In this document: in pieces, positions 1 to 64,000 of the stretch | Layout: every line of letters starts with the position of its first letter | How positions within the stretch are numbered: the stretch's first letter is position 1 | Sequence record: PQ100635.1 | DNA: 64,000 bases | Origin: Escherichia phage PNJ-9 | Direction: 5' to 3' (one strand) | Program-made: the position numbers and the translations under genes | Notes under the pieces: generated by a model | Seen by the model: the letters and a program-made list of their open reading frames with translations, nothing else | Databases searched by the model: none | What the model was told of the DNA's origin: nothing

Positions 1-2
1 AA

Positions 3-434
3 AAACGTATTCGCGAACTTGTTATTGAAAAGAATAAGCAAGCCGCTTCTAAGGAACGTGAAATTCGTAAGCTCTTGGCTGAAGGACAAGATGTTACCAT
101 GCATGCTAAGCTTGGTCTTCTGTATCGTCGAACTGCCGAACAACTTAATACAAAAGCCGACGGGTACGCTGCTATGCGAATTGAAATTGCTCGTAAGGTG
201 GTTGAACTTGATGATGCTCGTCAGAACCTGGCAATCAAACTTGAATACATTCGTGAAACTCGAGCGGCCAATGCCCTTGGTATCTCTACGGCTGATGATG
301 TAATTGAAATCGCTGCACTGACTAAGGTTGATATCGAAGACACTCTGACTCGTGTTGAAACGTTCAATGGCACTCCAGCTGGTGTCGAAACCACTTCTGC
401 TGATGTACAAGAATATATTAACTCTTTGAAATAA
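3..434 (+). CDS. hypothetical protein, 5' end truncated by window edge
   Basis: Open frame from window start to TAA at 432-434; followed by stem-loop/T-run terminator. Confidence 0.55.
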
Positions 435-442
435 AATAATAC

Positions 443-464
443 GGAGGACTCCGGTCCTCCTTTT
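443..464 (+). terminator. intrinsic terminator
   Basis: GGAGGAC-TCCG-GTCCTCC stem-loop then TTTT. Confidence 0.65.
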
Positions 465-483
465 GGATAATAAAGGAGTTAAC

Positions 484-1080
484 ATGCGAAACCAAAATAA
501 TGATATTGACTCAATGTTCGAAGAGTTCCGAGATAAGGTAAATCCACCTACGTCTTTAGTTGATTCATTACGATATGTTGCAACTGGACGTAAATGGTAC
601 TGGTCGTCTTCTTATGAGACAACTGAATATGCAAATAACCGAAAATCTTTATTAGCCCCAGGTATTATGATTCATGATATCGGAGCTATTGCTAAACTAG
701 TTGCAGACCATGATATTAGATTCACTGATTTCGTTGCTCCTACGTGGTCTGTTTGTTGTTTAAACACTGAATGGGAATATATCAGCGAACGCTCTGAAGA
801 TTATTATGGTTTTAGAGACAAGCTTTTAAGGTCTAACATGTTTTATATTGATACAGAAGTTCTGGTCAATAATAAAAAATATTACTTTACGTTAATCGTC
901 GATTCTGAAACTATGTATGAAGGCAAGCCTTTGCTTAAAAGAGTTGATGCTTTAAGTGCTATTGATGCGCTTTATGAAACTATGGTTGTTAGTCCTAATT
1001 TCACTAACAATTTAATCCTTGAGCAATTTATTATGGAATGTAGAGAATATGTCAAAGCCAACCCTATACATGCCAAGTAA
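484..1080 (+). CDS. hypothetical protein
   Basis: ORF track 463-1080; first ATG at 484 preceded by AAGGAG. Confidence 0.6.
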   Translation: MRNQNNDIDSMFEEFRDKVNPPTSLVDSLRYVATGRKWYWSSSYETTEYANNRKSLLAPGIMIHDIGAIAKLVADHDIRFTDFVAPTWSVCCLNTEWEYISERSEDYYGFRDKLLRSNMFYIDTEVLVNNKKYYFTLIVDSETMYEGKPLLKRVDALSAIDALYETMVVSPNFTNNLILEQFIMECREYVKANPIHAK

Positions 1081-1444
1081 GCCCTGGGCGTATGAATACA
1101 AGCGTAAATTAATCCCAAATGAAGTACTATTTGGCCCTATTTTAGCTTTAGCGTTTTTAATCTTTATGATTATAGGAGCTATTTTAGATTCCAATAAAGT
1201 TATATCGTCTGATGCAGTGTTTTTACTTATTATACCCGGGTCGTTTATTGTACCATTTTTATTAATGCCTATTAACTGGGCAGGATATTGGTACCAAGGC
1301 CGTCATCACAGAGCTCGAGTTCGTGAGTGGAAAGTTCAGTGCGCAAAAGCCCAAGCTCAATATGATGAAGCTGTTAAAAAGTATGAATATGAAGAAGCTA
1401 TAGAATTCGTTAAGGAAATAAGATGCAAAAGCCTCAACTCTTAA
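1049..1444 (+). CDS. small membrane protein, C-terminal E-x-FhKEhRC tail family
   Basis: Hydrophobic helices; C-terminal EAIEFVKEIRCK resembles tails of ORFs at 1423, 4196, 5189; start ambiguous (1049 or 1070). Confidence 0.5.
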   Translation: MSKPTLYMPSKPWAYEYKRKLIPNEVLFGPILALAFLIFMIIGAILDSNKVISSDAVFLLIIPGSFIVPFLLMPINWAGYWYQGRHHRARVREWKVQCAKAQAQYDEAVKKYEYEEAIEFVKEIRCKSLNS

Positions 1445-1782
1445 CCGTATGGCCGTCTCTTGGTGAGAACATTCTAATTTTTATTATGAGTATTGGCATG
1501 GGATTTGCCTTTGGATTAGTTGGATTTCTTATTGACGGAGTTGTGTTAGGATTTATAGGGAATACAGGTGGATTCACAGACCAATGGCAGGACCTAAGAT
1601 ACACCCAAGCTTTTGCATCTATCGCATCATTTTGTACCGTAGTCTATTTTTACTACGATTTTATAAACCATAACAAGAAAAATAAAAAGGTTTACGCTTC
1701 TCAAATGATTAGTTATAATGAACTCCTAGCTAGACGTGAAAATGAAACAATAGAAAACTTTATTAAGGAATGTAGAAAATGA
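1423..1782 (+). CDS. small membrane protein, C-terminal ENFIKECR tail family
   Basis: Two predicted TM helices; C-terminus NETIENFIKECRK; AAGGA upstream of ATG. Confidence 0.6.
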   Translation: MQKPQLLTVWPSLGENILIFIMSIGMGFAFGLVGFLIDGVVLGFIGNTGGFTDQWQDLRYTQAFASIASFCTVVYFYYDFINHNKKNKKVYASQMISYNELLARRENETIENFIKECRK

Positions 1783-2084
1783 GTAAGATTATTGAAATTA
1801 AAGTACCAGAGTTTAATGATGCCAAATCCGCTTCAGATGCAATTTATAAACTTCTGAATCAAGCTGAACGCATCGAAGAAGAAGCAACAAAGATCGCAGA
1901 CCAATATGCTGTATCATTTTCTGTAGGTGATTATGGTAGCGGTCGTACTTATTATCCTAAGGGTGAAATTGTATCCCAGTGGATGAAAGATGAAATTGAA
2001 AATAATGGTGGTGATGTTAAACGTGAAGGTAATGGTTACGTTATTACTGAAGGTGCTTGGGTTTCTTCTTCTGCGATGTGCTAA
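1779..2084 (+). CDS. hypothetical protein, tandem paralog 1 (GWxSSxxC tail)
   Basis: ATGA overlap with upstream stop; C-terminus GAWVSSSAMC. Confidence 0.6.
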   Translation: MSKIIEIKVPEFNDAKSASDAIYKLLNQAERIEEEATKIADQYAVSFSVGDYGSGRTYYPKGEIVSQWMKDEIENNGGDVKREGNGYVITEGAWVSSSAMC

Positions 2085-2093
2085 GGAATCATT

Positions 2094-2366
2094 ATGTCTA
2101 AAGAACAAACCGAACTGGCTGAAGCCGTAGCAAAAATCTATGCAGCTATTGAGGCTGCCAAAGAAATTGCTGATAAACAAAACACAACATTCGACTTGTA
2201 TCCAGCTTATGGTATGGGTGGAACCTATCATTCACCCGGACAACTTAAAGCCGATCTTGAACGTTGTACAAAAAACGGCTATGCTGAATGGGCTGACGTT
2301 TACCAATACGACTACAACCTGAGCCTCGAAACTGGTGGTTGGATTGCATCTTCTCACACTTGCTAA
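2094..2366 (+). CDS. hypothetical protein, tandem paralog 2 (GWxSSxxC tail)
   Basis: C-terminus GGWIASSHTC; AAGGAA upstream. Confidence 0.6.
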   Translation: MSKEQTELAEAVAKIYAAIEAAKEIADKQNTTFDLYPAYGMGGTYHSPGQLKADLERCTKNGYAEWADVYQYDYNLSLETGGWIASSHTC

Positions 2367-2375
2367 GGAAACCAT

Positions 2376-2573
2376 ATGTCTCGTGAATTAGATTGTGCTG
2401 TACGTACGGCAGTAGCTGCTCTGGAAAACCTGTTCCAAATTGCAACAGAAGAACGCGAAGAAGTTACATTGTGGATTGAAGATAACGCAGGTCTGAATCT
2501 CCAGGACGCGATCTCATTATCCAATAATAGCATTACTGTTCAAGGCTGGGTATCATCTAGTTATTCTTGCTAA
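2376..2573 (+). CDS. hypothetical protein, tandem paralog 3 (GWxSSxxC tail)
   Basis: C-terminus QGWVSSSYSC; AAGGAA upstream. Confidence 0.55.
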   Translation: MSRELDCAVRTAVAALENLFQIATEEREEVTLWIEDNAGLNLQDAISLSNNSITVQGWVSSSYSC

Positions 2574-2577
2574 AACA

Positions 2578-2616
2578 GTTTACAACAAGATAGGGCTATG
2601 TTATAGTAGTCCTATC
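2578..2616 (+). promoter_or_regulatory. early-promoter-like cassette with flanking inverted repeat
   Basis: GTTTAC, 18 bp, TATAGT; IR GATAGGGCTA/TAGTCCTATC around -10. Confidence 0.5.
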
Positions 2617-2635
2617 AAATTAAATGGAGTCCACA

Positions 2636-2875
2636 ATGATTTATTACGAAAGTGTTGGAACTAAAGTGGTTGCTAAAACCATTACTCGTGAAAAGTTTGC
2701 AAAGATATTCGATATGCGTTATAAAAAATCTGAACACAAAGGCATCCGATTCGAAGATGCGCACTGTACAATTTGTCCTTATAATGAAGACATAAACGGT
2801 ACAATCGTTCCATTGGTAGAGGCTTCACATGACGACCTCTGGGATGAATATAATATCGCATGTCGCGAAATTTAA
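2636..2875 (+). CDS. hypothetical protein
   Basis: ORF track 2624-2875; ATG at 2636 with GGAG 6 nt upstream, just downstream of an early-promoter cassette. Confidence 0.55.
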   Translation: MIYYESVGTKVVAKTITREKFAKIFDMRYKKSEHKGIRFEDAHCTICPYNEDINGTIVPLVEASHDDLWDEYNIACREI

Positions 2876-2900
2876 GTAATCTAAATTCGAGGAAATTATT

Positions 2901-3857
2901 ATGATGTTAGTTATTGGTTCTCGTGCACTTCACTATCACAGTCTTATTGATTCTAACGCTATCAAAAATAGTGACTGGGACTTTATTGCAGACCAAGGTT
3001 CTTGGAATGCATTCAAAAATCAAATGATGGGTGTATATGTTCATCAAGATAACCCTGATGTCCAAGTTTTCAAATGCTTCCATAATGGACGCGAAACTCA
3101 TTTTGAAGCATATATTGTTCCGGCAATCACTAATGTCCGTGAATTAGTCGGTGAACTCACTCCTGAAGATTTCACGTCTTCTTATGACCTTTTAAAATAC
3201 GCCAAGAAAAATTTGACTAAAGACCGTTTGAACGGGTTTTACTGGGCAACTCCTGAGATATGTCTTGCAATTAAAATGTCTCATCGTTTCAAGAAAAATA
3301 ATCCATTCTTTTTAAAGACTATGAACCATATTCAGTATCTTCGTGGTAAAGGTGTTACACTGAACGATGAACTTACTGAAATTATGCTGAAACGCCAGAA
3401 AGAAACTTTGAACTATGCTCACCCAGTTCTTGACACTTCTAAAAGTGCGTTCTTTAAAGATGACATCTATACATATGACCATGATACTATTCACGAAGCC
3501 ATTGCACTAACAGACCGTCCGGCTTATACGTTTTACATGAAAGACGGTTCTGAAGTCATGACCTCACGCGAGAAGTTCGAATCGTTACCAGAAATGGTCA
3601 AATTGGCCGGCGTATATGAAGAATCATGTGTACTAGCGTTAGAACGTTCTCAGATTCCTAATAACTTTGAAATTAACCCTGAAGCCAGTTTCATGATGGC
3701 ATTAGAAAAAGTCTGCACAAGCATCACCTCCGGTTGGTTCCGTGAGTTCGCTTGGGAAAATTATAGCAAAGTAGTAAGTATGTATCAAAGCTTAGGACAC
3801 GACGATTACGTCAAGCGTTTCAAACAAAATTTTCATATGGTAAAACCTTTCAAATAA
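2901..3857 (+). CDS. hypothetical protein (318 aa)
   Basis: Long ORF with GAGGAAA upstream; no family assigned. Confidence 0.65.
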   Translation: MMLVIGSRALHYHSLIDSNAIKNSDWDFIADQGSWNAFKNQMMGVYVHQDNPDVQVFKCFHNGRETHFEAYIVPAITNVRELVGELTPEDFTSSYDLLKYAKKNLTKDRLNGFYWATPEICLAIKMSHRFKKNNPFFLKTMNHIQYLRGKGVTLNDELTEIMLKRQKETLNYAHPVLDTSKSAFFKDDIYTYDHDTIHEAIALTDRPAYTFYMKDGSEVMTSREKFESLPEMVKLAGVYEESCVLALERSQIPNNFEINPEASFMMALEKVCTSITSGWFREFAWENYSKVVSMYQSLGHDDYVKRFKQNFHMVKPFK

Positions 3858-3869
3858 TTTCACCAAACT

Positions 3870-3904
3870 GTTTACAAGGTCTGTAGTTGTTGATACTATA
3901 GACC
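3870..3904 (+). promoter_or_regulatory. early-promoter-like cassette with inverted repeat
   Basis: GTTTAC, 18 bp, TACTAT; IR GGTCTGTAG/CTATAGACC. Confidence 0.45.
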
Positions 3905-3936
3905 TATCAAAACAAATGAGTGAATGGAGATACAAA

Positions 3937-4137
3937 ATGACTACTTTGAATAAACGTTTCGGTAAAGCTAAACCTGGCTGTGCAGCAGAACGTCGTTACA
4001 TTTTCGCTCAGTTAGAAGATGTAGAGTATCAGATTAATCAAGTTCACATTACTGGCATCGAGCCTATGTGTGGCCTTGAAGCTCTTCGTGAAGTTCGTGA
4101 CGGGTATCGTCGTGATATCGAAGAAATGTCAAAATAA
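3937..4137 (+). CDS. hypothetical small protein
   Basis: ORF track 3916-4137; ATG at 3937 has better spacing to GGAG. Confidence 0.5.
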   Translation: MTTLNKRFGKAKPGCAAERRYIFAQLEDVEYQINQVHITGIEPMCGLEALREVRDGYRRDIEEMSK

Positions 4138-4176
4138 GTGTACAAACTGATAGGGCTATGTTATAGTAGTCCTATT
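4138..4176 (+). promoter_or_regulatory. early-promoter-like cassette with inverted repeat
   Basis: GTGTAC, 18 bp, TATAGT; same GATAGGGCTA...TAGTCCTAT module as at 2589. Confidence 0.45.
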
Positions 4177-4195
4177 AAAACATGAGGAGAATATT

Positions 4196-4501
4196 ATGAA
4201 ATTAACAGAAACCAACCGAATTGGTCTTTTAACAATACTTGCATCACCTTTTTACGCAGCCCTTTCTGTTGCAGTATTACAAAAGGCTTACGATATGGAT
4301 GGTGTTCCTGGTTTTATATTCTTATCGCCGTTTTTGCTATTCGTTGGAGCATTGTTATTATATGCCACGACTGGTTTCGACCATAATGTCTGGGTCAATT
4401 ATAAATGTAAATTGTCTGAAGAAGAACACGCAGAAGCTCGTAAAAAAGCTATTGAATCTACCAATCTAGAAAATTTCATTAAAGAATGTCGAGGAAAATA
4501 A
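4196..4501 (+). CDS. small membrane protein, C-terminal ENFIKECR tail family
   Basis: TM helices; C-terminus STNLENFIKECRGK; GAGGAG upstream. Confidence 0.6.
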   Translation: MKLTETNRIGLLTILASPFYAALSVAVLQKAYDMDGVPGFIFLSPFLLFVGALLLYATTGFDHNVWVNYKCKLSEEEHAEARKKAIESTNLENFIKECRGK

Positions 4502-4502
4502 T

Positions 4503-5189
4503 ATGAATAGTTCTAAAGTGTTTAATAGTCAAGCTCGTGCAGTAGGTGGTTTTGCCGGCGGTATTTCTAATGATAAAATCAAGAACGAGCCTATGTTCTT
4601 CAACTGTAGTTTAGAATTTGCTTATAATAATGGCGGTCCTATTACTCGCTCTTTCATTATGAACTTGCCGGATGATTGGAACACCGACCAGGTTGTATTT
4701 GATTCACGAGTCCACATGCTGATGCCTGGTTGGTATCCTGCTATTCCTGGATATCACCATGATGACGTACCACGCCCAGATATTCCAACAGGACAACATT
4801 TTATTACTGCAGGACAACCTGATTATGACAACCCTCGTTACCATTCTGAACATATTCTTGGTCTTGTTAACGCTGATGTGTGTCCTACTCATTTTGCAAC
4901 AGGAACTGCAGAGTTCAGTCAGATTCCTGATGGCGAACTTATCTATCGCCAGTGGCACAAAGAAGTCCTCGAAAAAATCGAAAAAGGCGAACTAGAGAAA
5001 TGGGAAGCTCCGGACCGTACTCTTCTTCAGTTTGATTGGCAAACATGGCACACTGGTTCTCGTGCAATTAGTAATGGATGGCGGTGGTTCGGACGTGTAT
5101 CTCGTAATACAGACCGAGTTAAAAAGATTACCAATGAAATTCGTGTCAACGCCCAAGTTTATCTGGAATTCCCTATGGAAGGCTGGTAA
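4503..5189 (+). CDS. hypothetical protein (228 aa)
   Basis: ORF track; starts 2 nt after upstream stop. Confidence 0.6.
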   Translation: MNSSKVFNSQARAVGGFAGGISNDKIKNEPMFFNCSLEFAYNNGGPITRSFIMNLPDDWNTDQVVFDSRVHMLMPGWYPAIPGYHHDDVPRPDIPTGQHFITAGQPDYDNPRYHSEHILGLVNADVCPTHFATGTAEFSQIPDGELIYRQWHKEVLEKIEKGELEKWEAPDRTLLQFDWQTWHTGSRAISNGWRWFGRVSRNTDRVKKITNEIRVNAQVYLEFPMEGW

Positions 5190-5668
5190 TGATTAACAAT
5201 AATATAGACGATGGCAATGAAGGTATTTCATACTATTCAGTAGATTGGACAGGATGTCCATCCTACTTAGTGAAACATATTTGCCAAGAATTTAAAATCG
5301 ACCAGCCAGCAGGTATTATCGTGAACAGATACATTAATGGATATCAACCTATCGATGAAGTAATACGAACAACTCAAGCTGAGCTTGAAAAGTTTTTCAA
5401 TAAGTGCCAATGGATAACAGGATGGATTATATTTGTACCGTCAGTGTGGTTTTTTAGTACTAAGGTGAGTTCTTTCGGTTTTGTTGATATTATTGCTATC
5501 TTATTAGCATCTAGTATCATAAGTGTTGTTGGTGGCATCATTGGCGGCGGTACCGCCGCCATCATTATTAATCTTGTTAAAAGTAGTTTACAGGAACGTA
5601 AAGACAAGATAAAGGCCAAGAATAATGAAGTTGAACGTTTTATTACCGAATGCAGGAATTTGAGATGA
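5189..5668 (+). CDS. membrane protein, C-terminal ERFITECR tail family
   Basis: TAATG overlap; Gly-rich TM segment; C-terminus NNEVERFITECRNLR. Confidence 0.6.
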   Translation: MINNNIDDGNEGISYYSVDWTGCPSYLVKHICQEFKIDQPAGIIVNRYINGYQPIDEVIRTTQAELEKFFNKCQWITGWIIFVPSVWFFSTKVSSFGFVDIIAILLASSIISVVGGIIGGGTAAIIINLVKSSLQERKDKIKAKNNEVERFITECRNLR

Positions 5669-5901
5669 GTATAGCAATTTACATTAAATCGGAATCGTGT
5701 GATAGTTATCTGTACACATACGATAAAGATGTGTCAGAAGAAAAAATCAAAGACGACCTTAATATGGACCTTGATATGTTCCGTCCTATTGCAGATTACA
5801 AACTTGCGGTCTCTAATAGTGAAAGTCCATCTAAAGAAACGCGCATTGAAGAATTTATGTCCGAATTAATGGCCAAATCATGGGACCGAGATGATGAGTA
5901 A
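5665..5901 (+). CDS. hypothetical acidic protein
   Basis: ATGA overlap with upstream stop; ORF track 5650-5901. Confidence 0.5.
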   Translation: MSIAIYIKSESCDSYLYTYDKDVSEEKIKDDLNMDLDMFRPIADYKLAVSNSESPSKETRIEEFMSELMAKSWDRDDE

Positions 5902-6349
5902 GAAAAATAAAGTGAAAGAACTATCAGCAGGTATTATTTTCCTTACCGAAGATAAAGAATTATTCATGGGGCGTGTAACTGGTTCTCGTCCTAAAGGTGC
6001 ATTAGCTCATCGGTGGGATATTCCTAAAGGTCGTGTCGAGCCCGGTGAATCTCCTATCGAAGCCGCTATTCGTGAATGCGAAGAAGAAACTGGGTTTACA
6101 CAATATGACCCTGCCTTCCTGAAAGACCTAGGTGAACATCATTACTCAGACAATAAGAATATTCATCTGTTCCTATATACCATCCCTGTAGAGCACGAGC
6201 AATTCAGAAACAGTGTTTGTAATTCCTATCATACGTTCCCAGACGGACGACAGATTCCTGAATTTGATGCATTCGCTTTAATTAAACCTTCTCAGTGGGA
6301 ATATGTAATGGGCAAATCATTATATAAGGTGCTCACTACCATCCTATAA
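5891..6349 (+). CDS. nudE: Nudix hydrolase NudE
   Basis: Nudix box GRVEPGESPIEAAIRECEEETG; matches T4 NudE (e.1) position next to lysozyme. Confidence 0.9.
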   Translation: MMSKKNKVKELSAGIIFLTEDKELFMGRVTGSRPKGALAHRWDIPKGRVEPGESPIEAAIRECEEETGFTQYDPAFLKDLGEHHYSDNKNIHLFLYTIPVEHEQFRNSVCNSYHTFPDGRQIPEFDAFALIKPSQWEYVMGKSLYKVLTTIL

Positions 6350-6351
6350 GT

Positions 6352-6382
6352 AATAAATACCTCCTATAAACGTGGGAGGTAT
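6352..6382 (+). promoter_or_regulatory. RBS-sequestering hairpin with late-promoter-like TATAAA in loop, upstream of e
   Basis: ATACCTCC (6357-6364) pairs with GGAGGTAT (6375-6382) covering the SD; loop TATAAACG. Confidence 0.5.
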
Positions 6383-6383
6383 T

Positions 6384-6872
6384 ATGAATATATTTGAAAT
6401 GCTTCGTAATGACGAAGGTCTTAGACTGACTTTATACAAAGACACTGAAGGCTTTTGGACAATTGGCATAGGTCATTTAGTAACAAAGAACCCGTCTTTA
6501 GCTGTAGCTAAAGCTGAACTTGACAGAATGATCGGGCGTAAATGCAACGGTACAATTACCCTTGATGAGGCTGAAAAGTTATTTAATGAAGACGTTGATA
6601 AAGCTGTTCGCGGAATCTTGGGTAATGCTAAACTTAAACCGGTATATGATTCTTTAGATGCGGTTCGTCGATGTGCATTGGTCAATATGGTCTTCCAAAT
6701 GGGTGTAGCAGGCGTCGCTGGTTTTACTAATTCTCTTCGTATGCTTCAACAGAAACGTTGGGATGAAGCGGCAGTAAATCTAGCACAATCTAAATGGTAT
6801 CGTCAGACACCTAATCGCGCGAAACGCGTAATCTCAACATTTAAAACAGGAACTTGGAAAGCGTATATATGA
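6384..6872 (+). CDS. e: endolysin (T4 lysozyme)
   Basis: [31 protein letters not shown]... near-identical to T4 lysozyme incl. catalytic E11/D20/T26 region; GGGAGG SD. Confidence 0.95.
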
Positions 6873-7150
6873 AAACATATAGCGAATTTTTATCAGAATC
6901 TATTCTTAACGAAGCTACTGACACATTTGCAACTAAGCTAGGTGCAGCTTTGGTTGAAGCTGAAAGTCTATTAGCACGTATTTCTGAACTTGCTAGTAAG
7001 ATAGATACTCGCAAATTTGAACGTACCAGCGATATCGTTAAGCTTGAAGCCTTGTTGCGTATGTGCGATAAACCGGAAGAAATCGCTAAGAACGGCTCGC
7101 TGATGAAACAACGTCTTGAAAAATATATTTCAGGCGCTTCAGAAAAATAG
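6869..7150 (+). CDS. capsid-targeting-sequence (CTS) protein, internal-protein-like
   Basis: N-terminus [10 protein letters not shown] resembles T4 internal-protein CTS MKTYQEFIAEA; ATGA overlap with e. Confidence 0.55.
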
Positions 7151-7151
7151 T

Positions 7152-7203
7152 GTTTACTTCCTCCAAGGACTTTGATACTATACATTCATCAACTACTTGG
7201 AGG
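7152..7203 (+). promoter_or_regulatory. early-promoter-like cassette; inverted repeat includes denV SD
   Basis: GTTTAC, 18 bp, TACTAT; IR CCTCCAAG/CTTGGAGG. Confidence 0.5.
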
Positions 7204-7208
7204 AAATT

Positions 7209-7622
7209 ATGACCCGTATCAATTTAACACTTGTTTCTGAACTGACCGACCAACATCTTATGGCTGAGTATCGTGAATTACCACGCGTATTTGGTGCAGT
7301 CCGTAAACATGTTCAAAACGGTAAACGTGTAAAGGATTTTAAAATCTCTCCAACATTTATCTTAGGCACAGGTCATGTAACATTCTTTTACGACAAACTC
7401 GAATTTTTACGTTTACGTCAAATCGAGCTAATCGCCGAATGCTTGAAACGTGGTTTCAAAATCAAGGACACGACTGTCCAAGATATTTCCGACATCCCTG
7501 CCGAATTTCGTAATAATTATGTCCCGTCCGAAGCGTCCATTGCGATAAGTCAAGCACGCTTAGATGAAAAAATTGCTCAGCGCCCGACTTGGTACAAATA
7601 CTATGGTAAATCAATTTACTAA
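7209..7622 (+). CDS. denV: endonuclease V, pyrimidine-dimer DNA glycosylase
   Basis: [31 protein letters not shown] matches T4 DenV N-terminus; 138 aa. Confidence 0.93.
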
Positions 7623-7628
7623 GGAAAA

Positions 7629-7889
7629 ATGAAAATGTATCAAGAATTTATCGCTGAAGCAGATGCCAAAGGTCATAAATTTAAAGTTAAAGCTTTCATT
7701 GGTGATGCGGAAGACTTTGGCTCATTAAAACGTAATGGGTATTTTTTCTTAGGTGGCGATGGTAAAGAAATCAACACCTATGCAAAACGTAGTGAAATTG
7801 CTTATGTTGTAGCAAGCCCTAAAGTAGATGTTGACGATATTGGATACGATTTTAACAACTTCGGAATTATTTCTGGCGGTAAAGCTTAA
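7629..7889 (+). CDS. internal protein (CTS-bearing head cargo)
   Basis: N-terminal MKMYQEFIAEA CTS motif. Confidence 0.7.
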   Translation: MKMYQEFIAEADAKGHKFKVKAFIGDAEDFGSLKRNGYFFLGGDGKEINTYAKRSEIAYVVASPKVDVDDIGYDFNNFGIISGGKA

Positions 7890-7892
7890 ACG

Positions 7893-7922
7893 GTTTACGC
7901 TTAAGTATTAATATGGTATAAT
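7893..7922 (+). promoter_or_regulatory. early-promoter-like element
   Basis: GTTTAC, 18 bp, TATAAT. Confidence 0.45.
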
Positions 7923-7952
7923 TACTCTATCAAAACAAACAAGGAAACAAAA

Positions 7953-8255
7953 ATGAAAACTTATCAAGAATTTATCACCGAAGCGCGAGTAAGTGCAGGT
8001 AAATTAGAAGCCGCTATAAATAAAAAGGCCCATTCATTTCATGATTTGTCCGATAAAGACCGTAAGAAACTTGTAAGCCTTTATATTGACAAAGAGCGTA
8101 TTCTCGCTCTTCCTGGCGCTAATGAAGGTAAACAGGCCAAGCCTTTGAATGCTGTCGAAAAGAAAATTGATAACTTTGCTTCTAAATTCGGTATGTCTAT
8201 GGATGACCTTCAGCAAGCGGCTATCGAAGCAGCTAAAGTAATTAAAGGTAAATAA
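7953..8255 (+). CDS. internal protein (CTS-bearing head cargo)
   Basis: N-terminal MKTYQEFITEAR CTS motif; 100 aa, lysine-rich. Confidence 0.75.
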   Translation: MKTYQEFITEARVSAGKLEAAINKKAHSFHDLSDKDRKKLVSLYIDKERILALPGANEGKQAKPLNAVEKKIDNFASKFGMSMDDLQQAAIEAAKVIKGK

Positions 8256-8257
8256 CA

Positions 8258-8287
8258 GTTTACTTTCTCCTAGAATTGTGATAGTAT
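8258..8287 (+). promoter_or_regulatory. early-promoter-like element
   Basis: GTTTAC, 18 bp, TAGTAT. Confidence 0.4.
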
Positions 8288-8345
8288 ATTCATAATTACT
8301 TGGAGTGGTAAATACAGAAATGGACAATTCATAGGTCATTCCATA

Positions 8346-8364
8346 GCCCCAACCTTAAGAGAAA
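8346..8364 (+). repeat. repeated leader motif GCCCCAACCTTAAGAGAAA (copy 1)
   Basis: Immediately upstream of ATG 8369; second copy at 8848-8868. Confidence 0.5.
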
Positions 8365-8368
8365 CTAA

Positions 8369-8698
8369 ATGAAAACATATCAAGAGTTTATCACTGAAGT
8401 TACATTATCTGCGGAACAGAAAGCTGCTATCGAAGAAGCTAAAAATCCCAAAGTAACATATAAAGTAAATAGTAAAGGCGTTTTTGATGGCTTGGTTCAA
8501 GACCCTGAATTGAAAAAAGCTCTTTCTAAAACTAATGCGTACTTTGCTCCTAAATTTAACACAGCCGGCGTACTTATTGGATTGGATGTATTCAACTCTA
8601 AAGGTGTTCTATCTAATGCCTTTGGTTATGCCGCTAACAAAATTACCAAAGCCGCATGGGAATCCAATACCAAACAAGCTCAAAAGCCTAGAGTATAA
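8369..8698 (+). CDS. internal protein (CTS-bearing head cargo)
   Basis: N-terminal MKTYQEFITEV CTS motif. Confidence 0.7.
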   Translation: MKTYQEFITEVTLSAEQKAAIEEAKNPKVTYKVNSKGVFDGLVQDPELKKALSKTNAYFAPKFNTAGVLIGLDVFNSKGVLSNAFGYAANKITKAAWESNTKQAQKPRV

Positions 8699-8847
8699 TT
8701 CTTGCCTAATAAAGGGAAACGCAACCTCTCCTTATGAACGTCGAGTCCTCTGAGTGATGTACCTTTTCCAACCTGTAATAAGGTCGAGCCCAAGTGCGGT
8801 AATGGGTTTACATAGCGAGTCGAAGGACCTAACATGTGCCACGGAAT

Positions 8848-8868
8848 GGCCCCAAACCTTAAGAGAAA
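8848..8868 (+). repeat. repeated leader motif GCCCCAAACCTTAAGAGAAA (copy 2)
   Basis: Immediately upstream of ATG 8873. Confidence 0.5.
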
Positions 8869-8872
8869 TAAT

Positions 8873-9412
8873 ATGAGAACATTTTTAACTGGACCTTATC
8901 TATCCCTGATGAATGCTTTTACACACCATTCTGATGCTAGAGTAGAAGAAATTTGTAAGAACGGTTATGTCCCACCATTTGAAGACGTACTCAAGCAGTA
9001 CTGTACACTTCGTTTAGACGGTGGCAGACAATCAGGTAAATCGACCGCAGTAACTAATTTTGCTGCTAATTGGCTGTATGACGGTGGAACAGTTATTGTT
9101 CTTTCTAATACTTCAGCTTATGCTAAAATTTCTGCTGGCAACATTGAAAAAGAATTTTCTCGTTATTCTAGCGACGATATTCGATTCCGTTTATTTACTG
9201 ATTCTGTCCGTAGTTTTATTGGCAATGAAGGTTCTAAATTCCGTGGATTAACGCTTTCTCGTATTCTGTATATAATTGACGAGCCTATTAAAGCTCCTGA
9301 TATGGATAAGATTTACAACATACATATTAAAACAGTCCAACACTGTTGCAAAAGCAAATATTGCATCGGCGGTATTGCTCGTCCTCAATTTTTTGTGATT
9401 GGAATGCAATGA
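8873..9412 (+). CDS. hypothetical protein with Walker-A-like GGRQSGKST
   Basis: ORF track 8834-9412; ATG 8873 follows repeated GCCCCAAACCTTAAGAGAAA element. Confidence 0.5.
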   Translation: MRTFLTGPYLSLMNAFTHHSDARVEEICKNGYVPPFEDVLKQYCTLRLDGGRQSGKSTAVTNFAANWLYDGGTVIVLSNTSAYAKISAGNIEKEFSRYSSDDIRFRLFTDSVRSFIGNEGSKFRGLTLSRILYIIDEPIKAPDMDKIYNIHIKTVQHCCKSKYCIGGIARPQFFVIGMQ

Positions 9413-9717
9413 TGACCACTATTGAAGTTTTTGAGTATTGTTATAACAGCCCAGTATGCAATAAAAGGGCTCTTGTAGAAAATTACGAGATTTACCATTT
9501 TAAACCTAAACGATATCGTTTGACTAAAGGTCCGTTCGCAGGGCAGCAGGTTCTTTGTACTGCTCCTAATGCACGGTTGATGACTAGTATTCCGCATTTC
9601 AAAATGGAATTTACTGATGGGCCATTTAAGGGATTAATCACTCAAAGTTTAATGGCGTTTAATTCCGACCCATTTTTGATTAAAGAAAAATCTTGGATAA
9701 ATTTATTTTCTAATTGA
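9409..9717 (+). CDS. hypothetical protein
   Basis: ATGATGA overlap with upstream stop. Confidence 0.5.
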   Translation: MMTTIEVFEYCYNSPVCNKRALVENYEIYHFKPKRYRLTKGPFAGQQVLCTAPNARLMTSIPHFKMEFTDGPFKGLITQSLMAFNSDPFLIKEKSWINLFSN

Positions 9718-9723
9718 GGTTAT

Positions 9724-10086
9724 ATGAAAGCATATCAAATTCTTGAAGGTGAACATAAAGGCACTATTTATTTTGAAGACGGTACTCAAGCCCGGATTAT
9801 TGTCTCTAAGACTTTTAAAGAAGACGCTATTGTAGATCCAGAAATTTTCTACGGTTTGAATGCTCGTGAAATTGAAATTGAACATCAACCTAAAGTTAAA
9901 ATTGAAGGTGGTCAGCACCTGAACGTTAACGTTCTGCGTCGTGAAACTCTGGAAGATGCAGTTAAGCATCCGGAAAAATATCCGCAGCTGACCATCCGTG
10001 TATCCGGATATGCAGTTCGCTTTAACTCTCTGACTCCGGAACAGCAGCGCGACGTTATCGCTCGTACCTTTACTGAGAGTCTATAA
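9724..10086 (+). CDS. hypothetical protein
   Basis: ORF track; GAGG upstream. Confidence 0.6.
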
Positions 10087-10310
10087 TGGCTAAATTGATT
10101 ATAGAAGGGTCTGAAGATGTTTTAAAATGTTTTGCCGCCTGGTTTAGTTGCTCAGGCGAGCAATCATTCATTGAAGCATTTAGAATGGGTGATATTACTG
10201 GAAACTATCCGGCAACTGATATCACTGTACGTGGATATGGTATTAATGAGCCTATCCAATTGGTCGAATATGACCTTGCCACCGATGAGGAAATTCCTTA
10301 TGTCGATTGA
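10086..10310 (+). CDS. hypothetical protein
   Basis: TAATG overlap. Confidence 0.55.
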   Translation: MAKLIIEGSEDVLKCFAAWFSCSGEQSFIEAFRMGDITGNYPATDITVRGYGINEPIQLVEYDLATDEEIPYVD

Positions 10311-10545
10311 AGACATCAAAGGCTACAAGCCACATACCGATGATAAAATCAGTAAAGTGAACGCTATTAAAGACGCAGAAGTTCGTTTAGGACTTATTCT
10401 GGACGCCCTGGCAGAAGAAGCATTATCAGCAAATACTCCTGAAGCTCTGACGGCTTTGTCCCAATTGAACTGTGCTAAAGAACGCCTAAAGGAAGCTAGT
10501 ATGTGGGCTTGTCGTGCGGTATTTCGACCAGAGGAAAAATACTAA
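10300..10545 (+). CDS. hypothetical protein
   Basis: Internal ATG of ORF 10132-10545 overlapping upstream stop. Confidence 0.5.
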
Positions 10546-10844
10546 TGGCTCAAATCCTATCAGGCTTTGGAACTCATTATGAAGCATCTCGACGCATAAC
10601 TGAAAGCAATCCTTTTGGCCTTGTTCCGAAGCACAAGAAAATTCAAAGCCTTGATGACTTTGAGAATCGCCTATGGGCCCTCTTTAATGAGTACAAGGCA
10701 TATCTGAAAGAAGACGCTGACGATTGTCTTGAAGAAGATGAGATTGCGTATTACGAACAACGCCTTGAACAGCTCAAGAACTTCCACCAGGTTCGTGACG
10801 AAGTATCTAAAGCAGTTAAAAAGTTAATTCCTTTCAAAGAGTAG
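10545..10844 (+). CDS. hypothetical protein
   Basis: TAATG overlap; ORF track 10503-10844. Confidence 0.5.
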
Positions 10845-10894
10845 TTTACTTCTCCTCTAGTTGTGTTACTATAGACCTGTCAACTAGAGGAGAA
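10844..10894 (+). promoter_or_regulatory. early-promoter-like cassette; 14-bp inverted repeat includes regB SD
   Basis: GTTTAC, 17 bp, TACTAT; IR TTCTCCTCTAGTTG/CAACTAGAGGAGAA. Confidence 0.5.
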
Positions 10895-10901
10895 ATCAAA
10901 A

Positions 10902-11360
10902 ATGACTATCAATTCTGACGTTTTTATCCGCCGTAATAAACTCCGTCGAATCTTTGAAACGGAGTTCCGCAAAATAAATGCCGGTATAAAAGATGCTGCA
11001 AAGTCTCTTGGACTACCAGGCTTTCATATCAAGTATTCTCAACATCTCTTAGATCGTGCTATCCAGAGAGAAATAGATGAGAACTACGTTTTTGAATTAT
11101 TTCGTAAAGTAAAAAATCATGTTAAAGAAGTTGCAGAATTTTTATCAATGCCGGCACGTCCAGATGTTGATGAAGATTTTGTCGAAGGTGTCGAATATCG
11201 CCCAGGCCGTTTAGAAATAACTGATGGAAATCTTTGGTTAGGACTTACAGTTTGTCGCGAAAATCCAGCATTCAAAATGAAGACTCTTCAATGCAGAATG
11301 GCTATTATTAACAATAAACGACTACCAGGAAAAGCTTCTAAAGCAGTGATTAAAATCTAG
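10902..11360 (+). CDS. regB: endoribonuclease RegB
   Basis: MTINSDVFIRRNKLRR...SQHLLDRAIQREIDE...RPGRLEITDGNLWLG matches T4 RegB along whole length. Confidence 0.93.
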   Translation: MTINSDVFIRRNKLRRIFETEFRKINAGIKDAAKSLGLPGFHIKYSQHLLDRAIQREIDENYVFELFRKVKNHVKEVAEFLSMPARPDVDEDFVEGVEYRPGRLEITDGNLWLGLTVCRENPAFKMKTLQCRMAIINNKRLPGKASKAVIKI

Positions 11361-11368
11361 AGGTAAAC

Positions 11369-11911
11369 ATGAGAAAAGCACTACTCGCTGGTCTATTTGC
11401 TCTTTCATTATCAGCACATAGCTCCGAGCATACTTTTAGTAATGTCCAACTCGATAACTTGAATTATGCTTATCAGTTTGGGGAACAGTTTTCTAAGGAT
11501 GGAAAATTTAAAACGCATGAAAATATGCATAAGAAAGGACTTGGATACATAATGGCCGCAATACTATGGCAGGAATCATCTGCCGGTATTAATCTTAAAG
11601 ATAAGAAAGGTCACCATGCGTATGGAATGTTCCAAAACTATCTACCAACAATGAGGGCAAGAATTAACCAGCTTGGTTATAATATGACTGATGCCCAAAT
11701 TAAGAAAATGCTATCTAAGCGGTCTAATTCAACCAGATGGGCTTATATCGAATTTTCTTATTGGTTAAATATACATAACGGGGATATAAGAAAAGCTATA
11801 TCCTCATATAATGCGGGATGGAAGACAAGTGCTGGAAGTAAATATGCTTCTGAAGTCCTAGAAAAGGCTAATTACCTTAAATCAAATAAACTACTGGAAA
11901 TAAAAGAATGA
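11369..11911 (+). CDS. secreted lytic-transglycosylase-like (SLT-domain) protein
   Basis: Signal peptide MRKALLAGLFALSLSA; SLT-like motif WQESSAG...AYGMFQ. Confidence 0.6.
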   Translation: MRKALLAGLFALSLSAHSSEHTFSNVQLDNLNYAYQFGEQFSKDGKFKTHENMHKKGLGYIMAAILWQESSAGINLKDKKGHHAYGMFQNYLPTMRARINQLGYNMTDAQIKKMLSKRSNSTRWAYIEFSYWLNIHNGDIRKAISSYNAGWKTSAGSKYASEVLEKANYLKSNKLLEIKE

Positions 11912-12255
11912 CCAAAGTGTTGGCTTTAATAGTTGGCTTGGTTTCATTTAACGCTCTTGCTAATACTACATATACTGATGTAACGGAGTATACAAATAGA
12001 ACGGCGTCTGATTATTGTGGTAAAAGTCAAGAGTGTAAAGTAGATTTTTCACAAAAATTGTTATATGCGTATAAAGACGGAGAAAAAGATGGGGCGTCTA
12101 GTAGGTTCAAGGCGTCTACCTTAATTAAAAGATACTATAAAAAATGGCAAATATTAGAATGCTCGGTGGCGGAACCTAAAGATAAGGCAGCATGCAATTC
12201 TATGGTGGACCGTCTAGTTGACTCTTATAATAGAGGACTTGCAGCAAGTGATTAA
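11908..12255 (+). CDS. secreted/periplasmic hypothetical protein
   Basis: Signal peptide MTKVLALIVGLVSFNALA; ATGA overlap. Confidence 0.6.
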   Translation: MTKVLALIVGLVSFNALANTTYTDVTEYTNRTASDYCGKSQECKVDFSQKLLYAYKDGEKDGASSRFKASTLIKRYYKKWQILECSVAEPKDKAACNSMVDRLVDSYNRGLAASD

Positions 12256-12715
12256 AAACTATATCAAGGGCGATATTGTCGCCCTGTTTTCTAAAGGTAA
12301 TAATATTGCTCATGGGTGTAATTGTTTTCATACAATGGGCGCTGGTGTGGCAGGACAATTAGCAAAGGCTTATCCAAAAATTTTAGAAGCCGATAAACTT
12401 CAAACCGAATTCGGTGATGAGACTAAACTCGGGACTTATTCGGTTTATGAAAAATATTTTAAGACCCATAAAGCTTATTGCTTTAATCTTTATACACAGT
12501 TTGAGCCGGGACCTAATTTTGAGTACTCTGCTTTAATGAATTGTATAATAGAATTAAATGAATTCGGAAAGAATAAGATAACAAAGCCTGTAATTTATAT
12601 GCCAAGAATTGGTGCAGGTATCGGTGGTGGAAACTGGGATGTCATCGAAGAGATTTTAGATACGTATTCCACTAAACTAGAAATTGTGATTGTTGATTGG
12701 GAACCGTTATTATGA
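12218..12715 (+). CDS. macro-domain protein (ADP-ribose binding/processing)
   Basis: Macro signature NIAHGCNCFHTMGAGVAGQLAKAYP and GAGIGGG; non-ATG (TTG) start on track, true start uncertain. Confidence 0.6.
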   Translation: MTLIIEDLQQVIKNYIKGDIVALFSKGNNIAHGCNCFHTMGAGVAGQLAKAYPKILEADKLQTEFGDETKLGTYSVYEKYFKTHKAYCFNLYTQFEPGPNFEYSALMNCIIELNEFGKNKITKPVIYMPRIGAGIGGGNWDVIEEILDTYSTKLEIVIVDWEPLL

Positions 12716-12924
12716 ATATACATTATCCACATCCATATGACCCAAAGAATAAGGTAGTAATTATTCGTCAATGGGAACGCATTTGTCGTACCAAATGTCC
12801 AATTAATAGTCCACATGATGTAGATAAAGACTACATCGGAACATTCGTTGAATATACCTTTATTGATAAGAAAGGTCGTAAACAGCATGTAGAAGAATAC
12901 TGCTTAAAGGTGACATGGTTATGA
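12712..12924 (+). CDS. hypothetical protein
   Basis: ATGA overlap. Confidence 0.5.
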   Translation: MNIHYPHPYDPKNKVVIIRQWERICRTKCPINSPHDVDKDYIGTFVEYTFIDKKGRKQHVEEYCLKVTWL

Positions 12925-13106
12925 GTTTAAGTAAAGAACAAAAAGACAAACTCTTTTCTCTTATCCACGAAGTTATGGATAAAAATAGTGAATTGGAAAA
13001 AGTTTGTAATGAATGCGGTCCTTTTAGTGCAAACGAGTACGAAGAACTTTCTAAAGAATTCGATAATAAAGAACAAGAACTTATTAATTATATAAATTCC
13101 TTATGA
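12915..13106 (+). CDS. hypothetical small acidic protein (paralog pair)
   Basis: ORF track; resembles next ORF (EQK..LF.L..E pattern). Confidence 0.5.
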   Translation: MVMSLSKEQKDKLFSLIHEVMDKNSELEKVCNECGPFSANEYEELSKEFDNKEQELINYINSL

Positions 13107-13291
13107 TTACTCGCGAACAAAAGAACGAAATATTATTTTTAGTTGGTGAAATTATTAGTTTAGAAAAGGATTTGTCTTTTGAAATATCTTCTGAATATGG
13201 AGATGCCGAAACATATTACGAATTAGTAAAATCTATCGATAAAGCTGAAAATGATTTAAAAACATATTTAGAAAATTTAACTAAGGATTAA
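13103..13291 (+). CDS. hypothetical small acidic protein (paralog pair)
   Basis: ORF track; ATGA overlap. Confidence 0.5.
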   Translation: MITREQKNEILFLVGEIISLEKDLSFEISSEYGDAETYYELVKSIDKAENDLKTYLENLTKD

Positions 13292-13292
13292 A

Positions 13293-13874
13293 ATGGCTAG
13301 TTTAATTTTTACATATGCCGCTATGAACGCTGGTAAGTCTGCTTCATTACTTACAGCCGCACATAACTATAAAGAACGTGGCATGGGTGTATTAGTTCTT
13401 AAACCGGCTATTGATACTCGCGATTCAAAAGGTGAAATAGTCTCTCGTATTGGTATTCGTCAGGACGCCAATATAATTACAAAAGACATGGATATCTTTG
13501 AATTCTATAAATGGGCTGCAGCACAAAAGGATATTCATTGTGTATTTGTTGACGAAGCTCAATTCTTAACTACTGAAAAGGTGTATCAACTTAGTCGTAT
13601 TGTTGACGTATACAATGTGCCGGTAATGGCATATGGACTACGAACAGATTTTAAAGGTAATCTATTTGAAGGTTCTCAAGCATTAATGGCTATTGCCGAT
13701 AAGCTTGTTGAACTTAAAGGTGTCTGTCATTGCGGTAAAAAGGCCACAATGGTAGCTAGAGTCACGGAAGACGGACTTCCAATTACAGATGGCAGTCAAA
13801 TTGAAATTGGTGATACTGATAGATATGTGTCATTATGCCGGAAGCATTGGAATGATTTGACAGGGTTGTTATAA
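13293..13874 (+). CDS. tk: thymidine kinase
   Basis: P-loop AAMNAGKS, FVDEAQF Walker B, C-terminal CxCG...C zinc site; 193 aa as T4 Tk. Confidence 0.93.
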   Translation: MASLIFTYAAMNAGKSASLLTAAHNYKERGMGVLVLKPAIDTRDSKGEIVSRIGIRQDANIITKDMDIFEFYKWAAAQKDIHCVFVDEAQFLTTEKVYQLSRIVDVYNVPVMAYGLRTDFKGNLFEGSQALMAIADKLVELKGVCHCGKKATMVARVTEDGLPITDGSQIEIGDTDRYVSLCRKHWNDLTGLL

Positions 13875-13901
13875 ATACTAATATCTAACCAAGAGGTATA
13901 T

Positions 13902-14114
13902 ATGCAGCAATTAAACGAAAGACAACTTCGTAATCTTACTGTAACCCAACTGGATGAAATCCGAAGAGAATTAGGACATTCTATTTCTCATTTAAACGAG
14001 GATATCCGTCAAACTGGTTCTAAAGCTGATTATACACGCAAGCGCAAGCTGGAAAAATACCTCACAGATGTTAAGGCCGTCCAAAGGCGAAAAATAAATA
14101 CTGGCCAAAATTAA
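13902..14114 (+). CDS. hypothetical protein
   Basis: ORF track; GAGG upstream. Confidence 0.55.
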
Positions 14115-14126
14115 CAGGAGGCCTAT

Positions 14127-14429
14127 ATGGCCTTAAGAGCGATAGCTGTCATGGCGATGCTGGGGTTTTTTGCAGCAACAACTCCTATCGTTGGTACTGC
14201 GTACACTGACCCATATTTTGATAACTTTATGGAATCAGGGATTAAAAACGTATATACTTTGTTTGAAATTCAAAATGTCGAGAATTCTGAAAAATTCTAT
14301 AAGTATATGGTAAAGCATTACAAAAATAGCCCCTGTGATGATGCATTTGAATGTCATGAACAAGGCATAAAAACTGCCAGACAATTTGCCGAGTTCATGA
14401 AAATAAAATTAGAGCCTACATCTATCTAA
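14127..14429 (+). CDS. rI: lysis inhibition regulator RI
   Basis: MALRAIAVMAMLGFFAATT...DPYFDNFMESGIKNVYTLFE matches T4 RI; signal-anchor; AGGAGG SD; terminator downstream. Confidence 0.9.
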   Translation: MALRAIAVMAMLGFFAATTPIVGTAYTDPYFDNFMESGIKNVYTLFEIQNVENSEKFYKYMVKHYKNSPCDDAFECHEQGIKTARQFAEFMKIKLEPTSI

Positions 14430-14436
14430 TTTACTA

Positions 14437-14463
14437 GCCCCTTCCTTATGGTTGGGGCTTTTT
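14437..14463 (+). terminator. intrinsic terminator-like hairpin after rI
   Basis: GCCCC ... GGGGC stem then TTTTT. Confidence 0.5.
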
Positions 14464-14474
14464 GGCATCTATCA

Positions 14475-14526
14475 GTTTACTTCTCCTCAGGTTGTGTTAT
14501 AGTAGTCCTTACTTACTAGAGGAGAA
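14475..14526 (+). promoter_or_regulatory. early-promoter-like cassette with inverted repeat
   Basis: GTTTAC, 17 bp, TATAGT; IR TCTCCTC/GAGGAGA. Confidence 0.45.
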
Positions 14527-14530
14527 CGTT

Positions 14531-14710
14531 ATGTCACGTAAAGAAAAAATTTCTAAGTTAATGTTTTTGATTGAAGAGTACGCTAATGCGGTATCTGATT
14601 GGGAAAATGCTCATGGTTGCGAAGATGGAGACATCGACATTAACAGAGCTATGAAAAAGATGGCCGAAGCCCACTCCGAATTGCAAATGTATGTTAACGA
14701 GATTATGTGA
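14531..14710 (+). CDS. hypothetical protein
   Basis: ATG at 14531 after GAGGAG inside promoter cassette. Confidence 0.5.
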   Translation: MSRKEKISKLMFLIEEYANAVSDWENAHGCEDGDIDINRAMKKMAEAHSELQMYVNEIM

Positions 14711-14717
14711 GGATATT

Positions 14718-14927
14718 ATGCTTTACGATTATACTGGAAAATCTGAAGACGGTGTACTTGAACTTTTACCTGAAAGCGCTGAAGATGACGATATGACGAC
14801 GGTGATGTTTTGTAAAAATGGTCCTGGGGATAAGGGATGGATTTATCTTCGTCAAGAAAATGACCTAATTGTTTTGGACCCTAAACAAGTTGAAGAACTT
14901 TATCAACATTTAAAACACAATCGGTAG
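14718..14927 (+). CDS. hypothetical protein
   Basis: ATG after GAGGA; ORF track 14691-14927. Confidence 0.5.
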   Translation: MLYDYTGKSEDGVLELLPESAEDDDMTTVMFCKNGPGDKGWIYLRQENDLIVLDPKQVEELYQHLKHNR

Positions 14928-14961
14928 TTTACATCTTGGTAGGACTATGTTATAGTAGTCC
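14927..14961 (+). promoter_or_regulatory. early-promoter-like cassette with inverted repeat
   Basis: GTTTAC, 18 bp, TATAGT; IR TAGGACTA/TAGTCCTA. Confidence 0.45.
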
Positions 14962-14984
14962 TATCAAAACAAACGGAGAACAAA

Positions 14985-15095
14985 ATGAAACTTTTGCTTA
15001 TCGCTTATGTTGTAGTACAATACAATTATCCGATGTTTACTTATAACATGGTAAACGGCATAGTGAATCTTATTGAAACGAGTATGGTAAAATGA
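14985..15095 (+). CDS. small hydrophobic peptide (36 aa), not on ORF track
   Basis: ATG preceded by GGAG (7 nt), downstream of promoter cassette; ATGA-coupled to next small ORF. Confidence 0.35.
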   Translation: MKLLLIAYVVVQYNYPMFTYNMVNGIVNLIETSMVK

Positions 15096-15271
15096 CCCGT
15101 GAACAAGCTAATAAATTGATGGACCTTATCCATGACTTACGTGAAGCTGATTCAGATTTAAATGATGTAGCTTATCATGCAGTAAATGACTGTGGAGACT
15201 TTTATGAAAAACAAGTTGATTCTCGTCAGAATGATTTGGTGAATTTTGTTGAAACTTTAATTGGTGAATAA
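15092..15271 (+). CDS. small acidic protein (59 aa), not on ORF track
   Basis: Fills gap between promoter and 15273 ORF; stop 1 nt before next ATG. Confidence 0.4.
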   Translation: MTREQANKLMDLIHDLREADSDLNDVAYHAVNDCGDFYEKQVDSRQNDLVNFVETLIGE

Positions 15272-15272
15272 T

Positions 15273-15803
15273 ATGAAAACTGTAATTGAAACAACCGAAC
15301 TGTTCGGTGATTTGACTATCGAAAAACGTGGTAATGTATACGTTCTGACTCAGGAAGATGATGGTATTACTATTTGTCCTATGGAACTAGACGAGATTTT
15401 GAAACTCAATCCGCCTGGTCATGCATCGGCAATTAATATTGGTGGAGACCTTCAGGCTCGTTTTTATCATGGGCTTTATAACGGTGCTAATATCGAAACT
15501 GAAGACAAATGCCTTTCTATCGATAACTGGAAAACATTCGTTGCTAAGGTGAAAGAATTCTTGGAATCCGAACCACCTGAAAAGGCTAAACTTAAATGGG
15601 GTATCAGTCGTGGTGCTTACATTATTAATCCAATAGCTCCAAACTATACCACGACTTTGGCAGTCATGAATTCTTATGAAGATGGTGATGTCGTAACTAT
15701 TCGCCAAAATGATGATTTACGTTCACATGTTACTACATTTACCAAAGACGAAGCTGTAGCTCTTAAAGCTTATCTTGATTCTATTATCCCGACTTTGAAA
15801 TAA
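15273..15803 (+). CDS. hypothetical protein
   Basis: ORF track 15261-15803; ATG at 15273. Confidence 0.6.
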   Translation: MKTVIETTELFGDLTIEKRGNVYVLTQEDDGITICPMELDEILKLNPPGHASAINIGGDLQARFYHGLYNGANIETEDKCLSIDNWKTFVAKVKEFLESEPPEKAKLKWGISRGAYIINPIAPNYTTTLAVMNSYEDGDVVTIRQNDDLRSHVTTFTKDEAVALKAYLDSIIPTLK

Positions 15804-15812
15804 GGAATTATT

Positions 15813-16286
15813 ATGATTATCAATGAAAACTCTTGGCACTTTAAAATTTATGCCGCGTTCAATAGTACATGGAATCGCCCTAAAACGTTGTGTGCTTATT
15901 TTTGGAAAACGTTAATCCCGGTATTGTCTGTTTCAATTATCGGATTTGCGATTTTAGCAGCAGTAACAATCATTGGCCAGGAAATTTTAACTAGATTCTT
16001 TGTTTTTAGCAGTCTATGGACATTAGTTCCAGCCTCAATTGGCGTAGGCATTTTAATGGTAGCAGTCATGGCTTTTATTTCTGCCGGGTTGGTAATTGGT
16101 CCGTCTTGGTTGTTAGACAAATATAACGACAGAAAATATTATAAAGAAATTGAGTTCATTGCACAAAACCAAGAACGAATTAAAAATGGACTTGAACCTA
16201 TTGAACGTAAGAAATCATTAATAGGTGAATACATTAAAGCTCGTAAAGAAAAAGTCTGTCCTACTCTTGAATATAAGGCTAAATGA
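15813..16286 (+). CDS. membrane protein
   Basis: Multiple hydrophobic helices. Confidence 0.6.
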   Translation: MIINENSWHFKIYAAFNSTWNRPKTLCAYFWKTLIPVLSVSIIGFAILAAVTIIGQEILTRFFVFSSLWTLVPASIGVGILMVAVMAFISAGLVIGPSWLLDKYNDRKYYKEIEFIAQNQERIKNGLEPIERKKSLIGEYIKARKEKVCPTLEYKAK

Positions 16287-17272
16287 TGAAAACAATTATG
16301 AAAGGCTACTTTGGTAGCCACCTTTATGGAACGTCTACTCCTGAATCTGACGTCGATTTTAAAGAAATTTATGTCCCTCATGCTCGTGATATCTTGACCG
16401 GTAACGTTAAAGAACACATGAGCAAGAACACGAATAACACATCTTCTAAGAACACAAAAGACGACGTGGACCATGAGTTGTATAGTCTCAAATATTTCTT
16501 TAAACTAGCTGCGGACGGTGAAACAGTCGCATTAGATATGCTTCACACTCCACCAAGTTTAGTAGTTAAATCTGATTTGCCTGATGTATGGAAGTATATT
16601 CAAGATAACAGGTCTCGTTTCTATACCACTAACATGAAATCTTATTTAGGGTATGTCCGTAAGCAAGCTTCTAAATATGGTGTCAAGGGTTCTCGACTAG
16701 CTGTTCTTCGTCAAGCCCTTAAACGTTCTAATGAATGGGGACAATACTTTGATAATGGTGCAGTAATTCGTTTATCACATATGAAGAATGTTCTGCCTGT
16801 AGGTGAATTTGCTTCGTGGGTTGAAACTGAAAACGAGAAAACAGGTAAGCAAACATTCTATAATCTGTTAGACCGTAAATTCCAAGACACGTTAACCAAT
16901 AAAGAGTTCAATGCCATCCTTGTTAAACTGGAAGAGAACTATGGCGAACGTGCTCGTAAGGCAGAAGCTAACGAAGGTATTGACTGGAAAGCATTGAGTC
17001 ATGCATGTCGTGGTGGACTTCAATTATTGGAAATTTACAAAACAGGCGACCTGGTTTACCCACTTCAGGATGCTCCATTTATTCTCGATGTTAAGCTTGG
17101 TAAACATACGTTTAAAACTGTACAAGAATTCCTAGAAGATATCGTTGACCAAGTTGAACATGCGTCAGAACAAGCTGCCAAGAACGGTATGCAACAAAAA
17201 GTAGATATGAGTTTCTGGGATGATTTCCTTGAGCAAGTCTATCTCGAAAATCATAATTCTTACTATAAATAA
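16283..17272 (+). CDS. Pol-beta-superfamily nucleotidyltransferase-fold protein
   Basis: GS-x9-DVD motif in YFGSHLYGTSTPESDVDF near N-terminus. Confidence 0.6.
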   Translation: MMKTIMKGYFGSHLYGTSTPESDVDFKEIYVPHARDILTGNVKEHMSKNTNNTSSKNTKDDVDHELYSLKYFFKLAADGETVALDMLHTPPSLVVKSDLPDVWKYIQDNRSRFYTTNMKSYLGYVRKQASKYGVKGSRLAVLRQALKRSNEWGQYFDNGAVIRLSHMKNVLPVGEFASWVETENEKTGKQTFYNLLDRKFQDTLTNKEFNAILVKLEENYGERARKAEANEGIDWKALSHACRGGLQLLEIYKTGDLVYPLQDAPFILDVKLGKHTFKTVQEFLEDIVDQVEHASEQAAKNGMQQKVDMSFWDDFLEQVYLENHNSYYK

Positions 17273-17303
17273 ATAGATAAATAACCATTCACTTGAGGTA
17301 AAT

Positions 17304-17573
17304 ATGAAAAAATTAGTAATTGGTTTATTCGCAGTAATGATTGCGTTCTCTGTTGGTGCAGCCAGCGGTAGTGCAGGAGCTGGTGGTAACCAAACTTCTG
17401 GGCCTTCTAATGGTTCGGTAAATGCATCACATTCTCAGGGTATTGAGAACATTAAATCAAGCTATATTAATAGCACGGCCGGACAAGCAACTGAAGCATG
17501 GTCAAAGGGACGAGTAGTTACTCGCTCCGTATTCTGTGATATGCCTAATTATGTTGCTAAGTGCGATAAGTAA
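17304..17573 (+). CDS. secreted small protein
   Basis: Signal peptide MKKLVIGLFAVMIAFSVGAA; terminator downstream. Confidence 0.6.
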   Translation: MKKLVIGLFAVMIAFSVGAASGSAGAGGNQTSGPSNGSVNASHSQGIENIKSSYINSTAGQATEAWSKGRVVTRSVFCDMPNYVAKCDK

Positions 17574-17576
17574 ATG

Positions 17577-17597
17577 TGGGGACCTTCGGGTCCCTTT
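17577..17597 (+). terminator. intrinsic terminator-like hairpin
   Basis: GGGACC-TTCG-GGTCCC then TTT. Confidence 0.5.
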
Positions 17598-17624
17598 AGG
17601 GGGTTAAAATATTTTTAAAAAGTA

Positions 17625-17656
17625 GTGTACATGCTTTTAGGATATGTTATTATAGA
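17625..17656 (+). promoter_or_regulatory. early-promoter-like element
   Basis: GTGTAC then TATTATAGA. Confidence 0.4.
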
Positions 17657-17691
17657 CCTATCAAAACGAAATGAGTAAATTGGAGAATAAA

Positions 17692-18672
17692 ATGTTCAAC
17701 GTTCAAATCAAAAAAGGTATCTATCGTAATAACGAAATCTCTGGTTCTTATGTTGCCACAAAGACCTGGTTCCCAGCAAAGCTTAATCCTGAATGTTCCC
17801 ACTTAGGTGATGGTAAAATTTTCGTTATGATTGATGGTTCTGAACGCGGAGTATGGGTCTTCAAATCAGACATCGTAATGGAAGGAGTTGAGACGTCACC
17901 AGTTGCAGTTGTTGAAAGCACTGAAGATATGAAAACTCGTATCAACAAACGTTTTAAAGTAATGAACATGATGACGAATGGCATTATCGATGGCAAAATT
18001 CGTTCACTCATTATTTCAGGTGCAGCTGGTATTGGTAAGACGTATTCTCTGGATAAAGCACTTAATAATGCTAATGATAACGGTTTCATCAAATACAAAA
18101 GCATTAATGGTAAAATCTCTGGTATTGGCCTTTACGAACAACTTTGGCTCAACCGTGATGCGGACAGCGTTCTCTTAATCGACGACGTTGACGTATTCTC
18201 AGATATGGACATCTTGAACCTTCTTAAAGCAGCATTAGATACTGGAGATAAACGCAAAGTTTGCTGGAGCACTGCGTCATCTTATCTCGATGATAAGGGT
18301 ATTGATAAAGAATTTGAGTTTGAAGGTACTATCGTTTTCATTACAAACGTTGATATCGATAAAGAGTTAGAACGCGGTTCGAAACTTGCCCCACACCTTC
18401 AAGCTTTAGTATCTCGTTCAGTGTATCTCGACCTTGGAGTACACTCTAATGAAGAGATTATGGTTCGAGTTGAAGATGTAATATTATCTACTGACATGAT
18501 GCAGAAACGTGGTCTGACAGATGCAGAAACGTATAAAGCCTTGTCCTGGATGAAGGCTAACGTATCTCGTCTTCGCAATGTATCATTACGTACGGCTCTT
18601 TACGTAGCAGATTTTATTTCAACTGATAAAGATGGTTGGGAAGAAATCTCGGAAGTTACTTTACTGAAATAA
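17692..18672 (+). CDS. P-loop ATPase (AAA-like)
   Basis: Walker A GAAGIGKT, Walker B LLIDDVD; ATG 17692 with GGAG upstream. Confidence 0.65.
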   Translation: MFNVQIKKGIYRNNEISGSYVATKTWFPAKLNPECSHLGDGKIFVMIDGSERGVWVFKSDIVMEGVETSPVAVVESTEDMKTRINKRFKVMNMMTNGIIDGKIRSLIISGAAGIGKTYSLDKALNNANDNGFIKYKSINGKISGIGLYEQLWLNRDADSVLLIDDVDVFSDMDILNLLKAALDTGDKRKVCWSTASSYLDDKGIDKEFEFEGTIVFITNVDIDKELERGSKLAPHLQALVSRSVYLDLGVHSNEEIMVRVEDVILSTDMMQKRGLTDAETYKALSWMKANVSRLRNVSLRTALYVADFISTDKDGWEEISEVTLLK

Positions 18673-18810
18673 GCTTATAGGAAGTTCTGAGGTAACAAAA
18701 GCCATAAAGATGAATAATCATATGGCTTACCTCAAAGAAGGACACCAGGAACCTACTGAGGGCATAGAAATATTTAAAAATAATGATGTACAAATCAAAG
18801 AGGATATGTT

Positions 18811-19098
18811 ATGGATTTTATGCAAAAAATTAAAGCCGCAGTAGAACTCTATGCTCATCGTATGGTTAGTTCTACGATGCAATATAGCGAGGAGGTTCGC
18901 CAGGACTCTTCCTTGAAAGGAAAAACTAAAGCCTTAATTACCTTAGACCGTCTACAAAAGAATGCCCTAGAGTTGTTCCAGTACGACAAGGATGCATATA
19001 AGAAAGAACAGGAAGAGAAACTTAAATCCGAAAAATTACAGAAAATTCCGAAGTCGGTTTGGTTCAGTGGAAAAAATACCGAAAAAAGTTTCTTTTAG
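18811..19098 (+). CDS. hypothetical protein
   Basis: ORF track. Confidence 0.55.
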   Translation: MDFMQKIKAAVELYAHRMVSSTMQYSEEVRQDSSLKGKTKALITLDRLQKNALELFQYDKDAYKKEQEEKLKSEKLQKIPKSVWFSGKNTEKSFF

Positions 19099-19100
19099 TT

Positions 19101-19136
19101 GTTTACAAGGTCTATGGTTGTGTTATTATAGACCTA
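19101..19136 (+). promoter_or_regulatory. early-promoter-like cassette with inverted repeat
   Basis: GTTTAC, 17 bp, TATTAT; IR AGGTCTAT/ATAGACCT. Confidence 0.45.
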
Positions 19137-19156
19137 TCAACTACTGGAGGTAAAAC

Positions 19157-19684
19157 ATGAACGCTAAAGATATTTTCAACCTGGTAAATTATAACGACGG
19201 TAAATTTAAATCTGAAGCACAAAGCAAGTTCTTTAATGACGTTGCTTATGGTAACGAGATTACCGTGGACGGAGGTCAGATTTTCAAATCTCGCTGGAAT
19301 TGGATTGCTATCATCGATTCAGTTGGAATTGTGGAAGTCTACAAAAACACTAACAAAAAACGTACATTATTCTGGTCTCGTGAAACTAACGAGCAGTACA
19401 AAAAGGATAAAGCATCTCGTTTATCTAAAGTAACCCAGGAAGATATCGAGTTTATCAAGAAAGATATCGAGATGTACGAAAATTTAATCGCTGAAGACCA
19501 GGCAGTACTCGATAAGTTTGATGAAATTAAAGCTTCTCGTGAAATCCCTGACTTCATGAAAGAAACAGTAAATGAACGATACGCTCTCACTTCAGAACGT
19601 ATTGCAAACTATACAAAACAGAAAGCAGAACGTATTAGTACTCTTCGGAAATTTGAAGAACGTTTAAAGACGGTTCACGCATAA
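19157..19684 (+). CDS. hypothetical protein
   Basis: GGAGG upstream. Confidence 0.6.
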   Translation: MNAKDIFNLVNYNDGKFKSEAQSKFFNDVAYGNEITVDGGQIFKSRWNWIAIIDSVGIVEVYKNTNKKRTLFWSRETNEQYKKDKASRLSKVTQEDIEFIKKDIEMYENLIAEDQAVLDKFDEIKASREIPDFMKETVNERYALTSERIANYTKQKAERISTLRKFEERLKTVHA

Positions 19685-19711
19685 ACGCTTTACCCAAGGA
19701 CGGGTTATAAT
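19684..19711 (+). promoter_or_regulatory. middle-promoter-like element (MotA box + -10)
   Basis: AACGCTTTA, 13 bp, TATAAT upstream of 19747 ORF. Confidence 0.45.
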
Positions 19712-19746
19712 GGTTTTGAGTTCCAATTCAATCTGAGGAAATAGTT

Positions 19747-20742
19747 ATGAGCATTACATCTGATGCGGTAAAACATGAAATTAACGGTTTATGTGCTTCA
19801 CAGATTAAAGTGTGGTTTAAAGACCATAATGATCGCAGAGCACTTAATTATGAGCAAATTGCTATCCAAGTTCATCAATTACTGACTAGTAAATTTGATT
19901 TTCATATGCCGTCTGAAATCTATACTAATCTACCGCGAGCGCTTATTAAAGCGTGTAAAGGTTACGGAAAATCAATGGCCGATGGAATCTTCAGCGCGCT
20001 GAATAAACTTAACGTTCTGTCGATGATTAACTCTAACAACATCCTGCGTAATCTAGGACGTACTGATTTGTTCGGTCGGGAACAGTGTAAAATGCCTTTG
20101 AAATGGATTGTTGCTCATCTTAACGAGAACCAAACACGTTTTATGGCCGTATCAGCACGCTTACAAATGGGCCTAGATCGTCAGATGAACTTTAAAACTC
20201 ATCCACGTTATTCAGGTTCAACAGACTTTTATAAATGTGAGCTTCAAAAGGTTGCAGGTAAAACTGTCTTAGTAGTTCGTGTAACGTTTGAAGGACGACG
20301 ACAAGGATATTTTGACCTAATCGGCTCTGGTCTTAAACATTGCGGATTTATTGACGAAGTTGATATCAAGCGAGACAGCATTGGATACCGTATTGGATAT
20401 GTTTGTACTCTTAAAGAAGAGATTTCAGGACCAGTACCAGGACTAAAAGACGTTAGATATAAAGACGAGCTCGTTGAAGAAATAAAAGAAGTTGAATATG
20501 ATATCAACCAAGAAGATGCTCTTAAAGACCTTATTGATGAACTGAACCAAGACGTTATTCCGGTTCAGAAATTTGAATCAAAACATGCTGAGCAAATCAA
20601 ATACTTTGAAGCTTTGATTAACGAACTTAATGTAACTATTCAACAGACTGACGATGAAATCTCGCGATTAGCAGGCTTAAACGGTAAAAATAAAACAGAA
20701 CGAGCTAATCTTATTCAGGTAGTAAAACTTCTTAAGGAATGA
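19747..20742 (+). CDS. hypothetical protein with C-terminal coiled coil
   Basis: 331 aa; predicted coiled-coil tail; MotA-box middle promoter upstream. Confidence 0.6.
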   Translation: MSITSDAVKHEINGLCASQIKVWFKDHNDRRALNYEQIAIQVHQLLTSKFDFHMPSEIYTNLPRALIKACKGYGKSMADGIFSALNKLNVLSMINSNNILRNLGRTDLFGREQCKMPLKWIVAHLNENQTRFMAVSARLQMGLDRQMNFKTHPRYSGSTDFYKCELQKVAGKTVLVVRVTFEGRRQGYFDLIGSGLKHCGFIDEVDIKRDSIGYRIGYVCTLKEEISGPVPGLKDVRYKDELVEEIKEVEYDINQEDALKDLIDELNQDVIPVQKFESKHAEQIKYFEALINELNVTIQQTDDEISRLAGLNGKNKTERANLIQVVKLLKE

Positions 20743-20771
20743 TGTACAACCAAGGATGGTTGGAGTATAAT
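20742..20771 (+). promoter_or_regulatory. early-promoter-like cassette (duplicate of 21762)
   Basis: TGTACAACCAAGGATGGTTGGAGTATAAT. Confidence 0.45.
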
Positions 20772-20797
20772 AAATTTTTCAACATGAGGAATATAAA

Positions 20798-21757
20798 ATG
20801 GCTTCTATTACACGTAGAGAACTTATCAAAGAATTTACCTCGAACGCATATACCCCAGGACCTAATCCTATCCGTATGCCTGTAAAGACTCCTGAAGAGA
20901 TTGAGGAAATCTGTTCATATTATGGGATTAATTCTCGTAAGTTTACTCAATTTGAATGCGTTACTAACACACCCGTTAAAGAGTTCATTAAAAATGGTGA
21001 GTTCAGCCGTTTATTGGCCAAACAGAAACTTCGTAATTTTTGTATCGGCGGCAACGGACAATATTTTGCTAAACAGTTCAGAAATAACCTTAACAATCTG
21101 ATGGCCATTGCTTCTCGTATTCGTCCTCAAGCAATTAACATGAAACATTTGAAATATACTTACGATAAGTTAGAAATCATGGTTATCAGTGAGAACGAGT
21201 TCACTCTTACGTATAAACCTAAGAATGATAACGTTGCTCGTGTATTCCACCAAGCGTTGGAAGTTTTAGGTGATAATATCCACCAGATTAAAGCAATTTA
21301 TTCTCGTGAGCTTAATATTATCAACCCTATCAAGAATAAGGGCCATATCGCTATCCAGGCTCGTGTATCTGTTGGTAAAAAGGTTCCTGCGCCATGGTGG
21401 CACAAAGACTCTGAATACTATCAAAATCTTAAAAAGGAAAATGCAACGTTCGAAGCATCGCTTACTGGGACCCCAATTGAACAGGCCGAAGTCCTAAGTG
21501 CTTATTCTACTTCGGGTAAATCAATGTTTAAAGGTTTGCCAAATGTGTGCAAACTGTCTGCAGTAAAACTAAATGTTTCTAATGACCTTCTTCCGGCCGA
21601 AGATTACCATTACAATCAAATCAAGGCCACTATGGACCAACTGTCTGTTGAACTTGACAAAGCACAAGCTAAGCTTCGTGATGCTCAAAGTGTTGTAACG
21701 AATCTCCAGTTGCAGTATTCTAAACTTTTTAACGCAATGAATGCATTAAAATCATAA
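20798..21757 (+). CDS. hypothetical protein with C-terminal coiled coil
   Basis: 319 aa; near-identical promoter cassette to next gene. Confidence 0.6.
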   Translation: MASITRRELIKEFTSNAYTPGPNPIRMPVKTPEEIEEICSYYGINSRKFTQFECVTNTPVKEFIKNGEFSRLLAKQKLRNFCIGGNGQYFAKQFRNNLNNLMAIASRIRPQAINMKHLKYTYDKLEIMVISENEFTLTYKPKNDNVARVFHQALEVLGDNIHQIKAIYSRELNIINPIKNKGHIAIQARVSVGKKVPAPWWHKDSEYYQNLKKENATFEASLTGTPIEQAEVLSAYSTSGKSMFKGLPNVCKLSAVKLNVSNDLLPAEDYHYNQIKATMDQLSVELDKAQAKLRDAQSVVTNLQLQYSKLFNAMNALKS

Positions 21758-21761
21758 ATCA

Positions 21762-21791
21762 GTTTACAACCAAGGATGGTTGGAGTATAAT
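21762..21791 (+). promoter_or_regulatory. early-promoter-like cassette (duplicate of 20742)
   Basis: GTTTACAACCAAGGATGGTTGGAGTATAAT. Confidence 0.5.
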
Positions 21792-21819
21792 GAATCTATC
21801 TTAACGAGAGGAAAATATT

Positions 21820-22770
21820 ATGACACGTTCACATTACATTGATTATTTTGCAGGTCTTATCGCTAATGTTCATGCCCAACGTGCTTCTGGTTCATTAGGA
21901 TTTGATGTTCCACACCGAGATGTAGTAAGTGGTATTCTTCGCGATTTTGGTACATATACCGGCCAAGAAAATCATATCTGTAAAGATACTCAAAATGCGT
22001 ATTCTCATTCATTAGGGACACTGCTTCAATGGTTCAAACGTTCTCGTTTATTATCTTCTACTGTAGCTCGCGATAACATTAAAAACTTTATGAAGCCGAG
22101 CTTTATTAAATCTGTGACATCTAAAACCGATTTGGTTGAATTCACTATTGTTAATGATGTTAAAAAGACTCATTTGGCTGATTGGTTATCTACCATTCCT
22201 GAAACTAAATTTGCTGATAAATTTGCTTGTGAATTCAATAACCAAGTGAATATGCTTTTTAAACATTCTCGTAAATTATTCACAGGTGGCGATGATCGTA
22301 CAAATACAGTTCATGTTAAAGATTGGGTTACTGCAGTATTCAAACCAACCGGTAATGGTAACGCATCATTATCAATTGATATCCAGGTTCCTTATTACTA
22401 CTCACGTAATCTCGGTACCATGAAAGCCGAAGAAATTAATAAGCACAACAAAACCATTCGTTCGCTGTCTTATAAACTTCGCATGATGTTAAGAATCATG
22501 GACGTGGTAGAAATGTATGATGAAACCGAAGATAACGGTTCGATGTTATTCAGTTCTCGTATTCAAATTAAGCTGAAGAATCCTAACGAGTATAAGCCTA
22601 AGCCTATTAAAGAACCTAAAGCAGAAAAGGTTGATATCATGGCTGAAGAACGTGAGTACCTCAAATCTCGTCTGAAAGAAGTCGAAGCCCAGATTGCAGA
22701 ACAAACTAAATCGTTAAAAGCTCTGAATGCGAAAGCGGACGGTTTACGAAATGCCATTGAGGTTTTATAA
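21820..22770 (+). CDS. hypothetical protein with C-terminal coiled coil
   Basis: 316 aa; coiled-coil tail. Confidence 0.6.
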   Translation: MTRSHYIDYFAGLIANVHAQRASGSLGFDVPHRDVVSGILRDFGTYTGQENHICKDTQNAYSHSLGTLLQWFKRSRLLSSTVARDNIKNFMKPSFIKSVTSKTDLVEFTIVNDVKKTHLADWLSTIPETKFADKFACEFNNQVNMLFKHSRKLFTGGDDRTNTVHVKDWVTAVFKPTGNGNASLSIDIQVPYYYSRNLGTMKAEEINKHNKTIRSLSYKLRMMLRIMDVVEMYDETEDNGSMLFSSRIQIKLKNPNEYKPKPIKEPKAEKVDIMAEEREYLKSRLKEVEAQIAEQTKSLKALNAKADGLRNAIEVL

Positions 22771-23075
22771 TGAAACTACGTCTTTTAGAGGATATTGATA
22801 TGAGCACTAATCACGGCTTGGTTAAGTTTATTGACGATAGTTCAAAGATTGAATTTGTTCAGCGAGATAAAATCCACGGTGAAGAAGAGTTCGTTCCTCC
22901 AGCATGGAACGAAATCATGAAAATGGTTGAACGACGTGAAAATGCTGCCAAATCGGCAGCAAAACATCCATGTCCGGAATGTGGAACTATCCAAGTCCAA
23001 CTGGTTAACTGGACCACTGATAACTTGAAATTGAAATGCCGTAAATGCTTCCACAAATTTGAGAGAACATTATAA
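22770..23075 (+). CDS. zinc-ribbon protein
   Basis: CPECG...CRKC four-Cys motif; TAATG overlap. Confidence 0.55.
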   Translation: MKLRLLEDIDMSTNHGLVKFIDDSSKIEFVQRDKIHGEEEFVPPAWNEIMKMVERRENAAKSAAKHPCPECGTIQVQLVNWTTDNLKLKCRKCFHKFERTL

Positions 23076-23488
23076 TGAGATATAGCCTTCGTTGTTTTAT
23101 CGCAGCTTTAGTTTTTGCTATTATTCCATTCATTTGGAACAGCCAGAATACTTACATGGAAACTAAAGTAATTCCTGTGGAGGTAGTGGAATTAATCTCA
23201 GGCCAATCTACAGGAAAATATTCTAAATTGGAATTTATTGCAGTTTATAAAGATGAACAAGGTCGAGTTTTTGACAGGCATGTATCACCGTCGTTTTATA
23301 CGCTTCTGAATAAAGGTGATACGATAGCTATAGAAATTCGTGAGATGGATATCAAACAAACTACTAAAGATAACTTGATTTGGTTCTTTGGTACAGTGTT
23401 GTTGGTTTCTATCTGTATCACAGGTTTTATTACATGTATTGTATTTGGCATTGCATATTTAATCGATGAAAGGAAAAATAATGTTTAA
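23075..23488 (+). CDS. membrane protein
   Basis: N- and C-terminal TM helices. Confidence 0.55.
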   Translation: MRYSLRCFIAALVFAIIPFIWNSQNTYMETKVIPVEVVELISGQSTGKYSKLEFIAVYKDEQGRVFDRHVSPSFYTLLNKGDTIAIEIREMDIKQTTKDNLIWFFGTVLLVSICITGFITCIVFGIAYLIDERKNNV

Positions 23489-23744
23489 AGTGTACGGGTA
23501 CGACTCTACTATTCATAAATGCATTTATTGCGATAATGCGAAACGATTGCTGACTGTTAAGAAACAGCCATTCGAATTCATTAATGTTATGCCAGAAAAA
23601 GGTGTTTTTGATGATGAGAAAATTGCTGAGCTTCTGGTTAAGCTTGGACGTGAATCACAAGTCGGATTGACTATGCCTCAAGTGTTTGCTCCTGATGGAA
23701 CTTCGATCGGTGGCTTTGACCAACTACGAGAATATTTTAAATGA
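23481..23744 (+). CDS. nrdC: glutaredoxin/thioredoxin NrdC
   Basis: MFKVYGYDSTIHKCIYCDNAKRLL... near-identical to T4 NrdC; CxxC active site. Confidence 0.93.
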   Translation: MFKVYGYDSTIHKCIYCDNAKRLLTVKKQPFEFINVMPEKGVFDDEKIAELLVKLGRESQVGLTMPQVFAPDGTSIGGFDQLREYFK

Positions 23745-24097
23745 CATATTCATTAAATCTTAAAGATTTCCAAGATGTATACGAAGTTTGTGCCAATGAA
23801 CTTGGTCCTGATGCTCCAACTATTATTGAAGTTTTAAATGTGCTCCCTTCATCATTAGCTTACGAAGCCAAATCATGGGGTTGGAACGACACTGTCGTTC
23901 GTGATGACCTTTACGTCCTGATGAACGATATGATGCTTAAAAAGGCAGAACCGGTTGCACCAATGGTTACCATTACCGTTGAAGAATATAATCGCCTGCA
24001 AGCCATTGAAGAGCTTCTGTGGAACATTGAATGTGACCTGCCATCCGGACTAGAATCCTGGATTGATTATGAAGAGCTCAATAAACTCCGGGGTTAA
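23741..24097 (+). CDS. hypothetical protein
   Basis: ATGA overlap. Confidence 0.55.
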   Translation: MTYSLNLKDFQDVYEVCANELGPDAPTIIEVLNVLPSSLAYEAKSWGWNDTVVRDDLYVLMNDMMLKKAEPVAPMVTITVEEYNRLQAIEELLWNIECDLPSGLESWIDYEELNKLRG

Positions 24098-24146
24098 ACC
24101 GTGGTATTCGGCTCGATGGGAGACAGTCGAGCCAGACGTCGAAACA

Positions 24147-24176
24147 GTTTACAATGACGAAGAAACGTGTTATGAT
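24147..24176 (+). promoter_or_regulatory. early-promoter-like element
   Basis: GTTTAC, 18 bp, TATGAT. Confidence 0.4.
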
Positions 24177-24225
24177 GAACCTTCAATAAATGAATTAATT
24201 GATATGGAAATGGGAAGAGATTATT

Positions 24226-24396
24226 ATGCAAGTTAAATTATTGTACCGTTTATTAAAAAATGGCAAGCATGATTGGTATTTGCTTATTAAAACCGATCCG
24301 AATTTTTTCTCTGGACAACCATTTACAGTTCGTCCTACTAAACGTCAGCTTCGCAAAGCTAAACGTTCCCATCGTAACTTTTATAGAGAATATTGA
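24226..24396 (+). CDS. small basic protein, RPTKRQ-tail family
   Basis: C-terminus VRPTKRQLRKAKRSHRNFYREY. Confidence 0.45.
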   Translation: MQVKLLYRLLKNGKHDWYLLIKTDPNFFSGQPFTVRPTKRQLRKAKRSHRNFYREY

Positions 24397-24397
24397 T

Positions 24398-24811
24398 ATG
24401 AATATTTCTGAAACTCGCGGTAAATGGTTCAAGATTGTTAAAGAAGACGAAGAACTCCAAGATAAGTTTCCTGAATTAAAGAAAGATACGATCATCAAGG
24501 TAATTGGTACTACTACCGAAGATGGTTATGGCGACCATGGCATTATCGAAGTGATGTTGAACACAGGTGAGAAACTTTGCATCTATGACCGTGATACTTC
24601 TCTTTGGTGCTTCTGGGAATCCCATTCAATAGATGAACTCGAAGAAATTGACCAAGTAGTTTGTGATGGTGGACTTGGCGAATTCGAAGGTGAACGTATT
24701 TCTTATGCTTTAGCTAAATTAGCCGCCCAAGAAAATAATGACGGTTATGAAGGTAATCTGATGCAAGCCGCAGCGGAATACATTGAATATTTAGAAAGAC
24801 GTTTAAGTTAA
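24398..24811 (+). CDS. hypothetical acidic protein
   Basis: ORF track 24260-24811; ATG at 24398. Confidence 0.55.
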   Translation: MNISETRGKWFKIVKEDEELQDKFPELKKDTIIKVIGTTTEDGYGDHGIIEVMLNTGEKLCIYDRDTSLWCFWESHSIDELEEIDQVVCDGGLGEFEGERISYALAKLAAQENNDGYEGNLMQAAAEYIEYLERRLS

Positions 24812-24820
24812 GGGCTTATT

Positions 24821-25000
24821 ATGAAAACTGCATTATTTTTTGGCGAAAGAACAAACGGTCAAAAATCTTGGAAATTTGTTATAATTGGTGCTCCAAACAA
24901 TCCGAACATGAGGACTTCAATCATTTCGGTAACACGTCCTACTAAAAGAATGATTCGCCAATACAAACGTTTCCATCGTGACTTTTATAACATTTATTAA
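24821..25000 (+). CDS. small basic protein, RPTKR-tail family (59 aa), not on ORF track
   Basis: C-terminus TRPTKRMIRQYKRFHRDFYNIY paralogous to 24226 ORF. Confidence 0.4.
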   Translation: MKTALFFGERTNGQKSWKFVIIGAPNNPNMRTSIISVTRPTKRMIRQYKRFHRDFYNIY

Positions 25001-25002
25001 AT

Positions 25003-25034
25003 TATAAATACCCTTATCTAATATGGTAAGGGTT
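25003..25034 (+). promoter_or_regulatory. late promoter TATAAATA plus RBS-sequestering hairpin upstream of gene 49
   Basis: TATAAATA at 25003-25010; CCCTTA/TAAGGG inverted repeat with 3' arm overlapping the SD. Confidence 0.55.
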
Positions 25035-25038
25035 TATT

Positions 25039-25512
25039 ATGTTATTATCTGGCAAATTATACAAAGAAGAAAAACAAAAATTTTATGATGCACAGAATGG
25101 TAAGTGTCCTATTTGCCACCGTGAATTAGACCCTGATGTTCAAGGTAACCATCTTGACCACGACCACGAATTAAACGGGCCAAAAGCAGGTAGAGTTCGT
25201 GGGTTACTCTGTAATCTGTGCAACGCAGCAGAAGGCCAAATGAAGCATAAGTTCAACCGTTCCGGTCTTAAAGGACGTGATGTCGACTACCTCGAATGGC
25301 TTGAAGCTCTTCTTGCTTATTTGAAACAAGATTATTCTGATAATAATATCCATCCTAATTTTGTTCCAGACAAAACTAAAGAGTTCTCAAGACTAGGTAA
25401 AGAGGAAATGATGGCTGAGATGCTTCAAAGAGGATTTGAATATAATGAATCTGATACCAAAACACAATTAATAGCTTCATTCAAAAAGCAGCTTAGAAAG
25501 AGTTTAAAATGA
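25039..25512 (+). CDS. 49: endonuclease VII (Holliday junction resolvase)
   Basis: MLLSGKLYKEEKQKFYDAQNGKCPIC...HLDHDHELNG matches T4 gp49; 157 aa. Confidence 0.95.
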   Translation: MLLSGKLYKEEKQKFYDAQNGKCPICHRELDPDVQGNHLDHDHELNGPKAGRVRGLLCNLCNAAEGQMKHKFNRSGLKGRDVDYLEWLEALLAYLKQDYSDNNIHPNFVPDKTKEFSRLGKEEMMAEMLQRGFEYNESDTKTQLIASFKKQLRKSLK

Positions 25513-26046
25513 AAATTGAAAAAGAAATTGAAGGATTAATTCATAAAACTAATAAAGATCTTTTGAACGAGAATGCTAATAAAGATTCTCGTGTTTTTCC
25601 AACTCAACGGGACCTTATGGCTGGTATTGTGTCTAAGCACATTGCCAAAAATACGGTCCCGTCTTTTATTATGAAAGCACATGAAAGCGGAATTATCCAT
25701 TTCCATGATATTGATTATTCTCCTGCTCTTCCATTTACTAATTGCTGTTTAGTCGATTTAAAGGGGATGCTTGAGAATGGATTTAAATTAGGCAATGCTC
25801 AAATTGAAACGCCTAAATCGATTGGTGTTGCTACTGCAATTATGGCACAAATTACTGCGCAGGTTGCTTCCCATCAATACGGTGGAACTACATTTGCGAA
25901 TGTAGATAAAGTCCTTTCTCCTTATGTTAAACGCACCTACGCAAAACATATTGAAGATGCAGAAAAATGGCAAATCTCTGATGCGTTGAATTATGCCCAA
26001 TCTAAAACAGAAAAAGATGTCTATGACGCGTTCCAGGCGTATGAGT
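25509..26046 (+). CDS. nrdD: anaerobic ribonucleotide reductase NrdD, exon 1
   Basis: Class III RNR N-terminal region; frame interrupted at 26046 by group I intron. Confidence 0.85.
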
Positions 26047-27079
26047 TAATTTAATTCAGGCTCATGTAAAACCGGTCTAAACGGGGAACCTCTCTAGTAG
26101 ACAATCCCGTGCTAAATGTTCTTTTGAACTAAATGCCTAACGACTAACCGTGATGAATGTAGCGGTGTAGAATAGAAGCTAATGCTATTCGAAACGGCCG
26201 GCATCGAAAGATGAAGATATAGTCTAATCTGCATGGCGACATGCAGCAGTCATCTTGTATAAATAAGATTATCTTATGAATACGAGGTGAAACAATGAAA
26301 TGGATAAAAAGACGTTGTACTAAAATAAAAGATAAAGACGCATTTACATACTTAGTTAAGTTTTCTAATGGTGACATTTATATCGGTTATAAAAAATTTA
26401 GAACAATTAAAAACAAGCCCACAAACTGGAAAACTTACACAACGTCATCTAAGTATATAAATGAACGCTTAAAAACTGATACACCTACTAAATGGATAAT
26501 TTTAAAAACATTTGATAGTTATAAAGATGCATTAAAACATGAAGAAGAGGTCATACGTAAATATTTTTATAGCAAAAAATGTTTAAATAAATCCATAGGC
26601 GGTAAAAAGTTTTATAAGCATCCGGATACTGAAGAACATATTCAAAAATTAAGAGATGCTCATAAGGGTAAAGTGTTATCCGAATCTCATAAAAACAATA
26701 TAAAATCTTCTGTAGCTGAATATTATGCTAAAAACGGAAGATCTAAGGAACATGTGCAAAATAATATCAATAGTCGAAAAAGTAAAAAACAAGTATCGAT
26801 AAAGCTTAAAAATAAAACTTTTAGAAGTTTTAAAAAAGCAGCGGAATATTTAAATTGCACTGAAAGTGAAGTCGAAACTCATCCTCTTGTTTTGAGTATT
26901 AAGACTACTATTCATAAAGTTCCTGAATATGTGGTTGTTGACGGTATTAAGTATACGTCTTATATAGAAGCAGCTAAAGCGCTAAATTTTCATCCTAGCA
27001 CTATAAAAGAACGTTGCATATCTATGGACTATCCAAATTTTGTTGTTTCATATAAACGGGCATGAATTTGCGACTCATG
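26047..27079 (+). mobile_element. group I self-splicing intron in nrdD (T4 sunY/nrdD-type), 1033 nt
   Basis: P1: exon UAUGAGU pairs with GCUCAUG with U.G at splice site; conserved core CTAAACGGGGAACCTCTCTAGTAGACAATCCCGTGCTAAAT; P10 CUGAAU pairs with AUUCAG; omega G at 27079. Confidence 0.85.
26295..27065 (+). CDS. intron-encoded GIY-YIG homing endonuclease (I-TevII-like)
   Basis: GIY-YIG-like FTYLVKFSNGDIYIGY; lysine-rich, AT-rich; located 3' of intron core. Confidence 0.8.
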   Translation: MKWIKRRCTKIKDKDAFTYLVKFSNGDIYIGYKKFRTIKNKPTNWKTYTTSSKYINERLKTDTPTKWIILKTFDSYKDALKHEEEVIRKYFYSKKCLNKSIGGKKFYKHPDTEEHIQKLRDAHKGKVLSESHKNNIKSSVAEYYAKNGRSKEHVQNNINSRKSKKQVSIKLKNKTFRSFKKAAEYLNCTESEVETHPLVLSIKTTIHKVPEYVVVDGIKYTSYIEAAKALNFHPSTIKERCISMDYPNFVVSYKRA

Positions 27080-28371
27080 CTGAATATAATGATGAAGTAA
27101 ATACACTTTTCAGCTCTAATGGACAAACGCCTTTTGTAACAATTACATTTGGCACGGGAACTGACTGGACTGAACGAATGATTCAGAAAGCAATTCTGAA
27201 AAATCGTATTAAAGGTCTTGGCCGTGACGGGATAACTCCTATTTTCCCTAAACTTGTTATGTTCGTTGAAGAGGGTGTCAATCTTTATAAAGACGACCCG
27301 AACTACGATATTAAGCAGCTTGCTTTAGAATGCGCAAGCAAAAGAATGTATCCTGATATTATTTCAGTTAAGAACAATAAAGCTATTACTGGTTCTTCAG
27401 TTCCTGTTTCTCCGATGGGCTGTCGTAGTTTCTTGAGCGTATGGAAAGATTCGACTGGTAATGAAATTCTTGATGGACGTAATAATCTTGGTGTTGTAAC
27501 ACTGAATCTTCCTCGTATTGCATTAGATTCTTATATTGGAACACAATTCAATGAACAGAAATTTGTTGAGCTATTTAATGAACGAATGGATCTGTGTTTT
27601 GAAGCTTTGATGTGTAGAATTAGTTCTTTAAAGGGTGTTAAAGCAACTGTAGCTCCTATTCTTTACCAAGAAGGTGCATTCGGGGTTCGTCTTAAACCTG
27701 ATGACGATATAATTGAGTTATTTAAAAATGGTAGAAGTTCAGTGTCCCTAGGATACATTGGTATTCACGAATTGAATATTCTTGTCGGACGTGATATTGG
27801 ACAGGAAATTTTAACTAAAATGAATGCTCGTCTTAAGCAGTGGACTGAAAGAACCGGTTTTGCTTTTAGTTTATATTCTACTCCTGCTGAAAACCTTTGT
27901 TATCGCTTCTGTAAACTTGATACAGAAAAATATGGAAGTGTAAAAGATGTCACCGATAAAGGCTGGTACACTAACAGTTTCCACGTTTCAGTAGAAGAAA
28001 ATATTACTCCATTTGAAAAGATTTCTCGTGAAGCCCCATATCATTTCATTGCAACAGGCGGTCACATTTCTTATGTTGAACTTCCAGATATGAAAAATAA
28101 CTTAAAAGGTCTTGAGGCTGTCTGGGATTATGCTGCACAACATTTAGATTATTTTGGTGTTAATATGCCAGTAGATAAATGTTTTACATGTGGAAGTACT
28201 CATGAAATGACTCCTACTGAAAACGGATTTGTTTGTTCAGTTTGTGGAGAAAGTGATCCTAAAAAGATGAACACCATAAGAAGAACATGTGGTTATTTGG
28301 GAAATCCGAACGAACGCGGATTTAATCTCGGTAAAAATAAAGAAATCATGCATAGGGTTAAACACCAATGA
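27080..28371 (+). CDS. nrdD: anaerobic ribonucleotide reductase NrdD, exon 2
   Basis: Continues frame after intron; C-terminal Zn site CxxC...CxxC and glycyl-radical region RTCGYLG. Confidence 0.85.
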
Positions 28372-28838
28372 ATTATGATAGATTTTATCCTTGCGATTTT
28401 GTGAATGGCCCTGGTTGCAGGGTCGTTCTTTTCGTTACAGGTTGTTTGCATAAATGCGAAGGGTGTTATAATAAATCAACATGGAACGCTAGAAATGGTA
28501 TTCCATTCACTGGTGAAACACTAGAACAATTGATTGAATGTTTGAATAATGATTATATAGAAGGATTAACTATAACCGGAGGAGATCCTCTCTATCCTGA
28601 TAACCGAGATGTTATTCATCGCATTGCTCAAACAGTAAAAAATCTTTATCCCAATAAAAGCATTTGGTTGTGGACAGGATATAAGTTTGAAGATATTAAA
28701 CAACTAGAAATGCTTAAATATGTTGATGTTATTATTGATGGGAAGTATGAGAAAAATCTTCCGACTAAAAAGATGTGGCGAGGATCAGATAATCAGCGAC
28801 TTTGGTCAAATACCGATGGGGTGTGGAAACATGATTAA
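28368..28838 (+). CDS. nrdG: anaerobic RNR activating enzyme NrdG (radical SAM)
   Basis: CLHKCEGC radical-SAM cluster motif; ATGA overlap with nrdD. Confidence 0.92.
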   Translation: MNYDRFYPCDFVNGPGCRVVLFVTGCLHKCEGCYNKSTWNARNGIPFTGETLEQLIECLNNDYIEGLTITGGDPLYPDNRDVIHRIAQTVKNLYPNKSIWLWTGYKFEDIKQLEMLKYVDVIIDGKYEKNLPTKKMWRGSDNQRLWSNTDGVWKHD

Positions 28839-28948
28839 ATTGAATTACATTATGGATACTATAAATGATATGATTTTTCGTTTTGGTCCAGAATTTTATT
28901 CGCAGTATAGTTTGGTGTTTATCAATGCTTAGTTAATTAAGGGTAAAT

Positions 28949-29164
28949 ATGTATAAATTTCGTAAAGGTTTAGCTGATTTTCTTACAACTGTAACGTTCT
29001 TTTTGTTTATGGCAGTTGGAGCTATTTTTCTTATTCCTTTTACTGTTGTATTTTTCTTGATTAGTTTAATTTCTCCGGAAAAGGGTTTATCCTCCAGCGA
29101 ATTCAATGAACGTTTGGACAAAATTACTAATAAACTGAATTCTGTTCTTGATAAAAAGGCTTAA
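28949..29164 (+). CDS. small membrane protein
   Basis: Hydrophobic core FFLFMAVGAIFLIPFTVVFFLISLI. Confidence 0.55.
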   Translation: MYKFRKGLADFLTTVTFFLFMAVGAIFLIPFTVVFFLISLISPEKGLSSSEFNERLDKITNKLNSVLDKKA

Positions 29165-29166
29165 TT

Positions 29167-29484
29167 ATGATTAGTTTTGAGCGGTATGTGGTAGAGAGTT
29201 GGAAAGGTTTTGATATGTTCGGTAATGACTATTATTTTTACGAATGTAATCTAAATCCTAGTTTTTGGGCTGGACGTGAACGAGATCTCGAAGAAATTAG
29301 TGTTCGCGCCGAATTGTTAGGTGAACTGCCTACGGTTTATTTTACCTTTGATGAATCTGGATTTGTTATCCAGGTTTATTTTCCTGAAGAAAACTCTGGT
29401 GAGGATTCTGTTAATCCTCCTTATTGGGCTTACCAAGGAATTATTTCTCGTGGAACAAAACTCGAACTTAAAGAACAAGATTGA
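29167..29484 (+). CDS. hypothetical protein
   Basis: ORF track. Confidence 0.55.
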   Translation: MISFERYVVESWKGFDMFGNDYYFYECNLNPSFWAGRERDLEEISVRAELLGELPTVYFTFDESGFVIQVYFPEENSGEDSVNPPYWAYQGIISRGTKLELKEQD

Positions 29485-29773
29485 AATTTATGGCATCCCT
29501 GAAGAAGTAGGACGTTGTCCCGGATGTTATACTGTTACAAAACTTTTAAAGGAGCTCAATGCTCCTTATACATTTTATAAAGTCCTCACTAATAATGGTA
29601 AGATTGAATATGACCGTCCTTTAATCGTATCTCTTGCTAAACGTGCAGGATTCACTTCACTTAATATTCGTTATCCTGTCATATTTTTAAATGATAAGAA
29701 ACAAAGGAATATTGCAGAGTTTAAAAAGTCCTTGATTTCATTAGGATACGACTCTGATATCATAGAAGATTGA
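29450..29773 (+). CDS. glutaredoxin/NrdH-like redoxin
   Basis: KIEIYGIPEEVGRCPGCY with CPGC active site; in-frame GTG at 29450; terminator downstream. Confidence 0.5.
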   Translation: MEQNSNLKNKIEIYGIPEEVGRCPGCYTVTKLLKELNAPYTFYKVLTNNGKIEYDRPLIVSLAKRAGFTSLNIRYPVIFLNDKKQRNIAEFKKSLISLGYDSDIIED

Positions 29774-29796
29774 CCAGGTGCCGCCTGGTCTTCTTT
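29772..29796 (+). terminator. intrinsic terminator-like hairpin
   Basis: GACCAGG-TGCCG-CCTGGTC then TTCTTT. Confidence 0.5.
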
Positions 29797-29882
29797 ATCT
29801 CATTTCTAATATAATCCATTGGAATCTTCACTTCACTATCTCCTTGTGCCCCTCTCAAATCGAAAATATTTTCATAAAACAG

Positions 29883-29910
29883 TTTACATCCTCAATAGAT
29901 GTGTTAAGAT
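29883..29910 (+). promoter_or_regulatory. early-promoter-like element
   Basis: GTTTAC then GTGTTAAGAT; similar to element at 59292. Confidence 0.4.
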
Positions 29911-29938
29911 TAAACCATCTACTATAGAGGAAAATAAA

Positions 29939-30121
29939 ATGACAATTGAAGATAAAGAAATTAAGGTCGACCAGTACTATTCTGTCAATGGTAATGCAAT
30001 ACAGATAACCAGAGTTTCAAGCCTGGATGTTTGGTACCGTTCAATCAAATATCCAGAAATTGGTGAAATGCTTTGTGACCGTGGTATCTTCTGTTCAATT
30101 GCGAAGGAAATTAAGCCATGA
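29939..30121 (+). CDS. hypothetical protein
   Basis: ATG after AGAGGAAAA; ORF track 29819-30121. Confidence 0.5.
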   Translation: MTIEDKEIKVDQYYSVNGNAIQITRVSSLDVWYRSIKYPEIGEMLCDRGIFCSIAKEIKP

Positions 30122-30366
30122 TTAGTTTAGATTCAAAGAAAGTTGTTCTAACTCTTAATGTAAACAACGAACGTCCAGTATTCGTTACCATTTCCGATTT
30201 GCATGTTGAAATTGCTAATGGCGTCCGTACTTATCAAACGTCTAAAACACATTGGGACTATATCCCAATGTTGACGCTTACTCAGCGTTTAGAATCAATC
30301 GGTCTTAAAGACCTTTCAGTAAGTGAAATGAATTTTATCAAACGCATTGTATCAATCAACCTCTGA
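30118..30366 (+). CDS. hypothetical protein
   Basis: ATGA overlap. Confidence 0.55.
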   Translation: MISLDSKKVVLTLNVNNERPVFVTISDLHVEIANGVRTYQTSKTHWDYIPMLTLTQRLESIGLKDLSVSEMNFIKRIVSINL

Positions 30367-30373
30367 GGTACTT

Positions 30374-30667
30374 ATGGGTAAAACGTATCGTCGTAAAGAT
30401 TTGAAAGTTCGTGATTACGACTATTTTGGTAAACGTAAAGCTCCTGACGGTGTTAGCCACAAAGACATGGTTGAAAACATTTTCCGCTCAGATAAATGGA
30501 AACGTATGAAAGGCGTTGATTCTGAAGTCAAGAACGAAATGAATCGACAACTCCGCAAAGAAGTTCGTAAGTTGAAAAAAGATGTTTACAGTAAAGAAGA
30601 TTATGATTATAATACTTCTCATACTGAAGCCAAACGTAAAGCTAATGAATGTTATCGTTACAGTTGA
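30374..30667 (+). CDS. hypothetical basic protein
   Basis: ATG after GAGG; Lys/Arg-rich. Confidence 0.5.
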   Translation: MGKTYRRKDLKVRDYDYFGKRKAPDGVSHKDMVENIFRSDKWKRMKGVDSEVKNEMNRQLRKEVRKLKKDVYSKEDYDYNTSHTEAKRKANECYRYS

Positions 30668-30674
30668 GGAAATT

Positions 30675-30809
30675 ATGAATATCAAACGAATGCTTTTTAA
30701 GCAGGGATTATATACTTTAAATGCTAATCCAAAGGGTGATACAACTAAATGGTCTGTAAATGACTGGATTAAGTTCATCGATGAAAATGGGGCGTGGAAC
30801 ACAAAATGA
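30675..30809 (+). CDS. hypothetical small protein (44 aa)
   Basis: ATG after GAGGAAA. Confidence 0.35.
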   Translation: MNIKRMLFKQGLYTLNANPKGDTTKWSVNDWIKFIDENGAWNTK

Positions 30810-31006
30810 ATCCTGAAAATATTGTGTCATGGCAACTTCGTGAAGAACGTGCCGAATTCTTTGCCAATATGAAACTCAACGGCGTTGAGGATGAAGACTT
30901 TTTACGTTGGTTCTGGATTTACAAATACAAAGAATGTCAACATGCTGTGCTATTGACTTGCGCAACTATGTACGAAGGCTGGAAAGGCGCTAAAAAGTTC
31001 GGTTAA
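30806..31006 (+). CDS. hypothetical protein
   Basis: ATGA overlap. Confidence 0.5.
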   Translation: MNPENIVSWQLREERAEFFANMKLNGVEDEDFLRWFWIYKYKECQHAVLLTCATMYEGWKGAKKFG

Positions 31007-31017
31007 TAATATACAAC

Positions 31018-31051
31018 GATAGGAAGACGAATGTTATTATCTTCCTATCGT
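31018..31051 (+). promoter_or_regulatory. perfect 12-bp inverted repeat (hairpin) upstream of 31072 ORF
   Basis: ACGATAGGAAGA ... TCTTCCTATCGT, 10-nt loop containing TGTTATTAT; no T-run. Confidence 0.4.
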
Positions 31052-31071
31052 CTTAAAATGAGGAAAATATC

Positions 31072-31311
31072 ATGGCCCAAGAATTAGATTTTATCAAATT
31101 CAAAAAACACCTCGACGTTAAAATTGGGGATTCAATTGTTAGGATTGAGTATGACATTTTAACAGATGCTATTACTGTTAGTTGTGATGGAAATAGTTTC
31201 AGCTTCGATACAACCGAAAATAAATACCCAATCTATAAAGGCATCTTTGATATGGGTGTTGATATTACTCCACGTGATACAAATTACTTACTTTTCATGC
31301 TTAAAAAATAG
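31072..31311 (+). CDS. hypothetical protein
   Basis: GAGGAAAA upstream. Confidence 0.55.
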   Translation: MAQELDFIKFKKHLDVKIGDSIVRIEYDILTDAITVSCDGNSFSFDTTENKYPIYKGIFDMGVDITPRDTNYLLFMLKK

Positions 31312-31377
31312 TATATAAACTCTTGAGAGCAGAGTATAATTCTCTCATTGGATAATAAAATAACCGAGGAAAATAAT

Positions 31378-31710
31378 ATGTCTACTAAAATCAAAAACGT
31401 AGTTAATTCTTTCGCTTTCGATAAAGTTGTTGCTCTTCTGGAATCCGGCAATATTGTTACTCCTCAAGTCCTTGACGCGTGGGAATTCCGTCTTTATGAA
31501 ATTATGCAAAAACACGACCAGAAAATTGGACGTAATTCTATTCGTGAAATTCTAGTACAATATATTCTTTCTGAATTTGACGTTGCTGCATTTGGTGTTG
31601 AATCTAAAGCTTATCAGAAACATGAAATCTCTGAAAAGACTATCCGTCGTATGAAAAATCAACGTAAGAAAAAATTCGTTGACCTGAAAATTGTTAAGGC
31701 GGTAAAATGA
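31378..31710 (+). CDS. hypothetical protein
   Basis: GAGGAAAA upstream. Confidence 0.55.
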   Translation: MSTKIKNVVNSFAFDKVVALLESGNIVTPQVLDAWEFRLYEIMQKHDQKIGRNSIREILVQYILSEFDVAAFGVESKAYQKHEISEKTIRRMKNQRKKKFVDLKIVKAVK

Positions 31711-31934
31711 GCGTATTAACAGAAACTTTGATTAATGACCTGCGTCTAGCTGGTTATGAAGTTGGTACAAATAGTCTAGGTCTTTCTCAGATTGAAGGGC
31801 TTGGATTTATCCTAGAATATGAATTCAAACAATGGTGGCTATATACTACGGCTGACGATGCGTTGAATATCGATTTCGTTGACCAATTTGATTCGTTGGA
31901 TGATGCTCTTGAAGCAGCAAAGGAACTAGAATGA
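31707..31934 (+). CDS. hypothetical acidic protein
   Basis: ATGA overlap. Confidence 0.55.
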   Translation: MSVLTETLINDLRLAGYEVGTNSLGLSQIEGLGFILEYEFKQWWLYTTADDALNIDFVDQFDSLDDALEAAKELE

Positions 31935-32200
31935 AATTAACTCGAATCAGTATAACTGAAGAAAAGCTGGGCGAATTTTATGTTGACGAATATATGAAAG
32001 TCACGTATTTTCCATTCGTTAAAGGTGTTGGTTTTTGGGAAACTCATGTATCTCAATTAAACGAAGGCGACTATAACGAAACACATGAGAACTTTTTAGA
32101 TTTTCTTTATAATGCCGGTCTTACTGAGCTTTATATCGATATCCATGAGTTCAAACGTTTAATGGAAAAAGTGTTTCAGGCTTATTGTTTGCTCCGATAG
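31931..32200 (+). CDS. hypothetical protein
   Basis: ATGA overlap. Confidence 0.55.
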   Translation: MKLTRISITEEKLGEFYVDEYMKVTYFPFVKGVGFWETHVSQLNEGDYNETHENFLDFLYNAGLTELYIDIHEFKRLMEKVFQAYCLLR

Positions 32201-32207
32201 TATCTCG

Positions 32208-32251
32208 TGCTTTAAGATAGGTCTCTAAATATTATGATATAATAGACCTAT
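32208..32251 (+). promoter_or_regulatory. promoter-like region upstream of gene 55
   Basis: TGCTTTA MotA-box-like, TGATATAAT -10, IR ATAGGTCT/AGACCTAT; box to -10 spacing long. Confidence 0.35.
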
Positions 32252-32272
32252 GAATTGAGCTAAGAGGTACTT

Positions 32273-32830
32273 ATGACTGAACAAAAACCTAAAAATAACT
32301 ATGTGAATAATAAAGAGCTTCTCGCCGCTATAATCGAGTGGAAAAAGGAGCTCTTAAATAATAAAGACCCAAACAAAATTATTCGTCAGAATGATACCAT
32401 CGGTTTAGCAATTATGCTTATCGCCGAAGGCCTGTCCAAACGTTTCAACTTTTCAGGATATACCCAGTCTTGGAAGCAGGAGATGATTGCAGATGGGATT
32501 GAAGCCTCTATTAAGGGACTTCATAATTTCGACGAAACTAAGTACAATAACCCACATGCATACATAACTCGAGCTTGTTTTAATGCTTTTGTCCAACGTA
32601 TCAAAAAAGAGCGTAAGGAAGTTGCAAAGAAATATAGTTACTTCGTTCATAACGTCTACGACAGTCATGACGATGATATGGTAGCGTTGGTAGATGAAAC
32701 GTTTATTCAAGACATCTACGATAAAATGACGCATTATGAAGAATCCGCTTATAAAGCTCCTGGGGCTGAAAAGAAGGAAGTTGTTAGCGATTCGCCTAGT
32801 TTGGATTTTTTATATGAGGATGACAATTGA
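32273..32830 (+). CDS. 55: late-transcription sigma factor gp55
   Basis: [35 protein letters not shown]...[29 protein letters not shown] matches T4 gp55; 185 aa. Confidence 0.93.
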
Positions 32831-33029
32831 CATCTCTAACTACTTAGAAGAACCTTTTGACGAAGCAATCCCTTATTTGGTAAAACTGTTGGGTCGTGAA
32901 TTTAAAATTAATTTTGACATCGACCCTTTGAACCCACATGACGTGTCATTTTCGATAAATGGGACTCCGGTTGAGTATGAGTTCTGTATTGAAGAGGATG
33001 GACGTTTTTATTTTAATTTAATGAGATAA
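32814..33029 (+). CDS. hypothetical protein
   Basis: Internal ATG of ORF 32736-33029 overlapping end of 55. Confidence 0.45.
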
Positions 33030-33030
33030 T

Positions 33031-33354
33031 ATGACTACCGAGATTATTGAAAATAAAGAAGCAGAAGATGCAGTAGCTAAAATGCTACAAGAAATCCAAA
33101 AGAAAAATGAAGCTGAAGCACGTAAAAAATCCGAAAAGATTCTTAAAAAGAATCGTTTTGAGCTAAACCGTCTTTATGCTCATGCTCAAGAAGCAGCAAT
33201 TCAAAACAACTTCGAAGCTTACGAATATGCTATTAAGAAATCTCGGGATATTCTACGACAACCATATAATGACAAGTTAATTAAAATCCAGTGGGTTACT
33301 ACTCGTCAGGCTATTGAGGACATCATTAATGGCGCTAGTTCAAACAAAGTTTAA
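33031..33354 (+). CDS. hypothetical coiled-coil protein
   Basis: Lys/Glu-rich. Confidence 0.5.
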   Translation: MTTEIIENKEAEDAVAKMLQEIQKKNEAEARKKSEKILKKNRFELNRLYAHAQEAAIQNNFEAYEYAIKKSRDILRQPYNDKLIKIQWVTTRQAIEDIINGASSNKV

Positions 33355-33535
33355 ACGTCTTAATCTGAACGCAGGATTCACCCTTAAATTGGGAGGTCCT
33401 CTTTGTGTTAAAATTTCCGAAAAGGAATATCACGACGGTTCTATTACAGAAATTTGTCCGCCTATTGTAAAGGCAGACCCAAAACAACTCGTGTGGGTCG
33501 ATTCATTTCAAGTTAAGAAATGGTGGAAACGATGA
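33329..33535 (+). CDS. hypothetical protein
   Basis: ATG 33329 with GAGGA upstream; ORF track 33314-33535. Confidence 0.4.
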   Translation: MALVQTKFKRLNLNAGFTLKLGGPLCVKISEKEYHDGSITEICPPIVKADPKQLVWVDSFQVKKWWKR

Positions 33536-33574
33536 GAGAAATCGATTTAGGCATTTTCTGAGAGGTGCTTATGC

Positions 33575-33748
33575 ATGACGAACATCCCGACTTCTGAAAA
33601 TTTCGATAAAATCCGTAAAGGCAAAGCAGAAAGAATGAGACGTTTTAAAGAGTCTTATGATAAAGCTAAAGCCGAAGGAACTATTACATACAAGCCCATT
33701 CGATTTAAAAGTTCAAATGAGCCTCTGTACGGTGTACTATGTGGATAG
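33575..33748 (+). CDS. small basic protein (57 aa), not on ORF track
   Basis: ORF ends at the stem of a strong intrinsic terminator. Confidence 0.35.
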   Translation: MTNIPTSENFDKIRKGKAERMRRFKESYDKAKAEGTITYKPIRFKSSNEPLYGVLCG

Positions 33749-33771
33749 GAACTCTTCGGAGTTCCTTTTTT
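33748..33771 (+). terminator. intrinsic terminator
   Basis: GGAACTC-TTCG-GAGTTCC then TTTTTT. Confidence 0.7.
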
Positions 33772-33817
33772 GCTTTATAAACGGATGATAGAATGAATTA
33801 ACTAATGAGGAAATAAT

Positions 33818-34837
33818 ATGAAAATTTTAAATTTAGGTGATTGGCATTTAGGCGTTAAAGCTGATGATGAGTGGGTTCAATCAATCCAGTTGGATGGAAT
33901 TAAGCAGGCGATAGAATATTCTAAGAAAAATGGAATTACTACATGGATTCAATACGGCGATATTTTTGATGTGCGAAAAGCAATCACGCATAAAACTATG
34001 GAGTTCGCACGTGAAATAGTTCAAATGCTTGATGATGCTGGTATTACCCTACATACTGTTGTAGGAAACCATGATATGCACTTTAAAAATACTTTAACTC
34101 CAAACGCTTCTACTGAGCTTTTAGCTAAATATCCTAATGTTAAAGTATATGATAAGCCTACTACAGTAGATTTTGACGGATGTTTGATTGATTTAATTCC
34201 TTGGATGTGCGAAGAAAATACTGGTGAAATTCTTGAACATATCAAAACTTCATCTGCTTCTTTTTGTGTTGGGCACTGGGAACTGAATGGTTTTTATTTC
34301 TATAAAGGAATGAAGTCTCATGGGCTTGAACCTGATTTTTTAAAGACCTATAAACAAGTCTGGTCCGGCCACTTCCACACAATCTCTGAAGCTGCTAACG
34401 TCAAGTATATTGGGACACCATGGACCCTTACTGCAGGTGATGAAAACGACCCGCGCGGATTCTGGGTATTTGACACTGATGTTGAACGTATGGAATTTAT
34501 TCCTAATGAAACAACATGGCATCGACGAATCACTTATCCGTTTAAAGGCAAAATCAATTATTCTGATTATACTAATCTAGCCTTACGTGTTATAGTATCA
34601 GAAATTGATTCAGAGTTGACTAAGTTTGAATCTGAACTTGAAAAAGTAGTTCACTCTCTTCGTATGGTTTCTAAAGTTGATAACAGTGTTGAATCTGATG
34701 ACGACCAGGAAATCGAGATTAAATCACTTCAAGATATCATTAAAGAATATATTGACGCGATTCCAGATATCTCAGACGAAGACAGAGAAGCGCTGGTCAA
34801 ATATTCCAACGAACTTTATATTGAGGCAACACAATGA
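33818..34837 (+). CDS. 47: recombination nuclease subunit gp47 (Mre11-like)
   Basis: Calcineurin-like phosphoesterase motifs LGDWHLG, GDIFD, GNHD; 339 aa as T4 gp47. Confidence 0.92.
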   Translation: MKILNLGDWHLGVKADDEWVQSIQLDGIKQAIEYSKKNGITTWIQYGDIFDVRKAITHKTMEFAREIVQMLDDAGITLHTVVGNHDMHFKNTLTPNASTELLAKYPNVKVYDKPTTVDFDGCLIDLIPWMCEENTGEILEHIKTSSASFCVGHWELNGFYFYKGMKSHGLEPDFLKTYKQVWSGHFHTISEAANVKYIGTPWTLTAGDENDPRGFWVFDTDVERMEFIPNETTWHRRITYPFKGKINYSDYTNLALRVIVSEIDSELTKFESELEKVVHSLRMVSKVDNSVESDDDQEIEIKSLQDIIKEYIDAIPDISDEDREALVKYSNELYIEATQ

Positions 34838-35085
34838 CTTTAGATGAATTTAACAATGCTGGACTCAGGCTTGAAGTTGAAATGGACGTTAAAGATGATG
34901 ATGGATTCGAGAACACTATCAAGTATTGGATTGAGCCATTACGCGTTGAAGGCAATGAAGTTAAAGCAGTTCATGTCTGCACTGACTGGGCTATTGAATT
35001 TAGCTTTAATATAATGGACAACGATACTCCTGGCTCTATTCTTAAAATGGCTGAAGCGTGTATTGAGGATGCATATAATGACTAA
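34834..35085 (+). CDS. hypothetical acidic protein
   Basis: ATGA overlap. Confidence 0.55.
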   Translation: MTLDEFNNAGLRLEVEMDVKDDDGFENTIKYWIEPLRVEGNEVKAVHVCTDWAIEFSFNIMDNDTPGSILKMAEACIEDAYND

Positions 35086-35938
35086 GACTGATTATGAAAC
35101 TCAAATTTATAAAATTCTTAAAACCTCCTTCCCTTCGTGGGAAGGACTTGATGAGTATTTAAACTTTATAAAAACTAATTCCACTAATAAAGTAAAAGGA
35201 CTGACTCAGGTTCACCATATACTACCAAAATCTATTTTTCCAGATTTTAAAACATGTAAATGGAACTTGTGTCATTTAAGTCATTATAACCATTTTATTG
35301 CACATAGCATTTTGGCAAAAACTGGCAACCACAAGATGATTAACGCGCTTCAAAGAATGTATACCGGGCGATTTAATTTAAATTGTACAACGCATGAACT
35401 AAATAATATAGCCGAGGCGTATTCTTTAGAATTCGAAAATGTTTGTAAAGTTAATTCTATAAAAATGACATTATACTATTCCAATCAGGATAATAGAATT
35501 AAGATTAGTCAAGCTTTAAAAGCATGGTTTAAAAATCCGGAAAATTTAAAGAAACACAGAATTATGACAAGTTCAAAGGAATTTAAAGAAACCGTCTCTA
35601 TTATGACCCAAAAGTGGTTTAGTGACCCTATTAATAAACAAAAACATTTGGATGCTTGTCGTAAAATATCTAAAACAGCCGAATATAGAGAATCATTATC
35701 GGCTGGAGTTTCACGCAGTTGGAAAAATCCTAAAGTTAGAGACACTCATTTGAAATCTAGAAGAAAAGGATATCATTGGGAAAATTTTGATATGCTTTAC
35801 GTTGAATGGGTTAAAATGAACAAACCTAAATATGTGACTTTTTCTAAAAATTTAGTCAATTTAGGATATCCTATACAAAGTTCTTTACAGGCTTTAGTTT
35901 CTGAATTCATGAGGAAAAATTTAAGTGAAAACATTTAA
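35078..35938 (+). CDS. freestanding HNH homing endonuclease (Mob-like)
   Basis: HNH motif VHHILPKS...N...H..H; repeated W-x-NP-x-K modules; AT-rich; inserted between 47 and 46. Confidence 0.75.
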   Translation: MTKTDYETQIYKILKTSFPSWEGLDEYLNFIKTNSTNKVKGLTQVHHILPKSIFPDFKTCKWNLCHLSHYNHFIAHSILAKTGNHKMINALQRMYTGRFNLNCTTHELNNIAEAYSLEFENVCKVNSIKMTLYYSNQDNRIKISQALKAWFKNPENLKKHRIMTSSKEFKETVSIMTQKWFSDPINKQKHLDACRKISKTAEYRESLSAGVSRSWKNPKVRDTHLKSRRKGYHWENFDMLYVEWVKMNKPKYVTFSKNLVNLGYPIQSSLQALVSEFMRKNLSENI

Positions 35939-37613
35939 ATTAAATCGTGTTCGTTATAAAAATATAATGTCTGTTGGGCAAAATTTTATCGATATCCAAT
36001 TAGATAAAGTCCAAAAGACCTTAATCACAGGTAAAAATGGTGGTGGTAAATCTACGATGTTAGAAGCCATTACTTTCGGACTTTTCGGTAAACCATTTCG
36101 TGATGTTAAGAAAGGGCAAATCGTTAACAGCACGAACAAGAAAGAGCTCTTAGTTGAGCTTTGGATGGAATTCGATGGTAAAAAATACTTCATTAAACGT
36201 GGCCAAAAGCCCAATATTTTCGAAATCTCCGTTGACGGTGTTCGTCTTGATGAATCTGCCAGCAGTCGTGACTTCCAAGAAGAATTTGAACGCAGCATCG
36301 GAATGTCATACGCGTCTTTTAAACAAATCGTTGTGCTTGGGACGGCAGGGTATACCCCTTTCATGGCTCTTAGCACCCCTGCTCGTAGAAAACTTGTCGA
36401 AGACCTTTTAGAAGTCGGCACACTCGCTGAAATGGATAAAATCAATAAGTCTCAAGTTCGAGAACTTAATTCCCAGGGACAAGTTCTCGATGCCAAGAAA
36501 GATGGCGTTATCCAACAAATTAAGATTTATAACGAGAATATCGAACGTCAAAAGAAATTATCTGGTGATAATGTAGCGCGCCTACAGAATATGTATGACG
36601 ACCTAGCCAAAGAAGCTCGTTCATTAAAAGCAGAAATCGAAGAAGCTAATGAGCGACTACTTAATATCGTTCTTGATGAAGACCCTACTGAGGCATTCAA
36701 CAAGATAGGACAAGAAGCATTCTTGATTAAATCTAAAATTGACTCGTATAACAAAGTTATTAAGATGTATCATGACGGTGGTACATGTCCTACTTGTGCG
36801 TCGCAATTGCACCAGGGTGATCCTATTGTCTCTAAGATTACCGATAAGCTTCACGAATGTAATCACTCATTCGAGCAACTTACATGTCACAGAGATAATC
36901 TGAGTGTCCTAGTGGACGAATATAGAGCTAATGTTAAGACTAAACAGGACCTTGCATCTGATATTCGTACCAAGAAACAAGCAATGATTGCCACTATTGA
37001 TAAAGCTAAGAAAGTTAAAGCTGCAATAGAGCAAGCCTCAGCAGAATTTATCGACCATGCCGATGAGATAGCTTTGCTTCAAAAAGAACTTGATAAAATC
37101 ATTAAAACAAAATCTGATATCGTTCTTGAAAAATACCATCGTGGTATTATCACAGATATGTTAAAAGATTCTGGTATTAAAGGTGCTATCATTAAAAAAT
37201 ATGTGCCTCTGTTCAACAAGCAGATTAACTATTATCTTAAAATCATGGAAGCTGATTACGTGTTTTCTATTGACGAAGAATTCAATGAATCTATAAAATC
37301 ACGTGGTCGTGAAGATTTTAGTTATGCTTCATTTAGTCAAGGTGAAAAGGCACGTATCGATATCGCATTGTTGTTTACATGGCGAGATATTGCTGAAAAA
37401 GTCTCCGGTGTTAAAATCAACACTCTGATTCTTGATGAGGTTTTTGATGGTGCTGTCGATTCTGAGGCTGTTAAGGCTATAGATACCATTCTTGGAAGTT
37501 TACAAAATACTAATGTGTTCATTATCTCTCATCGAGACCATGACCCTCAGCGGTATGGACAACATCTTCAGATGAGCAAAGTTGGACGATTTACGGTAAT
37601 GACTGTTTCATAA
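35925..37613 (+). CDS. 46: recombination ATPase gp46 (Rad50/SbcC-like)
   Basis: Walker A GKNGGGKST, long coiled coil with CPTC zinc hook, Walker B LILDEVFD; N-terminus as T4 gp46. Confidence 0.93.
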   Translation: MKTFKLNRVRYKNIMSVGQNFIDIQLDKVQKTLITGKNGGGKSTMLEAITFGLFGKPFRDVKKGQIVNSTNKKELLVELWMEFDGKKYFIKRGQKPNIFEISVDGVRLDESASSRDFQEEFERSIGMSYASFKQIVVLGTAGYTPFMALSTPARRKLVEDLLEVGTLAEMDKINKSQVRELNSQGQVLDAKKDGVIQQIKIYNENIERQKKLSGDNVARLQNMYDDLAKEARSLKAEIEEANERLLNIVLDEDPTEAFNKIGQEAFLIKSKIDSYNKVIKMYHDGGTCPTCASQLHQGDPIVSKITDKLHECNHSFEQLTCHRDNLSVLVDEYRANVKTKQDLASDIRTKKQAMIATIDKAKKVKAAIEQASAEFIDHADEIALLQKELDKIIKTKSDIVLEKYHRGIITDMLKDSGIKGAIIKKYVPLFNKQINYYLKIMEADYVFSIDEEFNESIKSRGREDFSYASFSQGEKARIDIALLFTWRDIAEKVSGVKINTLILDEVFDGAVDSEAVKAIDTILGSLQNTNVFIISHRDHDPQRYGQHLQMSKVGRFTVMTVS

Positions 37614-37650
37614 ACGCTTTAACATGATGTGGTTATAATGACCACATCAA
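37613..37650 (+). promoter_or_regulatory. middle-promoter-like element (MotA box + -10) with inverted repeat
   Basis: AACGCTTTA, 12 bp, TATAAT; IR GATGTGGT/ACCACATC. Confidence 0.5.
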
Positions 37651-37667
37651 ATTAAATGGAGAACAAC

Positions 37668-37856
37668 ATGGAGTATTCAACCGGGCAACATCTTCTCGTT
37701 GTCCCTGAAATTAAAAAATATGTTTTGACCAATACGTTTTCAGGTGAAGAACATATTGTTACCGAACAAATGCTCAAATCTGCTTTTAAAGATGAGTATA
37801 ATAAAATAATGTCTAATCGCAATTCCGCATGGACAGTTACCGACTTCTACGAATAA
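37668..37856 (+). CDS. hypothetical protein (T4 45.2 position, 62 aa)
   Basis: ATG after GGAG; size and position fit T4 45.2. Confidence 0.55.
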   Translation: MEYSTGQHLLVVPEIKKYVLTNTFSGEEHIVTEQMLKSAFKDEYNKIMSNRNSAWTVTDFYE

Positions 37857-37868
37857 GAGAGAAATAAT

Positions 37869-38285
37869 ATGTTTACTACTGCTAAAGGTTTCACTGCTGC
37901 TGATCTGAAAGTTACTTCTATCCGTACTGACGCTAACCCACATAACCATAATCGTGTTCGTAAAGCATGGGTCCTGCATTGTGATGACGCAAGTGCTAAA
38001 AAACTCCAATCTTTGCCACAAGAAACTCGTTTTATGATTTATGGTTTTATTGATAATGATGTATCTGATATGTGGATTCATCTGATGCGTAAGCACTATA
38101 AAGATTCTATTGAAGCCGGCGGAAAAATCGTTCTTGATAAAGATGGTTCTGAACGTCTGGAAGATTTCTATTGTGTTGATGCCGACGAACAACTAATTGC
38201 AGCTGGCGAAATTGTTGCTTCTAAAATTCCAGAATATATTGAATCACTGCCTGAAGCTATTAAAAAGCAAATGGTTGCTGCATAA
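37869..38285 (+). CDS. hypothetical protein (position of T4 rpbA)
   Basis: GAGAGAAA upstream; function assigned by synteny only. Confidence 0.5.
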   Translation: MFTTAKGFTAADLKVTSIRTDANPHNHNRVRKAWVLHCDDASAKKLQSLPQETRFMIYGFIDNDVSDMWIHLMRKHYKDSIEAGGKIVLDKDGSERLEDFYCVDADEQLIAAGEIVASKIPEYIESLPEAIKKQMVAA

Positions 38286-38325
38286 TAAATTTGTTAAACT
38301 TTGAATTGTCTTGAAAGGAAATAAA

Positions 38326-39012
38326 ATGAAACTGTCTAAAGATACTATCGCTATTCTGAAAAACTTTGCCTCTATTAACTCTGGCATTCTGCTGAGTCAA
38401 GGTAAATTTATTATGACTCGTGCAGTTAATGGTACCACTTATGCGGAAGCAAATATCTCTGATGAAATTGATTTTGACGTAGCACTTTATGATTTGAATA
38501 GCTTCTTAAGCATTTTGAGTCTAGTGTCTGATGATGCTGAAATTTCAATGCACACCGATGGCAATATTAAAATTGCAGATACACGTTCCACGGTTTATTG
38601 GCCTGCCGCTGACAAGAGCACCATTGTTTTTCCTAATAAGCCAATTCAATTCCCAGTGGCTTCTGTGATTACTGAAATTAAAGCTGAAGACCTTCAACAA
38701 TTGCTTCGAGTTTCACGTGGTCTTCAGATTGATACAATTGCTATTACAAATAAAGATGGTAAAATTGTTATCAATGGCTATAATAAAGTTGAAGATTCCG
38801 GACTAACTCGTCCTAAGTATTCTTTGACTCTTACCGATTATGATGGTTCTAACAACTTTAACTTCGTAATCAATATGGCTAATATGAAAATTCAGCCGGG
38901 TAATTATAAAGTAATGTTGTGGGGAGCTGGTGATAAAGTTGCAGCCAAGTTTGAAAGCCCTCAAGTAAGTTATGTTATTGCGATGGAAGCCGATTCTACT
39001 CACGACTTCTAA
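38326..39012 (+). CDS. 45: sliding clamp gp45
   Basis: MKLSKDTIAILKNFASINSGILL... near-identical to T4 gp45. Confidence 0.95.
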   Translation: MKLSKDTIAILKNFASINSGILLSQGKFIMTRAVNGTTYAEANISDEIDFDVALYDLNSFLSILSLVSDDAEISMHTDGNIKIADTRSTVYWPAADKSTIVFPNKPIQFPVASVITEIKAEDLQQLLRVSRGLQIDTIAITNKDGKIVINGYNKVEDSGLTRPKYSLTLTDYDGSNNFNFVINMANMKIQPGNYKVMLWGAGDKVAAKFESPQVSYVIAMEADSTHDF

Positions 39013-39015
39013 GTC

Positions 39016-39042
39016 AAAGCTTTACGTTTATTGTGATACGAT
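39016..39042 (+). promoter_or_regulatory. middle-promoter-like element upstream of gene 44
   Basis: AAAGCTTTA MotA-box-like, 12 bp, TACGAT. Confidence 0.35.
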
Positions 39043-39087
39043 TATGGAGGAGAAATCCTCCAGTTTAATGATAATGAGGAAAATTAC

Positions 39088-40050
39088 ATGATTACTATCA
39101 ATCCCAAAGAACACATTCTAGAACAGAAATATCGTCCTTCTTCCATTGACGAATGTATTCTGCCTGCGTATGACCATGAAACATTCAAGTCTTTAGTATC
39201 TAAAGGAAAACTTCCTCATATTATTTTGCACTCTCCTTCTCCTGGTACAGGTAAAACAACTGTAGCAAAAGCATTATGTAATGATATCAACGCTGAAATG
39301 ATGTTCGTCAACGGTTCCGATTGTAAAATTGATTTTGTACGCGGTCCGTTAACCGCATTCGCTCGTTCAGTCTCAATGGAAGGCAAGCCTAAAGTTATTG
39401 TTATTGATGAATTTGACCGTAGTGGTCTCGCCGAATCACAACGTCACCTTCGTACGTTTATGGAAGAATTCTCTAGTAACTGTTCTATTATTATTACTGC
39501 TAACAACATCGATGGAATTATTGAACCATTACGTAGTCGTTGTCGAGTTATCGAATTCGGACGTCCAACCGAAGAAGATAAAATCTCGATGATGAAGAAA
39601 ATGATTCATCGTATGGTTGAAATCTGTAAGAACGAAAATATCGAAATCGCTGATATGAAAGTTGTTGCAGCTCTGGTTAAAAAGAACTTCCCGGACTTTC
39701 GTCGTACAATTGGTCAATTAGACCAGTACTCGTCTAAAGGTGTTCTTGATGCGGGTATTTTGTCTATCGTAACTAATGACCGTGGCACAGTCTCTGATGT
39801 TATTGAAGCAATGAAGAACAAAGATATCAAACAGCTTCGTGCATTAGCTCCAAAATATGCTGCTGATTATTCATGGTTCATCGATAAATTAGTTTCAGAA
39901 TGTTATGACCAAGTTGCACCTGGTAAAAGTATTATTTCGCTTTATGAAATTGCAGGCGAAAACAATAAGTTTCATGGATTAGCAAGTAATATTGAATTAC
40001 ATGTTATGTATATGCTTCTTCAACTGACCTGCGAACTGACTTGGAAATAA
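39088..40050 (+). CDS. 44: clamp loader large subunit gp44
   Basis: [18 protein letters not shown]...[10 protein letters not shown] Walker A; matches T4 gp44. Confidence 0.95.
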
Positions 40051-40051
40051 T

Positions 40052-40615
40052 ATGAACTTATTCGATGATGACGTCCGGCTTAACGAGCACCAAATTGCAT
40101 GGAAGTCTAATGACGCTGATGCGATTCAAAAATGTGCTGATATGTTTAAAGAAAAACCTGAGAATGAATTCTTTAAAATCATTAATGCTATTAATGAAAA
40201 GAAATCTATGTCAATTGCTCAGGTCGACTACTCAAAATTTATGGTTGAGAACTCATTATCCCAGTTCCCAGAATGTATGCCAGCTGTTTACATGATGAAC
40301 TTAGTCGGTTCTGAATTAAGTGATGAAGCGCACTTCAACTATATGATGGCGGCAATTCCGCGTGGTCGTCGATTCTCTAAATGGGCTAAACTAGTCGAAG
40401 ACACTTCAGAGTTACTAGTTATCAAACTGTTGATGAAACATTACACAATCAACATGAATGATGCTACTGAGTATAAGCGGCTCCTTGAAAAAAATAACAA
40501 GTTGCCAATAGTCCTTAAAGAACTGAAGGCCATGGTCACTGATGAGTTTCTCAAAGAAGTTACAAAAAATGTGAAAGAACAAAAACAATTTAAAAAATTA
40601 GCATTGGAATGGTAA
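40052..40615 (+). CDS. 62: clamp loader small subunit gp62
   Basis: Position and size (187 aa) as T4 gp62. Confidence 0.88.
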
Positions 40616-40617
40616 AA

Positions 40618-40986
40618 ATGATTGAAATTAAATTGAAGAACCCTGAAGATTTTCTGAAAGTCAAAGAGACTTTGACCCGTATGGGCATCGCTAATAACAA
40701 GGATAAAGTCCTTTACCAGTCTTGTCATATCCTCCAAAAGCAGGGTAAATATTACATCGTCCACTTTAAAGAAATGTTGCGTATGGACGGACGTCAGGTT
40801 GATATTGATGGTGAAGACTATCAGCGACGTGATTCGATTGCTCAGTTGCTTGAAGACTGGGGATTGATTGTTATTGAAGACTCTGCTCGTGAAGATCTGT
40901 TTGGCCTGACTAATAACTTCCGTGTTATCTCTTTTAAACAGAAAGATGACTGGACTTTGAAAGCAAAATATACAATTGGTAATTAA
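40618..40986 (+). CDS. regA: translational repressor RegA
   Basis: MIEIKLKNPEDFLKVKETLTRMGIANNKDKVLYQSCHILQK matches T4 RegA. Confidence 0.93.
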   Translation: MIEIKLKNPEDFLKVKETLTRMGIANNKDKVLYQSCHILQKQGKYYIVHFKEMLRMDGRQVDIDGEDYQRRDSIAQLLEDWGLIVIEDSAREDLFGLTNNFRVISFKQKDDWTLKAKYTIGN

Positions 40987-40990
40987 AGCA

Positions 40991-41010
40991 ATGGGACTTC
41001 GGTCCCATTT
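40991..41010 (+). terminator. intrinsic terminator-like hairpin between regA and 43
   Basis: ATGGGAC-TTCG-GTCCCAT then TTT. Confidence 0.5.
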
Positions 41011-41067
41011 GGAGTATAATAAGTTCATCAACAAACAAAAGACAATAACTCGTCTAAAGGAAATTAA

Positions 41068-43779
41068 ATGAAAGAATTTTACTTAACGGTTGAACAGATT
41101 GGTGATTCAATTTTTGAACGTTACATCGATTCTAACGGCCGTGAACGTACTCGTGAAGTAGAATATAAACCATCACTGTTTGCTCATTGTCCAGAAAGTC
41201 AGGCCACGAAATATTTTGATATCTATGGTAAGCCGTGCACTCGTAAGTTGTTCGCTAATATGCGTGATGCCTCCCAATGGATTAAACGCATGGAAGATAT
41301 CGGACTTGAAGCACTTGGCATGGACGATTTCAAATTGGCGTATTTGTCTGACACTTATAACTATGAAATCAAATACGACCATACAAAAATTCGTGTGGCT
41401 AACTTCGACATCGAAGTAACATCTCCGGACGGGTTCCCTGAGCCGTCACAAGCAAAACATCCGATTGATGCTATCACCCATTATGACTCAATTGATGACA
41501 GGTTTTATGTATTTGACCTTTTGAATTCTCCATATGGTAATGTAGAAGAATGGTCTATTGAAATCGCTGCTAAGCTTCAAGAACAAGGCGGTGATGAAGT
41601 TCCATCCGAAATTATCGATAAAATCATTTATATGCCGTTCGATAACGAAAAAGAATTGTTGATGGAATATCTCAACTTCTGGCAGCAGAAAACTCCTGTC
41701 ATTTTGACTGGATGGAACGTTGAGTCATTTGATATTCCATATGTGTATAACCGAATCAAGAATATTTTTGGCGAATCTACTGCGAAACGTTTATCACCAC
41801 ATCGCAAGACTCGTGTTAAAGTTATCGAAAACATGTATGGTTCTCGTGAAATCATTACATTGTTCGGTATCTCTGTTCTTGATTACATTGACCTTTACAA
41901 AAAATTCTCTTTTACCAATCAACCATCGTATTCTCTGGATTATATTTCAGAATTTGAATTGAACGTTGGTAAACTGAAATATGACGGCCCTATTTCTAAG
42001 CTTCGTGAAAGCAATCATCAACGATATATTTCTTATAACATCATCGACGTATATCGGGTATTGCAAATTGATGCTAAACGTCAGTTCATCAACTTGAGTT
42101 TAGACATGGGTTATTATGCTAAGATACAGATTCAATCTGTGTTTAGCCCAATTAAAACATGGGATGCTATTATTTTTAATAGCCTTAAAGAGCAGAACAA
42201 GGTGATTCCACAAGGTCGTTCTCATCCGGTTCAACCTTATCCCGGCGCTTTTGTTAAGGAACCTATTCCAAATCGATACAAATATGTAATGAGTTTCGAC
42301 CTTACATCTCTGTATCCAAGTATTATTCGCCAAGTGAATATTAGCCCAGAAACAATAGCAGGAACGTTTAAAGTAGCTCCATTGCATGATTATATTAACG
42401 CTGTTGCTGAACGTCCTTCTGATGTGTACAGTTGTTCTCCTAACGGCATGATGTATTATAAAGACCGTGACGGTGTTGTTCCAACTGAAATCACTAAAGT
42501 CTTTAATCAACGTAAAGAACATAAAGGTTACATGCTTGCAGCTCAACGTAACGGTGAAATAATTAAAGAGGCATTGCATAATCCTAATCTTTCTGTTGAT
42601 GAACCATTAGATGTTGATTATCGTTTCGACTTCAGTGATGAGATTAAAGAAAAGATTAAAAAGTTGTCTGCTAAATCTCTTAATGAAATGTTGTTTAGAG
42701 CTCAACGTACTGAAGTTGCAGGTATGACTGCCCAAATTAACCGTAAATTGCTTATCAACTCACTTTATGGTGCGCTTGGCAACGTTTGGTTCCGTTATTA
42801 TGATTTGCGTAATGCTACTGCAATCACAACATTTGGTCAAATGGCTTTACAGTGGATTGAACGTAAAGTTAATGAATATCTGAATGAAGTTTGTGGTACA
42901 GAAGGTGAAGCTTTCGTTCTTTATGGTGATACAGACTCTATTTACGTATCTGCTGATAAAATTATCGATAAGGTTGGTGAATCTAAATTCCGTGATACCA
43001 ACCATTGGGTAGACTTCTTAGATAAGTTTGCACGTGAACGTATGGAACCAGCTATTGATAGGGGTTTCCGTGAAATGTGTGAATACATGAACAATAAACA
43101 ACACTTAATGTTCATGGACCGAGAAGCTATCGCTGGGCCTCCACTCGGTTCTAAAGGTATTGGTGGATTCTGGACTGGTAAGAAACGTTATGCATTAAAC
43201 GTGTGGGATATGGAAGGTACTCGTTACGCTGAGCCTAAACTCAAAATTATGGGTCTAGAGACTCAGAAATCTTCGACTCCTAAAGCAGTACAGAAAGCTC
43301 TTAAAGAATGTATTCGTCGTATGCTTCAAGAAGGTGAAGAATCATTACAAGAATATTTTAAAGAGTTTGAAAAAGAATTCCGTCAATTGAATTATATTAG
43401 CATCGCGTCGGTATCTTCTGCGAATAACATTGCTAAATATGATGTAGGTGGATTCCCTGGTCCCAAATGCCCGTTCCATATTCGTGGAATTCTGACGTAT
43501 AACCGGGCTATCAAAGGTAATATCGATGCACCGCAAGTTGTAGAAGGTGAAAAAGTATATGTTCTGCCTTTACGTGAAGGAAACCCATTCGGTGATAAAT
43601 GTATCGCATGGCCTTCTGGTACTGAAATCACAGATTTAATTAAAGACGACGTACTTCATTGGATGGACTACACTGTTCTCCTTGAGAAGACATTTATTAA
43701 ACCACTTGAAGGATTCACATCAGCAGCGAAACTCGATTACGAGAAGAAAGCATCTCTTTTCGATATGTTCGATTTTTGA
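41068..43779 (+). CDS. 43: DNA polymerase gp43 (family B)
   Basis: 903 aa; exo motifs FDIE, YNIIDV; pol motifs DxxSLYPS, YGDTDS. Confidence 0.96.
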   Translation: MKEFYLTVEQIGDSIFERYIDSNGRERTREVEYKPSLFAHCPESQATKYFDIYGKPCTRKLFANMRDASQWIKRMEDIGLEALGMDDFKLAYLSDTYNYEIKYDHTKIRVANFDIEVTSPDGFPEPSQAKHPIDAITHYDSIDDRFYVFDLLNSPYGNVEEWSIEIAAKLQEQGGDEVPSEIIDKIIYMPFDNEKELLMEYLNFWQQKTPVILTGWNVESFDIPYVYNRIKNIFGESTAKRLSPHRKTRVKVIENMYGSREIITLFGISVLDYIDLYKKFSFTNQPSYSLDYISEFELNVGKLKYDGPISKLRESNHQRYISYNIIDVYRVLQIDAKRQFINLSLDMGYYAKIQIQSVFSPIKTWDAIIFNSLKEQNKVIPQGRSHPVQPYPGAFVKEPIPNRYKYVMSFDLTSLYPSIIRQVNISPETIAGTFKVAPLHDYINAVAERPSDVYSCSPNGMMYYKDRDGVVPTEITKVFNQRKEHKGYMLAAQRNGEIIKEALHNPNLSVDEPLDVDYRFDFSDEIKEKIKKLSAKSLNEMLFRAQRTEVAGMTAQINRKLLINSLYGALGNVWFRYYDLRNATAITTFGQMALQWIERKVNEYLNEVCGTEGEAFVLYGDTDSIYVSADKIIDKVGESKFRDTNHWVDFLDKFARERMEPAIDRGFREMCEYMNNKQHLMFMDREAIAGPPLGSKGIGGFWTGKKRYALNVWDMEGTRYAEPKLKIMGLETQKSSTPKAVQKALKECIRRMLQEGEESLQEYFKEFEKEFRQLNYISIASVSSANNIAKYDVGGFPGPKCPFHIRGILTYNRAIKGNIDAPQVVEGEKVYVLPLREGNPFGDKCIAWPSGTEITDLIKDDVLHWMDYTVLLEKTFIKPLEGFTSAAKLDYEKKASLFDMFDF

Positions 43780-43819
43780 TATAATGTCATGGACGGTAAA
43801 CTAATTAAACGAGAGAAAT

Positions 43820-44455
43820 ATGAAAACTACTCCTATTACTATCGCTATTGACGCAATCATAAAACAATCTTCTTCTTTGGCCGCTATGGCCAAAGTAATT
43901 AGTCAAAACCCTGCTCGTTATAATGCTATTCTAGAAACTCTTCGACGCCCGGGACTTAGTAATTATGAAAGCCGAGTAATTATTACAGGTGTTGGTAAGA
44001 ATGCTAATATTGCAACTAAAGCTTCTGAGACATTTGCTTCACTCGGTATCCCGAGTATGTACTTGAACACTGGGCATTATTCTCACGGTGATGCAGGATT
44101 CATTGCGCCTAATGATGTGTTGATTCATATTAGTCGTTCTGGTAAAACTGAAGAAATGATAGGCGTGGCTAAGCATCTTAAAATGATTCGTCCGAACGTC
44201 AAACAGATTCTGTTGCATTGTAACCCAGACATTCCACAAGAATACGAAGCTCTTTTTGATTATACGTTCTGTACAGGCATCGCAGTAGAGGTTGATGAGA
44301 ATTCTCTGGCTCCGACCATGTCCACTACATTGTTGTTAGCGCTTATCGATACGTTTGCTATCAACCTTTCGTCTGAACGTGGATTTACCTCTAATGACTT
44401 CCTTAAGTTCCACCCTGGCGGTGCACTAGGTGCCATGTTACGAGGCGAACAATGA
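43820..44455 (+). CDS. SIS-domain sugar-phosphate isomerase (KdsD/GmhA-like; arabinose-5-phosphate isomerase candidate)
   Basis: GVGKNANIATKASETFASLGIPS...HGDAGFI...DVLIHISRSGKTEE follows KdsD-type SIS pattern; single SIS domain, 211 aa. Confidence 0.7.
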   Translation: MKTTPITIAIDAIIKQSSSLAAMAKVISQNPARYNAILETLRRPGLSNYESRVIITGVGKNANIATKASETFASLGIPSMYLNTGHYSHGDAGFIAPNDVLIHISRSGKTEEMIGVAKHLKMIRPNVKQILLHCNPDIPQEYEALFDYTFCTGIAVEVDENSLAPTMSTTLLLALIDTFAINLSSERGFTSNDFLKFHPGGALGAMLRGEQ

Positions 44456-44595
44456 AAGCAATAACAATAGGACTTTTACTATTGATGCTTGTCATGACTA
44501 TCTACTGGAGCTTAACGGCTCCAGTAATGATTCCGACTCTTATAATCGGATGGATTATGATTGGACTACAAGCAAAGTATGAATGCTTTAACTAG
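44452..44595 (+). CDS. small membrane peptide (47 aa), not on ORF track
   Basis: ATGA overlap with SIS gene stop; hydrophobic. Confidence 0.4.
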   Translation: MKAITIGLLLLMLVMTIYWSLTAPVMIPTLIIGWIMIGLQAKYECFN

Positions 44596-44636
44596 AATAG
44601 TGTACAATACTCCTACTTACCAATGAGGACCACAAC

Positions 44637-46325
44637 ATGAAAAAAGCTGTTATTCTTGGTGCTGGACTGGCAACTCGTTTGTATCCAATAACGCATCATA
44701 TTCCTAAGGTGCTTGTTAACTATAAACAAGACACTATTCTGAGCAATTTGTATACAATTTATTCTGACCTTGGCGCAGATGAAATTATTGTAGTAGTTCA
44801 TTCAAAATTTGCTGAAACTGTTCGAGCTTATTGTGAGCAAGAAGGGTTCAATGTGACTATTCGTACAGTTGATGAAGCGTATGGTTCTGCTTATGCTCTT
44901 GCTAAATTGCACAAAGATTTAGACGGCCATAATGTAATTGTTAACTGGTGTGATATTATTCCTGATTTTGGTTCGTGGTCTTGGAATGTTAACGCAATCT
45001 ATGTTAAGGGTGACGAATGTCGATATAATTTCGACGGTGAAAATATCACTAATGTAGGTTCAACAGGTGGTAATGTTGTAGGAATTTATCAGTTCAAAGA
45101 CTGGGAATTCTATATGGGTTCTACTGATGAGGAAATTCATGAATACTGCAAAGGACGTGATTTCGTAGAATTCCTTTACGGCAGCGCATTCAATAAATCA
45201 GAGCTTATGAATATCATCGACCTTGGTGATATGCCTAAACTTGAAAAAGCTCATGAAGTTCGTGAACTTAATCGTAGTTTTAATGCAGTTGAAATTGGCG
45301 AAGAAACGGTAACAAAGATTGCTTTAACAGAACAGGGCGTTGCACTTCAAAAAGATGAAGTCAATTGGTATAAGAAAGTTAAATCAGATTCAGTTCCACG
45401 GATTGTAAGTTATCATCCTGGCGGCCACTTTATTATGGAACGTATTAAAGGTAAGCCAGCATTTGAATATATTAAATCCAAATCAAGTCTTGCTCGTCCA
45501 CAAATTGTTGATGCAATTTTAGATGCACTGAAATTCAGCACAGACACTTATTTTGTAAGTCCTGAAACTGTTCGTCGTGATTTCACTAAAGAATTCTATA
45601 CTAAAGTTATTGATCGTTGTGAAAGTATTCAACCATTGATTGATTCATTTGGTAAAATCACACATGTGAACTACACTAAGATTGGGCGTCTGAAGCCAAT
45701 GTTGAAACAAGCTTTAGAACACCTTATTCGTTATCATAACCGTTCTCAGGGACAGTACTCTGTTATTCATGGTGACCCGAACTTCAGTAATACTATGATT
45801 ACTGATAATGGTGAAGTCAAGTTTATCGACCCTCGTGGATATTTTGGTGAAACCAAGATTTATGGGCCAAAATTGTATGATGAAGCTAAAGTGCTTTACG
45901 CTGTTTCAGGTTATGATGAATTCAACGCTAATCCGACTTGGGGACAGTTTACTATTGATGAAACAACTTGTAATGTGACTATTAACATCAATCCGTTAGT
46001 TTACAAATATGGAAAGATGAGTTCGTTTAATGAGTATCATCATTTGGCTGTAGCAATTATCTGGATTGCATTAGGTGGTTATTTCAAGAATAATCCACTT
46101 AAAGCGGTAGCCGCATATTATAAAGGTATGGAACTTCTGACTAAGCAATTACGTAATATGGGCCGTGTACTTCAAGACGGCTCTATTAGTTATGATGTAG
46201 CAGAACCTGTAACGGCTACTCTGATTACAAAAAATCCTGGTAAATGGGTACTAACTGATAAAGAAACTGGTGTTTCTTATCGTCCAATCGGTGGCGATAT
46301 CACTCATCAATGGGAACGAATCTAA
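44637..46325 (+). CDS. bifunctional sugar-1-phosphate nucleotidyltransferase / APH-type kinase
   Basis: N-terminal NTase motif ILGAGLATRLYP; C-terminal kinase motifs IHGDPNFSN and FIDPRG (Brenner motif). Confidence 0.7.
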   Translation: MKKAVILGAGLATRLYPITHHIPKVLVNYKQDTILSNLYTIYSDLGADEIIVVVHSKFAETVRAYCEQEGFNVTIRTVDEAYGSAYALAKLHKDLDGHNVIVNWCDIIPDFGSWSWNVNAIYVKGDECRYNFDGENITNVGSTGGNVVGIYQFKDWEFYMGSTDEEIHEYCKGRDFVEFLYGSAFNKSELMNIIDLGDMPKLEKAHEVRELNRSFNAVEIGEETVTKIALTEQGVALQKDEVNWYKKVKSDSVPRIVSYHPGGHFIMERIKGKPAFEYIKSKSSLARPQIVDAILDALKFSTDTYFVSPETVRRDFTKEFYTKVIDRCESIQPLIDSFGKITHVNYTKIGRLKPMLKQALEHLIRYHNRSQGQYSVIHGDPNFSNTMITDNGEVKFIDPRGYFGETKIYGPKLYDEAKVLYAVSGYDEFNANPTWGQFTIDETTCNVTININPLVYKYGKMSSFNEYHHLAVAIIWIALGGYFKNNPLKAVAAYYKGMELLTKQLRNMGRVLQDGSISYDVAEPVTATLITKNPGKWVLTDKETGVSYRPIGGDITHQWERI

Positions 46326-46711
46326 TGCACCGTGTAAAAAACATGCTTAATCTTTGTTTTGATGTCGATGATTGCATCACGGAATGGAATAACAATCGTG
46401 ATTACGTGAACTTCAAACCAGACGTCGAAATGGTGTCTGCCATTAATGCCCTATATGATGCAGGGCATACAATAACGCTTTACACTGCTCGCGGTATGAA
46501 GTCAGTCGGTCCTGGTCGTATAGCAATTGACATTCTCCCAAGTCTGATTCAGAACTTGGCAAACATTGGATTGAAGTACCATAATTTGCTAACACATAAA
46601 CCAGTATATGATTGGATTATCGACGACAAAGCTATGCGTCCTGACGAATTCAAAGCTCTTATGAATAAAGGCGAATTCGAAACATTTAAATCATATAAAC
46701 CGAATCTATAA
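46325..46711 (+). CDS. HAD-superfamily phosphatase
   Basis: HAD motif I FDVDDCIT near N-terminus, motif IV WIIDDK; TAATG overlap. Confidence 0.65.
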   Translation: MHRVKNMLNLCFDVDDCITEWNNNRDYVNFKPDVEMVSAINALYDAGHTITLYTARGMKSVGPGRIAIDILPSLIQNLANIGLKYHNLLTHKPVYDWIIDDKAMRPDEFKALMNKGEFETFKSYKPNL

Positions 46712-46765
46712 TAATTTAAGTAAGACCTGCAAAAACCATCGCAACAATTAACGCGAGATGCAAAA

Positions 46766-47926
46766 ATGAATACCTTTAAAATCGGAACGAATTTTGATTT
46801 AGCTCTTCTTGATAAAATCGTAGAGCTCAATAAAACTTATCCTAATAGCTTGATAAACGAAGTATACGGCTCTACCAGAGAAATGGCTTTTGTAGCAGCC
46901 AGACCTGATTTTAGGCTTCCTGACGTTGACAAAAAGATGTTAGAAGATTACGTTAAACGTTGTAACGAATTAGGTATTTGCTTTAACTATACACTCAACA
47001 CGATAAATCCTGGTTCAAAAAGAGAACTAGTTGAGTGGAAGAAGAAAGCTATTCAGGATTATGTTCAGTATCTTTGGTCAATAGGCGTATGGCGTATTAC
47101 TATCGCTAACCCTGTTGTTATGGAAATTGTTCGTGAAGTCAATAAAGACATTGAGATTGAAGTTTCAACAATTCTACATGTCGATGCTGTAACTCAAATC
47201 AAATACTTGCATGACCAATATAATATCAAAAAGGTCTGCTGTGGAATTCATAAGAACCGTTCAGTTTCTTTCCTGAAGCGTGCAGCAGAGTTTTGTAATA
47301 AGAACAATATAATATTTGAAGTTCTTGTAAATGAGTTCTGTTCTAATGCTGGTAAAGGGTATACAACACATTGTAGCTATCGTGACTCTTGCTATATTTT
47401 CCATAGCACCGATGTTACAGTAGATGATGCTAAATCCTTAAACGGATATCCAATGCAGCACTGTATTAAAGCTCGTGATACAGACCCATTTAACTGGTTG
47501 AGAACTCGTTTTGTTCGTCCTCAAGATTTGAAACTTTATAATGATATTGGTATCACTCAATTCAAAGTTTCAGGACGTACAGGTAGCACAGACTACATTT
47601 TGAAAGTTCTTGAAGCTTATGCTTCCGAAAAATTTGAAGGTAATTTGTTGGAATTGTGGAAGCCTTTAGAGACCATTTTCACTCTTGAAAATGAGACCGA
47701 GTTTTCACATACGGTAAATATTGAAACCTCTTTGTTAGATGGCTTTTTAGAAAAAAGGTGGTTCAGACATCCAGATTTCGATTGTGCTAATGAAATCTGC
47801 GGGACGACGTGTACATATTGTGAAAGATATTATAAACGTCAATTATCTAAAAACGGGTTAGCAGAAAACTCTATATCTATTATTGATATAACTAACTCTG
47901 ATGACGCTTTGAGGTACCCGGAATGA
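46766..47926 (+). CDS. Cys-rich protein of unknown function (candidate metal/Fe-S enzyme)
   Basis: 386 aa; C-terminal CANEICGTTCTYC (Cx4Cx3Cx2C) plus Cys pairs; no family assigned. Confidence 0.6.
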   Translation: MNTFKIGTNFDLALLDKIVELNKTYPNSLINEVYGSTREMAFVAARPDFRLPDVDKKMLEDYVKRCNELGICFNYTLNTINPGSKRELVEWKKKAIQDYVQYLWSIGVWRITIANPVVMEIVREVNKDIEIEVSTILHVDAVTQIKYLHDQYNIKKVCCGIHKNRSVSFLKRAAEFCNKNNIIFEVLVNEFCSNAGKGYTTHCSYRDSCYIFHSTDVTVDDAKSLNGYPMQHCIKARDTDPFNWLRTRFVRPQDLKLYNDIGITQFKVSGRTGSTDYILKVLEAYASEKFEGNLLELWKPLETIFTLENETEFSHTVNIETSLLDGFLEKRWFRHPDFDCANEICGTTCTYCERYYKRQLSKNGLAENSISIIDITNSDDALRYPE

Positions 47927-48066
47927 TTTCTAGAAAAACTTTTAACCACCAACTTAACGAAGAGATTTTGACTATGAAAATTAACAGCAACGAACAAATT
48001 CTTAAAAAGGCCCTGATGGGCCTTTTTAAAACTAAAGCGGCTAAAGTGATTAAAGAACCTGTTTAA
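47923..48066 (+). CDS. possible small ORF (47 aa), not on ORF track
   Basis: ATGA overlap with upstream stop; contains a terminator-like hairpin, so may be non-coding. Confidence 0.25.
   Translation: MISRKTFNHQLNEEILTMKINSNEQILKKALMGLFKTKAAKVIKEPV
48009..48027 (+). terminator. terminator-like hairpin in 47927-48204 gap
   Basis: GGCCC-TGAT-GGGCC flanked by A-run and T-run. Confidence 0.45.
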
Positions 48067-48160
48067 TTGGAATACTACGCTGATGCATTTCTTCATAGTG
48101 TTCTTGGAAGTATCGATGCTGAAGCTTTACGTTATATCAACATTGTCAAGAAATTCAAAT

Positions 48161-48185
48161 AAGCTTTACGAATTGAGTATATAAT
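48161..48185 (+). promoter_or_regulatory. middle-promoter-like element upstream of 42-like gene
   Basis: AAGCTTTA, 11 bp, TATAAT. Confidence 0.45.
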
Positions 48186-48204
48186 AAATTGTATTGAGGT
48201 AAAC

Positions 48205-48921
48205 ATGGGAAAACATAACACAATGAAATATATCAAAGCCGCAGATTTTCAAACCGCATTTAAAGCAGTCAATCGTGAAATTTTAGAAAACCCGGAATTC
48301 GTAACTGATTCTCGTATTGGACGTTGTAATGAAATTGGGTCTATGACAGTAGTTGTTGATACCCCTTCATCATTCAAAATGACCGACCCACGTATTAACC
48401 GCATCTCTTATGAATATGCCGAAGACTTCTGGAAATTTATGATTTCTGGTGGTACTGATGCAGAAGAAGCATTTAAGGCATATCCTAATGTCGCTAAATT
48501 TATTTCTAAACCAAAATCAGATGCTTTGCCTGCGAACTTCAACACTTTCTATGGTCCTCGCATTGCGGCCCAATTACCAACTCTTCTAAAAGAACTTAAA
48601 GAGAAACCTAACTCTCGAAGAGTTGTGTTCCAAATTCTAGAAAGTTCTGATCAGGCTTTGCTTGATTCGGATGAAACGCTTGAATATCCATGTACTGACT
48701 CAGTGACTTATTATATTCGTGATGGTAAGCTTTATACCCACTGTCATATGCGTTCTCAGAACTGTGCTGTTGTTATGCAGTTGGATTTTTATCTCCAAGG
48801 AAAATTACTTCATTATATCGCTAACGAATGTGGTGTAGAAGTTGGTGATTATACTCATACCATGGTAAGTGCCCATGTGTTTGAACGTGATTTTGATTAT
48901 GTTAAAGGATTCCTTGACTAA
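48205..48921 (+). CDS. 42: thymidylate-synthase-fold pyrimidine hydroxymethylase (divergent gp42-like)
   Basis: PNSRRVVFQI, catalytic-Cys segment PCTDSVTYYIRD, MRSQN...DFY align to T4 gp42; much more divergent than neighbours. Confidence 0.65.
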   Translation: MGKHNTMKYIKAADFQTAFKAVNREILENPEFVTDSRIGRCNEIGSMTVVVDTPSSFKMTDPRINRISYEYAEDFWKFMISGGTDAEEAFKAYPNVAKFISKPKSDALPANFNTFYGPRIAAQLPTLLKELKEKPNSRRVVFQILESSDQALLDSDETLEYPCTDSVTYYIRDGKLYTHCHMRSQNCAVVMQLDFYLQGKLLHYIANECGVEVGDYTHTMVSAHVFERDFDYVKGFLD

Positions 48922-49820
48922 TGGCTATTTTCCGCGTACCTATCTTGAGTATGCGGTCTTATGAAACTGGTCAGTATGCTATCCTTAAGGATGGCAACTT
49001 CCAACTTCATTTGCACCGTGCTAATCCAGGTGATGTAATTACATATCCACGTAATGCATCTGATATTAAAGAATGTGAACGTCTTTTCCCAGAATTTAAG
49101 TTTGTTCCATTATGGTATAAAGATAACGCATATAACACTCGTAAATATTTCTGGTCTGAAAATGAATTTGTGGTTGATTCATTAATTGCTTATTATGATT
49201 GTGATTTTCTAATCACAGATATCACTGGATATGACGGCGCTTTTGATGTGGAATTCAATTTCAATATCACTGCAGACCCTAATAAACCACGTTTTTATAT
49301 TGACGAATTCTTAAAAACCGATATGTTGTCGGTTAATCGTTCACTTCAAACTACTGTGTTGAATAAACGTCAAAAGGAAGTGCTGGTTAACGCTGGTGCC
49401 GATGGTAATAAGATTATCGTAACCCAGAAAGTTATACGTCCTTCCATCATGCAGCGTCTTGTAGGTGATTTGGCTCCTATTCATCTAGATGGTATTTTTC
49501 ATCCATTTCGAATTAGTGACCCGTGCTATCGTTTTGAACAAGTGGTTGAATGTGCAATTCAATTAGGTCAACCGCTTTATATAACCGATCCAAATAATAG
49601 CTTCGACAGAAATAAGTATCCTGAAGAAGCGCTGATTCGAATTTTTAAACCAACTAAAACTGAGTACTATCAAATTCTTAAAGGACGTCCGAAGATTCAA
49701 TATTTCGAAAATCCTGAAGAAGTATTTCATCCAGGTCTTGGCGAGTTCATCTACTTTAACGCTTTAATTTCTTCGCCGTATAATATACCTAAATATGAAG
49801 ATGTTGTAATCGAGGAATAA
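48921..49820 (+). CDS. hypothetical protein at beta-gt locus (candidate DNA sugar transferase)
   Basis: 299 aa; TAATG overlap with 42-like; no similarity to T4 beta-gt noted. Confidence 0.55.
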   Translation: MAIFRVPILSMRSYETGQYAILKDGNFQLHLHRANPGDVITYPRNASDIKECERLFPEFKFVPLWYKDNAYNTRKYFWSENEFVVDSLIAYYDCDFLITDITGYDGAFDVEFNFNITADPNKPRFYIDEFLKTDMLSVNRSLQTTVLNKRQKEVLVNAGADGNKIIVTQKVIRPSIMQRLVGDLAPIHLDGIFHPFRISDPCYRFEQVVECAIQLGQPLYITDPNNSFDRNKYPEEALIRIFKPTKTEYYQILKGRPKIQYFENPEEVFHPGLGEFIYFNALISSPYNIPKYEDVVIEE

Positions 49821-49821
49821 A

Positions 49822-50370
49822 ATGGCTAAAATTATTTTAGTAGATGGCCCGGATAATGCTGGTAAAACAACTTTCATTAATGACATAATGGAAATTAGTG
49901 AAAGATATGTAAAGATTGATTTCCCTAAACGAACAGTTGATGGACGTTTCGATGTTAAGTCTCGAAATGAAGTTGGCTGTTTCGAAACGATGTTGAATTA
50001 TTTAGACCCTACTAAGATTTATCTGTTAGACCGTGGATATATTAGTAACTGGGTTTATGGACGTATTCGACAAGATGCGGACTCGGTTCTTGACGTTTAT
50101 GAACAGGATTATGTTCGTCTTTGCCAAAACCATGATGTGTTCACAATTATTTTAACACGTAACGAAATGACTGAAAGTTTTGAAGACGACCTTATTACTT
50201 TGTCTTCGTTCGGTTTTAATACAGTCATTTCATATTTTGAAGAGTTTGCAATTCATAACGAAATCCAAACGTATCAATTACTTAATCATGATGGTGCTAA
50301 CAAAGTTATAGGATTTAATGCAAGCGAACGTAATAATTTGATTACAGAAATTATCAAATGGGCTCGTTAA
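49822..50370 (+). CDS. thymidylate-kinase-like P-loop nucleotide kinase
   Basis: P-loop VDGPDNAGKTT and DRGY (DRY-like) motif. Confidence 0.6.
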   Translation: MAKIILVDGPDNAGKTTFINDIMEISERYVKIDFPKRTVDGRFDVKSRNEVGCFETMLNYLDPTKIYLLDRGYISNWVYGRIRQDADSVLDVYEQDYVRLCQNHDVFTIILTRNEMTESFEDDLITLSSFGFNTVISYFEEFAIHNEIQTYQLLNHDGANKVIGFNASERNNLITEIIKWAR

Positions 50371-50469
50371 GAGCCTGTTTAAAGTTTTAAATGCTGTATA
50401 ACCCTTAGTATATAATCGTCTTATCTTTTAAACATGAGTAAAATATAATGATGCCTATGGAAAAATACA

Positions 50470-51642
50470 ATGTCTGATTTAAAATCTCGTCTGATTAAAG
50501 CTTCTACTTCTAAAATGACTGCAGACTTGACTAAGTCTAAGCTGTTTAATAATCGTGATGAAGTCCCTACTCGTATTCCGATGTTGAATATTGCATTAGG
50601 TGGTGCACTGAATGCCGGGTTGCAATCAGGCTTAACTATTTTTGCTGCTCCTTCTAAACACTTTAAAACGTTGTTTGGACTGACCATGGTTGCAGCATAT
50701 ATGAAGAAATATAAAGATGCAATCTGTTTGTTCTATGATTCAGAATTTGGTGCTTCAGAATCTTATTTTCGTTCAATGGGTGTTGATTTAGACCGTGTAG
50801 TTCATACACCAATTCAGTCAGTCGAACAACTTAAAGTTGATATGACTAATCAGCTTGACGCGATTGAACGCGGTGATAAAGTTATTATCTTTATCGATTC
50901 AATCGGTAATACTGCATCTAAGAAAGAAACTGAAGATGCATTGAACGAGAAAGTTGTAGGTGATATGTCTCGTGCTAAGGCACTTAAATCTCTTTTCCGT
51001 ATTGTGACCCCGTATCTGACTATTAAAGATATTCCGTGTGTTGCAATTAACCATACCGCAATGGAAATTGGCGGATTGTATCCTAAAGAGATTATGGGCG
51101 GTGGTACAGGTATTCTTTATTCTGCTAACACTGTATTCTTTATCTCTAAACGTCAGGTTAAAGAAGGTACAGAATTGACCGGTTACGACTTCACGTTGAA
51201 AGCAGAAAAATCTCGTACAGTTAAAGAGAAATCTACTTTCCCGATCACGGTTAATTTCGATGGTGGTATCGACCCATTCAGTGGCTTGTTAGAAATGGCA
51301 ACTGAAATTGGTTTTGTAGTTAAGCCTAAAGCTGGTTGGTATGCTCGTGAATTCCTTGACGAAGAAACAGGTGAAATGATTCGTGAAGAAAAATCATGGC
51401 GTGCTAAAGCTACTGATTGTGTAGAATTCTGGGGACCGTTGTTTAAACACAAACCTTTCCGAGATGCAATTGAAACTAAATATAAACTAGGTGCTATCTC
51501 TTCTATTAAAGAAGTTGATGACGCTGTTAACGACCTTATTAATTGCAAAGCAACAACTAAAGTTCCGGTTAAAACTTCTGATGCTCCGTCTGCAGCAGAT
51601 ATAGAAAACGACCTTGACGAAATGGAAGATTTCGATGAATAA
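50470..51642 (+). CDS. uvsX: recombinase UvsX (RecA-like)
   Basis: 390 aa; MSDLKSRLIKAST...; RecA-fold P-loop; acidic C-terminus. Confidence 0.95.
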   Translation: MSDLKSRLIKASTSKMTADLTKSKLFNNRDEVPTRIPMLNIALGGALNAGLQSGLTIFAAPSKHFKTLFGLTMVAAYMKKYKDAICLFYDSEFGASESYFRSMGVDLDRVVHTPIQSVEQLKVDMTNQLDAIERGDKVIIFIDSIGNTASKKETEDALNEKVVGDMSRAKALKSLFRIVTPYLTIKDIPCVAINHTAMEIGGLYPKEIMGGGTGILYSANTVFFISKRQVKEGTELTGYDFTLKAEKSRTVKEKSTFPITVNFDGGIDPFSGLLEMATEIGFVVKPKAGWYAREFLDEETGEMIREEKSWRAKATDCVEFWGPLFKHKPFRDAIETKYKLGAISSIKEVDDAVNDLINCKATTKVPVKTSDAPSAADIENDLDEMEDFDE

Positions 51643-51976
51643 TCTCGATGATTTAAATCTAGAAATCGTTGATGAATCCCCTTCTTCGGAAGGGGAAGAC
51701 ATTCGCAAAGAACGAGTGTTTAATGAATCTCTTAAAATTATCCGTTCAGCAATGGAAAATGTCATTCAAGAGATTCTGATTACGCTTGAAGATGGTTCTC
51801 ATCATATAGTCTATATTACAAAACTAGACTGGGTTGATGGTAAAATCGTAATGGACTTTGCAGTTCTTGACCAGGACAGAAAAGCAGAACTTGCACCGCA
51901 TGTTGAAAAATGTGTTACAATGCAAGTACAACAAGCTTTTAATGAACGGACCAAGAAAAAATTTAAATTCTTTTAA
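51635..51976 (+). CDS. 40: gp40-like protein
   Basis: ATGAATAA overlap with uvsX stop; position between uvsX and 41 as in T4. Confidence 0.55.
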   Translation: MNNLDDLNLEIVDESPSSEGEDIRKERVFNESLKIIRSAMENVIQEILITLEDGSHHIVYITKLDWVDGKIVMDFAVLDQDRKAELAPHVEKCVTMQVQQAFNERTKKKFKFF

Positions 51977-51985
51977 GGAGTTATC

Positions 51986-53428
51986 GTGGTAGAAATTATT
52001 TTGTCTCATCTAGTATATGACCAGGCTTATTTTTCTAAGGTCTGGCCTTATATGGATTCTGAGTATTTTGAGCGTGGACCGGCAAAAAACGTCTTTAAAA
52101 TTATAAAGAGCCACGTTAACGAATATAATGCAATGCCGTCTATCAACGCATTAAAGGTGGCTTTAGATAACAGTTCTTTAACTGAAGCCGAATATAAAGG
52201 AACTTCAGATCTAATTGAAAAATTGGCTGATACTCCTGAAGACCACGAATGGTTGGTTAAAGAAACTGAGAAATATGTCCAGCAAAAAGCGATGTATAAT
52301 GCTACATCCAAAATCATTGAGATTCAGTCTAATGCTGAACTACCTCCAGAACAACGTAACAAGAAAATGCCTGACGTAGGAGCTATTCCTGATATTATGC
52401 GTCAAGCACTTTCAATTTCGTTTGATAGTTATGTTGGGCATGACTGGATGGAAGACTATGAAGCACGCTGGCTTTCTTATCTGAACAAAGCACGTAAGGT
52501 CCCGTTCAAATTAAACATTCTGAATAAAATCACTAAAGGTGGTGCTGAAACCGGTACACTGAATGTTTTAATGGCTGGTGTTAACGTTGGTAAATCTTTA
52601 GGCCTTTGTTCACTTGCTGCAGATTATCTTCAAACAGGTCATAATGTTCTTTATATTTCCATGGAAATGGCTGAAGAAGTTTGTGCTAAGCGTATAGATG
52701 CAAACATGCTTGACGTATCACTTGATGATATCGATGATGGTAACGTATCTTATGCCGAATATAAAGCCAAGATGGAAAAATGGCGTTCAAAATCCACATT
52801 AGGACGTTTAGTAGTTAAACAGTATCCTACTGGTGGAGCTAATGCTAATACATTCCGTGCATTGCTTAATGAATTGAAACTCAAGAAGAACTTTGTGCCA
52901 TCTGTAATCATGGTTGATTACTTAGGTATTTGTGGGTCTTGTCGTATCAGAGTTTACACTGAAAATAGCTACACATTAGTTAAAGCTATCGCAGAAGAAC
53001 TTCGTGCATTAGCAGTAGAATCTGAAACAGTTCTATGGACTGCAGCTCAAGTAGGACGTGCAGCATGGGATGCTTCGGATATGAACATGAGCGATATTGC
53101 AGAATCAGCAGGTTTACCAGCAACGGCAGATTTCATGTTGGCCGTAATTGAAACCGAAGAACTTGCACAAGCTGAACAACAACTTATCAAACAAATCAAA
53201 TCACGATACGGTGATAAGAATAAGTGGAATAAATTCCTGATGGGTGTACGTAAAGGCAACCAGAAATGGGTTGAGATTGAGCAAGAAGGCATGAACACAC
53301 CTAACACAGTAAATGAAAACGCAGGTGCTCAGATGCGTCAGGCAGAGGTGAATCGTACGGAACGCGTAGGTAAAGCCAAAACAACCCGTGCTGACCTAGA
53401 TAGCTTAGCCAATGAGTTAAAATTTTAA
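51986..53428 (+). CDS. 41: replicative helicase gp41 (DnaB-like)
   Basis: MVEIILSHLVYDQAYFSKVWPYMDSEYFE...; Walker A GVNVGKS; apparent GTG start after AAGGAG. Confidence 0.95.
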   Translation: MVEIILSHLVYDQAYFSKVWPYMDSEYFERGPAKNVFKIIKSHVNEYNAMPSINALKVALDNSSLTEAEYKGTSDLIEKLADTPEDHEWLVKETEKYVQQKAMYNATSKIIEIQSNAELPPEQRNKKMPDVGAIPDIMRQALSISFDSYVGHDWMEDYEARWLSYLNKARKVPFKLNILNKITKGGAETGTLNVLMAGVNVGKSLGLCSLAADYLQTGHNVLYISMEMAEEVCAKRIDANMLDVSLDDIDDGNVSYAEYKAKMEKWRSKSTLGRLVVKQYPTGGANANTFRALLNELKLKKNFVPSVIMVDYLGICGSCRIRVYTENSYTLVKAIAEELRALAVESETVLWTAAQVGRAAWDASDMNMSDIAESAGLPATADFMLAVIETEELAQAEQQLIKQIKSRYGDKNKWNKFLMGVRKGNQKWVEIEQEGMNTPNTVNENAGAQMRQAEVNRTERVGKAKTTRADLDSLANELKF

Positions 53429-53433
53429 TAAAA

Positions 53434-53453
53434 AGGAGACTTCGGTCTCCTTT
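53434..53453 (+). terminator. intrinsic terminator after gene 41
   Basis: GGAGAC-TTCG-GTCTCC then TTTCGGGGTTT. Confidence 0.55.
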
Positions 53454-53516
53454 CGGGGTTTACATCTCCCTCTAGGCATGATATGATGTACTTACACTAA
53501 CCGAGAGGAAAACATT

Positions 53517-53891
53517 ATGAATATGTCTCAAGCAATTTTTACTGCAATCACCGAAAACACAACTGTTGAAGTAGTTTCTCCGCTGGCAACCTACGTTATT
53601 CTTGCTCCTAAAACTATTGTATCTCGTATGGAAAACATGGGCAAACGTATCGTACAAATTGTTGGAGCCGGAAATCAAAAACTTGATTATCTGCGAACCA
53701 TCAAAGCTTATGAACATTTCCAACTCGAAAAAGGTTCTCCTATCCAGGTAGAACTCGTAAATGGTGATATCGTTCGAGCAATGTTCCATCATTTCTATGC
53801 ATTGAATGACCCATCTAAAGCAGTTCGTTTAATTGCATACGACGCAAACCAAAACGAAATCAACGCAGATGTATCTAAATTACGTTTTTAA
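53517..53891 (+). CDS. hypothetical protein
   Basis: GAGAGGAAA upstream. Confidence 0.6.
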   Translation: MNMSQAIFTAITENTTVEVVSPLATYVILAPKTIVSRMENMGKRIVQIVGAGNQKLDYLRTIKAYEHFQLEKGSPIQVELVNGDIVRAMFHHFYALNDPSKAVRLIAYDANQNEINADVSKLRF

Positions 53892-53941
53892 GTTTACTTC
53901 TCCAGTAGTTGTGTTATTATAGACTTATCAACTACTGGAGA
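53892..53941 (+). promoter_or_regulatory. early-promoter-like cassette with 13-bp inverted repeat
   Basis: GTTTAC, 17 bp, TATTAT; IR TCTCCAGTAGTTG/CAACTACTGGAGA. Confidence 0.5.
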
Positions 53942-53946
53942 ACAAA

Positions 53947-54264
53947 ATGAAAACCATCGATTGTAAAGCAGAATTTAAGATTTTTTATCACGGTTCAAGT
54001 AGTTCAGCTAACATCGAAAACATGCTTTGTCCTCCTGAGGAAACAGGAGTTCTGTCTGAAACTGGACGTAAGAAAAACTTGGATCGTGTATTCTTTACTG
54101 AAGATATCGGTTTAGCAAAGATTTATGCAGGACGAGCAGCACGCTCTTATGGAGGTGAACCACGTCTCTATCGAGTAATTTCTCCGGTAGACGTAGTTCA
54201 AATGAATAATACTAAAGGTGCTACAGTTTATCACGCTGAATGGGCATTTTGCGAGGAAATATGA
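53947..54264 (+). CDS. hypothetical protein
   Basis: ORF track; downstream of promoter cassette. Confidence 0.6.
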   Translation: MKTIDCKAEFKIFYHGSSSSANIENMLCPPEETGVLSETGRKKNLDRVFFTEDIGLAKIYAGRAARSYGGEPRLYRVISPVDVVQMNNTKGATVYHAEWAFCEEI

Positions 54265-54452
54265 GCAAATTAACTAAAGTTACTTTTATCGGTTGGTTTA
54301 AAAGCGGCGAGATGTTCACTAAAGATATCATGTTATCAGGTGACCGTGAAGAAATCGAGTGGGTTACGGTACAACTTGCTGAAGTGAACAAAGCATTAGT
54401 TAAAGCATTTGTTAATGACGAGAAAGTTTTTGAAGCTGATTTCAGAGGATAA
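54261..54452 (+). CDS. hypothetical protein
   Basis: ATGA overlap. Confidence 0.5.
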   Translation: MSKLTKVTFIGWFKSGEMFTKDIMLSGDREEIEWVTVQLAEVNKALVKAFVNDEKVFEADFRG

Positions 54453-54453
54453 T

Positions 54454-54666
54454 ATGTATTCAACTGTGTTTAAACCATCAACATACGAATTTGCATCAAC
54501 TACACAATGGAAAGCTCTTATTCTGGAAGGATGGGAACTAATGATGGACTGTGAAGCATCTGAAAAGTTTCCACACGGCAAAGTGGACTTCGTTAAATTT
54601 GCTGTACGTCCGACTAAACGACAGATTCGTCAAGAAAAACGCAAATTTCGCAAAAGTTTAAAATAG
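54454..54666 (+). CDS. small basic protein, RPTKRQ-tail family
   Basis: C-terminus VRPTKRQIRQEKRKFRKSLK. Confidence 0.5.
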   Translation: MYSTVFKPSTYEFASTTQWKALILEGWELMMDCEASEKFPHGKVDFVKFAVRPTKRQIRQEKRKFRKSLK

Positions 54667-54668
54667 AT

Positions 54669-54698
54669 GTTTACAAGCATCGCATACTGTGTTACTAT
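54669..54698 (+). promoter_or_regulatory. early-promoter-like element
   Basis: GTTTAC, 18 bp, TACTAT. Confidence 0.45.
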
Positions 54699-54726
54699 CT
54701 TTCTATCAACTACAGAGGAAATTGAA

Positions 54727-55095
54727 ATGAAAAAATTAATCGCTTTAGCAATGGTATTTGGATTAACCGGATGTGGTGCCCACGGCTTTATCCCTAATAA
54801 CGTTGGCCAACTGATTTACAATCCGAATGTTAAACAGTATGACCAACCTAAAGTTGAAGTGGAAGACCCGGTTACTGTAGGTAATCGAATGATTCAAGCT
54901 GATGCCCATGCTCAACGTTATCGTGACTCTGATACTGTAGCATTATCAAAAGAACAACGCGTTAAAGAACATTGTCTACAGGCTACTGAAATCGCATTCA
55001 TTCGCTATGTTGAAACAACTGGTAAAGAGCCTACCCAGAAACAAATCGCGAATAACTACGTCCGGTGTATTGAACGTTTAAACAAATTTAATTAA
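54727..55095 (+). CDS. lipoprotein
   Basis: Signal peptide with lipobox LTGC. Confidence 0.6.
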   Translation: MKKLIALAMVFGLTGCGAHGFIPNNVGQLIYNPNVKQYDQPKVEVEDPVTVGNRMIQADAHAQRYRDSDTVALSKEQRVKEHCLQATEIAFIRYVETTGKEPTQKQIANNYVRCIERLNKFN

Positions 55096-55155
55096 TTGGT
55101 TACACCAAAGTTAAAACAAGATATTATAAACATAACAAATCAAGAGGAAATTAAC

Positions 55156-55404
55156 ATGGAATTATTCGTAGCTAGTTCAGTAGCAGTTTTAATCGCAGGT
55201 ATTGGTTCAATCGTCATTTATATGTTGCCTTGGGTAATCGCACTTATTCGTGGCACAAAAAGCACAACAGCAATCTTCTTTGTATCTTTACTCTTTAACT
55301 GGACGATGATTGGTTGGATTGGAACTTTAATTTGGTCTATCGTTGCCGAAAAGAAATCTGCTCAGCAGCCTCAACAAGTAATTATTATTCGCGAAAAAGA
55401 ATAA
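55156..55404 (+). CDS. small membrane protein
   Basis: Two TM helices. Confidence 0.55.
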   Translation: MELFVASSVAVLIAGIGSIVIYMLPWVIALIRGTKSTTAIFFVSLLFNWTMIGWIGTLIWSIVAEKKSAQQPQQVIIIREKE

Positions 55405-55407
55405 AGT

Positions 55408-55441
55408 TGTTTACATTATAGATGGACTATGGTATAGTAGT
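55408..55441 (+). promoter_or_regulatory. early-promoter-like cassette with inverted repeat
   Basis: GTTTAC, 19 bp, TATAGT; IR GGACTA/TAGTCC. Confidence 0.45.
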
Positions 55442-55467
55442 CCTATCAAATCAACTAAGGAGTTAAA

Positions 55468-55761
55468 ATGAAAAAGTTATCATTGGCAGCAATCTTACTT
55501 GCGGTATCATGTGCACCAGCTCCAGTTACAGCAGGTTATGATAAAGACCTCTGTGAGTGGTCAATGACTGCAAATCAAGAAGATGTTGAACAACAAATCT
55601 TCTCTGATATCATGAACATCACTAAACGAGACCGTCCTAATATGGTTAATAAAGTTGTTGAACAACTTAAGTCTGGTGGTATTATGCAGTACAATTATGT
55701 TTTGTATTGTGACCCTAATTTCGATAACAAAGATATCGTAACCGAAATCACAGGTGAATAA
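55468..55761 (+). CDS. periplasmic protein, spackle (Sp)-like by size and synteny
   Basis: 97 aa with signal peptide MKKLSLAAILLAVSCAPAPVTAG; between 41 and 61 as T4 sp. Confidence 0.5.
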   Translation: MKKLSLAAILLAVSCAPAPVTAGYDKDLCEWSMTANQEDVEQQIFSDIMNITKRDRPNMVNKVVEQLKSGGIMQYNYVLYCDPNFDNKDIVTEITGE

Positions 55762-55762
55762 T

Positions 55763-56413
55763 ATGATTTATTACATGCACAAAAACGCACCATTTAAATA
55801 TGGTAAATTTCCTAATGCACAATGTTATAATATAACGCCGAATGAAAATAATAACGGATACCATATTGGTGTAATTTTTGTAATTGTTAAAGATAACGAA
55901 ATCGTTGCCTGGGCAGATTTTAAAGGTACAACATATGATGTTAATCCTGTGCCTTTCACATATTACAATATAATGGATTTGGCATATGATTATAATTGGT
56001 TTACTCATGACACGTTGGCTCATATTGAAGGTGTAGGATTTGACATCTCTTATTCTAGCTATTCATTATGTCCTATGAGCCGAGCTCACGGTAAAGATGT
56101 ATCATATCTTTCAATTCGGAAACGTGTAAACTTCAAACGTAGTACAGAGTATGTTGGTGGACTCTTTGTTAAAGATAATAAAATAACCCGTATTAGTTAT
56201 CCTTTAAGTGTAGGTCAAAAAGATGTTGATGTTGATTTAGACTTAACTGAAAGTAACATTAATCGTATTGCTTCTGTATATTTTGATATCGATGAAAAAA
56301 TTGTAGTGTGTGGATACGAATTACCACCTGAAGAAAAGGCTGAAACAATTGAAGTCGAATTAGAAATTTCTGTTGATGACCAAATATTTAATGCATTTAT
56401 GAATCGAGGTTAA
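55763..56413 (+). CDS. hypothetical protein
   Basis: ORF track 55754-56413. Confidence 0.55.
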   Translation: MIYYMHKNAPFKYGKFPNAQCYNITPNENNNGYHIGVIFVIVKDNEIVAWADFKGTTYDVNPVPFTYYNIMDLAYDYNWFTHDTLAHIEGVGFDISYSSYSLCPMSRAHGKDVSYLSIRKRVNFKRSTEYVGGLFVKDNKITRISYPLSVGQKDVDVDLDLTESNINRIASVYFDIDEKIVVCGYELPPEEKAETIEVELEISVDDQIFNAFMNRG

Positions 56414-56414
56414 A

Positions 56415-56612
56415 ATGACTACTGCAATTTGCACTGGTTCTAAAATTAGTGTTTTTACAAGTTTTGAAGATTATGAAGTTGTTTCAAAACACCAATGCCA
56501 TATTAGCGTAAAAGCTAATGATGGTGTAATTTGGAATATTCCACAGTATGAAGGCACTACATATGAAGTCACAGATGTAAATGGTGACAAAGCAATCTTT
56601 GTAATTGATTAA
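56415..56612 (+). CDS. hypothetical small protein
   Basis: ORF track. Confidence 0.5.
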   Translation: MTTAICTGSKISVFTSFEDYEVVSKHQCHISVKANDGVIWNIPQYEGTTYEVTDVNGDKAIFVID

Positions 56613-56631
56613 ATATACTCAGGAGGTACCT

Positions 56632-57099
56632 ATGGGTATTATTAACACTGCAATAGATTCTGTTTACGCATATAAGTTTATTCGACTAATGCAAAAACCT
56701 TTTACCGAATGGAAAGCATACGAAGCCAAAATCATCGATGAACGTGGAAGTGTTCTTAAACGTCCTTCTACTCCCGAAGAGAAAGCTGCGTATACACCTT
56801 TTCATGCTTCAGTTCGTTCAATGAAGCGAATGATGAGCACCGTTCCAGGTCTTAATGGAATGGCCTCAATGATGTCTGCCTGGAGTGCTGTAGCTTCACG
56901 CTATAACATTACTGAAGAACAACAGAAAGAAATATTTAAAGAACTCCCTTTATTTGAGGATATGGTTGCTGGTGATTCAGGCGGTAGTCCTCAAGCTATT
57001 GCATCAGGAACAACTACAGGTGCAGTCGTAAATAAAGGTCCAGAACAAATTCCTTCCAAGAAAAGAAAGCGAATTAAAGTAAATATTAATAAGTTGTGA
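56632..57099 (+). CDS. hypothetical protein
   Basis: ATG after AGGAGG. Confidence 0.55.
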   Translation: MGIINTAIDSVYAYKFIRLMQKPFTEWKAYEAKIIDERGSVLKRPSTPEEKAAYTPFHASVRSMKRMMSTVPGLNGMASMMSAWSAVASRYNITEEQQKEIFKELPLFEDMVAGDSGGSPQAIASGTTTGAVVNKGPEQIPSKKRKRIKVNINKL

Positions 57100-57138
57100 T
57101 ATGATGGCCTTATTAATTTAAGGCCTCTGGAGAATACT

Positions 57139-58161
57139 ATGGCTGAATGGATAGATAATGAATTTGCTTATCGTGCGTTTTCTCACCTACCTCGTTTTAG
57201 ACAAATCAATAATTCAAGCACATTTAAATTAACATTTCGTTGTCCAGTTTGTGGCGACTCCCAGACAGATGCAATGAAAGCTCGCGGTTGGTATTATGGC
57301 GGTACTCCTGGTAATGTACATTGCTATAACTGCCAATACCACAATACAATTTCCGGATACTTAAAAGAGTATGATGAAGAGCTTTACCGCGAATATCTAA
57401 TGGAAGTTCGTAAAGAAAAAGCTAGAATGGAACCAAAGATTGAAAAGGTTCCTGAAGCTAAGCCGGAGCCAGAGAAAAAGACTATAAATTCTTTGCCGTC
57501 TTGTTCTCGTCTGGACAAGCTGCCTGAAGAGCATCCTATTGTGAAATATGTTAAGTCTCGATGCATTCCTAAAGAATCATGGAACAGATTATGGTTCACA
57601 TTAGAATGGCCTAAATTGGTCAACAAGATTCAACCTGGTACGTATAAGAAAGAGATTCCCGAACCACGTTTAGTGATTCCTATTTTTAATAAAGACGGGA
57701 AGGCTGAGTCATTCCAAGGACGTGCACTTCGTAAAGATGCTCCTCAGAAATATATCACTATTAAAGCGTTTGAGTCTGCAACAAAAATTTATGGTGTTGA
57801 ACGTGTTAAGGAAGGAGACGTCTGGGTAATGGAAGGCCCTATTGATAGTTTATTCATACCCAATGCAATCGCTATTACAGGCGGCTCAATAGATTTAGAT
57901 GTGGTACCATTTAAAGAACGTCGGGTATGGGTAATGGATAATGAACCTAGGCATCCGGATACTATAGCTCGCATGAAGCGATTAGTTGATGCAGGCGAAC
58001 GTGTCATGTTCTGGGACCGAGCTCCATGGAGATCAAAGGATGTGAATGATATGGTAATGAAAGAAAATGCAACACCACAAGAAATTTTAGAATATATGAA
58101 ACAGAATATTTCAAGTGGGTTGCATGCTAAAATGAGATTATCTCGTTATTCTAAGATTTAA
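57139..58161 (+). CDS. 61: DNA primase gp61
   Basis: Zinc ribbon CPVCGDS...CYNC; 340 aa; T4 gp61-like. Confidence 0.92.
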   Translation: MAEWIDNEFAYRAFSHLPRFRQINNSSTFKLTFRCPVCGDSQTDAMKARGWYYGGTPGNVHCYNCQYHNTISGYLKEYDEELYREYLMEVRKEKARMEPKIEKVPEAKPEPEKKTINSLPSCSRLDKLPEEHPIVKYVKSRCIPKESWNRLWFTLEWPKLVNKIQPGTYKKEIPEPRLVIPIFNKDGKAESFQGRALRKDAPQKYITIKAFESATKIYGVERVKEGDVWVMEGPIDSLFIPNAIAITGGSIDLDVVPFKERRVWVMDNEPRHPDTIARMKRLVDAGERVMFWDRAPWRSKDVNDMVMKENATPQEILEYMKQNISSGLHAKMRLSRYSKI

Positions 58162-58355
58162 ACAAGCCCTATAATAGCAAAGGCCAAATCAACTACAGTA
58201 TCTAATGGAACAGAAGGAACCATAACACCATGGGCAACTAACAATGGCGCAATACCGAAGTTCCATGAAATAATGCCACCTACAACTATTGCAGCGATAG
58301 CAGTTTTCTTTTTATTGCCTTTAATAGCGTTGATTAACGATGGAAGTTTAAACAT
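58158..58355 (-). CDS. small membrane protein on minus strand
   Basis: AAGGAG 6 nt upstream of ATG on minus strand; two hydrophobic segments; only convincing minus-strand gene. Confidence 0.55.
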   Translation of the reverse strand: MFKLPSLINAIKGNKKKTAIAAIVVGGIISWNFGIAPLLVAHGVMVPSVPLDTVVDLAFAIIGLV

Positions 58356-58445
58356 AATATCTCCTTAGTTACCTTATTATTTATTACGCTTTATAAAATT
58401 AATGTTAGAATTAACTTCTCTTATACTGAATTGAAAGGAAAAATA

Positions 58446-58967
58446 ATGGCACACTTTAACGAATGTTCACAACTTATTTCTGGTGTTGATAAAGCAGAAG
58501 AAGCTTATTTTAATGCTCTGATTCACGAAGATAAAGACCCTCTGCAGGTAATGCTTGATATGCAGAAATCTTTACAGGTTCGTCTGGCAAATGACAAGCC
58601 TGAACATAACAAACATCCTGATGAATTGGCTACTGCTGGTGATGTTGTTGATTGGCTGCGTAATCAGAAAGATTATATTGATGATGAATTCCGTGAACTG
58701 CTGACTTCACTTGGTGGTATGAGCAATGGTGAAAAAGCCGCTAGCTCTGTATGGAAGCCGTGGAAGGCACAACATGCTGAATATCGAAATCGTCGTATCG
58801 ATGAACTGTCTCCTGAAGACCAGCTTGAAATTAAATTTGAAATGATTGATATTCTGCATTTCGTTCTAAATATGTTCCAAGGTCTAGGACTTTCTGCTGA
58901 AGAAATCTTCAAACTGTATTACCTGAAAAACCAACACAACTTTGAACGCCAGGATAATGGTTACTAA
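58446..58967 (+). CDS. 56: dCTP pyrophosphatase gp56
   Basis: MAHFNECSQLISGVDKAEEAYFNALIHEDKDPLQVMLDMQ matches T4 gp56. Confidence 0.93.
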   Translation: MAHFNECSQLISGVDKAEEAYFNALIHEDKDPLQVMLDMQKSLQVRLANDKPEHNKHPDELATAGDVVDWLRNQKDYIDDEFRELLTSLGGMSNGEKAASSVWKPWKAQHAEYRNRRIDELSPEDQLEIKFEMIDILHFVLNMFQGLGLSAEEIFKLYYLKNQHNFERQDNGY

Positions 58968-58973
58968 TTAAGT

Positions 58974-58981
58974 TATAAATA
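58974..58981 (+). promoter_or_regulatory. late promoter TATAAATA upstream of soc
   Basis: Exact TATAAATA about 30 nt upstream of soc ATG. Confidence 0.55.
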
Positions 58982-59012
58982 CACCTGTAATTAAACAACA
59001 AAGGAGTTAATT

Positions 59013-59249
59013 ATGGGTGGTTATGTAAACATCAAAACCTTTACGCATCCTGCAGGTGAAGGCAAAGAAGTTAAAGGTATGGAAGTTTCTGTACCGTTTG
59101 AGATTTATTCAAACGAACATCGGATTGCAGATTCTCATTATCAGACTTTCCCGTCTGAAAAAGCTGCTTATACAACGGTAGTAACTGATGCCGCTGATTG
59201 GAAAACTAAGAACGCTGCAATGTTTACCCCTACACCAGTAAGTGGTTAA
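59013..59249 (+). CDS. soc: small outer capsid protein Soc
   Basis: GYVNIKTF...HYQTFPSEKAAYTTV matches T4 Soc; TATAAATA late promoter upstream; strong terminator downstream. Confidence 0.85.
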   Translation: MGGYVNIKTFTHPAGEGKEVKGMEVSVPFEIYSNEHRIADSHYQTFPSEKAAYTTVVTDAADWKTKNAAMFTPTPVSG

Positions 59250-59257
59250 TAATTCAA

Positions 59258-59282
59258 GGAATCCTTCGGGATTCCTTTTTTT
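59258..59282 (+). terminator. intrinsic terminator after soc
   Basis: GGAATCC-TTCG-GGATTCC then TTTTTTT. Confidence 0.75.
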
Positions 59283-59291
59283 GTTTCTACA

Positions 59292-59321
59292 GTTTACAAC
59301 CACTAAAAACTGTGTTAAGAT
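59292..59321 (+). promoter_or_regulatory. early-promoter-like element
   Basis: GTTTAC then TGTGTTAAGATA. Confidence 0.4.
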
Positions 59322-59349
59322 ATTCTTACTTACTCAAGAGGAGAACAAT

Positions 59350-59577
59350 ATGTTAAATCGTTGGATTAAACCTAATAACACATTAGGTGCTTTGATTGCT
59401 CAAGAAGTTTCATTGAAATACGGCCTTGGATATTATGATGATGTAGTCGTACACTCGTTCATGATGGATGGTGAAGACGTCAAATTTAATGCCGAAATCC
59501 GTTGGGATGACGGTGGTGTTCGTTTTGTTCGAGGAACAATTAATGCTTACGATGCTGAAGAAGTTGTTTGCTGTTAA
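59350..59577 (+). CDS. hypothetical protein
   Basis: ATG after AGAGGAGAA. Confidence 0.55.
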   Translation: MLNRWIKPNNTLGALIAQEVSLKYGLGYYDDVVVHSFMMDGEDVKFNAEIRWDDGGVRFVRGTINAYDAEEVVCC

Positions 59578-59590
59578 ACCAGGCGAAGGT

Positions 59591-59791
59591 ATGATGCCTA
59601 TTCCTGATACACACGAAAAAAGTTGGGAATATATCGGTGATGGAATGATGGAAGAAGTTGTTCGTCCAAAAACAAAACAGGTTAATGCTTCAAGCTCTTC
59701 CGATTATAATCATTCATACGTATCGTCTTGGCCTGGTGATTCCGGGTCAAGTTATTCTGATTGTGGTTCAAGCTCAGGGAGCTGTGAATGA
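59591..59791 (+). CDS. hypothetical Ser-rich protein
   Basis: Internal ATG of ORF 59468-59791; start uncertain. Confidence 0.4.
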   Translation: MMPIPDTHEKSWEYIGDGMMEEVVRPKTKQVNASSSSDYNHSYVSSWPGDSGSSYSDCGSSSGSCE

Positions 59792-59967
59792 ACAAAATAG
59801 TAAAATGGTTTAAAAGCTTGAATGATGGAGTCGAACCAGAAGATTGGCTGGATGTTCTTGAAGAGAATATGGCTAAAGAATTCCAGAAACACGAAGAGAA
59901 ACTCATCGAAGATGAAGGCGAACGTATTGTAAAACTTTATATGGGTGAACCATCGAGGAAATTATAA
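59788..59967 (+). CDS. small acidic protein (59 aa), not on ORF track
   Basis: ATGA overlap upstream and TAATG overlap downstream. Confidence 0.4.
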   Translation: MNKIVKWFKSLNDGVEPEDWLDVLEENMAKEFQKHEEKLIEDEGERIVKLYMGEPSRKL

Positions 59968-60431
59968 TGGATGCTATGTTATTTAAAATGTATTTGCTTG
60001 AAGCCAAATCGTTTAAACATATACCAGTAGAAGATAAGACTCCACTAGAAATAGCTATTCTCATTAACAAAAGTCTAAATAATCCGCAATATATCGTAGA
60101 AGAATTCTGTAAATTGCAGATTCCTAAAGGTTACAAAATTCGTGTAGAGCGAGTTGGAGCTATTACTCATTCTAAAAATTCTCCGTTTAGTCTTGAAGAA
60201 GGCATAAAGGACTTAGGTTATGAATCTACGGAAAATGCAGTTTATGTGAATCCTGAAAAGCGTTTAGACTTGTTTGAAAAGCGAGACCATAAGTATTTTG
60301 CCAAAAAATACTTTATTACATCATTAGCAGATTTAACCCATTTGCAACGAGCTATTTGGAAATTTTTTAAGACAAAAGGTGTAGCGCTAGAAACATTCTC
60401 TGAACCTGCTAGTTTTTATCTCGGTGAATAA
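59967..60431 (+). CDS. hypothetical protein
   Basis: ORF track. Confidence 0.6.
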   Translation: MDAMLFKMYLLEAKSFKHIPVEDKTPLEIAILINKSLNNPQYIVEEFCKLQIPKGYKIRVERVGAITHSKNSPFSLEEGIKDLGYESTENAVYVNPEKRLDLFEKRDHKYFAKKYFITSLADLTHLQRAIWKFFKTKGVALETFSEPASFYLGE

Positions 60432-60432
60432 T

Positions 60433-60612
60433 ATGGACTTGATGAGTATGTTTGATGAGCCTGAAGTTGAGGCTCCTAAAGTGCATCGTAGTGAACTTGT
60501 TGATGAACTAGATAGTATTATACAACGACACGGCTTTAGTTTACCTGTTGAAGCCCTGAAAGACCTTGCCTCTTATTATGACGACCCTCCACCATGGAGT
60601 CCTTGGAAATGA
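60433..60612 (+). CDS. hypothetical acidic protein
   Basis: ORF track 60424-60612. Confidence 0.45.
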   Translation: MDLMSMFDEPEVEAPKVHRSELVDELDSIIQRHGFSLPVEALKDLASYYDDPPPWSPWK

Positions 60613-60773
60613 AAGAGAAATTTAAAGAGAAATTCTTACTAGAAATCAAGGAAAAAGACTTTGAGACATGGTATCGAATGGTGAAAGGGTTGACGTTGCT
60701 TTTTAAAGCATCCTTATTCATGTTAGAACAACCTGGCCCTGATGGTCCTTTAGTAGGAAAGCTTAAAAAGTAG
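60609..60773 (+). CDS. possible small ORF (54 aa), not on ORF track
   Basis: ATGA overlap with upstream stop; reading not fully verified. Confidence 0.25.
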   Translation: MKEKFKEKFLLEIKEKDFETWYRMVKGLTLLFKASLFMLEQPGPDGPLVGKLKK

Positions 60774-60801
60774 TTTACATTCCCTCCTCTCGTGTTATGA
60801 T
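60774..60801 (+). promoter_or_regulatory. early-promoter-like element
   Basis: GTTTAC, 16 bp, TATGAT. Confidence 0.4.
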
Positions 60802-60901
60802 AGGCTTATCTTTAAATGGAGGTCTATCATGACATGTCAATCTGAACTTCAAGAACGCGAATACCTAACAAAATCATTCATTTAAAAATGTTGAATTTTT
60901 A

Positions 60902-60931
60902 GTGTACAAACTCTTCCGATGATGATACTAT
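60902..60931 (+). promoter_or_regulatory. early-promoter-like element
   Basis: GTGTAC, 18 bp, TACTAT. Confidence 0.4.
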
Positions 60932-60959
60932 ACCTTTATCAACCACAGGAGAAACCTAA

Positions 60960-61568
60960 ATGTTTATGCCGTATAACGAGTGTGAAATTGAAGAAATGGT
61001 TCGTCGTGCTCAATGCCCAGACTATCAGGATGAACTTCAGTACAAAATCGATGAGCAATTCAGCGACATTGAACAAAGTGTACTATGGCAATGTATGGAA
61101 AACAAGCCAGACAGCATCCAACAAGATTTAAGTGCAATTGTTCGTAGAAATTGGACGTCTTCTGTTCCTGAGACAATGTATCGTGGAATCTCTAAGAAAA
61201 CTATGGCCACACTCGATGATAAAGGCGTTGGTAGTATTATTAAATTTGATAGAGTAATGAGCTTTAGTCCGGTGTTTGGTGTAGCACGTAACTTCGCTTC
61301 GTATAATTTTTACGGAACATTTAATATGTTCTGCATCAAAGATGCACCATTTGCTTTCAACTTCCGTGAACATATGCTTAACATGATTCTGGCTGCGCCA
61401 TCTTGTGAGTTCAATGGAGCTTTCCCTGAAGCGACAAGACGGTCTAATGCTAGACTTATATCTGACGAATGTGAATTTATGCTCCCTATAGGGACTACAC
61501 TGCGTGTAGATTCTATTATTCAAGATGGACGTTATACAATCTGGAATCTGACTATTGTCAGTTACTGA
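60960..61568 (+). CDS. mono-ADP-ribosyltransferase (ModA/ModB-like)
   Basis: R-S-ExE order: YRG, SFSPV, ECEF; 202 aa; near srd/dda as T4 mod genes. Confidence 0.55.
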   Translation: MFMPYNECEIEEMVRRAQCPDYQDELQYKIDEQFSDIEQSVLWQCMENKPDSIQQDLSAIVRRNWTSSVPETMYRGISKKTMATLDDKGVGSIIKFDRVMSFSPVFGVARNFASYNFYGTFNMFCIKDAPFAFNFREHMLNMILAAPSCEFNGAFPEATRRSNARLISDECEFMLPIGTTLRVDSIIQDGRYTIWNLTIVSY

Positions 61569-61642
61569 CTGAATTGGAATAACCGGATGGAACTCAGAAC
61601 CATTATAACACATAAAAAATTAAAGCATTTTATGAAAAAGAG

Positions 61643-61670
61643 TGTACACTACCTGAGGGCATGATATTAT
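61643..61670 (+). promoter_or_regulatory. early-promoter-like element
   Basis: GTGTAC then GATATTATAGG. Confidence 0.4.
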
Positions 61671-61720
61671 AGGACATATCAGCTAAATGACCTAACGTCC
61701 GTAAGACAGAGGAAAATATT

Positions 61721-62467
61721 ATGTTATCAAATAATAAAATTAACAAAATCAATCGTCGTCTTGACCACACCAGAGCTTCTGCGAAGAGACGCTCTAAGGA
61801 TTTTAACTTAGACTTTAATTACCTTAAAAACATTCTTGATCAAAAGGTCTGCGCTTACTCAGGTGAATCTTTCAATAACTCTGTTGAAGGTGAGAAATTA
61901 TCCTTAGAACGTTTTAATAACGATATCGGCTACATTAAAGGTAATGTTATCCCAGTTAAGAAAAAATATAACACAGCTCGTTCTGATTTAACATTAGAAG
62001 AACTTATTGAGAAACGTGATGCCATTGCAAGACGTATCGCTAATCCTTCTGCTCGTAAAGTAGAGAAACTTAATCTCGACGAGAAGAAATGGGCCCAAAT
62101 TAAAAAGGTTTATGATACTATTTTAAAAATCCGAGCAAAACGTGAAAATCGTGTTAAGCATATGGCGAACATGATGAAAAATCAACCTTTATCTGACGAA
62201 GCTAAACTTAGAATTGTTGCTTTGAAAGCACGCATTAATGGCTCGCATCAAGCAGAAGGCCATGAACTTACTAAACTCAACGTTCTTCTTAAAGGCTCTG
62301 ACTGGAAAACTAAAACTAAATTAACTGACGCTGAATCGCTTTTCGATACATATGATAAAGTTATCAAAGGTCTGCAACGGTTTGAAAAGATTGGTTTCAT
62401 TGGTAAATTAAAATTGAAACGTGGCTTACCACTTAGCGCATCATTATTCCAACTGATTAAAGGTTAA
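61721..62467 (+). CDS. hypothetical basic protein (position of T4 srd)
   Basis: 248 aa; synteny only. Confidence 0.55.
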   Translation: MLSNNKINKINRRLDHTRASAKRRSKDFNLDFNYLKNILDQKVCAYSGESFNNSVEGEKLSLERFNNDIGYIKGNVIPVKKKYNTARSDLTLEELIEKRDAIARRIANPSARKVEKLNLDEKKWAQIKKVYDTILKIRAKRENRVKHMANMMKNQPLSDEAKLRIVALKARINGSHQAEGHELTKLNVLLKGSDWKTKTKLTDAESLFDTYDKVIKGLQRFEKIGFIGKLKLKRGLPLSASLFQLIKG

Positions 62468-62469
62468 TT

Positions 62470-62781
62470 ATGGTTTATGTATATGCAATAGTTTATCGAG
62501 ATATGGAAGGATTTACTGTCCCGGTTCCACTTGATGAGCATCGTCCTGCAGTATTTTTTAGAAAGGATATTGCAGATAAAGTTTTCGATACTTTGAAAAC
62601 ACAGTATAAAACAGATTTAAAAATGGGAGTTCTAAGAATGGTCGAAACTCCGCGTAAGTTCTGGTTTAATAAGCTTGAAATGAAACACGTTAAACTAGAT
62701 GCGGAGACGCAAAAATTGTATCAACGAATCCTGGACACAGGCCGTATTGTTAGTATTCCAATTGCAGGGACTTTACGATGA
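62470..62781 (+). CDS. hypothetical protein (dda.1 position)
   Basis: ORF track; ATGA overlap with dda. Confidence 0.55.
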   Translation: MVYVYAIVYRDMEGFTVPVPLDEHRPAVFFRKDIADKVFDTLKTQYKTDLKMGVLRMVETPRKFWFNKLEMKHVKLDAETQKLYQRILDTGRIVSIPIAGTLR

Positions 62782-64000
62782 CATTTGATGATTTGACTGA
62801 AGGCCAGAAAAACGCCTTCAACGTTGTTATGAACGCTATTAAAGAAAAGAAACATCACGTAACTATTAATGGGCCTGCCGGTACAGGTAAAACAACCCTT
62901 ACTAGATTCATCGTTGAAGCCCTTATTTCTTCTGGAGAATCAGGTATTATTTTAGCAGCCCCTACACATGCTGCTAAAAAGGTTCTAAGCAAACTTGCCG
63001 GTCAAGAAGCATCGACTATTCATAGCATTCTTAAAATCAACCCAACTACATACGAAGAAAACGTATTGTTTGAACAGAAAAAGGTTCCCGACTTAGCCTT
63101 GTGTCGTGTACTGTTATTTGATGAAGCGTCAATGTGCGACCGTTCTCTGTTTAAAATAATGTTAGCTAGTATCCCTAAATGGTGTACAGTAATTGGAATC
63201 GGCGACCGTTGCCAGATTCGTCCGGTAGACCCAGGCGAATCAACTGCGTATCTAAGTCCTTTCTTCACTCACAAAGACTTCGTGCAATGCAACCTTACAG
63301 AAGTTAAACGTAGCAATGCACCAATTATTGATGTTGCGACTGATATTCGTAATGGCAAATGGATTTATGATAAAGTAGTTGATGGACATGGTGTTCACGG
63401 ATATACAGACCTTAAATCGTATATGATGAACTATTTTAACGTCGTTAAAACTCCTGAAGACCTTTTCGAAAATCGAATGATGGCATTCACAAATAAGTCG
63501 GTGGACAAGTTAAATTCAATTATTCGCCGAAAACTTCTTGAAACAGAAAAACCATTTATTAAAGACGAAGTCATTGTTCTACAAGAGCCGTTTACTAAGA
63601 CATATAAGCTAGATGGTAAAAATATGACCGAAATGCTTTTCAATAACGGTCAATTCGTTCGTATTCGAGATGCTGTAGAAACGTCTACATTCGTTAAAGC
63701 ACGTGGTGTTTCAGGCGAATATATGATACGATACTGGAATCTTACAGTAGAAACGTATGGGGATGATGAAGAATACATCCGCGAAGATATAAAGGTTATT
63801 TCTTCTGAAGAAGAGCTTTATAAATTCAATTTGTTTTTGGCTAAGACCGCAGAAACATACAAATTTTGGAATAAAGGTGGTAAAGCTCCATGGAGCGAAT
63901 TCTGGGATGCTAAACGTATGTTCACTAAGGTGAAGGCACTACCAGTATCAACCTTCCATAAGGCCCAGGGTATGTCTGTTGACACGGCCTTTGTTTATAC
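62778..64000 (+). CDS. dda: DNA helicase Dda (SF1B), 3' end truncated by window edge
   Basis: MTFDDLTEGQKNAFNVVMNAIKEKKHHVTINGPAGTGKTT matches T4 Dda. Confidence 0.93.
   Translation, partial: MTFDDLTEGQKNAFNVVMNAIKEKKHHVTINGPAGTGKTTLTRFIVEALISSGESGIILAAPTHAAKKVLSKLAGQEASTIHSILKINPTTYEENVLFEQKKVPDLALCRVLLFDEASMCDRSLFKIMLASIPKWCTVIGIGDRCQIRPVDPGESTAYLSPFFTHKDFVQCNLTEVKRSNAPIIDVATDIRNGKWIYDKVVDGHGVHGYTDLKSYMMNYFNVVKTPEDLFENRMMAFTNKSVDKLNSIIRRKLLETEKPFIKDEVIVLQEPFTKTYKLDGKNMTEMLFNNGQFVRIRDAVETSTFVKARGVSGEYMIRYWNLTVETYGDDEEYIREDIKVISSEEELYKFNLFLAKTAETYKFWNKGGKAPWSEFWDAKRMFTKVKALPVSTFHKAQGMSVDTAFVY

Follow-up and report, generated by a model that had tools for sequence, protein, structure and literature searches.

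Dmd (T4 gp61.5) and TifA are both small early phage proteins that neutralise a host endoribonuclease toxin, and in the genome considered here Dmd is encoded directly upstream of TifA. The two belong to unrelated sequence families (that of Dmd is Pfam Dmd, PF17587), and Dmd, by published accounts, acts by direct toxin binding rather than by RNA tethering. In lambda N and HIV Rev a short basic alpha-helix serves as the nucleic-acid contact, recognising specific RNA structures without packing against a beta-sheet. The basic helix of TifA is alike in kind but displays little sequence specificity (PMC10853763), and no homology is implied by the resemblance.

TifA belongs to the small number of phage counter-defence proteins whose mechanism has been worked out. 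Srikant, Guegler and Laub gave gene 61.4 the new name tifA and showed that its product inhibits ToxN, the endoribonuclease of the type III system toxIN (PMC9391042), which is an abortive-infection system (PMC9391042, PMC10853763). Neutralisation of ToxN has been published for TifA of T2, T4, T6 and RB69 (PMC9391042, PMC10853763), and the RB69 protein is a particularly good inhibitor; among these four phages toxIN has the least effect on RB69, and TifA_RB69 expressed alone from a plasmid gave the clearest T4 plaques on toxIN cells (PMC9391042). Guegler et al. found that TifA binds ToxN as well as RNA, and their AlphaFold model places a three-stranded sheet on a C-terminal basic helix with a Pro-Thr cap (PMC10853763). 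Lys and Arg residues run along one face of this helix, while the sheet and loop side contacts ToxN; a protruding loop of about 20 residues, which includes residue 41, was proposed to provide ToxN contact and specificity, and the helix is conserved where the loop region varies between TifA groups (PMC10853763). TifA_RB69 co-purifies with RNA and binds RNAs of 15-45 nt with a Kd of 0.36-2.3 uM; the P53A/T54A and K55A/R56A/R59A mutants lose both the co-purifying RNA and ToxN neutralisation, and in vitro the affinity of TifA is similar for RNA, ssDNA and dsDNA (PMC10853763). The outcome is a large ribonucleoprotein complex that holds ToxN, mainly on 16S rRNA, so that phage transcripts remain uncut (PMC9391042, PMC10853763).

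TifA has been treated as a single gene next to dmd (PMC9391042, PMC10853763), and a dmd-tifA gene pair has been described (PMC9391042). The term 'paralog' is absent from the available text of both papers, which describes no paralogues within the same genome, and the homologues tested there are all of the 61.4 type, with lengths of 70-98 aa; the trees in these papers comprise 57 homologues (PMC9391042, PMC10853763). When six published homologues of TifA from other phages were tried against seven toxins, comprising six ToxN homologues and one TenpN, none of the toxins was neutralised (PMC9391042, PMC10853763); membership of the family is thus no guarantee of ToxN inhibition.

Three open reading frames with a common basic tail

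The window, by which we mean the whole 64,000-nucleotide stretch of Escherichia phage PNJ-9 analysed here, was assigned by sequence comparison to an RB69-like T-even phage, and its interval 23400-26400 shares 98-99% identity with Escherichia phages PNJ-6, SQ17 and JS09, all RB69-type T-even phages. An earlier note made from the letters of this DNA had drawn attention to three open reading frames with similar basic ends, here called copies A, B and C, and all three are present on the plus strand with the tails that it quoted. They and the two genes beside them are as follows.

24226-24396, plus strand: copy A, short TifA-family paralogue (RB69ORF089c equivalent), 56 aa from ATG, between gp49.1 and pin
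24331-24393, plus strand: basic tail of copy A, R36 P37 T38 and then a predicted helix with K39 R40 R43 K46 R47 R50
24398-24811, plus strand: pin (PinA, inhibitor of host Lon protease), Pfam Inhibitor_I24 at E = 3.4e-47, public annotations concur; not of the TifA family
24821-25000, plus strand: copy B, short TifA-family paralogue (RB69ORF087c equivalent), 59 aa, between pin and gene 49
24935-24997, plus strand: basic tail of copy B, R39 P40 T41 and then a predicted helix with K42 R43 R46 K49 R50 R53
54261-54452, plus strand: dmd (antitoxin against RnlA/LsoA), Pfam Dmd at E = 6.2e-22, directly 5' of copy C; not of the TifA family
54454-54666, plus strand: copy C, TifA (gp61.4), 70 aa from ATG
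54607-54663, plus strand: basic tail of copy C, R52 P53 T54 K55 R56, R59, K62 R63 and R66

Mechanical reading frames opened at an upstream TTG extend copy A to 65 aa and copy C to 85 aa; a Shine-Dalgarno-like sequence lies 5' of the ATG in all three copies. The proteins end in ...FTVRPTKRQLRKAKRSHRNFYREY (A), ...SVTRPTKRMIRQYKRFHRDFYNIY (B) and ...FAVRPTKRQIRQEKRKFRKSLK (C), and copy C numbered from its methionine reads R52 P53 T54 K55 R56 Q57 I58 R59, which is the motif RPTKRQIR noticed at the outset; P53, T54, K55, R56 and R59 within it are the very residues changed in the published mutants. The warning that length filtering would lose such genes is correct for a 60-aa filter, given the 59 residues of B and the 56 of A from its ATG. 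Though they fall below 60 aa, both are already carried in public genomes as hypothetical proteins, A as RB69ORF089c (annotated in JS09 and JK45) and B as RB69ORF087c, and each of A, B and C has a public annotation.

Across all six reading frames of the 64 kb, the sequence RPTKR is found three times, against an expectation of 0.07 (the mean of 60 first-order Markov, dinucleotide-matched random sequences), and all three occurrences are on the coding strand, 14-16 residues ahead of a stop codon. The shared tail therefore stands well above chance, which disposes of the possibility, raised in the earlier note, that the motif lies within chance expectation. Alignment of the copies reveals six basic positions common to all of them, at P+2, +3, +6, +9, +10 and +13, a spacing that would bring the basic residues onto one face of a helix; in the alignment, a Trp and the Arg-Pro-Thr are invariant besides these six positions. 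A family HMM run over all six-frame segments of the window found A, B and C and nothing else below E = 0.25.

The Arg codons differ between copies (CGT, AGA, CGA and CGC) and the nucleotide identity of the motif is 63-80%, so the conservation is at the protein level and does not reflect a DNA repeat. A DNA-level repeat, such as a promoter or recombination cassette, was considered separately as the source of the shared motif and is ruled out by the frequent synonymous differences between the copies. The only long DNA similarity among the copies is that of A and B, 55 nt at 80% identity. This direct repeat (24331-24385 and 24935-24989) consists of the helix-coding parts of the two genes and flanks pin; by analogy with T4-type recombination between short homologies, it could mediate the loss or duplication of pin.

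Assignment of the three copies to the TifA family

In a tblastn comparison copy C is 100% identical to RB69 gp61.4 over its whole length of 70 aa, and it lies directly 3' of dmd, the position of T4 gene 61.4. Sequence identifies it as TifA, an already known protein, and its mechanism is most likely the published one, in which the basic helix anchors the protein to RNA and ToxN is contacted as well.

All three copies match the Pfam family DUF7279 (PF23945), with scores of 54.5 bits for A, 53.8 for B and 72.1 for C against a cut-off of 24.5. The same Pfam comparison gave scores of 57-73 bits for T4 TifA and for the six other homologues that PMC10853763 had tested. As the published TifA homologues all match it, DUF7279 is the TifA family; its Pfam label is still that of a domain of unknown function, and in the literature searched we found no paper that uses the term 'DUF7279'. 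The analysis thus ties an uninformative Pfam entry to a known function. The PHROG families separate the two types and also connect them: A and B fall in 3272 (B at E = 1.8e-30) and C in 2375, with cross-hits between both. Likewise, an hhalign comparison of twelve short-type with seven long-type sequences returned a probability of 96.6% over 38 columns, which extend from the W-containing strand across the loop and the third strand into the helix.

Pairwise similarity is lower, with identities of 26-31% between A or B and C and of 36% between A and B over their full length, and in BLASTP the similarity of A and B to C is limited to 14-19 residues of the motif. Word-indexed protein searches returned 5 and 21 proteins, every one of which carries PF23945. 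A HMMER scan of 1.84 billion representatives gave 10 matches at E <= 0.001, a size of database at which a 59-position profile is weak. NCBIfam holds no model for the family, and a sequence search of the PDB found no solved relative. Taken together, these comparisons make it almost certain that A and B belong to the TifA family, in which their sequences mark them as new, diverged and shorter members. No paper testing A or B was found in the literature searched.

Selection and predicted structure of copies A and B

Orthologue pairs of A and B have dN/dS ratios of 0.08-0.25 with dS of up to 0.75; the value for A against its NicPhage orthologue is 0.10, and Mosigvirus-type B copies give 0.08-0.23. 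These ratios indicate that A and B are real genes under purifying selection. The helix half has pN/pS values of 0.04-0.26, against 0.14-0.44 for the sheet half, and this constraint on the helix half parallels the published remark that the TifA helix is conserved and its loop variable (PMC10853763).

The AlphaFold2 model of A, built from an alignment of 21 sequences, has a mean pLDDT of 85.8, with strands at residues 2-9, 15-24 and 27-33 and a helix at 39-55 that begins directly after P37-T38. For B, a single-sequence model with a pLDDT of 66, weaker than that of A, has strands at 16-21 and 33-38 and a helix at 42-58. The fold predicted for A, a sheet and a helix, matches the published AlphaFold description of TifA. 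A Foldseek search of a viral library with the A model retrieved short-type proteins of phage PTK, Citrobacter phage Merlin and Salmonella phage S16; none of its best 50 matches is a named TifA entry, and Foldseek accordingly provides no independent structural link between A and TifA. The single-sequence model of B gave no match below E = 1 against the same library, its confidence being too low for the search to inform.

Comparison with TifA brings out what the short proteins retain and what they lack. Shared are the Arg-Pro-Thr cap, the six basic helix positions and the predicted sheet-plus-helix fold, along with similar DUF7279 scores. On the other hand, TifA_RB69 exceeds A and B in length by 11-14 residues, and T4 TifA does so by 26-29; the short proteins are without about 10 N-terminal residues of TifA, including a KPxxY segment, and they lie beside pin and belong to PHROG 3272, where TifA lies beside dmd and belongs to 2375. 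The segment from the Trp to the RPT has 18 residues in A and 21 in B, compared with 24 in C, and is thus 3-6 residues shorter; the model of A folds this segment into a tight beta-hairpin instead of a loop. These sequences and models suggest that the sheet module of A and B differs from that of TifA and is more compact.

Gene neighbourhoods and distribution

The gene order around A and B is nrdC, two small ORFs including gp49.1, A, pin, B, gene 49 (endonuclease VII) and nrdD, and the start of pin at 24398 is one base past the stop codon of copy A. C alone occupies the position directly downstream of dmd; A and B lie some 30 kb from there, one on each side of pin. Synteny with dmd describes the T-even orthologues and is not a trait that defines the family, published homologues occurring in other phage types.

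In Tequatrovirus PP01, in Gaprivervirus VR7 and in Mosigvirus, a B-type gene separates gene 49 from pin or a pin-like gene. Dhakavirus 005 has a B-type gene in the same nrdC region, with neither pin nor gene 49 annotated beside it. The Mosigvirus phages differ among themselves: NicPhage carries A without B, G2285 carries B without A, and LF82-41 carries the two together. Neither copy occurs in T4 or T2. Family members number three in RB69-type genomes, two in many other T-even phages and one in T4 and T2. This patchy presence of A and B is the pattern of accessory host-range genes.

Among the close Mosigvirus relatives A and B have been gained or lost independently of each other. The whole Mosigvirus-type A-pin-B block is found at 97% identity in Tequatrovirus JK45, which suggests exchange between genera. 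The interval between nrdC and pin holds a different small gene in PP01 (429-599) and T2 (9081-9251), a 56-aa ORF annotated as 'antitoxin from a toxin-antitoxin system', whose sole Pfam match is sub-threshold, to the T7 Gp5.9 RecBCD inhibitor at 20.4 against 24.5 bits; JS09 and JK45 have no annotated counterpart of it at that position.

The PinA tail of T4 and T2

The family HMM also gave a weak match, at E = 0.0085, to the end of pin in T4 and T2. The regions compared have the following positions in the sequences examined.

T4, 398-883, minus strand: pin
T2, 9705-10190: pin
PP01, 1055-1677: pin plus the B-type gene

T4 PinA has 161 aa and ends in ...ISFSDRMIQQYKRLHQMFYNT, PP01 PinA has 148 aa and ends in ...ISFSDRAF, and the B-type protein of PP01 ends in ...RPTKKMIRQYKRLHRMFYNT. 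In the DNA alignment T4 and T2 follow PP01 up to ...TCTGACCGA and then continue directly with ATGATTCAGCAATATAAGCGATTGCATCAAATGTTTTACAATACTTGA. Relative to PP01 they lack about 137 nt by column count, comprising the pin stop codon and roughly the first 43 codons of B, including RPTKK. The length of the deletion, 3n + 2, offsets the difference in frame between pin and B, so that the tail keeps its original reading frame. The alignment identifies the last 15 codons of T4 and T2 PinA (MIQQYKRLHQMFYNT) as an in-frame fossil of a B-type gene, and the fused tail implies that the T4/T2 lineage once had such a gene and lost it by deletion. PinA itself is an Inhibitor_I24 protein with another target; its tie to the TifA family is one of neighbourhood and gene fusion, not of homology between functional domains.

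Possible functions of copies A and B

We think it likely that the window holds three real TifA-family genes, of which C is TifA and A and B are diverged, RNA-binding counter-defence paralogues directed against RNA-targeting toxins. In this proposal we are most confident that A and B would bind RNA as TifA does, less so that they would act as counter-defence proteins, and least of all that their sheet modules would direct them to RNA-targeting toxins other than, or besides, the ToxN inhibited by TifA. The conserved residues and the predicted fold make it quite probable that A and B bind RNA through the same helix. The earlier suggestion that such tails bind nucleic acid or ribosomes has accordingly gained support, for C from published RNA-binding experiments (PMC10853763) and for A and B from their sequences and models. 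The further proposition that A and B neutralise an RNA-targeting host toxin is, in our estimate, evenly balanced. The differing sheet modules, together with the six family members inactive on all seven toxins, point to a partner for A and B other than the ToxN of TifA.

Some observations count against the proposal as a whole. By BLASTP, A and B resemble C in the motif alone; they are shorter in the segment that in TifA holds the loop of about 20 residues proposed to contact ToxN, and they are not next to dmd. Six family members were inactive on every toxin tried, the Foldseek search with the A model gave no named TifA entry among its best 50 matches, and a basic helix could serve another RNA-related role.

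The main rival reading is one of dosage, in which A and B would be extra doses inhibiting the same ToxN, and the resistance of RB69-type phages would arise from three family members and not from an intrinsic potency of TifA_RB69. Dosage does matter, as T4 overcomes plasmid-borne toxIN by amplifying tifA (PMC9391042), and RB69, the phage least affected by toxIN, carries three members of the family, compared with one each in T4 and T2; the section of PMC9391042 on TifA homologues, moreover, includes no RB69 tifA deletion. We nevertheless regard this reading as unlikely: plasmid-borne TifA_RB69 is already the best rescuer alone (PMC9391042), A and B share only 26-31% identity with C and depart from it in the sheet and loop region proposed for ToxN contact, and their distance of about 30 kb from tifA argues against a recent tandem amplification. 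A little less likely again is that A and B bind RNA in general or associate with ribosomes, perhaps as modulators of translation or mRNA stability early in infection, and have no part in counter-defence. Such a role would fit the conservation of a non-specific RNA-binding helix, the similar affinity of TifA for RNA, ssDNA and dsDNA (PMC10853763) and the several family members that neutralise no tested toxin. It accords poorly with the patchy presence of A and B and their loss from T4 and T2 with no effect on viability, which are typical of accessory or host-range genes and not of core regulators; in addition, the sole characterised family member is an anti-toxin, and the neighbours pin (of A and B) and dmd (of C) both act on host proteins.

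It is scarcely credible that the shared tail arose by chance from AT-rich, Lys-rich sequence and that the short ORFs are not genes. They are indeed very short, at 56 and 59 aa, and A shares bases with a longer mechanical ORF of a different frame (24260-24811), but that 183-aa ORF is pin with an unreal 5' extension, the real pin starting at 24398. Three RPTKR occurrences against 0.07 expected, Pfam matches far above the cut-off, low dN/dS with many synonymous changes and a position kept across four genera all speak against chance. That A and B are non-genes is ruled out by the Pfam scores, the dN/dS of 0.08-0.25 and the conserved position.

Returning to A and B as diverged counter-defence paralogues, we offer one broader idea as tentative and perhaps doubtful. 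The PT-capped basic helix may be a reusable 'RNA anchor' carried on interchangeable beta-sheet modules, each of which would trap a different RNA-targeting toxin on bulk RNA. If this were true, A and B would provide two further specificities and the pin region would be a second anti-toxin island beside dmd-tifA-adfA; the possession of three such proteins would account for part of the broader resistance of RB69-type phages, and T4 and T2 would have lost one through the deletion that made the PinA tail.

The gain from the present analysis is modest, a better annotation and no new principle, since C was known and A and B are new to the family. A and B are immediate candidates for inhibitors of other RNase toxins. 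Their presence is also a caveat to the view that the resistance of RB69 to toxIN rests only on a more potent TifA.

Further features near the pin and dmd regions

Directly upstream of dmd, a 105-aa ORF (53947-54264) contains FYHGSSS and has no Pfam match; given the published idea of an anti-toxin island in the dmd region, it is a candidate anti-toxin. Downstream of tifA, the interval 54727-55404 holds two ORFs, one for a predicted lipoprotein (DUF5481, E = 4.7e-9), the other for a small membrane protein that carries a superinfection-immunity domain (Imm_superinfect, E = 1.5e-15).

At 25003-25010, just before gene 49, is a sequence resembling a T4 late promoter, TATAAATA; a consensus promoter scan gave counts near background, and we claim no promoter. 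A 9-bp hairpin follows at 25010-25033, and its 3' arm contains TAAGGG, the Shine-Dalgarno sequence that serves gene 49 (ATG at 25039). The layout of 25003-25041 resembles the known arrangement at T4 gene 49, where early transcripts hide the ribosome-binding site. The same gene 49 hairpin is annotated as a terminator in the record of phage G2285.

An Rfam scan of 23000-28500, group I introns included, gave nothing at the gathering threshold. The nrdD gene is split in the window into a 181-aa N-terminal piece (25509-26054) and, after it, a 256-aa ORF (26295-27065) that is annotated as the I-TevII homing endonuclease in phage JK45; nrdD is uninterrupted in JS09. Finally, endonuclease VII ends in KKQLRKSLK (25486-25512), which resembles the KRKFRKSLK end of TifA (54637-54663), and this is probably a coincidence between two basic C-termini.

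Follow-up and report, generated by a model that had tools for sequence, protein, structure and literature searches.

The insertion in nrdD, the anaerobic ribonucleotide reductase gene, of the T4-like Escherichia phage PNJ-9 is a genuine group I intron with a homing-endonuclease gene inside. We are confident that it is a mobile intron of the IA type, spanning positions 26047–27091, located at the nrdD site of the T4 nrdD (sunY) intron and forming a separate, diverged lineage. Positions refer to the window, i.e., the whole 64,000-nt stretch of the PNJ-9 genome that was analysed (record PQ100635.1), and all features lie on its + strand. Direct results of the analysis were the fold of the ribozyme with its covariation, the site of insertion, the ORFs, the hairpin and promoter sequences and the presence/absence polymorphism among phages. 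The arrangement is a textbook one, making the element an ordinary further example of a phage group I intron with an endonuclease, and a diverged sister of the T4 nrdD intron. A preliminary description had correctly recognized the type of element (a group I intron that carries a GIY-YIG ORF and interrupts nrdD at the codon used by the T4 sunY intron). It gave a length of 1033 nt (26047–27079); by our comparisons the intron is instead 1,045 nt long (26047–27091), with the 3′ splice site after G27091.

Intron extent and 5′ side

The 1,045-nt intron had no counterpart in intron-less alleles. It was homologous to the 1,033-nt T4 intron, matched Rfam and had a conserved 3′ end. The previously given 1,033 nt equals the length of the T4 intron (2,851 minus 1,818 nt) by coincidence. 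The covariance-model search suggested in the preliminary description found RF00028 (Intron_gpI) at 26015–26246 with 74 bits against a gathering threshold of 50, covering model positions 1–253 of 253 (E = 1.3e-18 locally and 6.4e-17 for the whole window). The default whole-window Rfam scan at the gathering threshold missed the intron due to filter loss, and the 74-bit match came from a permissive scan. Weak snoRNA matches in exon 2 (E = 3–5) were discarded as chance.

Exon 1 of nrdD (25509–26046) ended one base into the Tyr180 codon, after 179 complete codons. It formed an ORF, matched positions 1–141 of the Pfam NRDD profile and was ~92% identical to T4 exon 1. As previously reported, the exon 1 frame, open from 25509 onward, ends at 26052–26054, at an in-frame UAA in the P1 loop two codons into the intron, which terminates translation from exon 1. 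The equivalent UAA in the P1 loop of the T4 nrdD intron is one codon further in. The P1 hairpin (26040–26066) had 7 bp, formed by the exon sequence UAUGAGU (26040–26046) and the guide GCUCAUG (26060–26066), and all seven pairs were identical in T4. The 5′ splice site, marked by the U26046·G26060 pair, had been placed correctly. The intron half of P10, UUCA (26055–26058), pairs with UGAA of exon 2 (27093–27096), in the register of the 3-bp UCA/UGA pairing of T4.

Ribozyme core

The catalytic core helices were located between 26072 and 26224, and every pair forms in the window sequence. Compared with the T4 nrdD intron, two compensatory double changes each were found in P3 (26072–77/26196–201), P4 (26081–86/26105–10) and P7.1 (26147–50/26163–66), and three each in P6a (26118–21/26126–29) and P7.2 (26170–75/26185–90). 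Thus, 12 base pairs in five helices were altered on both sides, with the core helices all kept. P5 (26091–93/26099–101), P6 (26111–12/26135–36), P7 (26142–46/26220–24) and P9, a 7-bp stem-loop with a GCGA tetraloop (26229–26246), were fully conserved. P8 (26202–05/26210–13) paired in the window and differed in sequence from T4. Pairing was broken relative to T4 only where helix lengths differ, in P7.2 and P8. In phage SA20RB the P9 stem-loop carries a “terminator” annotation.

Two additional helices lying between P7 and P3′, namely P7.1 and P7.2, placed the intron in the IA subgroup. The T4 database record labels the T4 nrdD intron “group 1A”.

For the ORF-less 345-nt copy of phage BYEP01, an unconstrained fold recovered all core helices but the pseudoknotted P7 (z = −3.4). 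P1 and P9.2 as modelled were not returned by this whole-molecule fold, which was uninformative for the 3′ end. The covariation was drawn from two nrdD intron lineages and three more distant introns, since searches for more diverse copies yielded none.

Endonuclease gene and its control region

The 256-codon GIY-YIG ORF noted before was confirmed at 26295–27065. Its 256-aa product is an I-TevII-like homing endonuclease with GIY-YIG and NUMOD1 domains. The Pfam profile PF19835 (SegE_GIY-YIG) matched residues 9–86 with 26.6 bits, a small margin over the cut-off of 25; NUMOD1 was also above its cut-off, and phrog_314 “homing endonuclease” gave 103 bits. Identity with I-TevII (258 aa) was 56% over 256 of 258 residues (E = 1e-101), the similarity spanning both the N-terminal and the C-terminal halves. 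Sequence search matched no solved structure to the endonuclease. I-TevII is classed as an active GIY-YIG enzyme (PMC2988022; also the T4 database record).

Upstream of the ORF, the Shine-Dalgarno sequence GAGG (26284–26287) was predicted to be sequestered in a hairpin (26250–26290) of −17.3 kcal/mol (z = −5.1). The T4 counterpart had −15.6 kcal/mol (z = −4.8). Within the hairpin we recognized a putative T4-type late promoter, TATAAATA (26258–26265); the annotation of SA20RB has a late promoter at the same site. RNA beginning at 26272 was predicted to be unstructured. The late-promoter-in-hairpin arrangement has been described for I-TevII of T4 (PMC2988022), as has a homing-site mimic upstream of the ORF (PMC2988022). 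In PNJ-9 the mimic, a putative operator, had the sequence CTTATGAATACGAGGTGAA (26273–26291), with 14 of 19 positions matching the exon junction CGTATGAGT|ATGAAGTAAA and the match centred on the junction; 66 of 2,000 shuffles matched the exon junction equally well. The T4 nrdD intron likewise has its ORF in the 3′ periphery, its end overlapping P9.2, and the same control hairpin and 19-nt mimic before it. All three elements before the ORF (late promoter, hairpin sequestering the RBS, and mimic) are thereby conserved between the two phages.

Expression timing, DNA cleavage and homing of the PNJ-9 intron, like its catalysis, are extrapolated from T4. The endonuclease gene is located between P9 and P9.2, with its stop codon inside P9.2. 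On long early and middle transcripts its RBS would be locked in the hairpin, and only transcripts from the late promoter TATAAATA within the hairpin would free it. The I-TevII relative would then cut the intron-less nrdD of a co-infecting phage, and repair would copy the intron in (homing).

Distribution and mobility

The PNJ-9-type intron was present in ~44 public phage genomes: an endonuclease of at least 95% identity was found in 44 of ~1,133 nrdD-bearing phage records. In 358 records the nrdD junction was uninterrupted, and further records carried the T4-type intron. Presence and absence vary at one precise site among close relatives, and this sporadic distribution is as expected for a mobile element. 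Exon divergence from T4 was only mildly raised beside the intron.

The intron was 99–100% conserved across dozens of independent isolates. Among the matches listed, the full-length endonuclease ORF was 100% identical in 18 isolates from different continents, and it was at least 99% identical in 40 records. Scans of IMG/VR and JGI metagenomes by endonuclease alignment returned a single locus apiece: a copy of the T4 type in one case and a 100% identical one in the other. A search of 5.8 billion proteins returned only the two known endonuclease clusters, with no intermediates between that of PNJ-9 and that of T4.

Immobile introns do occur, as in T4 nrdB, whose I-TevIII is defective. An intron in PNJ-9 that splices, with an endonuclease inactive or of changed specificity and hence no longer mobile at this site, seems unlikely to us. 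The 56% identity to I-TevII and the marginal GIY-YIG score in Pfam would fit such an element, and the frameshifted two-piece endonuclease copies in F1, FN and 236Ecol005PP, together with the deleted copy in BYEP01, show that decay happens. Against it, the ORF is full length and invariant in the 18 isolates, its resemblance to I-TevII continues through both halves, none of the promoter, the RBS hairpin and the homing-site mimic has been lost, and the intron is scattered among otherwise closely related phages.

3′ splice site

The RF00028 model stops short of the 3′ end of the intron, so that homology and structural comparison had to serve for locating the 3′ splice site. By the group I rule, the terminal omega-G at this site is placed by P9.0 and P10 (PMC11417360). 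The comparisons put the site after G27091, 12 nt downstream of G27079, where the preliminary description had it. Intron-less alleles read TATGA(A/G)|TATGAAGTA, without the extra 12 nt of the earlier reading, and the corrected exon junction is GAGT|ATGAAG, compared with GAGT|CTGAATATAATGATGAAG under that reading. The resumption of the nrdD frame at 27080, also invoked earlier, defines no site, because downstream of the insertion this frame is open from as early as 27040.

The intron ends with a P9.2 hairpin (27060–27080), in which GCAUGA (27060–27065) pairs with UCAUGC (27075–27080). All six pairs were present in each of five related introns; the sequence of P9.2 differed in every lineage while the pairing was kept, i.e., the five introns showed covariation. 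The MAFFT alignment of the tails shifted the 5′ strand of the T4 P9.2 one column out of register, and P9.2 was for this reason scored per sequence by script. When the 3′ tail was folded in isolation, P9.2 was the minimum-free-energy structure in four of the five introns. The hairpin includes the ORF stop UGA (27063–27065), G27079, formerly taken as omega-G, and C27080, formerly the first “exon” base. ACUCAUG (27073–27079), which resembles the guide, was considered as a second P1-like element and rejected, as it is the 3′ strand of P9.2.

P9.2 is followed by the conserved single-stranded tail UGAAUAUAAU and the terminal G27091, the putative omega-G (27081–27091). The spacing of UGAAY, five nucleotides and G after P9.2 was invariant in PNJ-9, T4 nrdD, td, Felixounavirus and rV5-like introns, and so was the position of G27091. 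With this end P10 has 4 bp in the T4 register, compared with 3 bp in T4 itself. A candidate P9.0 pair, 26228/27089, is U-A in PNJ-9 and A-U in T4 (one compensatory pair).

An intron of 26047–27079 (1,033 nt), with G27079 as its terminal nucleotide chosen by a 6-bp P10, and with a Ser codon at the junction and a 609-aa NrdD carrying four additional residues, is very improbable. The complementarity that had suggested it is real: AUUCAG (26054–26059) pairs perfectly with CUGAAU (27080–27085), in the canonical place beside the P1 part of the guide. A 6-bp P10 abutting the guide and preceded by G arose in only 52 of 20,000 shuffles, the product is in frame and stop-free, and the AU before G27079 could form the same 2-bp P9.0 as the AU before G27091. 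However, in CUGAAU the 3′ end of P9.2 runs into the conserved tail of the intron. Its counterpart in T4, CUGAAC, lies inside the intron, and the td, Felixounavirus and rV5-like introns have this motif at their 3′ ends; G27079 and C27080 are paired in P9.2, with covariation support in the five introns. Three of the six P10 pairs are not kept in T4; four of the six are expected anyway, UGAA being common to exon 2 and the conserved tail; and when pairing was allowed anywhere between the tail and the AT-rich P1 loop, a perfect 6-bp match turned up in 26% of shuffles. The 12 extra nucleotides are also missing from intron-less alleles, and T4 and bacterial NrdD open a four-residue gap at SEYN. Together with the T4 and PDB NrdD sequences and the 3′ architecture of the five introns, the intron-less alleles favour G27091. 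Since G27079 follows the same AU dinucleotide, it may occasionally serve as a cryptic site. Michel et al. reportedly treated 3′ splice-site choice in sunY in 1990. For group I introns, frame continuity and a good-looking P10 are insufficient to place a 3′ splice site; here, comparative data shifted it by 12 nt.

NrdD product and annotation

The flanks of the intron together encode a single NrdD. Exon 2 (27092–28371) had 1,280 nt, as in T4, with the glycyl-radical domain, and was recognized by Pfam and by comparison with the T4 and PDB NrdD sequences. Joining 25509..26046 and 27092..28371 gives a protein of 605 aa, with TAT (Tyr) as junction codon in place of the Ser codon (TCT) described before. 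This protein was colinear with the T4 NrdD 1H78 and the bacterial NrdD 9D3X. The previously proposed 609-aa product found no support: its extra SEYN fell in a four-residue gap in both.

Splicing with G27091 as terminal nucleotide may proceed as follows. After synthesis of the nrdD pre-mRNA, exon 1 ribosomes would halt at the UAA (26052–26054) in the P1 loop and the ribozyme would fold. Free guanosine would attack after U26046, held in P1 as the U·G pair. G27091, 11 nt past P9.2, would then fill the guanosine site in P7, with exon 2 aligned by the short P10 (26055–26058 with 27093–27096). Ligation of the exons would give ...GAG-TAT-GAA..., i.e., ...AYE-Y-EVN..., and the 605-aa NrdD.

In the GenBank and RefSeq records inspected or seen listed for this intron type, nrdD was annotated as two separate CDSs plus the endonuclease. 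Exon 2 has no start codon where NrdD homology resumes, and the annotated downstream CDSs begin at an arbitrary internal ATG or TTG. In the inspected genomes, including RefSeq, the two nrdD fragments should be replaced by the join given above. The two-CDS annotation, and the fact that nrdD is dispensable during aerobic laboratory growth, would also suit an insertion that no longer splices, with NrdD either split into two polypeptides or not produced, which we consider the least probable reading given the intact core helices with their compensatory changes, the Rfam score well over threshold, the near-identity of the intron in dozens of independent isolates, the presence of the U·G pair, terminal G, P9.2 and tail, the missing start codon, and the entire ribozyme retained in the ORF-deleted BYEP01 copy.

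Relationship to other phage introns

The PNJ-9 and T4 nrdD introns share the host gene and the exact insertion point (…TATGAGT|ATGAAG…). The helix set is the same, including P7.1, P7.2 and P9.2, and the P1, P7 and P9 stems are identical, whereas P3, P4, P6a, P7.1, P7.2, P8 and P9.2 differ in sequence. The match to T4 claimed in the preliminary description thus holds for the arrangement and fails for the sequence: nucleotide identity is ~64% in the intron, far below the ~94% in the exons, and the endonuclease, 56% identical to I-TevII, forms a separate cluster. With the PNJ-9 intron as megablast query, T4 records were matched only through their td intron.

The conserved phage core reported earlier, a 41-nt string, was found at 26077–26117; it is identical to the td intron and not to the T4 nrdD intron. 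The whole P3′-P4-P5-P6 segment (26076–26117) matched the td intron in 42 of 42 nt, compared with 34 of 42 for the T4 nrdD intron. The T4/RB7 td intron, which encodes I-TevI, also has the same P9 and the same 3′ architecture (P9.2 - CUGAAC - AUAAU - G), a GIY-YIG-class endonuclease and the late-promoter/hairpin logic seen in PNJ-9. It differs in its host gene, thymidylate synthase, and in having the ORF in the P6 region, as opposed to the 3′ periphery in PNJ-9. Identity between the two ribozymes was 66% overall, and I-TevI had no detectable similarity to the PNJ-9 endonuclease in the searches made.

The P6′-P7-P7.1 segment (26129–26170) was identical in 41 of 42 nt to nrdD introns of Felixounavirus (phage D1-2) and rV5-like phages (VB-EcoM-WM). 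These have the nrdD host family and the 3′ terminal architecture in common with PNJ-9, but occupy a different nrdD codon (…SPMG|CRSF…), have 65–70% identity overall, and are either ORF-less (316 nt) or carry an HNH endonuclease in the P6 region (762 nt). RF00028 scored them with 55.7 bits and 32.9 bits, the latter below threshold.

By these alignments, the PNJ-9 ribozyme is a patchwork, with one segment matching td and another matching nrdD introns from unrelated phages. This hints, modestly but cleanly, at an exchange of modules among ribozymes. Bryk & Belfort are said to have reported intron domain shuffling in 1990. More tentatively, the intron could be a natural chimera, which kept the nrdD guide, the I-TevII-lineage endonuclease and its hairpin, took P4-P5 from a co-resident td intron, and shares P7-P7.1 with unrelated genera. 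If so, phage group I ribozymes would evolve in the wild by swapping structural modules. Two endonuclease lineages, only 56% identical, would then compete for one homing site, and their recognition might have diverged, letting one intron displace the other.

Our literature search found no description of a second nrdD-intron lineage. The PNJ-9 intron represents a second natural lineage of the I-TevII/sunY system and lends the sunY fold, P9.2 included, ready support from covariation. With I-TevII, its endonuclease makes a natural enzyme pair for studying drift in GIY-YIG target recognition at a fixed homing site.

An ORF-deleted copy of the PNJ-9 intron was found in Escherichia phage BYEP01. It occupies the same site, and its ribozyme agrees with that of PNJ-9 at almost every base (Rfam 72 bits). 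Loss of about 700 nt from the endonuclease ORF has reduced the intron to 345 nt, and the P9.2 loop has one substitution.

Locus and intron fold

The window belongs to a T4-like phage (Tequatrovirus) whose nrdD gene carries a textbook element: the nrdD intron with an I-TevII relative, here in a second lineage of that system. The preliminary description had recognized the kind of element, but set its 3' end 12 nt off and identified it too closely with T4. The region 25509-28371 matched 1,133 phage records, with 97% identity to Shigella phage SHSML-52-1. On the plus strand, nrdC and then a pin homologue lay upstream of gene 49 (endonuclease VII, 25039-25512). These were followed by a first NrdD frame (start 25509, TAA stop 26052-26054), an ORF of 256 codons (26295-27065), a further NrdD frame that is open from 27040 and ends at 28371, and nrdG. 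The Pfam NRDD profile was divided between the two pieces, with positions 1-141 in the first and 145-562 in the second, showing that nrdD is a single interrupted gene.

The covariance-model search that had been proposed as a check found RF00028 at 26015-26246, covering the whole model with 74 bits (gathering score 50), in local and permissive whole-window scans. The default Rfam gathering-threshold scan of 1-64000 gave no match, despite the 74-bit intron. Routine annotation can miss introns with such long ORF insertions through its speed filters.

We drew up a model of helices P1, P3-P9, P7.1 and P7.2 and compared each pair with the T4 nrdD intron. All modelled pairs formed in the window. P1, P5, P6, P7 and P9 were the same in both introns, and 12 double-sided changes with pairing retained were summed over P3, P4, P6a, P7.1 and P7.2. 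"Broken" pairs were confined to length differences in P7.2 and P8. Folded without constraints, a naturally ORF-less copy from Escherichia phage BYEP01 (345 nt, z = -3.4) returned P3, P4, P5, P6, P6a, P7.1, P7.2, P8 and P9, plus the pre-ORF hairpin. With helices intact and covariation against T4, the claim of a group I intron held. The 5' splice site was also as first described, UAUGAGU (26040-26046) pairing with GCUCAUG (26060-26066) and U26046.G26060 at the junction; the seven P1 pairs were also present in T4. In phage SA20RB, the ribozyme P9 stem-loop (L004 1383-1410, equivalent to window 26229-26256) was annotated as a "rho-independent terminator".

The 3' splice site

The 3' splice site had been placed after G27079, and five lines of evidence moved it to after G27091. 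A query spliced at G27079 aligned with intron-less phages over 188 nt, not 200 nt, the intron-less allele reading TATGAA/TATGAAGTAAAT (..YEYEVN..). The T4 gene (2,851 nt, protein of 605 aa) implies an intron of 1,033 nt and an exon 2 of 1,280 nt, and T4 exon 2 aligned without gaps to 27092-28371. The 1,033 nt first given for the window intron equalled the T4 length by coincidence, the homologous boundaries giving 1,045 nt. As references for the product we used NrdD of T4 (PDB 1H78) and one from a bacterium (9D3X). The 609-aa product predicted earlier had an additional SEYN falling on a four-residue gap in both, whereas splicing after G27091 gave 605 aa, gap-free against both.

We further compared five related introns: those of the window, T4 nrdD, td, Felixounavirus nrdD and rV5-like nrdD, the last two at a different codon. 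They had a common 3' architecture of CGG, P9.2 (6 bp, loop of 9-10 nt), UGAAY, 5 nt and a terminal G. All 6 P9.2 pairs formed in all five, with sequences differing by lineage. In the window, P9.2 pairs 27060-27065 with 27075-27080, so the terminal G and first "exon" base proposed earlier are paired helix positions, and CUGAAU is the helix end plus the conserved tail.

The P10 first proposed, CUGAAU (27080-27085) with AUUCAG (26054-26059) beside the guide sequence, is a real complementarity, but not one that sets the splice site. Three of its six pairs failed in T4, and four of the six arise because the conserved tail and exon 2 both have UGAA. In its exact geometry it was found in 52 of 20,000 shuffles; any 6-bp match of the AT-rich loop with the tail occurred in 26%. 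As a general rule, the 3' site is chosen by a terminal G beside P9.0, plus P10 (PMC11417360). In both introns the true exon 2 forms a short P10 in the same register (UUCA/UGAA in the window, UCA/UGA in T4). P9.0 was reportedly assigned for sunY by Michel et al. in 1990. Minor cryptic use of G27079 may occur.

A patchwork ribozyme

Overall, the ribozyme was 74% identical to that of the T4 nrdD intron. The "conserved phage core" noted earlier was present within 26076-26117 (P3'-P4-P5-P6), but this stretch was identical to the td intron (42/42) found in T4, RB7 and numerous other phages, whereas T4 nrdD differed at 8 positions (34/42). Stretch 26129-26170 (P6'-P7-P7.1) matched the Felixounavirus and rV5-like nrdD introns at 41 of 42 positions (T4 nrdD 35/42). 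These two occupy another nrdD site (...SPMG/CRSF...): that of Salmonella phage D1-2 (L008 1651-1966, 316 nt) is ORF-less, and that of Escherichia phage VB-EcoM-WM (L009 1206-1967, 762 nt) carries an ORF for an HNH endonuclease in its P6 region. T4 nrdD was the closest intron for the guide sequence and P1 loop, for P3'/P8 and for the hairpin that precedes the ORF. Module exchange between ribozymes is plausible from these matches, since recombination between co-resident T4 introns was reportedly observed by Bryk and Belfort in 1990; 26076-26117 may have originated by gene conversion between co-resident introns.

Endonuclease ORF and upstream control features

The 256-codon GIY-YIG ORF described earlier was confirmed, by a small margin for Pfam SegE_GIY-YIG (26.6 bits, cut-off 25), together with NUMOD1 (25.3, cut-off 22.8) and phrog_314 "homing endonuclease" (103 bits). 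No solved structure matched it by sequence search. P9 and P9.2 enclose the ORF, whose stop codon falls within the P9.2 5' strand; in T4 the ORF end likewise overlaps P9.2. Upstream, the Shine-Dalgarno GAGG is base-paired within a hairpin at 26250-26290 (-17.3 kcal/mol, z = -5.1), the T4 counterpart having -15.6 kcal/mol and z = -4.8. The hairpin contains the late promoter sequence TATAAATA (26258-26265), and RNA begun downstream of this promoter was unstructured on folding. Stretch 26273-26291 matched the exon junction at 14 of 19 positions, centred on the junction (equalled by 66 of 2,000 shuffles). A homing-site mimic and proposed operator was described for I-TevII (Loizos et al.), and by its sequence 26273-26291 is such a mimic, a putative operator.

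The analysis itself showed the fold, the intron boundaries, the ORF and the sequence features for regulation; the mechanism is most likely that of T4, from which we infer catalysis, timing, cleavage and homing. Exon-1 translation would halt two codons inside the intron, and the ribozyme would remove 26047-27091 and join the exons, giving the 605-aa NrdD. The endonuclease would be produced late in infection and cleave the intron-less nrdD of a co-infecting phage, repair then copying the intron in.

Divergence and distribution

The preliminary match to T4 was right as to the kind of element, but this is not T4's own intron: 377 of 1,052 aligned intron columns differed (~64% identity), against 114 of 1,818 exon positions (~94%). 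Along its whole length, the ORF product shared 56% identity with I-TevII. By megablast, 43 records carried at least 80% of the intron (99.3-100% identity among the matches listed), and T4 strains were matched only via 42 nt of their td intron. In the phage collection, 44 records encoded the endonuclease at ≥95% identity; the 32 matches at <60% were I-TevII-type (~56%) plus a few Seg-like proteins (31-34%), and none fell between the two groups. A collection of 5.8 billion proteins had only two clusters, with 64 (window type) and 38 (I-TevII) members. One further locus each came from scans of viral and of metagenome contigs. The intron is already in dozens of public genomes, with nrdD annotated as a split gene in the records inspected; within the limited literature searched, we found no paper describing this second lineage.

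In BYEP01 (L003 1601-1945), ~700 nt of the endonuclease ORF were deleted, and the remaining 345-nt intron kept its ribozyme intact (72 bits with Rfam). In phages F1, FN and 236Ecol005PP the ORF was frameshifted. Synonymous divergence from T4 was somewhat higher beside the intron (26018-26046, 27092-27131). Exon 1 had 7 differences in its final 38 nt, and 27102-27201 had 10, more than the other 100-nt blocks of exon 2 (1-9 each). The exon-1 flank of BYEP01 was T4-like despite its window-type intron, so flanks are not strictly tied to intron type.

Neighboring genes

No tRNA genes were found by ARAGORN in the whole 64,000-nt window. Directly 3' of nrdD, nrdG (28368-28838) overlaps it by 4 nt; between the two genes, T4 has mobC, a free-standing HNH endonuclease gene, and BYEP01 a NUMOD3 protein. 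On either side of the pin (Lon protease inhibitor) homologue (24260-24811) were two small paralogous ORFs, 24199-24396 (65 aa) and 24821-25000 (59 aa), both phrog_3272, with 36% mutual identity and a common C-terminal RPTKR…KR.HR.FY motif. The ORF at 23741-24097 (118 aa) matched families of unknown function in its N-terminal half and phrog_3402, "antitoxin from a toxin-antitoxin system", in its C-terminal half (111 bits).

Follow-up and report, generated by a model that had tools for sequence, protein, structure and literature searches.

Absence of T4-type glucosyltransferases and a predicted arabinosyl-5-hydroxycytosine pathway in an RB69-like phage

The 64,000-nucleotide stretch of Escherichia phage PNJ-9 (PQ100635.1) that we analyzed at its full length, hereafter the window, contains no counterpart of the T4 alpha-glucosyltransferase gene a-gt between genes 55 and 47. 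Taken together with the remaining gene content, this makes it very likely that the source phage is a Mosigvirus without glucosyltransferases, in which arabinosyl-5-hydroxycytosine takes the place of the T4 modification. What is established here is which genes are present, their orthology, the fold adopted by the sugar transferase, and that a-gt, b-gt, and ba-gt are missing; what the enzymes do and the chemistry of the base are drawn from the literature on the phages RB69 and HY126. An earlier note on this DNA had offered the replacement of glucosylation as a new inference; it was in fact published as early as 2018 (PMC6024577), with the biochemistry following in 2026 (PMC13326640; PMC13390438). 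Both the missing a-gt and b-gt and the arabinosylation are already known. The 2003 annotation of RB69 already shows the gene content, its interpretation dates from 2018, and the biochemistry was solved in 2026 in the form of arabinosyl-5-hydroxycytosine, a flavin-dependent synthase, UDP-Araf genes, and two GT-B transferases. The observation itself is the textbook state of Mosigvirus genomes and adds little; its practical value lies in the annotation of the window and its relatives.

The window is assignable to an RB69/JS09-type T-even phage of the genus Mosigvirus because of its matches to Mosigvirus genomes, its alignment with RB69, and the complete identity of two of its proteins, gp43 and UvsX (both 100%), to those of RB69. 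Megablast searches of a phage collection with two segments of the window (31000–36000 and 15000–30000) recovered PNJ-6, ST0, JS09, pEK20, F2, and HY126 as matches with 95–99.6% identity, and the Mosigvirus genomes RB69, ST0, and PNJ-6 show 94–99.6% nucleotide identity to the window. For the 5-kb query that includes the 55–47 interval, the alignments cover its first 4.1 kb (82%), with 99.4% identity for ST0, which is classified under Tevenvirinae; Mosigvirus JS09, and 95.7% for HY126. The RB69 reference aligns with 94.1% nucleotide identity to positions 28815–35099 and with 97.2% to positions 35926–54416. The window is oriented in the direction of early transcription. Its differences from RB69 include a homing-endonuclease gene (35063–35938) in place of 46.1 and an endonuclease ORF that splits nrdD; this nrdD interruption is not recognized as a group I intron by Rfam at the gathering threshold.

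The 55–47 interval is bordered on the left by gene 55 (32273–32830, plus strand), coding for the late sigma factor as a 185-aa ORF that is 99.5% identical to RB69 gp55 and whose counterparts in ST0 and RB69 carry an RNA polymerase sigma factor annotation. On the right it is bordered by gene 47 (33818–34837, plus strand), coding for an SbcD/Mre11-like nuclease subunit of 339 aa with 86% identity to T4 gp47 and 88% to RB69 gp47. As the earlier note had observed, only ORFs of 57–107 aa lie in-between, with nothing resembling the approximately 400-aa a-gt; all four are on the plus strand and are orthologs of the T4 genes a-gt.5 to a-gt.2. The first, the a-gt.5 ortholog (32820–33029, 69 aa; Pfam DUF5491, PHROG 1169), is 47% identical to its T4 and 100% to its RB69 counterpart, and shares its first 11 nt with the end of gene 55, an overlap also present in RB69. 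It is followed by the a-gt.4 ortholog (33031–33354, 107 aa; Pfam DUF2654; 58% to T4 with an E-value of 3e-38, 100% to RB69), the a-gt.3 ortholog (33329–33535, 68 aa; PHROG 1648, matching no Pfam family; 69% to T4, 98.5% to RB69), and the a-gt.2 ortholog (33575–33748, 57 aa; Pfam DUF5486; 76% to T4, 94.7% to RB69). DUF5491, DUF2654, PHROG 1648, and DUF5486 are all families of unknown function, and a literature search with the gene names a-gt.2 to a-gt.5 found no papers. Rfam, run over the entire window with its gathering thresholds, returned nothing, leaving the 55–47 interval without a known RNA family.

Gene order and ORF lengths in this interval are identical in RB69, whose GenBank record already names the same four genes a-gt.2 to a-gt.5 between 55 and 47, and the interval proteins of the window and RB69 are 95–100% identical. 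The T4 interval has the same borders and contains these four small ORFs in unchanged order, but it is about 2.3 kb longer: the T4 record reads 55, a-gt.5, a-gt.4, a-gt.3, a-gt.2, mobB, a-gt (400 aa), 47.1, and 47, such that exactly mobB, a-gt, and 47.1 are absent from the window. The names a-gt.2 to a-gt.5 are hence positional only, and a role of these genes in glucosylation is unlikely since all four are conserved with or without a-gt. We accordingly picture the interval as the conserved a-gt.5/a-gt.4/a-gt.3/a-gt.2 block followed by a single module, comprised of a hairpin terminator and a MotA-type promoter, that would drive gene 47, with the T4 cassette mobB-a-gt(-47.1) simply missing.

The proposed replacement chemistry maps to a sugar island of seven genes absent from T4 (43820–50370), flanked by gene 43 (41068–43779) and uvsX (50470–51642), a module that had been pointed out between these two genes in RB69 (PMC6024577). 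All seven proteins are 96–100% identical to RB69 gp55 to gp45, and no homolog of a-gt, b-gt, or ba-gt lies in the window, which lends support to the suggestion in the earlier note that glucosylation was replaced by the chemistry of this island. The first gene (43820–44455, plus strand) codes for a SIS-domain protein (Pfam) that is 98.6% identical to RB69p055 (gp55), for which the role of arabinose-5-phosphate isomerase is taken from the work on RB69 (PMC13326640). The second (44637–46325, plus strand) codes for a predicted bifunctional sugar kinase/nucleotidyltransferase (RB69 gp52:53, HY126 AfhE-like; 96–99% identity to RB69 ORF053c+052c) with an N-terminal NTP_transferase domain and weak matches to kinase families in its C-terminal region (Pfam), its role in making UDP-arabinofuranose being that given for RB69 (PMC13326640; PMC6024577). 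The third (46310–46711, plus strand) corresponds to the small phosphatase RB69 gp51 (98.5% identity to RB69p051; HY126 AfhF-like), matches no Pfam family, and has its phosphatase role from the same source (PMC13326640). A gene set for the supply of UDP-arabinofuranose, namely isomerase, kinase/uridylyltransferase, and phosphatase, is therewith present at 96–99% identity to RB69 gp55, gp52:53, and gp51, and the products of 43820–46711 would convert ribulose-5-phosphate to UDP-arabinofuranose. The island further codes for a peptidase-U32-like protein (46766–47926, plus strand; Pfam Peptidase_U32; 99.2% to RB69p050), the synthase and transferase discussed below, and, as its last gene before uvsX, a thymidylate-kinase-like nucleotide kinase (49822–50370, plus strand; 98.9% to RB69p045, i.e., gp45), whose counterparts in ST0 and RB69 are annotated as thymidylate kinase. 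In the window, intact single ORFs, including 44637–46325, stand at both places where the GenBank record of RB69 has split genes (gp46/47 and gp52/53); the RB69 splits have been attributed to sequencing errors (PMC6024577, PMC13326640).

The ORF at 48205–48921 (plus strand; Pfam Thymidylat_synt) is the positional counterpart of T4 gene 42, and the earlier note had taken it for a retained hydroxymethylase. This did not hold up: the product is predicted to be a 5-hydroxy-dCMP synthase, a hydroxylase belonging to the same superfamily, and not a hydroxymethylase, because it is 99.6% identical to RB69 gp48, which makes 5-hydroxy-dCMP, and only 25% identical to T4 gp42. Experiments on RB69 gp48 have identified it as a flavin-dependent 5-hydroxy-dCMP synthase that takes its oxygen from O2 and yields 5-hydroxy-dCMP rather than 5-hydroxymethyl-dCMP (PMC13326640). 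The window protein falls by sequence within these thymidylate-synthase-family synthases, its activity being carried over from RB69 gp48, and it is also about 98% identical to the structures PDB 9iqc/9ir2. The accession 9iqc adjoins 9iqz, a HY126 structure, and presumably derives from HY126 as well; the enzymes and structures of the HY126 Afh pathway are attributed to He et al., Nat Chem Biol 2026, in the form in which that work is cited in PMC13326640. The gene-42 homolog of the window and its relatives is accordingly better annotated as a 5-hydroxy-dCMP synthase.

The alternative that this gene makes hydroxymethylcytosine (hmC) to which a sugar other than glucose is attached, giving the arabinosyl-hmC proposed in 2018, has in its favor the membership of the ORF in the thymidylate-synthase family, its location at the position of T4 gene 42, and the reading of RB69 DNA as ara-hmC by Thomas et al. 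2018 (PMC6024577). However, it is contradicted by the same identities, i.e., near-identity to RB69 gp48 and remoteness from T4 gp42, and by several results on RB69: gp48 yields 5-hydroxy-dC with O2-derived oxygen, the base fragment of the nucleoside has an m/z of 128 (5-hydroxycytosine) and not 142 (hmC), and NMR places the arabinose linkage at C5 (PMC13326640). Moreover, a study of Mosigvirus NP reports the same arabinosyl-5-hydroxycytosine chemistry and calls the earlier hmC assignment erroneous (PMC13390438), and we regard arabinosyl-hmC as very improbable. The NP study also reports restriction of this Mosigvirus by BrxU, which in vitro cut those modified phage DNAs that were assayed (PMC13390438). 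The RB69 base is a mono- or di-arabinofuranosyl-5-hydroxycytosine and not a derivative of hydroxymethylcytosine, as determined by MS/MS and NMR (PMC13326640, Lee et al. 2026), and by analogy to RB69 the DNA of PNJ-9 probably carries the same base. In the reading that we favor, T4 makes glucosyl-hmC whereas the lineage of the window makes arabinosyl-5-hydroxycytosine: the gene-42 counterpart would hydroxylate dCMP to 5-hydroxy-dCMP, and two GT-B transferases, one encoded at 48921–49820 and the other near rIIA, would add one or two arabinoses to 5-hydroxycytosine. A glucosyltransferase would be unneeded in such a phage because it would make no hydroxymethylcytosine.

The first of these transferases qualifies the statement in the earlier note that no b-gt-like gene follows gene 42. 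No homolog of b-gt or ba-gt was found by tblastn downstream of the gene-42 homolog or elsewhere in the window, and to that extent the statement stands; but the 299-aa ORF at 48921–49820 (plus strand; RB69 gp46:47 ortholog, 98–100% identical to RB69 gp47+gp46), which begins on the last base of the stop codon of the gene-42 homolog, has the GT-B fold, as do T4 a-gt and b-gt. It matches no Pfam family, shows no BLASTP similarity to T4 b-gt (E=1.4), and has no detectable sequence similarity to ba-gt either. A sugar transferase therefore occupies the position of b-gt in T4, but it is a different GT-B enzyme. In each of three lineages, the position directly after the thymidylate-synthase homolog is taken by a gene for a DNA-sugar transferase, viz., b-gt in T4, ba-gt/TAGT in T2/T6, and the present gene in the window, with the last differing from T4 b-gt and ba-gt in that its donor and acceptor are, according to the literature, UDP-Araf and 5-hydroxycytosine. 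We propose that it is arabinosyltransferase 1, with which both its GT-B fold and its place beside the synthase agree. In RB69, gp46:47 and gp3 have been assigned as the two arabinosyltransferases, with the activity of the first not reconstituted for either RB69 or DLP3 and the single transferases inactive in vitro (PMC13326640); ORF003c of RB69 had been proposed as an arabinosyltransferase before that (PMC6024577). The second arabinosyltransferase, the homolog of ORF003c, has its locus in the region from gene 39 to rIIA, which the window does not reach. Its ST0 version is gp110, a 366-aa protein encoded between the topoisomerase large subunit and rIIA, which matches PDB 9iqz, labelled as a glycosyltransferase of phage HY126 (E 1e-250). 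The 299-aa ORF, which would otherwise pass as 'hypothetical', can be annotated as a GT-B DNA glycosyltransferase.

The absence of both T4 glucosyltransferases, as claimed in the earlier note, was borne out by tblastn searches with T4 a-gt, T4 b-gt, and the T2/T6-type ba-gt of RB14, which gave no match at E<=1 in either the 64-kb window or bases 1–75,000 of ST0. A more sensitive tblastn (word size 2) yielded a single weak a-gt match in the window at 17818–18057 (E=0.011); this vanishes under default settings and lies in an nrdC.10 homolog with AAA/STAND ATPase signatures, and we read it as a chance match. The ORFs of about 1 kb in the nrdC region (19747–22770) were likewise considered as a sugar island or a hidden transferase and set aside, Pfam returning only DUF7235 or nothing. 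The complete ST0 genome has no annotated glucosyltransferase; its 75–159 kb portion was assessed by annotation and by Pfam searches of the large uncharacterized ORFs, those of at least 250 aa being an RNase H, a DAHP-synthase family protein, and a HAD-like protein. From these relatives we infer that glucosyltransferases are also absent from the rest of the phage's own genome, beyond the window. Homologs of T4 a-gt in the phage collection fall into identity groups of at least 90% (T4-like coliphages), about 66% (Klebsiella phages), and below 60%, and among the homologs sampled none came from a close relative of the window. Homologs of b-gt occur in only 126 records of the collection, which implies that lacking b-gt is the rule even among the close relatives of T4. 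RB69 was described in 2018 as being without glucosyltransferases and carrying arabinose in its DNA (PMC6024577, Thomas et al. 2018). That a T4-type glucosyltransferase resides elsewhere in the genome, with glucosylation relocated and not lost, is extremely improbable: the window is part of a genome, T-even genomes are mosaic, and glycosyltransferase genes occur at several loci (e.g., the second arabinosyltransferase near rIIA in ST0), but neither the ST0 annotation nor the tblastn search of its first 75 kb revealed one, RB69 is explicitly stated to lack homologs of both T4 a-gt and b-gt (PMC13326640), and without hmC the acceptor would be missing.

The last 69 bases of the 55–47 interval (33749–33817), between the a-gt.2 ortholog and gene 47, are not empty. 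A terminator scan detected an intrinsic-terminator-like hairpin on the plus strand (33747–33766) with an 8-bp stem, a UUCG loop, and a following T-run; its RNA fold has an energy of -13.9 kcal/mol (z = -4.0), and none of 200 shuffled sequences folds as well. T4 and Roth79, a Klebsiella phage, both have an equivalent hairpin 3' of a-gt.2. In T4, MotA-dependent middle promoters combine the sigma-70 -10 element TAnnnT with a MotA box, (a/t)(a/t)TGCTT(t/c)A, that precedes it by about 12 bp. Just downstream of the hairpin, the sequence reads as such a site on the plus strand upstream of gene 47 (33770–33794), with TTGCTTTA at 33770–33777, an 11-nt spacer, and TAGAAT at 33789–33794, followed by GAGGA and the ATG of gene 47. 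It thus has the architecture of a MotA box combined with a sigma-70 -10 element and may function as a middle promoter. The window has 13 occurrences of TGCTTYA-N11-13-TANNNT where 2.1 are expected, and the ST0 genome encodes a MotA homolog. The combination of hairpin and MotA box was also considered as a widespread repeat, but the window has just one instance of the two together. The site at 33770–33794 aligns with the modules flanking a-gt in T4 and Roth79, and T4 has the same hairpin plus MotA-box module after a-gt.2 as the window, with a second one farther on in its longer interval.

Roth79 bears on how the difference between T4 and the window arose, as its gene order is 55, four small ORFs, a-gt, 47, and 46, with an a-gt that is 66% identical to that of T4. 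The gp47 identities are 86% between the window and T4, 71% between the window and Roth79, and 71% between T4 and Roth79. Since T4 and the more distantly related Roth79 both carry a-gt at this locus, parsimony favors one loss event, and a-gt was probably lost once in the Mosigvirus lineage rather than gained twice elsewhere, an argument drawn from three taxa and one gene (gp47) of a mosaic genome. The converse possibility, rather unlikely in our estimate, is that the Mosigvirus arrangement is ancestral and that the Tequatrovirus and Klebsiella-phage lineages acquired the a-gt cassette by independent or lateral insertion. Two features of a mobile cassette speak for it: near-identical hairpin plus MotA-box modules bracket a-gt in both T4 and Roth79, and the T4 gene adjoins the homing endonuclease gene mobB. 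T-even genomes exchange such cassettes. Against this, the position of a-gt is exactly the same in both phages, its 66% identity between them is close to the 71% of the flanking gp47, suggesting vertical co-inheritance, and the gp47 of the window is nearer to that of T4 than either is to that of Roth79, such that one loss remains a more parsimonious explanation than a pair of insertions into one site.

If a-gt was indeed lost, the modules offer a possible route. T4 and Roth79 have two copies each, one after a-gt.2 and one after a-gt, bracketing a-gt as direct repeats of about 45 bp with terminator and middle promoter, whereas the window has a single module. The latter fits recombination between two copies but equally fits an uninterrupted ancestral state. 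It is with considerable doubt that we raise the idea of the single hairpin plus MotA-box module being the recombination joint left by excision of the a-gt cassette. Were this true, the modules would be portable joints through which T-even phages drop or swap DNA-modification cassettes while the downstream genes stay transcribed, and they would be the counterpart, with middle promoters, of the stem-loop cassettes with early promoters described for T4-type genomes.

The bifunctional kinase/uridylyltransferase (44637-46325) and the GT-B-fold glycosyltransferase (48921-49820) of the sugar island, the arabinosylation genes between gene 43 and uvsX, are each encoded in the window by one intact ORF, whereas their counterparts in the RB69 reference record (NC_004928) are split, respectively, into ORF053c/052c and ORF047c/046c. 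The intact ORFs are consistent with published work that attributes the splits in RB69 to sequencing errors. The kinase/uridylyltransferase gene is closely preceded by a MotA-box plus -10 motif (44584-44608), one of 13 matches to the pattern TGCTTYA-N11-13-TANNNT in the window (e.g., also at 12529, 25421, 33771, 35793, 37075, and 59686), where shuffling predicts 2.1; the + strand carries nine of these matches. In tblastn searches with the T4 DNA alpha-glucosyltransferase, the only weak match in the window falls in the 333-aa nrdC.10 homolog (17671-18672, + strand), and we consider it spurious, as this protein shows sub-threshold AAA/STAND NTPase matches; it also has a match to HTH_37.

Two further loci carry endonuclease ORFs. 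The nrdD gene (25509-28371, + strand) is present as two ORFs, 25509-26054 and 27040-28371, covering positions 1-141 and 145-562 of the Pfam NRDD model, and is interrupted by a 256-aa GIY-YIG/NUMOD endonuclease ORF on the same strand (26295-27065); Rfam searches at gathering thresholds found no group I intron at this split. JK45 shares this split, whereas the gene of the related Mosigvirus ST0 is uninterrupted. The second, a 291-aa HNH/Mob-type homing endonuclease ORF (35063-35938, + strand; PHROG 655), is flanked by the 46.2 homolog and gene 46 and occupies the spot where ST0 and RB69 instead have the 46.1 (DUF5487) gene; around it, across 35001-36000, GC drops to 0.30. This ORF is carried by the relatives pEK20, G2469, SQ17, and F2, and is absent from PNJ-6, ST0, and JS09.

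Elsewhere, in the window's counterpart of the T4 61.2 region, a 219-aa ORF (55754-56413, + strand) matches Pfam AdfA (anti-DarT factor A; E 3e-118). Outside the window, ST0 encodes at ~97 kb (genome stretch L006:21256-22248) a 330-aa protein of the DAHP_synth_1 family (E 2e-74), to which KDO-8-P synthase, a user of arabinose-5-phosphate, belongs. Because the phage also encodes an arabinose-5-phosphate isomerase, a tie of this protein to pentose-phosphate rerouting is conceivable.

Follow-up and report, generated by a model that had tools for sequence, protein, structure and literature searches.

A MobD-like HNH gene, probably a homing endonuclease, in place of gene 46.1 beside gene 46 of Escherichia phage PNJ-9 and some other Mosigviruses

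An open reading frame (ORF) of 286 amino acids between genes 47 and 46, in the 64,000-nt stretch of Escherichia phage PNJ-9 DNA that was analyzed (the window), probably encodes a freestanding homing endonuclease, still active or active until recently, that belongs to the T4 Mob (HNH) family, in which MobD is most similar to it, and that would nick or cut the genomes of noncarrier phages near the start of gene 46 (estimated probability, about 0.8). A preliminary description of the locus had proposed a freestanding HNH homing endonuclease, and this reading was supported by a conserved catalytic motif, matches to MobD and PHROG 655, sporadic presence among related phages, the invariance of the cassette in which the gene resides, and a linked patch of substitutions in gene 46. 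From these sequence comparisons we infer that the protein is a nuclease, how it would act (by nicking or cutting), where its target lies, and the promoter discussed below.

The probable endonuclease gene and its product

The GC content of the ORF was 30.0%, compared to 36.8 ± 2.0% for 861-bp segments of the window, 0.6% of which were as low. This foreign composition was counted towards the homing endonuclease reading, and the composition and coordinates of the ORF (Table 1) bear out the earlier report of an AT-rich ORF of 286 amino acids. The immediate neighbors, a gene 46.2 homolog on the 5' side and gene 46 on the 3' side, are both intact ORFs. As had been described, the endonuclease ORF overlaps the stop of the upstream gene, reaching 8 nt into 46.2, and its 3' end overlaps by 14 nt the start of gene 46, a GTG that the window phage has in common with T4. 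The location previously given, between 47 and 46, was correct, but the direct 5' neighbor is the 46.2 homolog, and the ORF replaces gene 46.1 rather than filling a plain intergenic gap. A GAGGA motif lies 8 nt 5' of the endonuclease ATG, and a separate GAGGA (35911-35915) precedes gene 46. No intron was found in an Rfam scan at the ORF, and the gene lies outside any intron or intein, between host genes, which is the arrangement of a freestanding endonuclease gene.

The 46.2 reading frame of the window and of phage AV117 ends at a TAA (35083-35085) six bases earlier than the TGA (35089-35091) of the other aligned Mosigviruses because of a G-to-T change. The same change falls in codon 3 of the endonuclease gene, where it is synonymous (ACG to ACT).

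Table 1. Features of the 47-46 region in the window
Feature	Coordinates	Strand	Basis or remarks
Terminator-like hairpin (33747-33766), then MotA-box-like middle-promoter motif (33771-33794)	33747-33794	+	Kept in JS09, AV117, and pEK20
Gene 47 (Mre11/SbcD-like nuclease subunit)	33818-34837	+	Pfam Metallophos; annotations of relatives
Gene 46.2 homolog	34834-35085	+	Pfam T4_Y03C, E = 6e-43; JS09 annotation gp46.2
Translation start borrowed from 46.1: Shine-Dalgarno GAGGA (35065-35069), ATG, 7 codons (MTKTDYE)	35065-35099	+	8 carriers versus 6 noncarriers
MobD-like HNH homing endonuclease ORF (probable), 286 aa	35078-35938	+	ATG at 35078, TAA at 35936-35938 (ORF listing, sequence); PHROG 655, T4 MobD similarity
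Swapped cassette, 891 bp versus about 270 bp in relatives without the endonuclease	35100-35990	+	82 fixed differences
HNH nuclease core (possible beta-beta-alpha-metal fold), residues 43-80 (H46, H47, N63, H72, H76)	35204-35317	+	
Three helical repeat modules, residues 138-224, ends W-x(0,1)-x-(N/D)-P-x3-K/R-x-(K/T)-H	35489-35749	+	Motif scan; structure model
C-terminal domain common to T4 MobD (GYHW-x-NFD-x-LY-x-W-x-K-x-N-x-PK...LGYP)	35771-35911	+	Alignments with T6, Melville, and T4 MobD
MotA-box-like motif TGCTTTA-N12-TAAAAT within the endonuclease ORF, 132 nt 5' of gene 46	35793-35817	+	Pattern search
Endonuclease-linked variant of gene 46 codons 1-22	35925-35990	+	14 fixed differences
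Gene 46 (Rad50/SbcC-like ATPase subunit), GTG start	35925-37613	+	Pfam AAA_23, SMC_N, Rad50 zinc hook

The MotA-box-like motif ahead of gene 47 would start a 47-46.2-endonuclease-46 unit, and a search for T4 late promoters (TATAAATA) found none near the endonuclease gene. Thus, with a MotA-like motif ahead of gene 47 and no late promoter near the ORF, the endonuclease gene appears to belong to the 47-46 unit and to have no promoter of its own. The same lack of a promoter has been described for several mob and seg genes of T4 (PMC2988022). A sigma-70 promoter scan performed no better than on shuffled sequences, and folding of 35035-35125 gave no significant hairpin of the kind that sequesters the ribosome-binding site in mobE (z = -0.57). 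The search for MotA-box-like patterns yielded 17 matches in the window versus 3.3 expected. The motif inside the endonuclease ORF occurs at the same position in the homolog from Salmonella phage Melville and at a different position in those from T6 and T2, and it is absent 5' of gene 46 in endonuclease-free phages. It is possible that this internal motif is an embedded middle promoter for gene 46 or, instead, a by-product of the conserved codons (M/L)-L-Y...(I/V)-K-M.

Other low-GC loci were seen in the window. In the region 25509-28371, a 256-amino-acid ORF (26295-27065, plus strand; GC, 27 to 29%) with a GIY-YIG domain (Pfam SegE_GIY-YIG, E = 7e-6) and a NUMOD1 module lies between the halves (25509-26054 and 27040-28371) of an nrdD-like gene, which encodes anaerobic ribonucleotide reductase. 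The layout resembles that of the T4 nrdD intron with I-TevII; a scan of the locus with Rfam gathering thresholds found no group I intron. Region 12700-13400 (GC, ∼30%), just 5' of a thymidine-kinase-like ORF (13293-13874), contains small ORFs only.

The signature of HNH (His-Me finger) nucleases comprises a His-His pair ending strand 1, a structural Asn, and metal-binding His residues on a helix. All five residues of the catalytic motif are present in the endonuclease ORF (V45-H46-H47-I-L-P-K-S, N63, H72, and H76), with a spacing of HH-x15-N-x8-H-x3-H, that of classical HNH nucleases, as in colicin E9. H46, H47, I48, H72, and H76 were invariant in 120 homologs collected by profile search, and N63 was kept in at least 90% of them. 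The HNH motif reported in the preliminary description is therefore present, and the HxxH that it named does exist (H69-Y-N-H72), but its H69 lacks conservation across the broader family; the metal-binding pair is the H-x3-H (HFIAH).

A motif scan identified three W-x-(N/D)P modules (150-WFKNPENLKKH, 180-WFSDPINKQKH, and 215-WKNPKVRDTH), in line with the repeated W-x-NP-x-K modules previously pointed out, and these helical repeats are presumed to bind DNA as "beads on a string." The predicted structure of the endonuclease had a mean pLDDT of 85; the helices of residues 137 to 231 were modeled with pLDDT values above 90 up to about residue 200, and the C-terminal domain, which is also presumed to bind DNA, had low confidence (pLDDT, 50 to 60). 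NUMOD3 (Pfam PF07460) had no match in this protein and matched 16 of the 120 homologs; the W-x-(N/D)P repeats represent either a distinct module or one that has diverged.

The protein matched PHROG 655, "homing endonuclease" (E = 4.5e-31), and was 100% identical to a cluster representative (P0001) whose cluster contains the phage G2469 protein. The alignment to T4 MobD covered residues 43 to 277, C-terminal domain included, with 29% identity over 241 amino acids (E = 4e-20). The match to MobB was restricted to residues 43 to 81, the HNH core. Membership in the Mob family calls for similarity that extends outside the HNH core of a T4 Mob protein, and MobD provided it. Within the His-Me finger superfamily, T4 Mob proteins have been assigned to group 1, which is the main HNH group (PMC5714182). 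An exhaustive HMMER search of a library of 1.8 billion proteins yielded 2660 cluster representatives at E ≤ 0.001, only two of them at E ≤ 1e-30, which suggests that the broad family is large and that the subfamily of this endonuclease is small. Profile searches were needed, as a word-indexed search returned 15 proteins only and failed to retrieve the T6 homolog.

Pfam and NCBIfam scans of the ORF detected no HNH family at E ≤ 0.1 and returned noise only (GerD and DUF1543); T4 MobD itself likewise had no NCBIfam match. Among the 120 homologs, weak matches were obtained to PF01844 in three and to PF14279 in two. The curated HNH profiles (PF01844, PF13392, and others in Pfam; NCBIfam) miss the Mob-type core. 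A profile search of PDB sequences gave no match, and Foldseek comparison of the full-length model with the PDB gave nothing significant (top rows, teneurin; probability, 0.2). The lack of a Pfam family match, and the capacity of AT-rich DNA to yield long ORFs even though stop-free frames arise in it rarely by chance, might suggest a chance open frame or an annotation artifact. This explanation has a negligible probability and is refuted by the thousands of homolog representatives, the invariant catalytic residues, the confidence of the structure model, and a frame kept in all carriers.

Some distant homologs of the HNH core (P0069, P0074, and P0091) lie within proteins of 640 to 835 amino acids that also match PF03237, the N-terminal domain of T4-type large terminases. 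This suggests that endonuclease genes have inserted into terminase genes or become fused with them.

Distribution and boundaries of the cassette

The 47-46 region of the window matched Mosigvirus phages (JS09/RB69-like) at 93 to 98% identity. Among ∼154 records with at least 90% DNA identity to the region, nine had the endonuclease, always at the same site and with a protein at least 99.7% identical: pEK20, AV112, AV113, 172859UKE1, SQ17, phiEC1, G2469, and F2 (two records). The GenBank labels of these proteins vary ("MobD-like homing endonuclease," "HNH endonuclease," "mobile endonuclease," and "hypothetical protein"). The great majority of the records aligned in two pieces, with the 240-bp gene 46.1 (DUF5487) in place of the endonuclease. 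The preliminary description had called for comparison of this region across relatives, with a homolog in all of them as the outcome that would speak against its proposal; conservation at the site in all relatives was rejected, because most relatives lack the gene.

The boundaries of the element were determined by aligning the window and seven other carriers with six noncarriers over the region 32800-39000. Every one of the 82 fixed differences between carriers and noncarriers was inside the 891-bp cassette (GC, 29.7%), which extends from the end of codon 7 of 46.1 to codon 22 of gene 46. At the left edge, carriers and noncarriers have in common ATGAC(G/T)AAGACTGATTATGAAA, the start and first seven codons of 46.1, and the endonuclease ORF therefore opens with a borrowed MTKTDYE. 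Relocation of 46.1 elsewhere in the window was ruled out, as a tblastn search with JS09 gp46.1 found residues 1 to 7 only, at 35078-35098.

The cassette was nearly invariant. Among the eight carriers, 10 of its 891 sites were variable (1.1%), all as singletons, with pairwise identities of 99.4 to 100%, whereas the flanks of the same phages had 372 variable sites in 3460 bp (10.8%) and pairwise identities of 92 to 98%. The closest relatives of the carriers by flanking sequence (AV117 for the window, DCP548 for pEK20, and SSE1 and PhAPEC2 for AV112 and UKE1) are all noncarriers, and the cassette is therefore present in at least three or four different backgrounds. A near-invariant cassette with diverged flanks and noncarrier flank neighbors indicates recent horizontal spread. 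Occurrence in several backgrounds appears to be the behavior of a driven element and would be hard to obtain by descent. Sporadic presence at a fixed site, and an element more uniform than its flanks and discordant with them, are the marks of a freestanding homing endonuclease gene, and both were found.

A relic that no longer cuts, whether inactive but young or domesticated (for example, as a DNA-binding or regulatory protein near the 46/47 operon), could also have spread, by ordinary homologous recombination. Flanks that are 92 to 98% identical could allow such recombination to move the cassette, but a cassette so uniform, when its flanks diverge by as much as 8%, is difficult to account for without drive. 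Homing endonuclease genes do decay, as in the split T2 homolog described below and the defunct I-TevIII of T4 (PMC2988022). However, all five catalytic-motif residues are intact here, the ORF is full length with at least 99.7% protein identity in eight phages from Korea, Denmark, Germany, and China, and none of the ten DNA variants, each a singleton, is disruptive. The cassette may provide gene 46 with a promoter and start signals, which could favor retention of an inactive gene. On balance, a relic seems unlikely, and an endonuclease that homes or recently did so is the preferred reading.

Two segments of the operon, the 5' half of gene 47 (33793-34293) and the 3' end of gene 46 (37393-37650), had 81 to 90% identity among Mosigviruses, compared to 97 to 100% for the rest. 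These variable segments are mosaic in carriers and noncarriers alike and are unrelated to the endonuclease. A further ORF of ∼238 amino acids was observed directly 3' of gene 46, on the opposite strand, in G2469 (L009) and F2 (L010) at 6811-7527 (minus strand) and in G2285 (L022) at 4285-5001. It is annotated as a "homing endonuclease" in F2 and is absent from the window, where 45.2 follows gene 46. Because of this second ORF, gene 46 is bordered by mobile nuclease genes on both sides in such phages.

The linked variant of gene 46 and a proposed homing cycle

The right end of the cassette rewrites the start of gene 46. In carriers, gene 46 begins with GTG AAA ACA ... TAT AAA AAT ATA ATG TCT GTT GGG CAA AAT TTT ATC, and in 6/6 aligned noncarriers it begins with ATG AAA TCA ... 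TAT CAA AAC ATC ATG TCG GTA GGT GGG AAT CCT ATT. Codons 12 to 22 contain a patch of 12 of the fixed substitutions, with three amino acid changes. The patch is a candidate for a cleavage-resistant allele and may thus mark the location of the target in endonuclease-free phages. Judged by this linkage, the chances are about even that the enzyme acts on the beginning of gene 46, with codons 12 to 22 or their vicinity as the likeliest site. The patch is within 100 bp of the endonuclease gene and could simply hitchhike with it. That it ends so sharply on the right may be due to recombination events being resolved in the strongly conserved stretch beyond.

Five Mosigviruses (G2285, WFL6982, WFK, ESCO47, and PTE-Eco05) matched the carrier patch of codons 12 to 22 at 98.6 to 100% and were absent from the nine endonuclease-encoding records. 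In the two whose sequences were inspected, G2285 and WFL6982, gene 46.1 is retained, and gene 46 starts with ATG AAA TCA (the noncarrier form) in WFL6982 and with ATG AAA ACA in G2285. Such patch-only phages possibly result from short conversion tracts or endonuclease loss, or they may represent the native lineage in which the endonuclease first settled. The patch seems to behave as a separable unit, which fits, and does not prove, a role as a cleavage-resistant allele; because endonuclease-free phages carry it too, the patch may be an older natural polymorphism.

We propose that homing would take place in a cell coinfected by a carrier and a noncarrier Mosigvirus. The endonuclease would bind a long asymmetric site via its helical repeats and C-terminal domain and would nick or cut the noncarrier genome where gene 46 begins or close to it, with codons ∼12 to 22 as the most likely position. 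The break would be resected and then repaired from the carrier genome, and the repair would copy in the endonuclease gene together with the adjacent resistant codons 1 to 22 of gene 46 and delete 46.1. The cassette has no start signals of its own and relies on the Shine-Dalgarno sequence, ATG, and seven codons of 46.1; it would be translationally coupled to 46.2 and transcribed within the 47-46 operon. The 3' end of the cassette supplies gene 46 with a new Shine-Dalgarno sequence, a GTG start, and possibly a middle promoter.

The position of the gene inside a recombination-nuclease operon might instead suggest that the nuclease is mainly a weapon or accessory that cuts competing phage or host DNA or aids recombination-dependent replication with gp46 and gp47, homing being incidental. 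T-even homing endonucleases do cause marker exclusion of relatives (PMC2988022), and side benefits are possible, as SegB reportedly amplifies anti-defense loci (PMC13096335). However, most Mosigviruses manage without the endonuclease, the gene replaces part of the operon rather than adding to it, and the linked patch, together with the conserved position in three genera, points to a specific target in gene 46. An accessory role as the main function is thus quite improbable, less probable still than a relic, and it overlaps with homing rather than excluding it.

The gene 46 site in other genera and comparison with known systems

Homologs with 45 to 56% identity were found directly 5' of gene 46 in T6, T2 (a broken copy), Melville, and a metagenomic phage. 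The T6 homolog, which is 45% identical over 90% of the length, lies between 46.1 and 46, as in many other Tequatroviruses. T4 has no homolog at the gene 46 site, and the statement in the preliminary description that none is known at this position in T4 was borne out on comparison. Because T6 and T2 carry a 45%-identical homolog there, the site is not new for T-even phages. When T6 is compared with T4, an extra 870 bp interrupts gene 46 cleanly behind its sixth codon, and a 9-bp TTTAAACTT repeat borders the insert on each side. For its own start the T6 ORF uses the GTG-AAG-AAT-TTT-AAA-CTT (MKNFKL) of gene 46 itself, and the element gives gene 46 a new ATG-AAA-TCA start. The T2 copy (L020, 1432-2284) is split into two ORFs of 615 and 258 bp, apparently by a frameshift, and looks like a decaying gene, a stage of the usual life cycle of homing endonucleases.

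Melville and three other Gelderlandviruses have a ∼56%-identical homolog directly between 47 and 46; STML-198, S16, and others are without it. The homolog was present in 5 of the 16 records (four distinct phages) that matched at ≥90% in the Gelderlandvirus search. The same location is occupied by a homolog with 54% identity in L021, a T4-like contig from a metagenome. The homologs in three genera all adjoin gene 46 upstream, and their junctions differ. Codons 11 to 21 of gene 46 in the Gelderlandvirus carriers and the metagenomic contig are of the carrier type, AAT AT(A/T) ATG TCT GTT GGA CAA, and Gelderlandvirus noncarriers have the CAA AAC ATT ATG TCA GTG GGC GGT type at the same codons. Here, too, the divergent patch stops at codon 21-22 of gene 46.

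These patterns raise the prospect, tentative and at somewhat less than even odds, that the 5'-most ∼25 codons of gene 46 have become the special target of one MobD-like subfamily, which would have reached at least three genera (Tequatrovirus T6/T2, Mosigvirus, and Gelderlandvirus) by different junctions, each time borrowing a local start and bringing a replacement 5' end for gene 46, perhaps with a middle promoter. On this view, the patch of codons 12 to 22 would confer an immunity that can be transferred, and it would also circulate in phages that lack the endonuclease. The gene 46 locus would then be an unrecognized marker-exclusion hotspot in crosses of T6 with T4 or of carrier with noncarrier Mosigviruses, and the gene under attack encodes the Rad50-like subunit of the enzyme on which homing itself depends for break processing.

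This kind of element is already well known, and identical proteins are already labeled "MobD-like homing endonuclease" in GenBank. A literature search found no paper on this locus, its boundaries, the cross-genus gene 46 site, or the patch-only phages and no biochemical or genetic test of the endonuclease or its close homologs. RB69-type phages were earlier described as free of homing endonuclease genes (PMC2993671); since RB69 was so reported, colonization of Mosigviruses, which now appears to be under way, is a small update. The understanding of homing is unchanged by the finding. Its interest lies in a well-delimited natural case of intronless homing in T4-like phages, with boundaries known to the base, an essential recombination gene in which a target and an immunity allele can be proposed, and a cassette that, without start signals of its own, can enter an operon and leave translational coupling unbroken. 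Carrier/noncarrier pairs exist in collections, for example AV112/AV113 and AV117 from one study. In practice the gene offers a modest return: it may yield an enzyme that nicks or cuts at a long site, and it can serve as a recombination marker among therapeutic Mosigviruses.

Among known systems, T4 MobD, a putative HNH homing endonuclease, has the same three-part architecture, with an HNH core (HHI(L/I)P...N...H-x3-H), helical repeats, and a C-terminal G(Y/K)HW...D-x-LY-x-W-x-K-x-N-x-PK...LGYP domain. It is likewise freestanding, lacks a promoter of its own, and has the same orientation as its neighbors (PMC2988022). However, mobD sits between nrdC.11 and mobD.1 rather than at a 46.1/46 junction, and the endonuclease described here has an additional N-terminal helical pair (residues 5 to 34) and a borrowed start. 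Because the two proteins are only 29% identical, their DNA specificities presumably differ. The T6/T2-type endonuclease (T6 YP_010067209, "homing endonuclease") also lies directly before gene 46 and borrows a local start, but T6 retains 46.1 and shows no linked substitutions on the 3' side, whereas in the window 46.1 is replaced and codons 1 to 22 of gene 46 are rewritten.

SegF and SegG of T4 are freestanding GIY-YIG endonucleases that cause localized marker exclusion and coconversion (PMC2988022). Cleavage in a neighboring conserved gene with coconversion of flanking markers would be expected here as well, and the gene 46 patch resembles a coconversion tract, although the catalytic folds (GIY-YIG versus HNH) are unrelated. 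Target nicking and preferential inheritance have been reported for MobA and MobE (PMC2988022); MobE, an HNH enzyme, nicks nrdB and drives trans-homing of the I-TevIII intron (PMC2790892; PMC2988022). MobE has a Mob-type HNH core, is freestanding, overlaps an essential neighbor, and targets a conserved gene beside its own insertion site. Its target gene is a different one, and similarity is confined to the HNH core (residues ∼7 to 96 in tblastn comparison with mobE-annotated genes). MobE is the best experimental model for the probable mode of action of the endonuclease beside gene 46.
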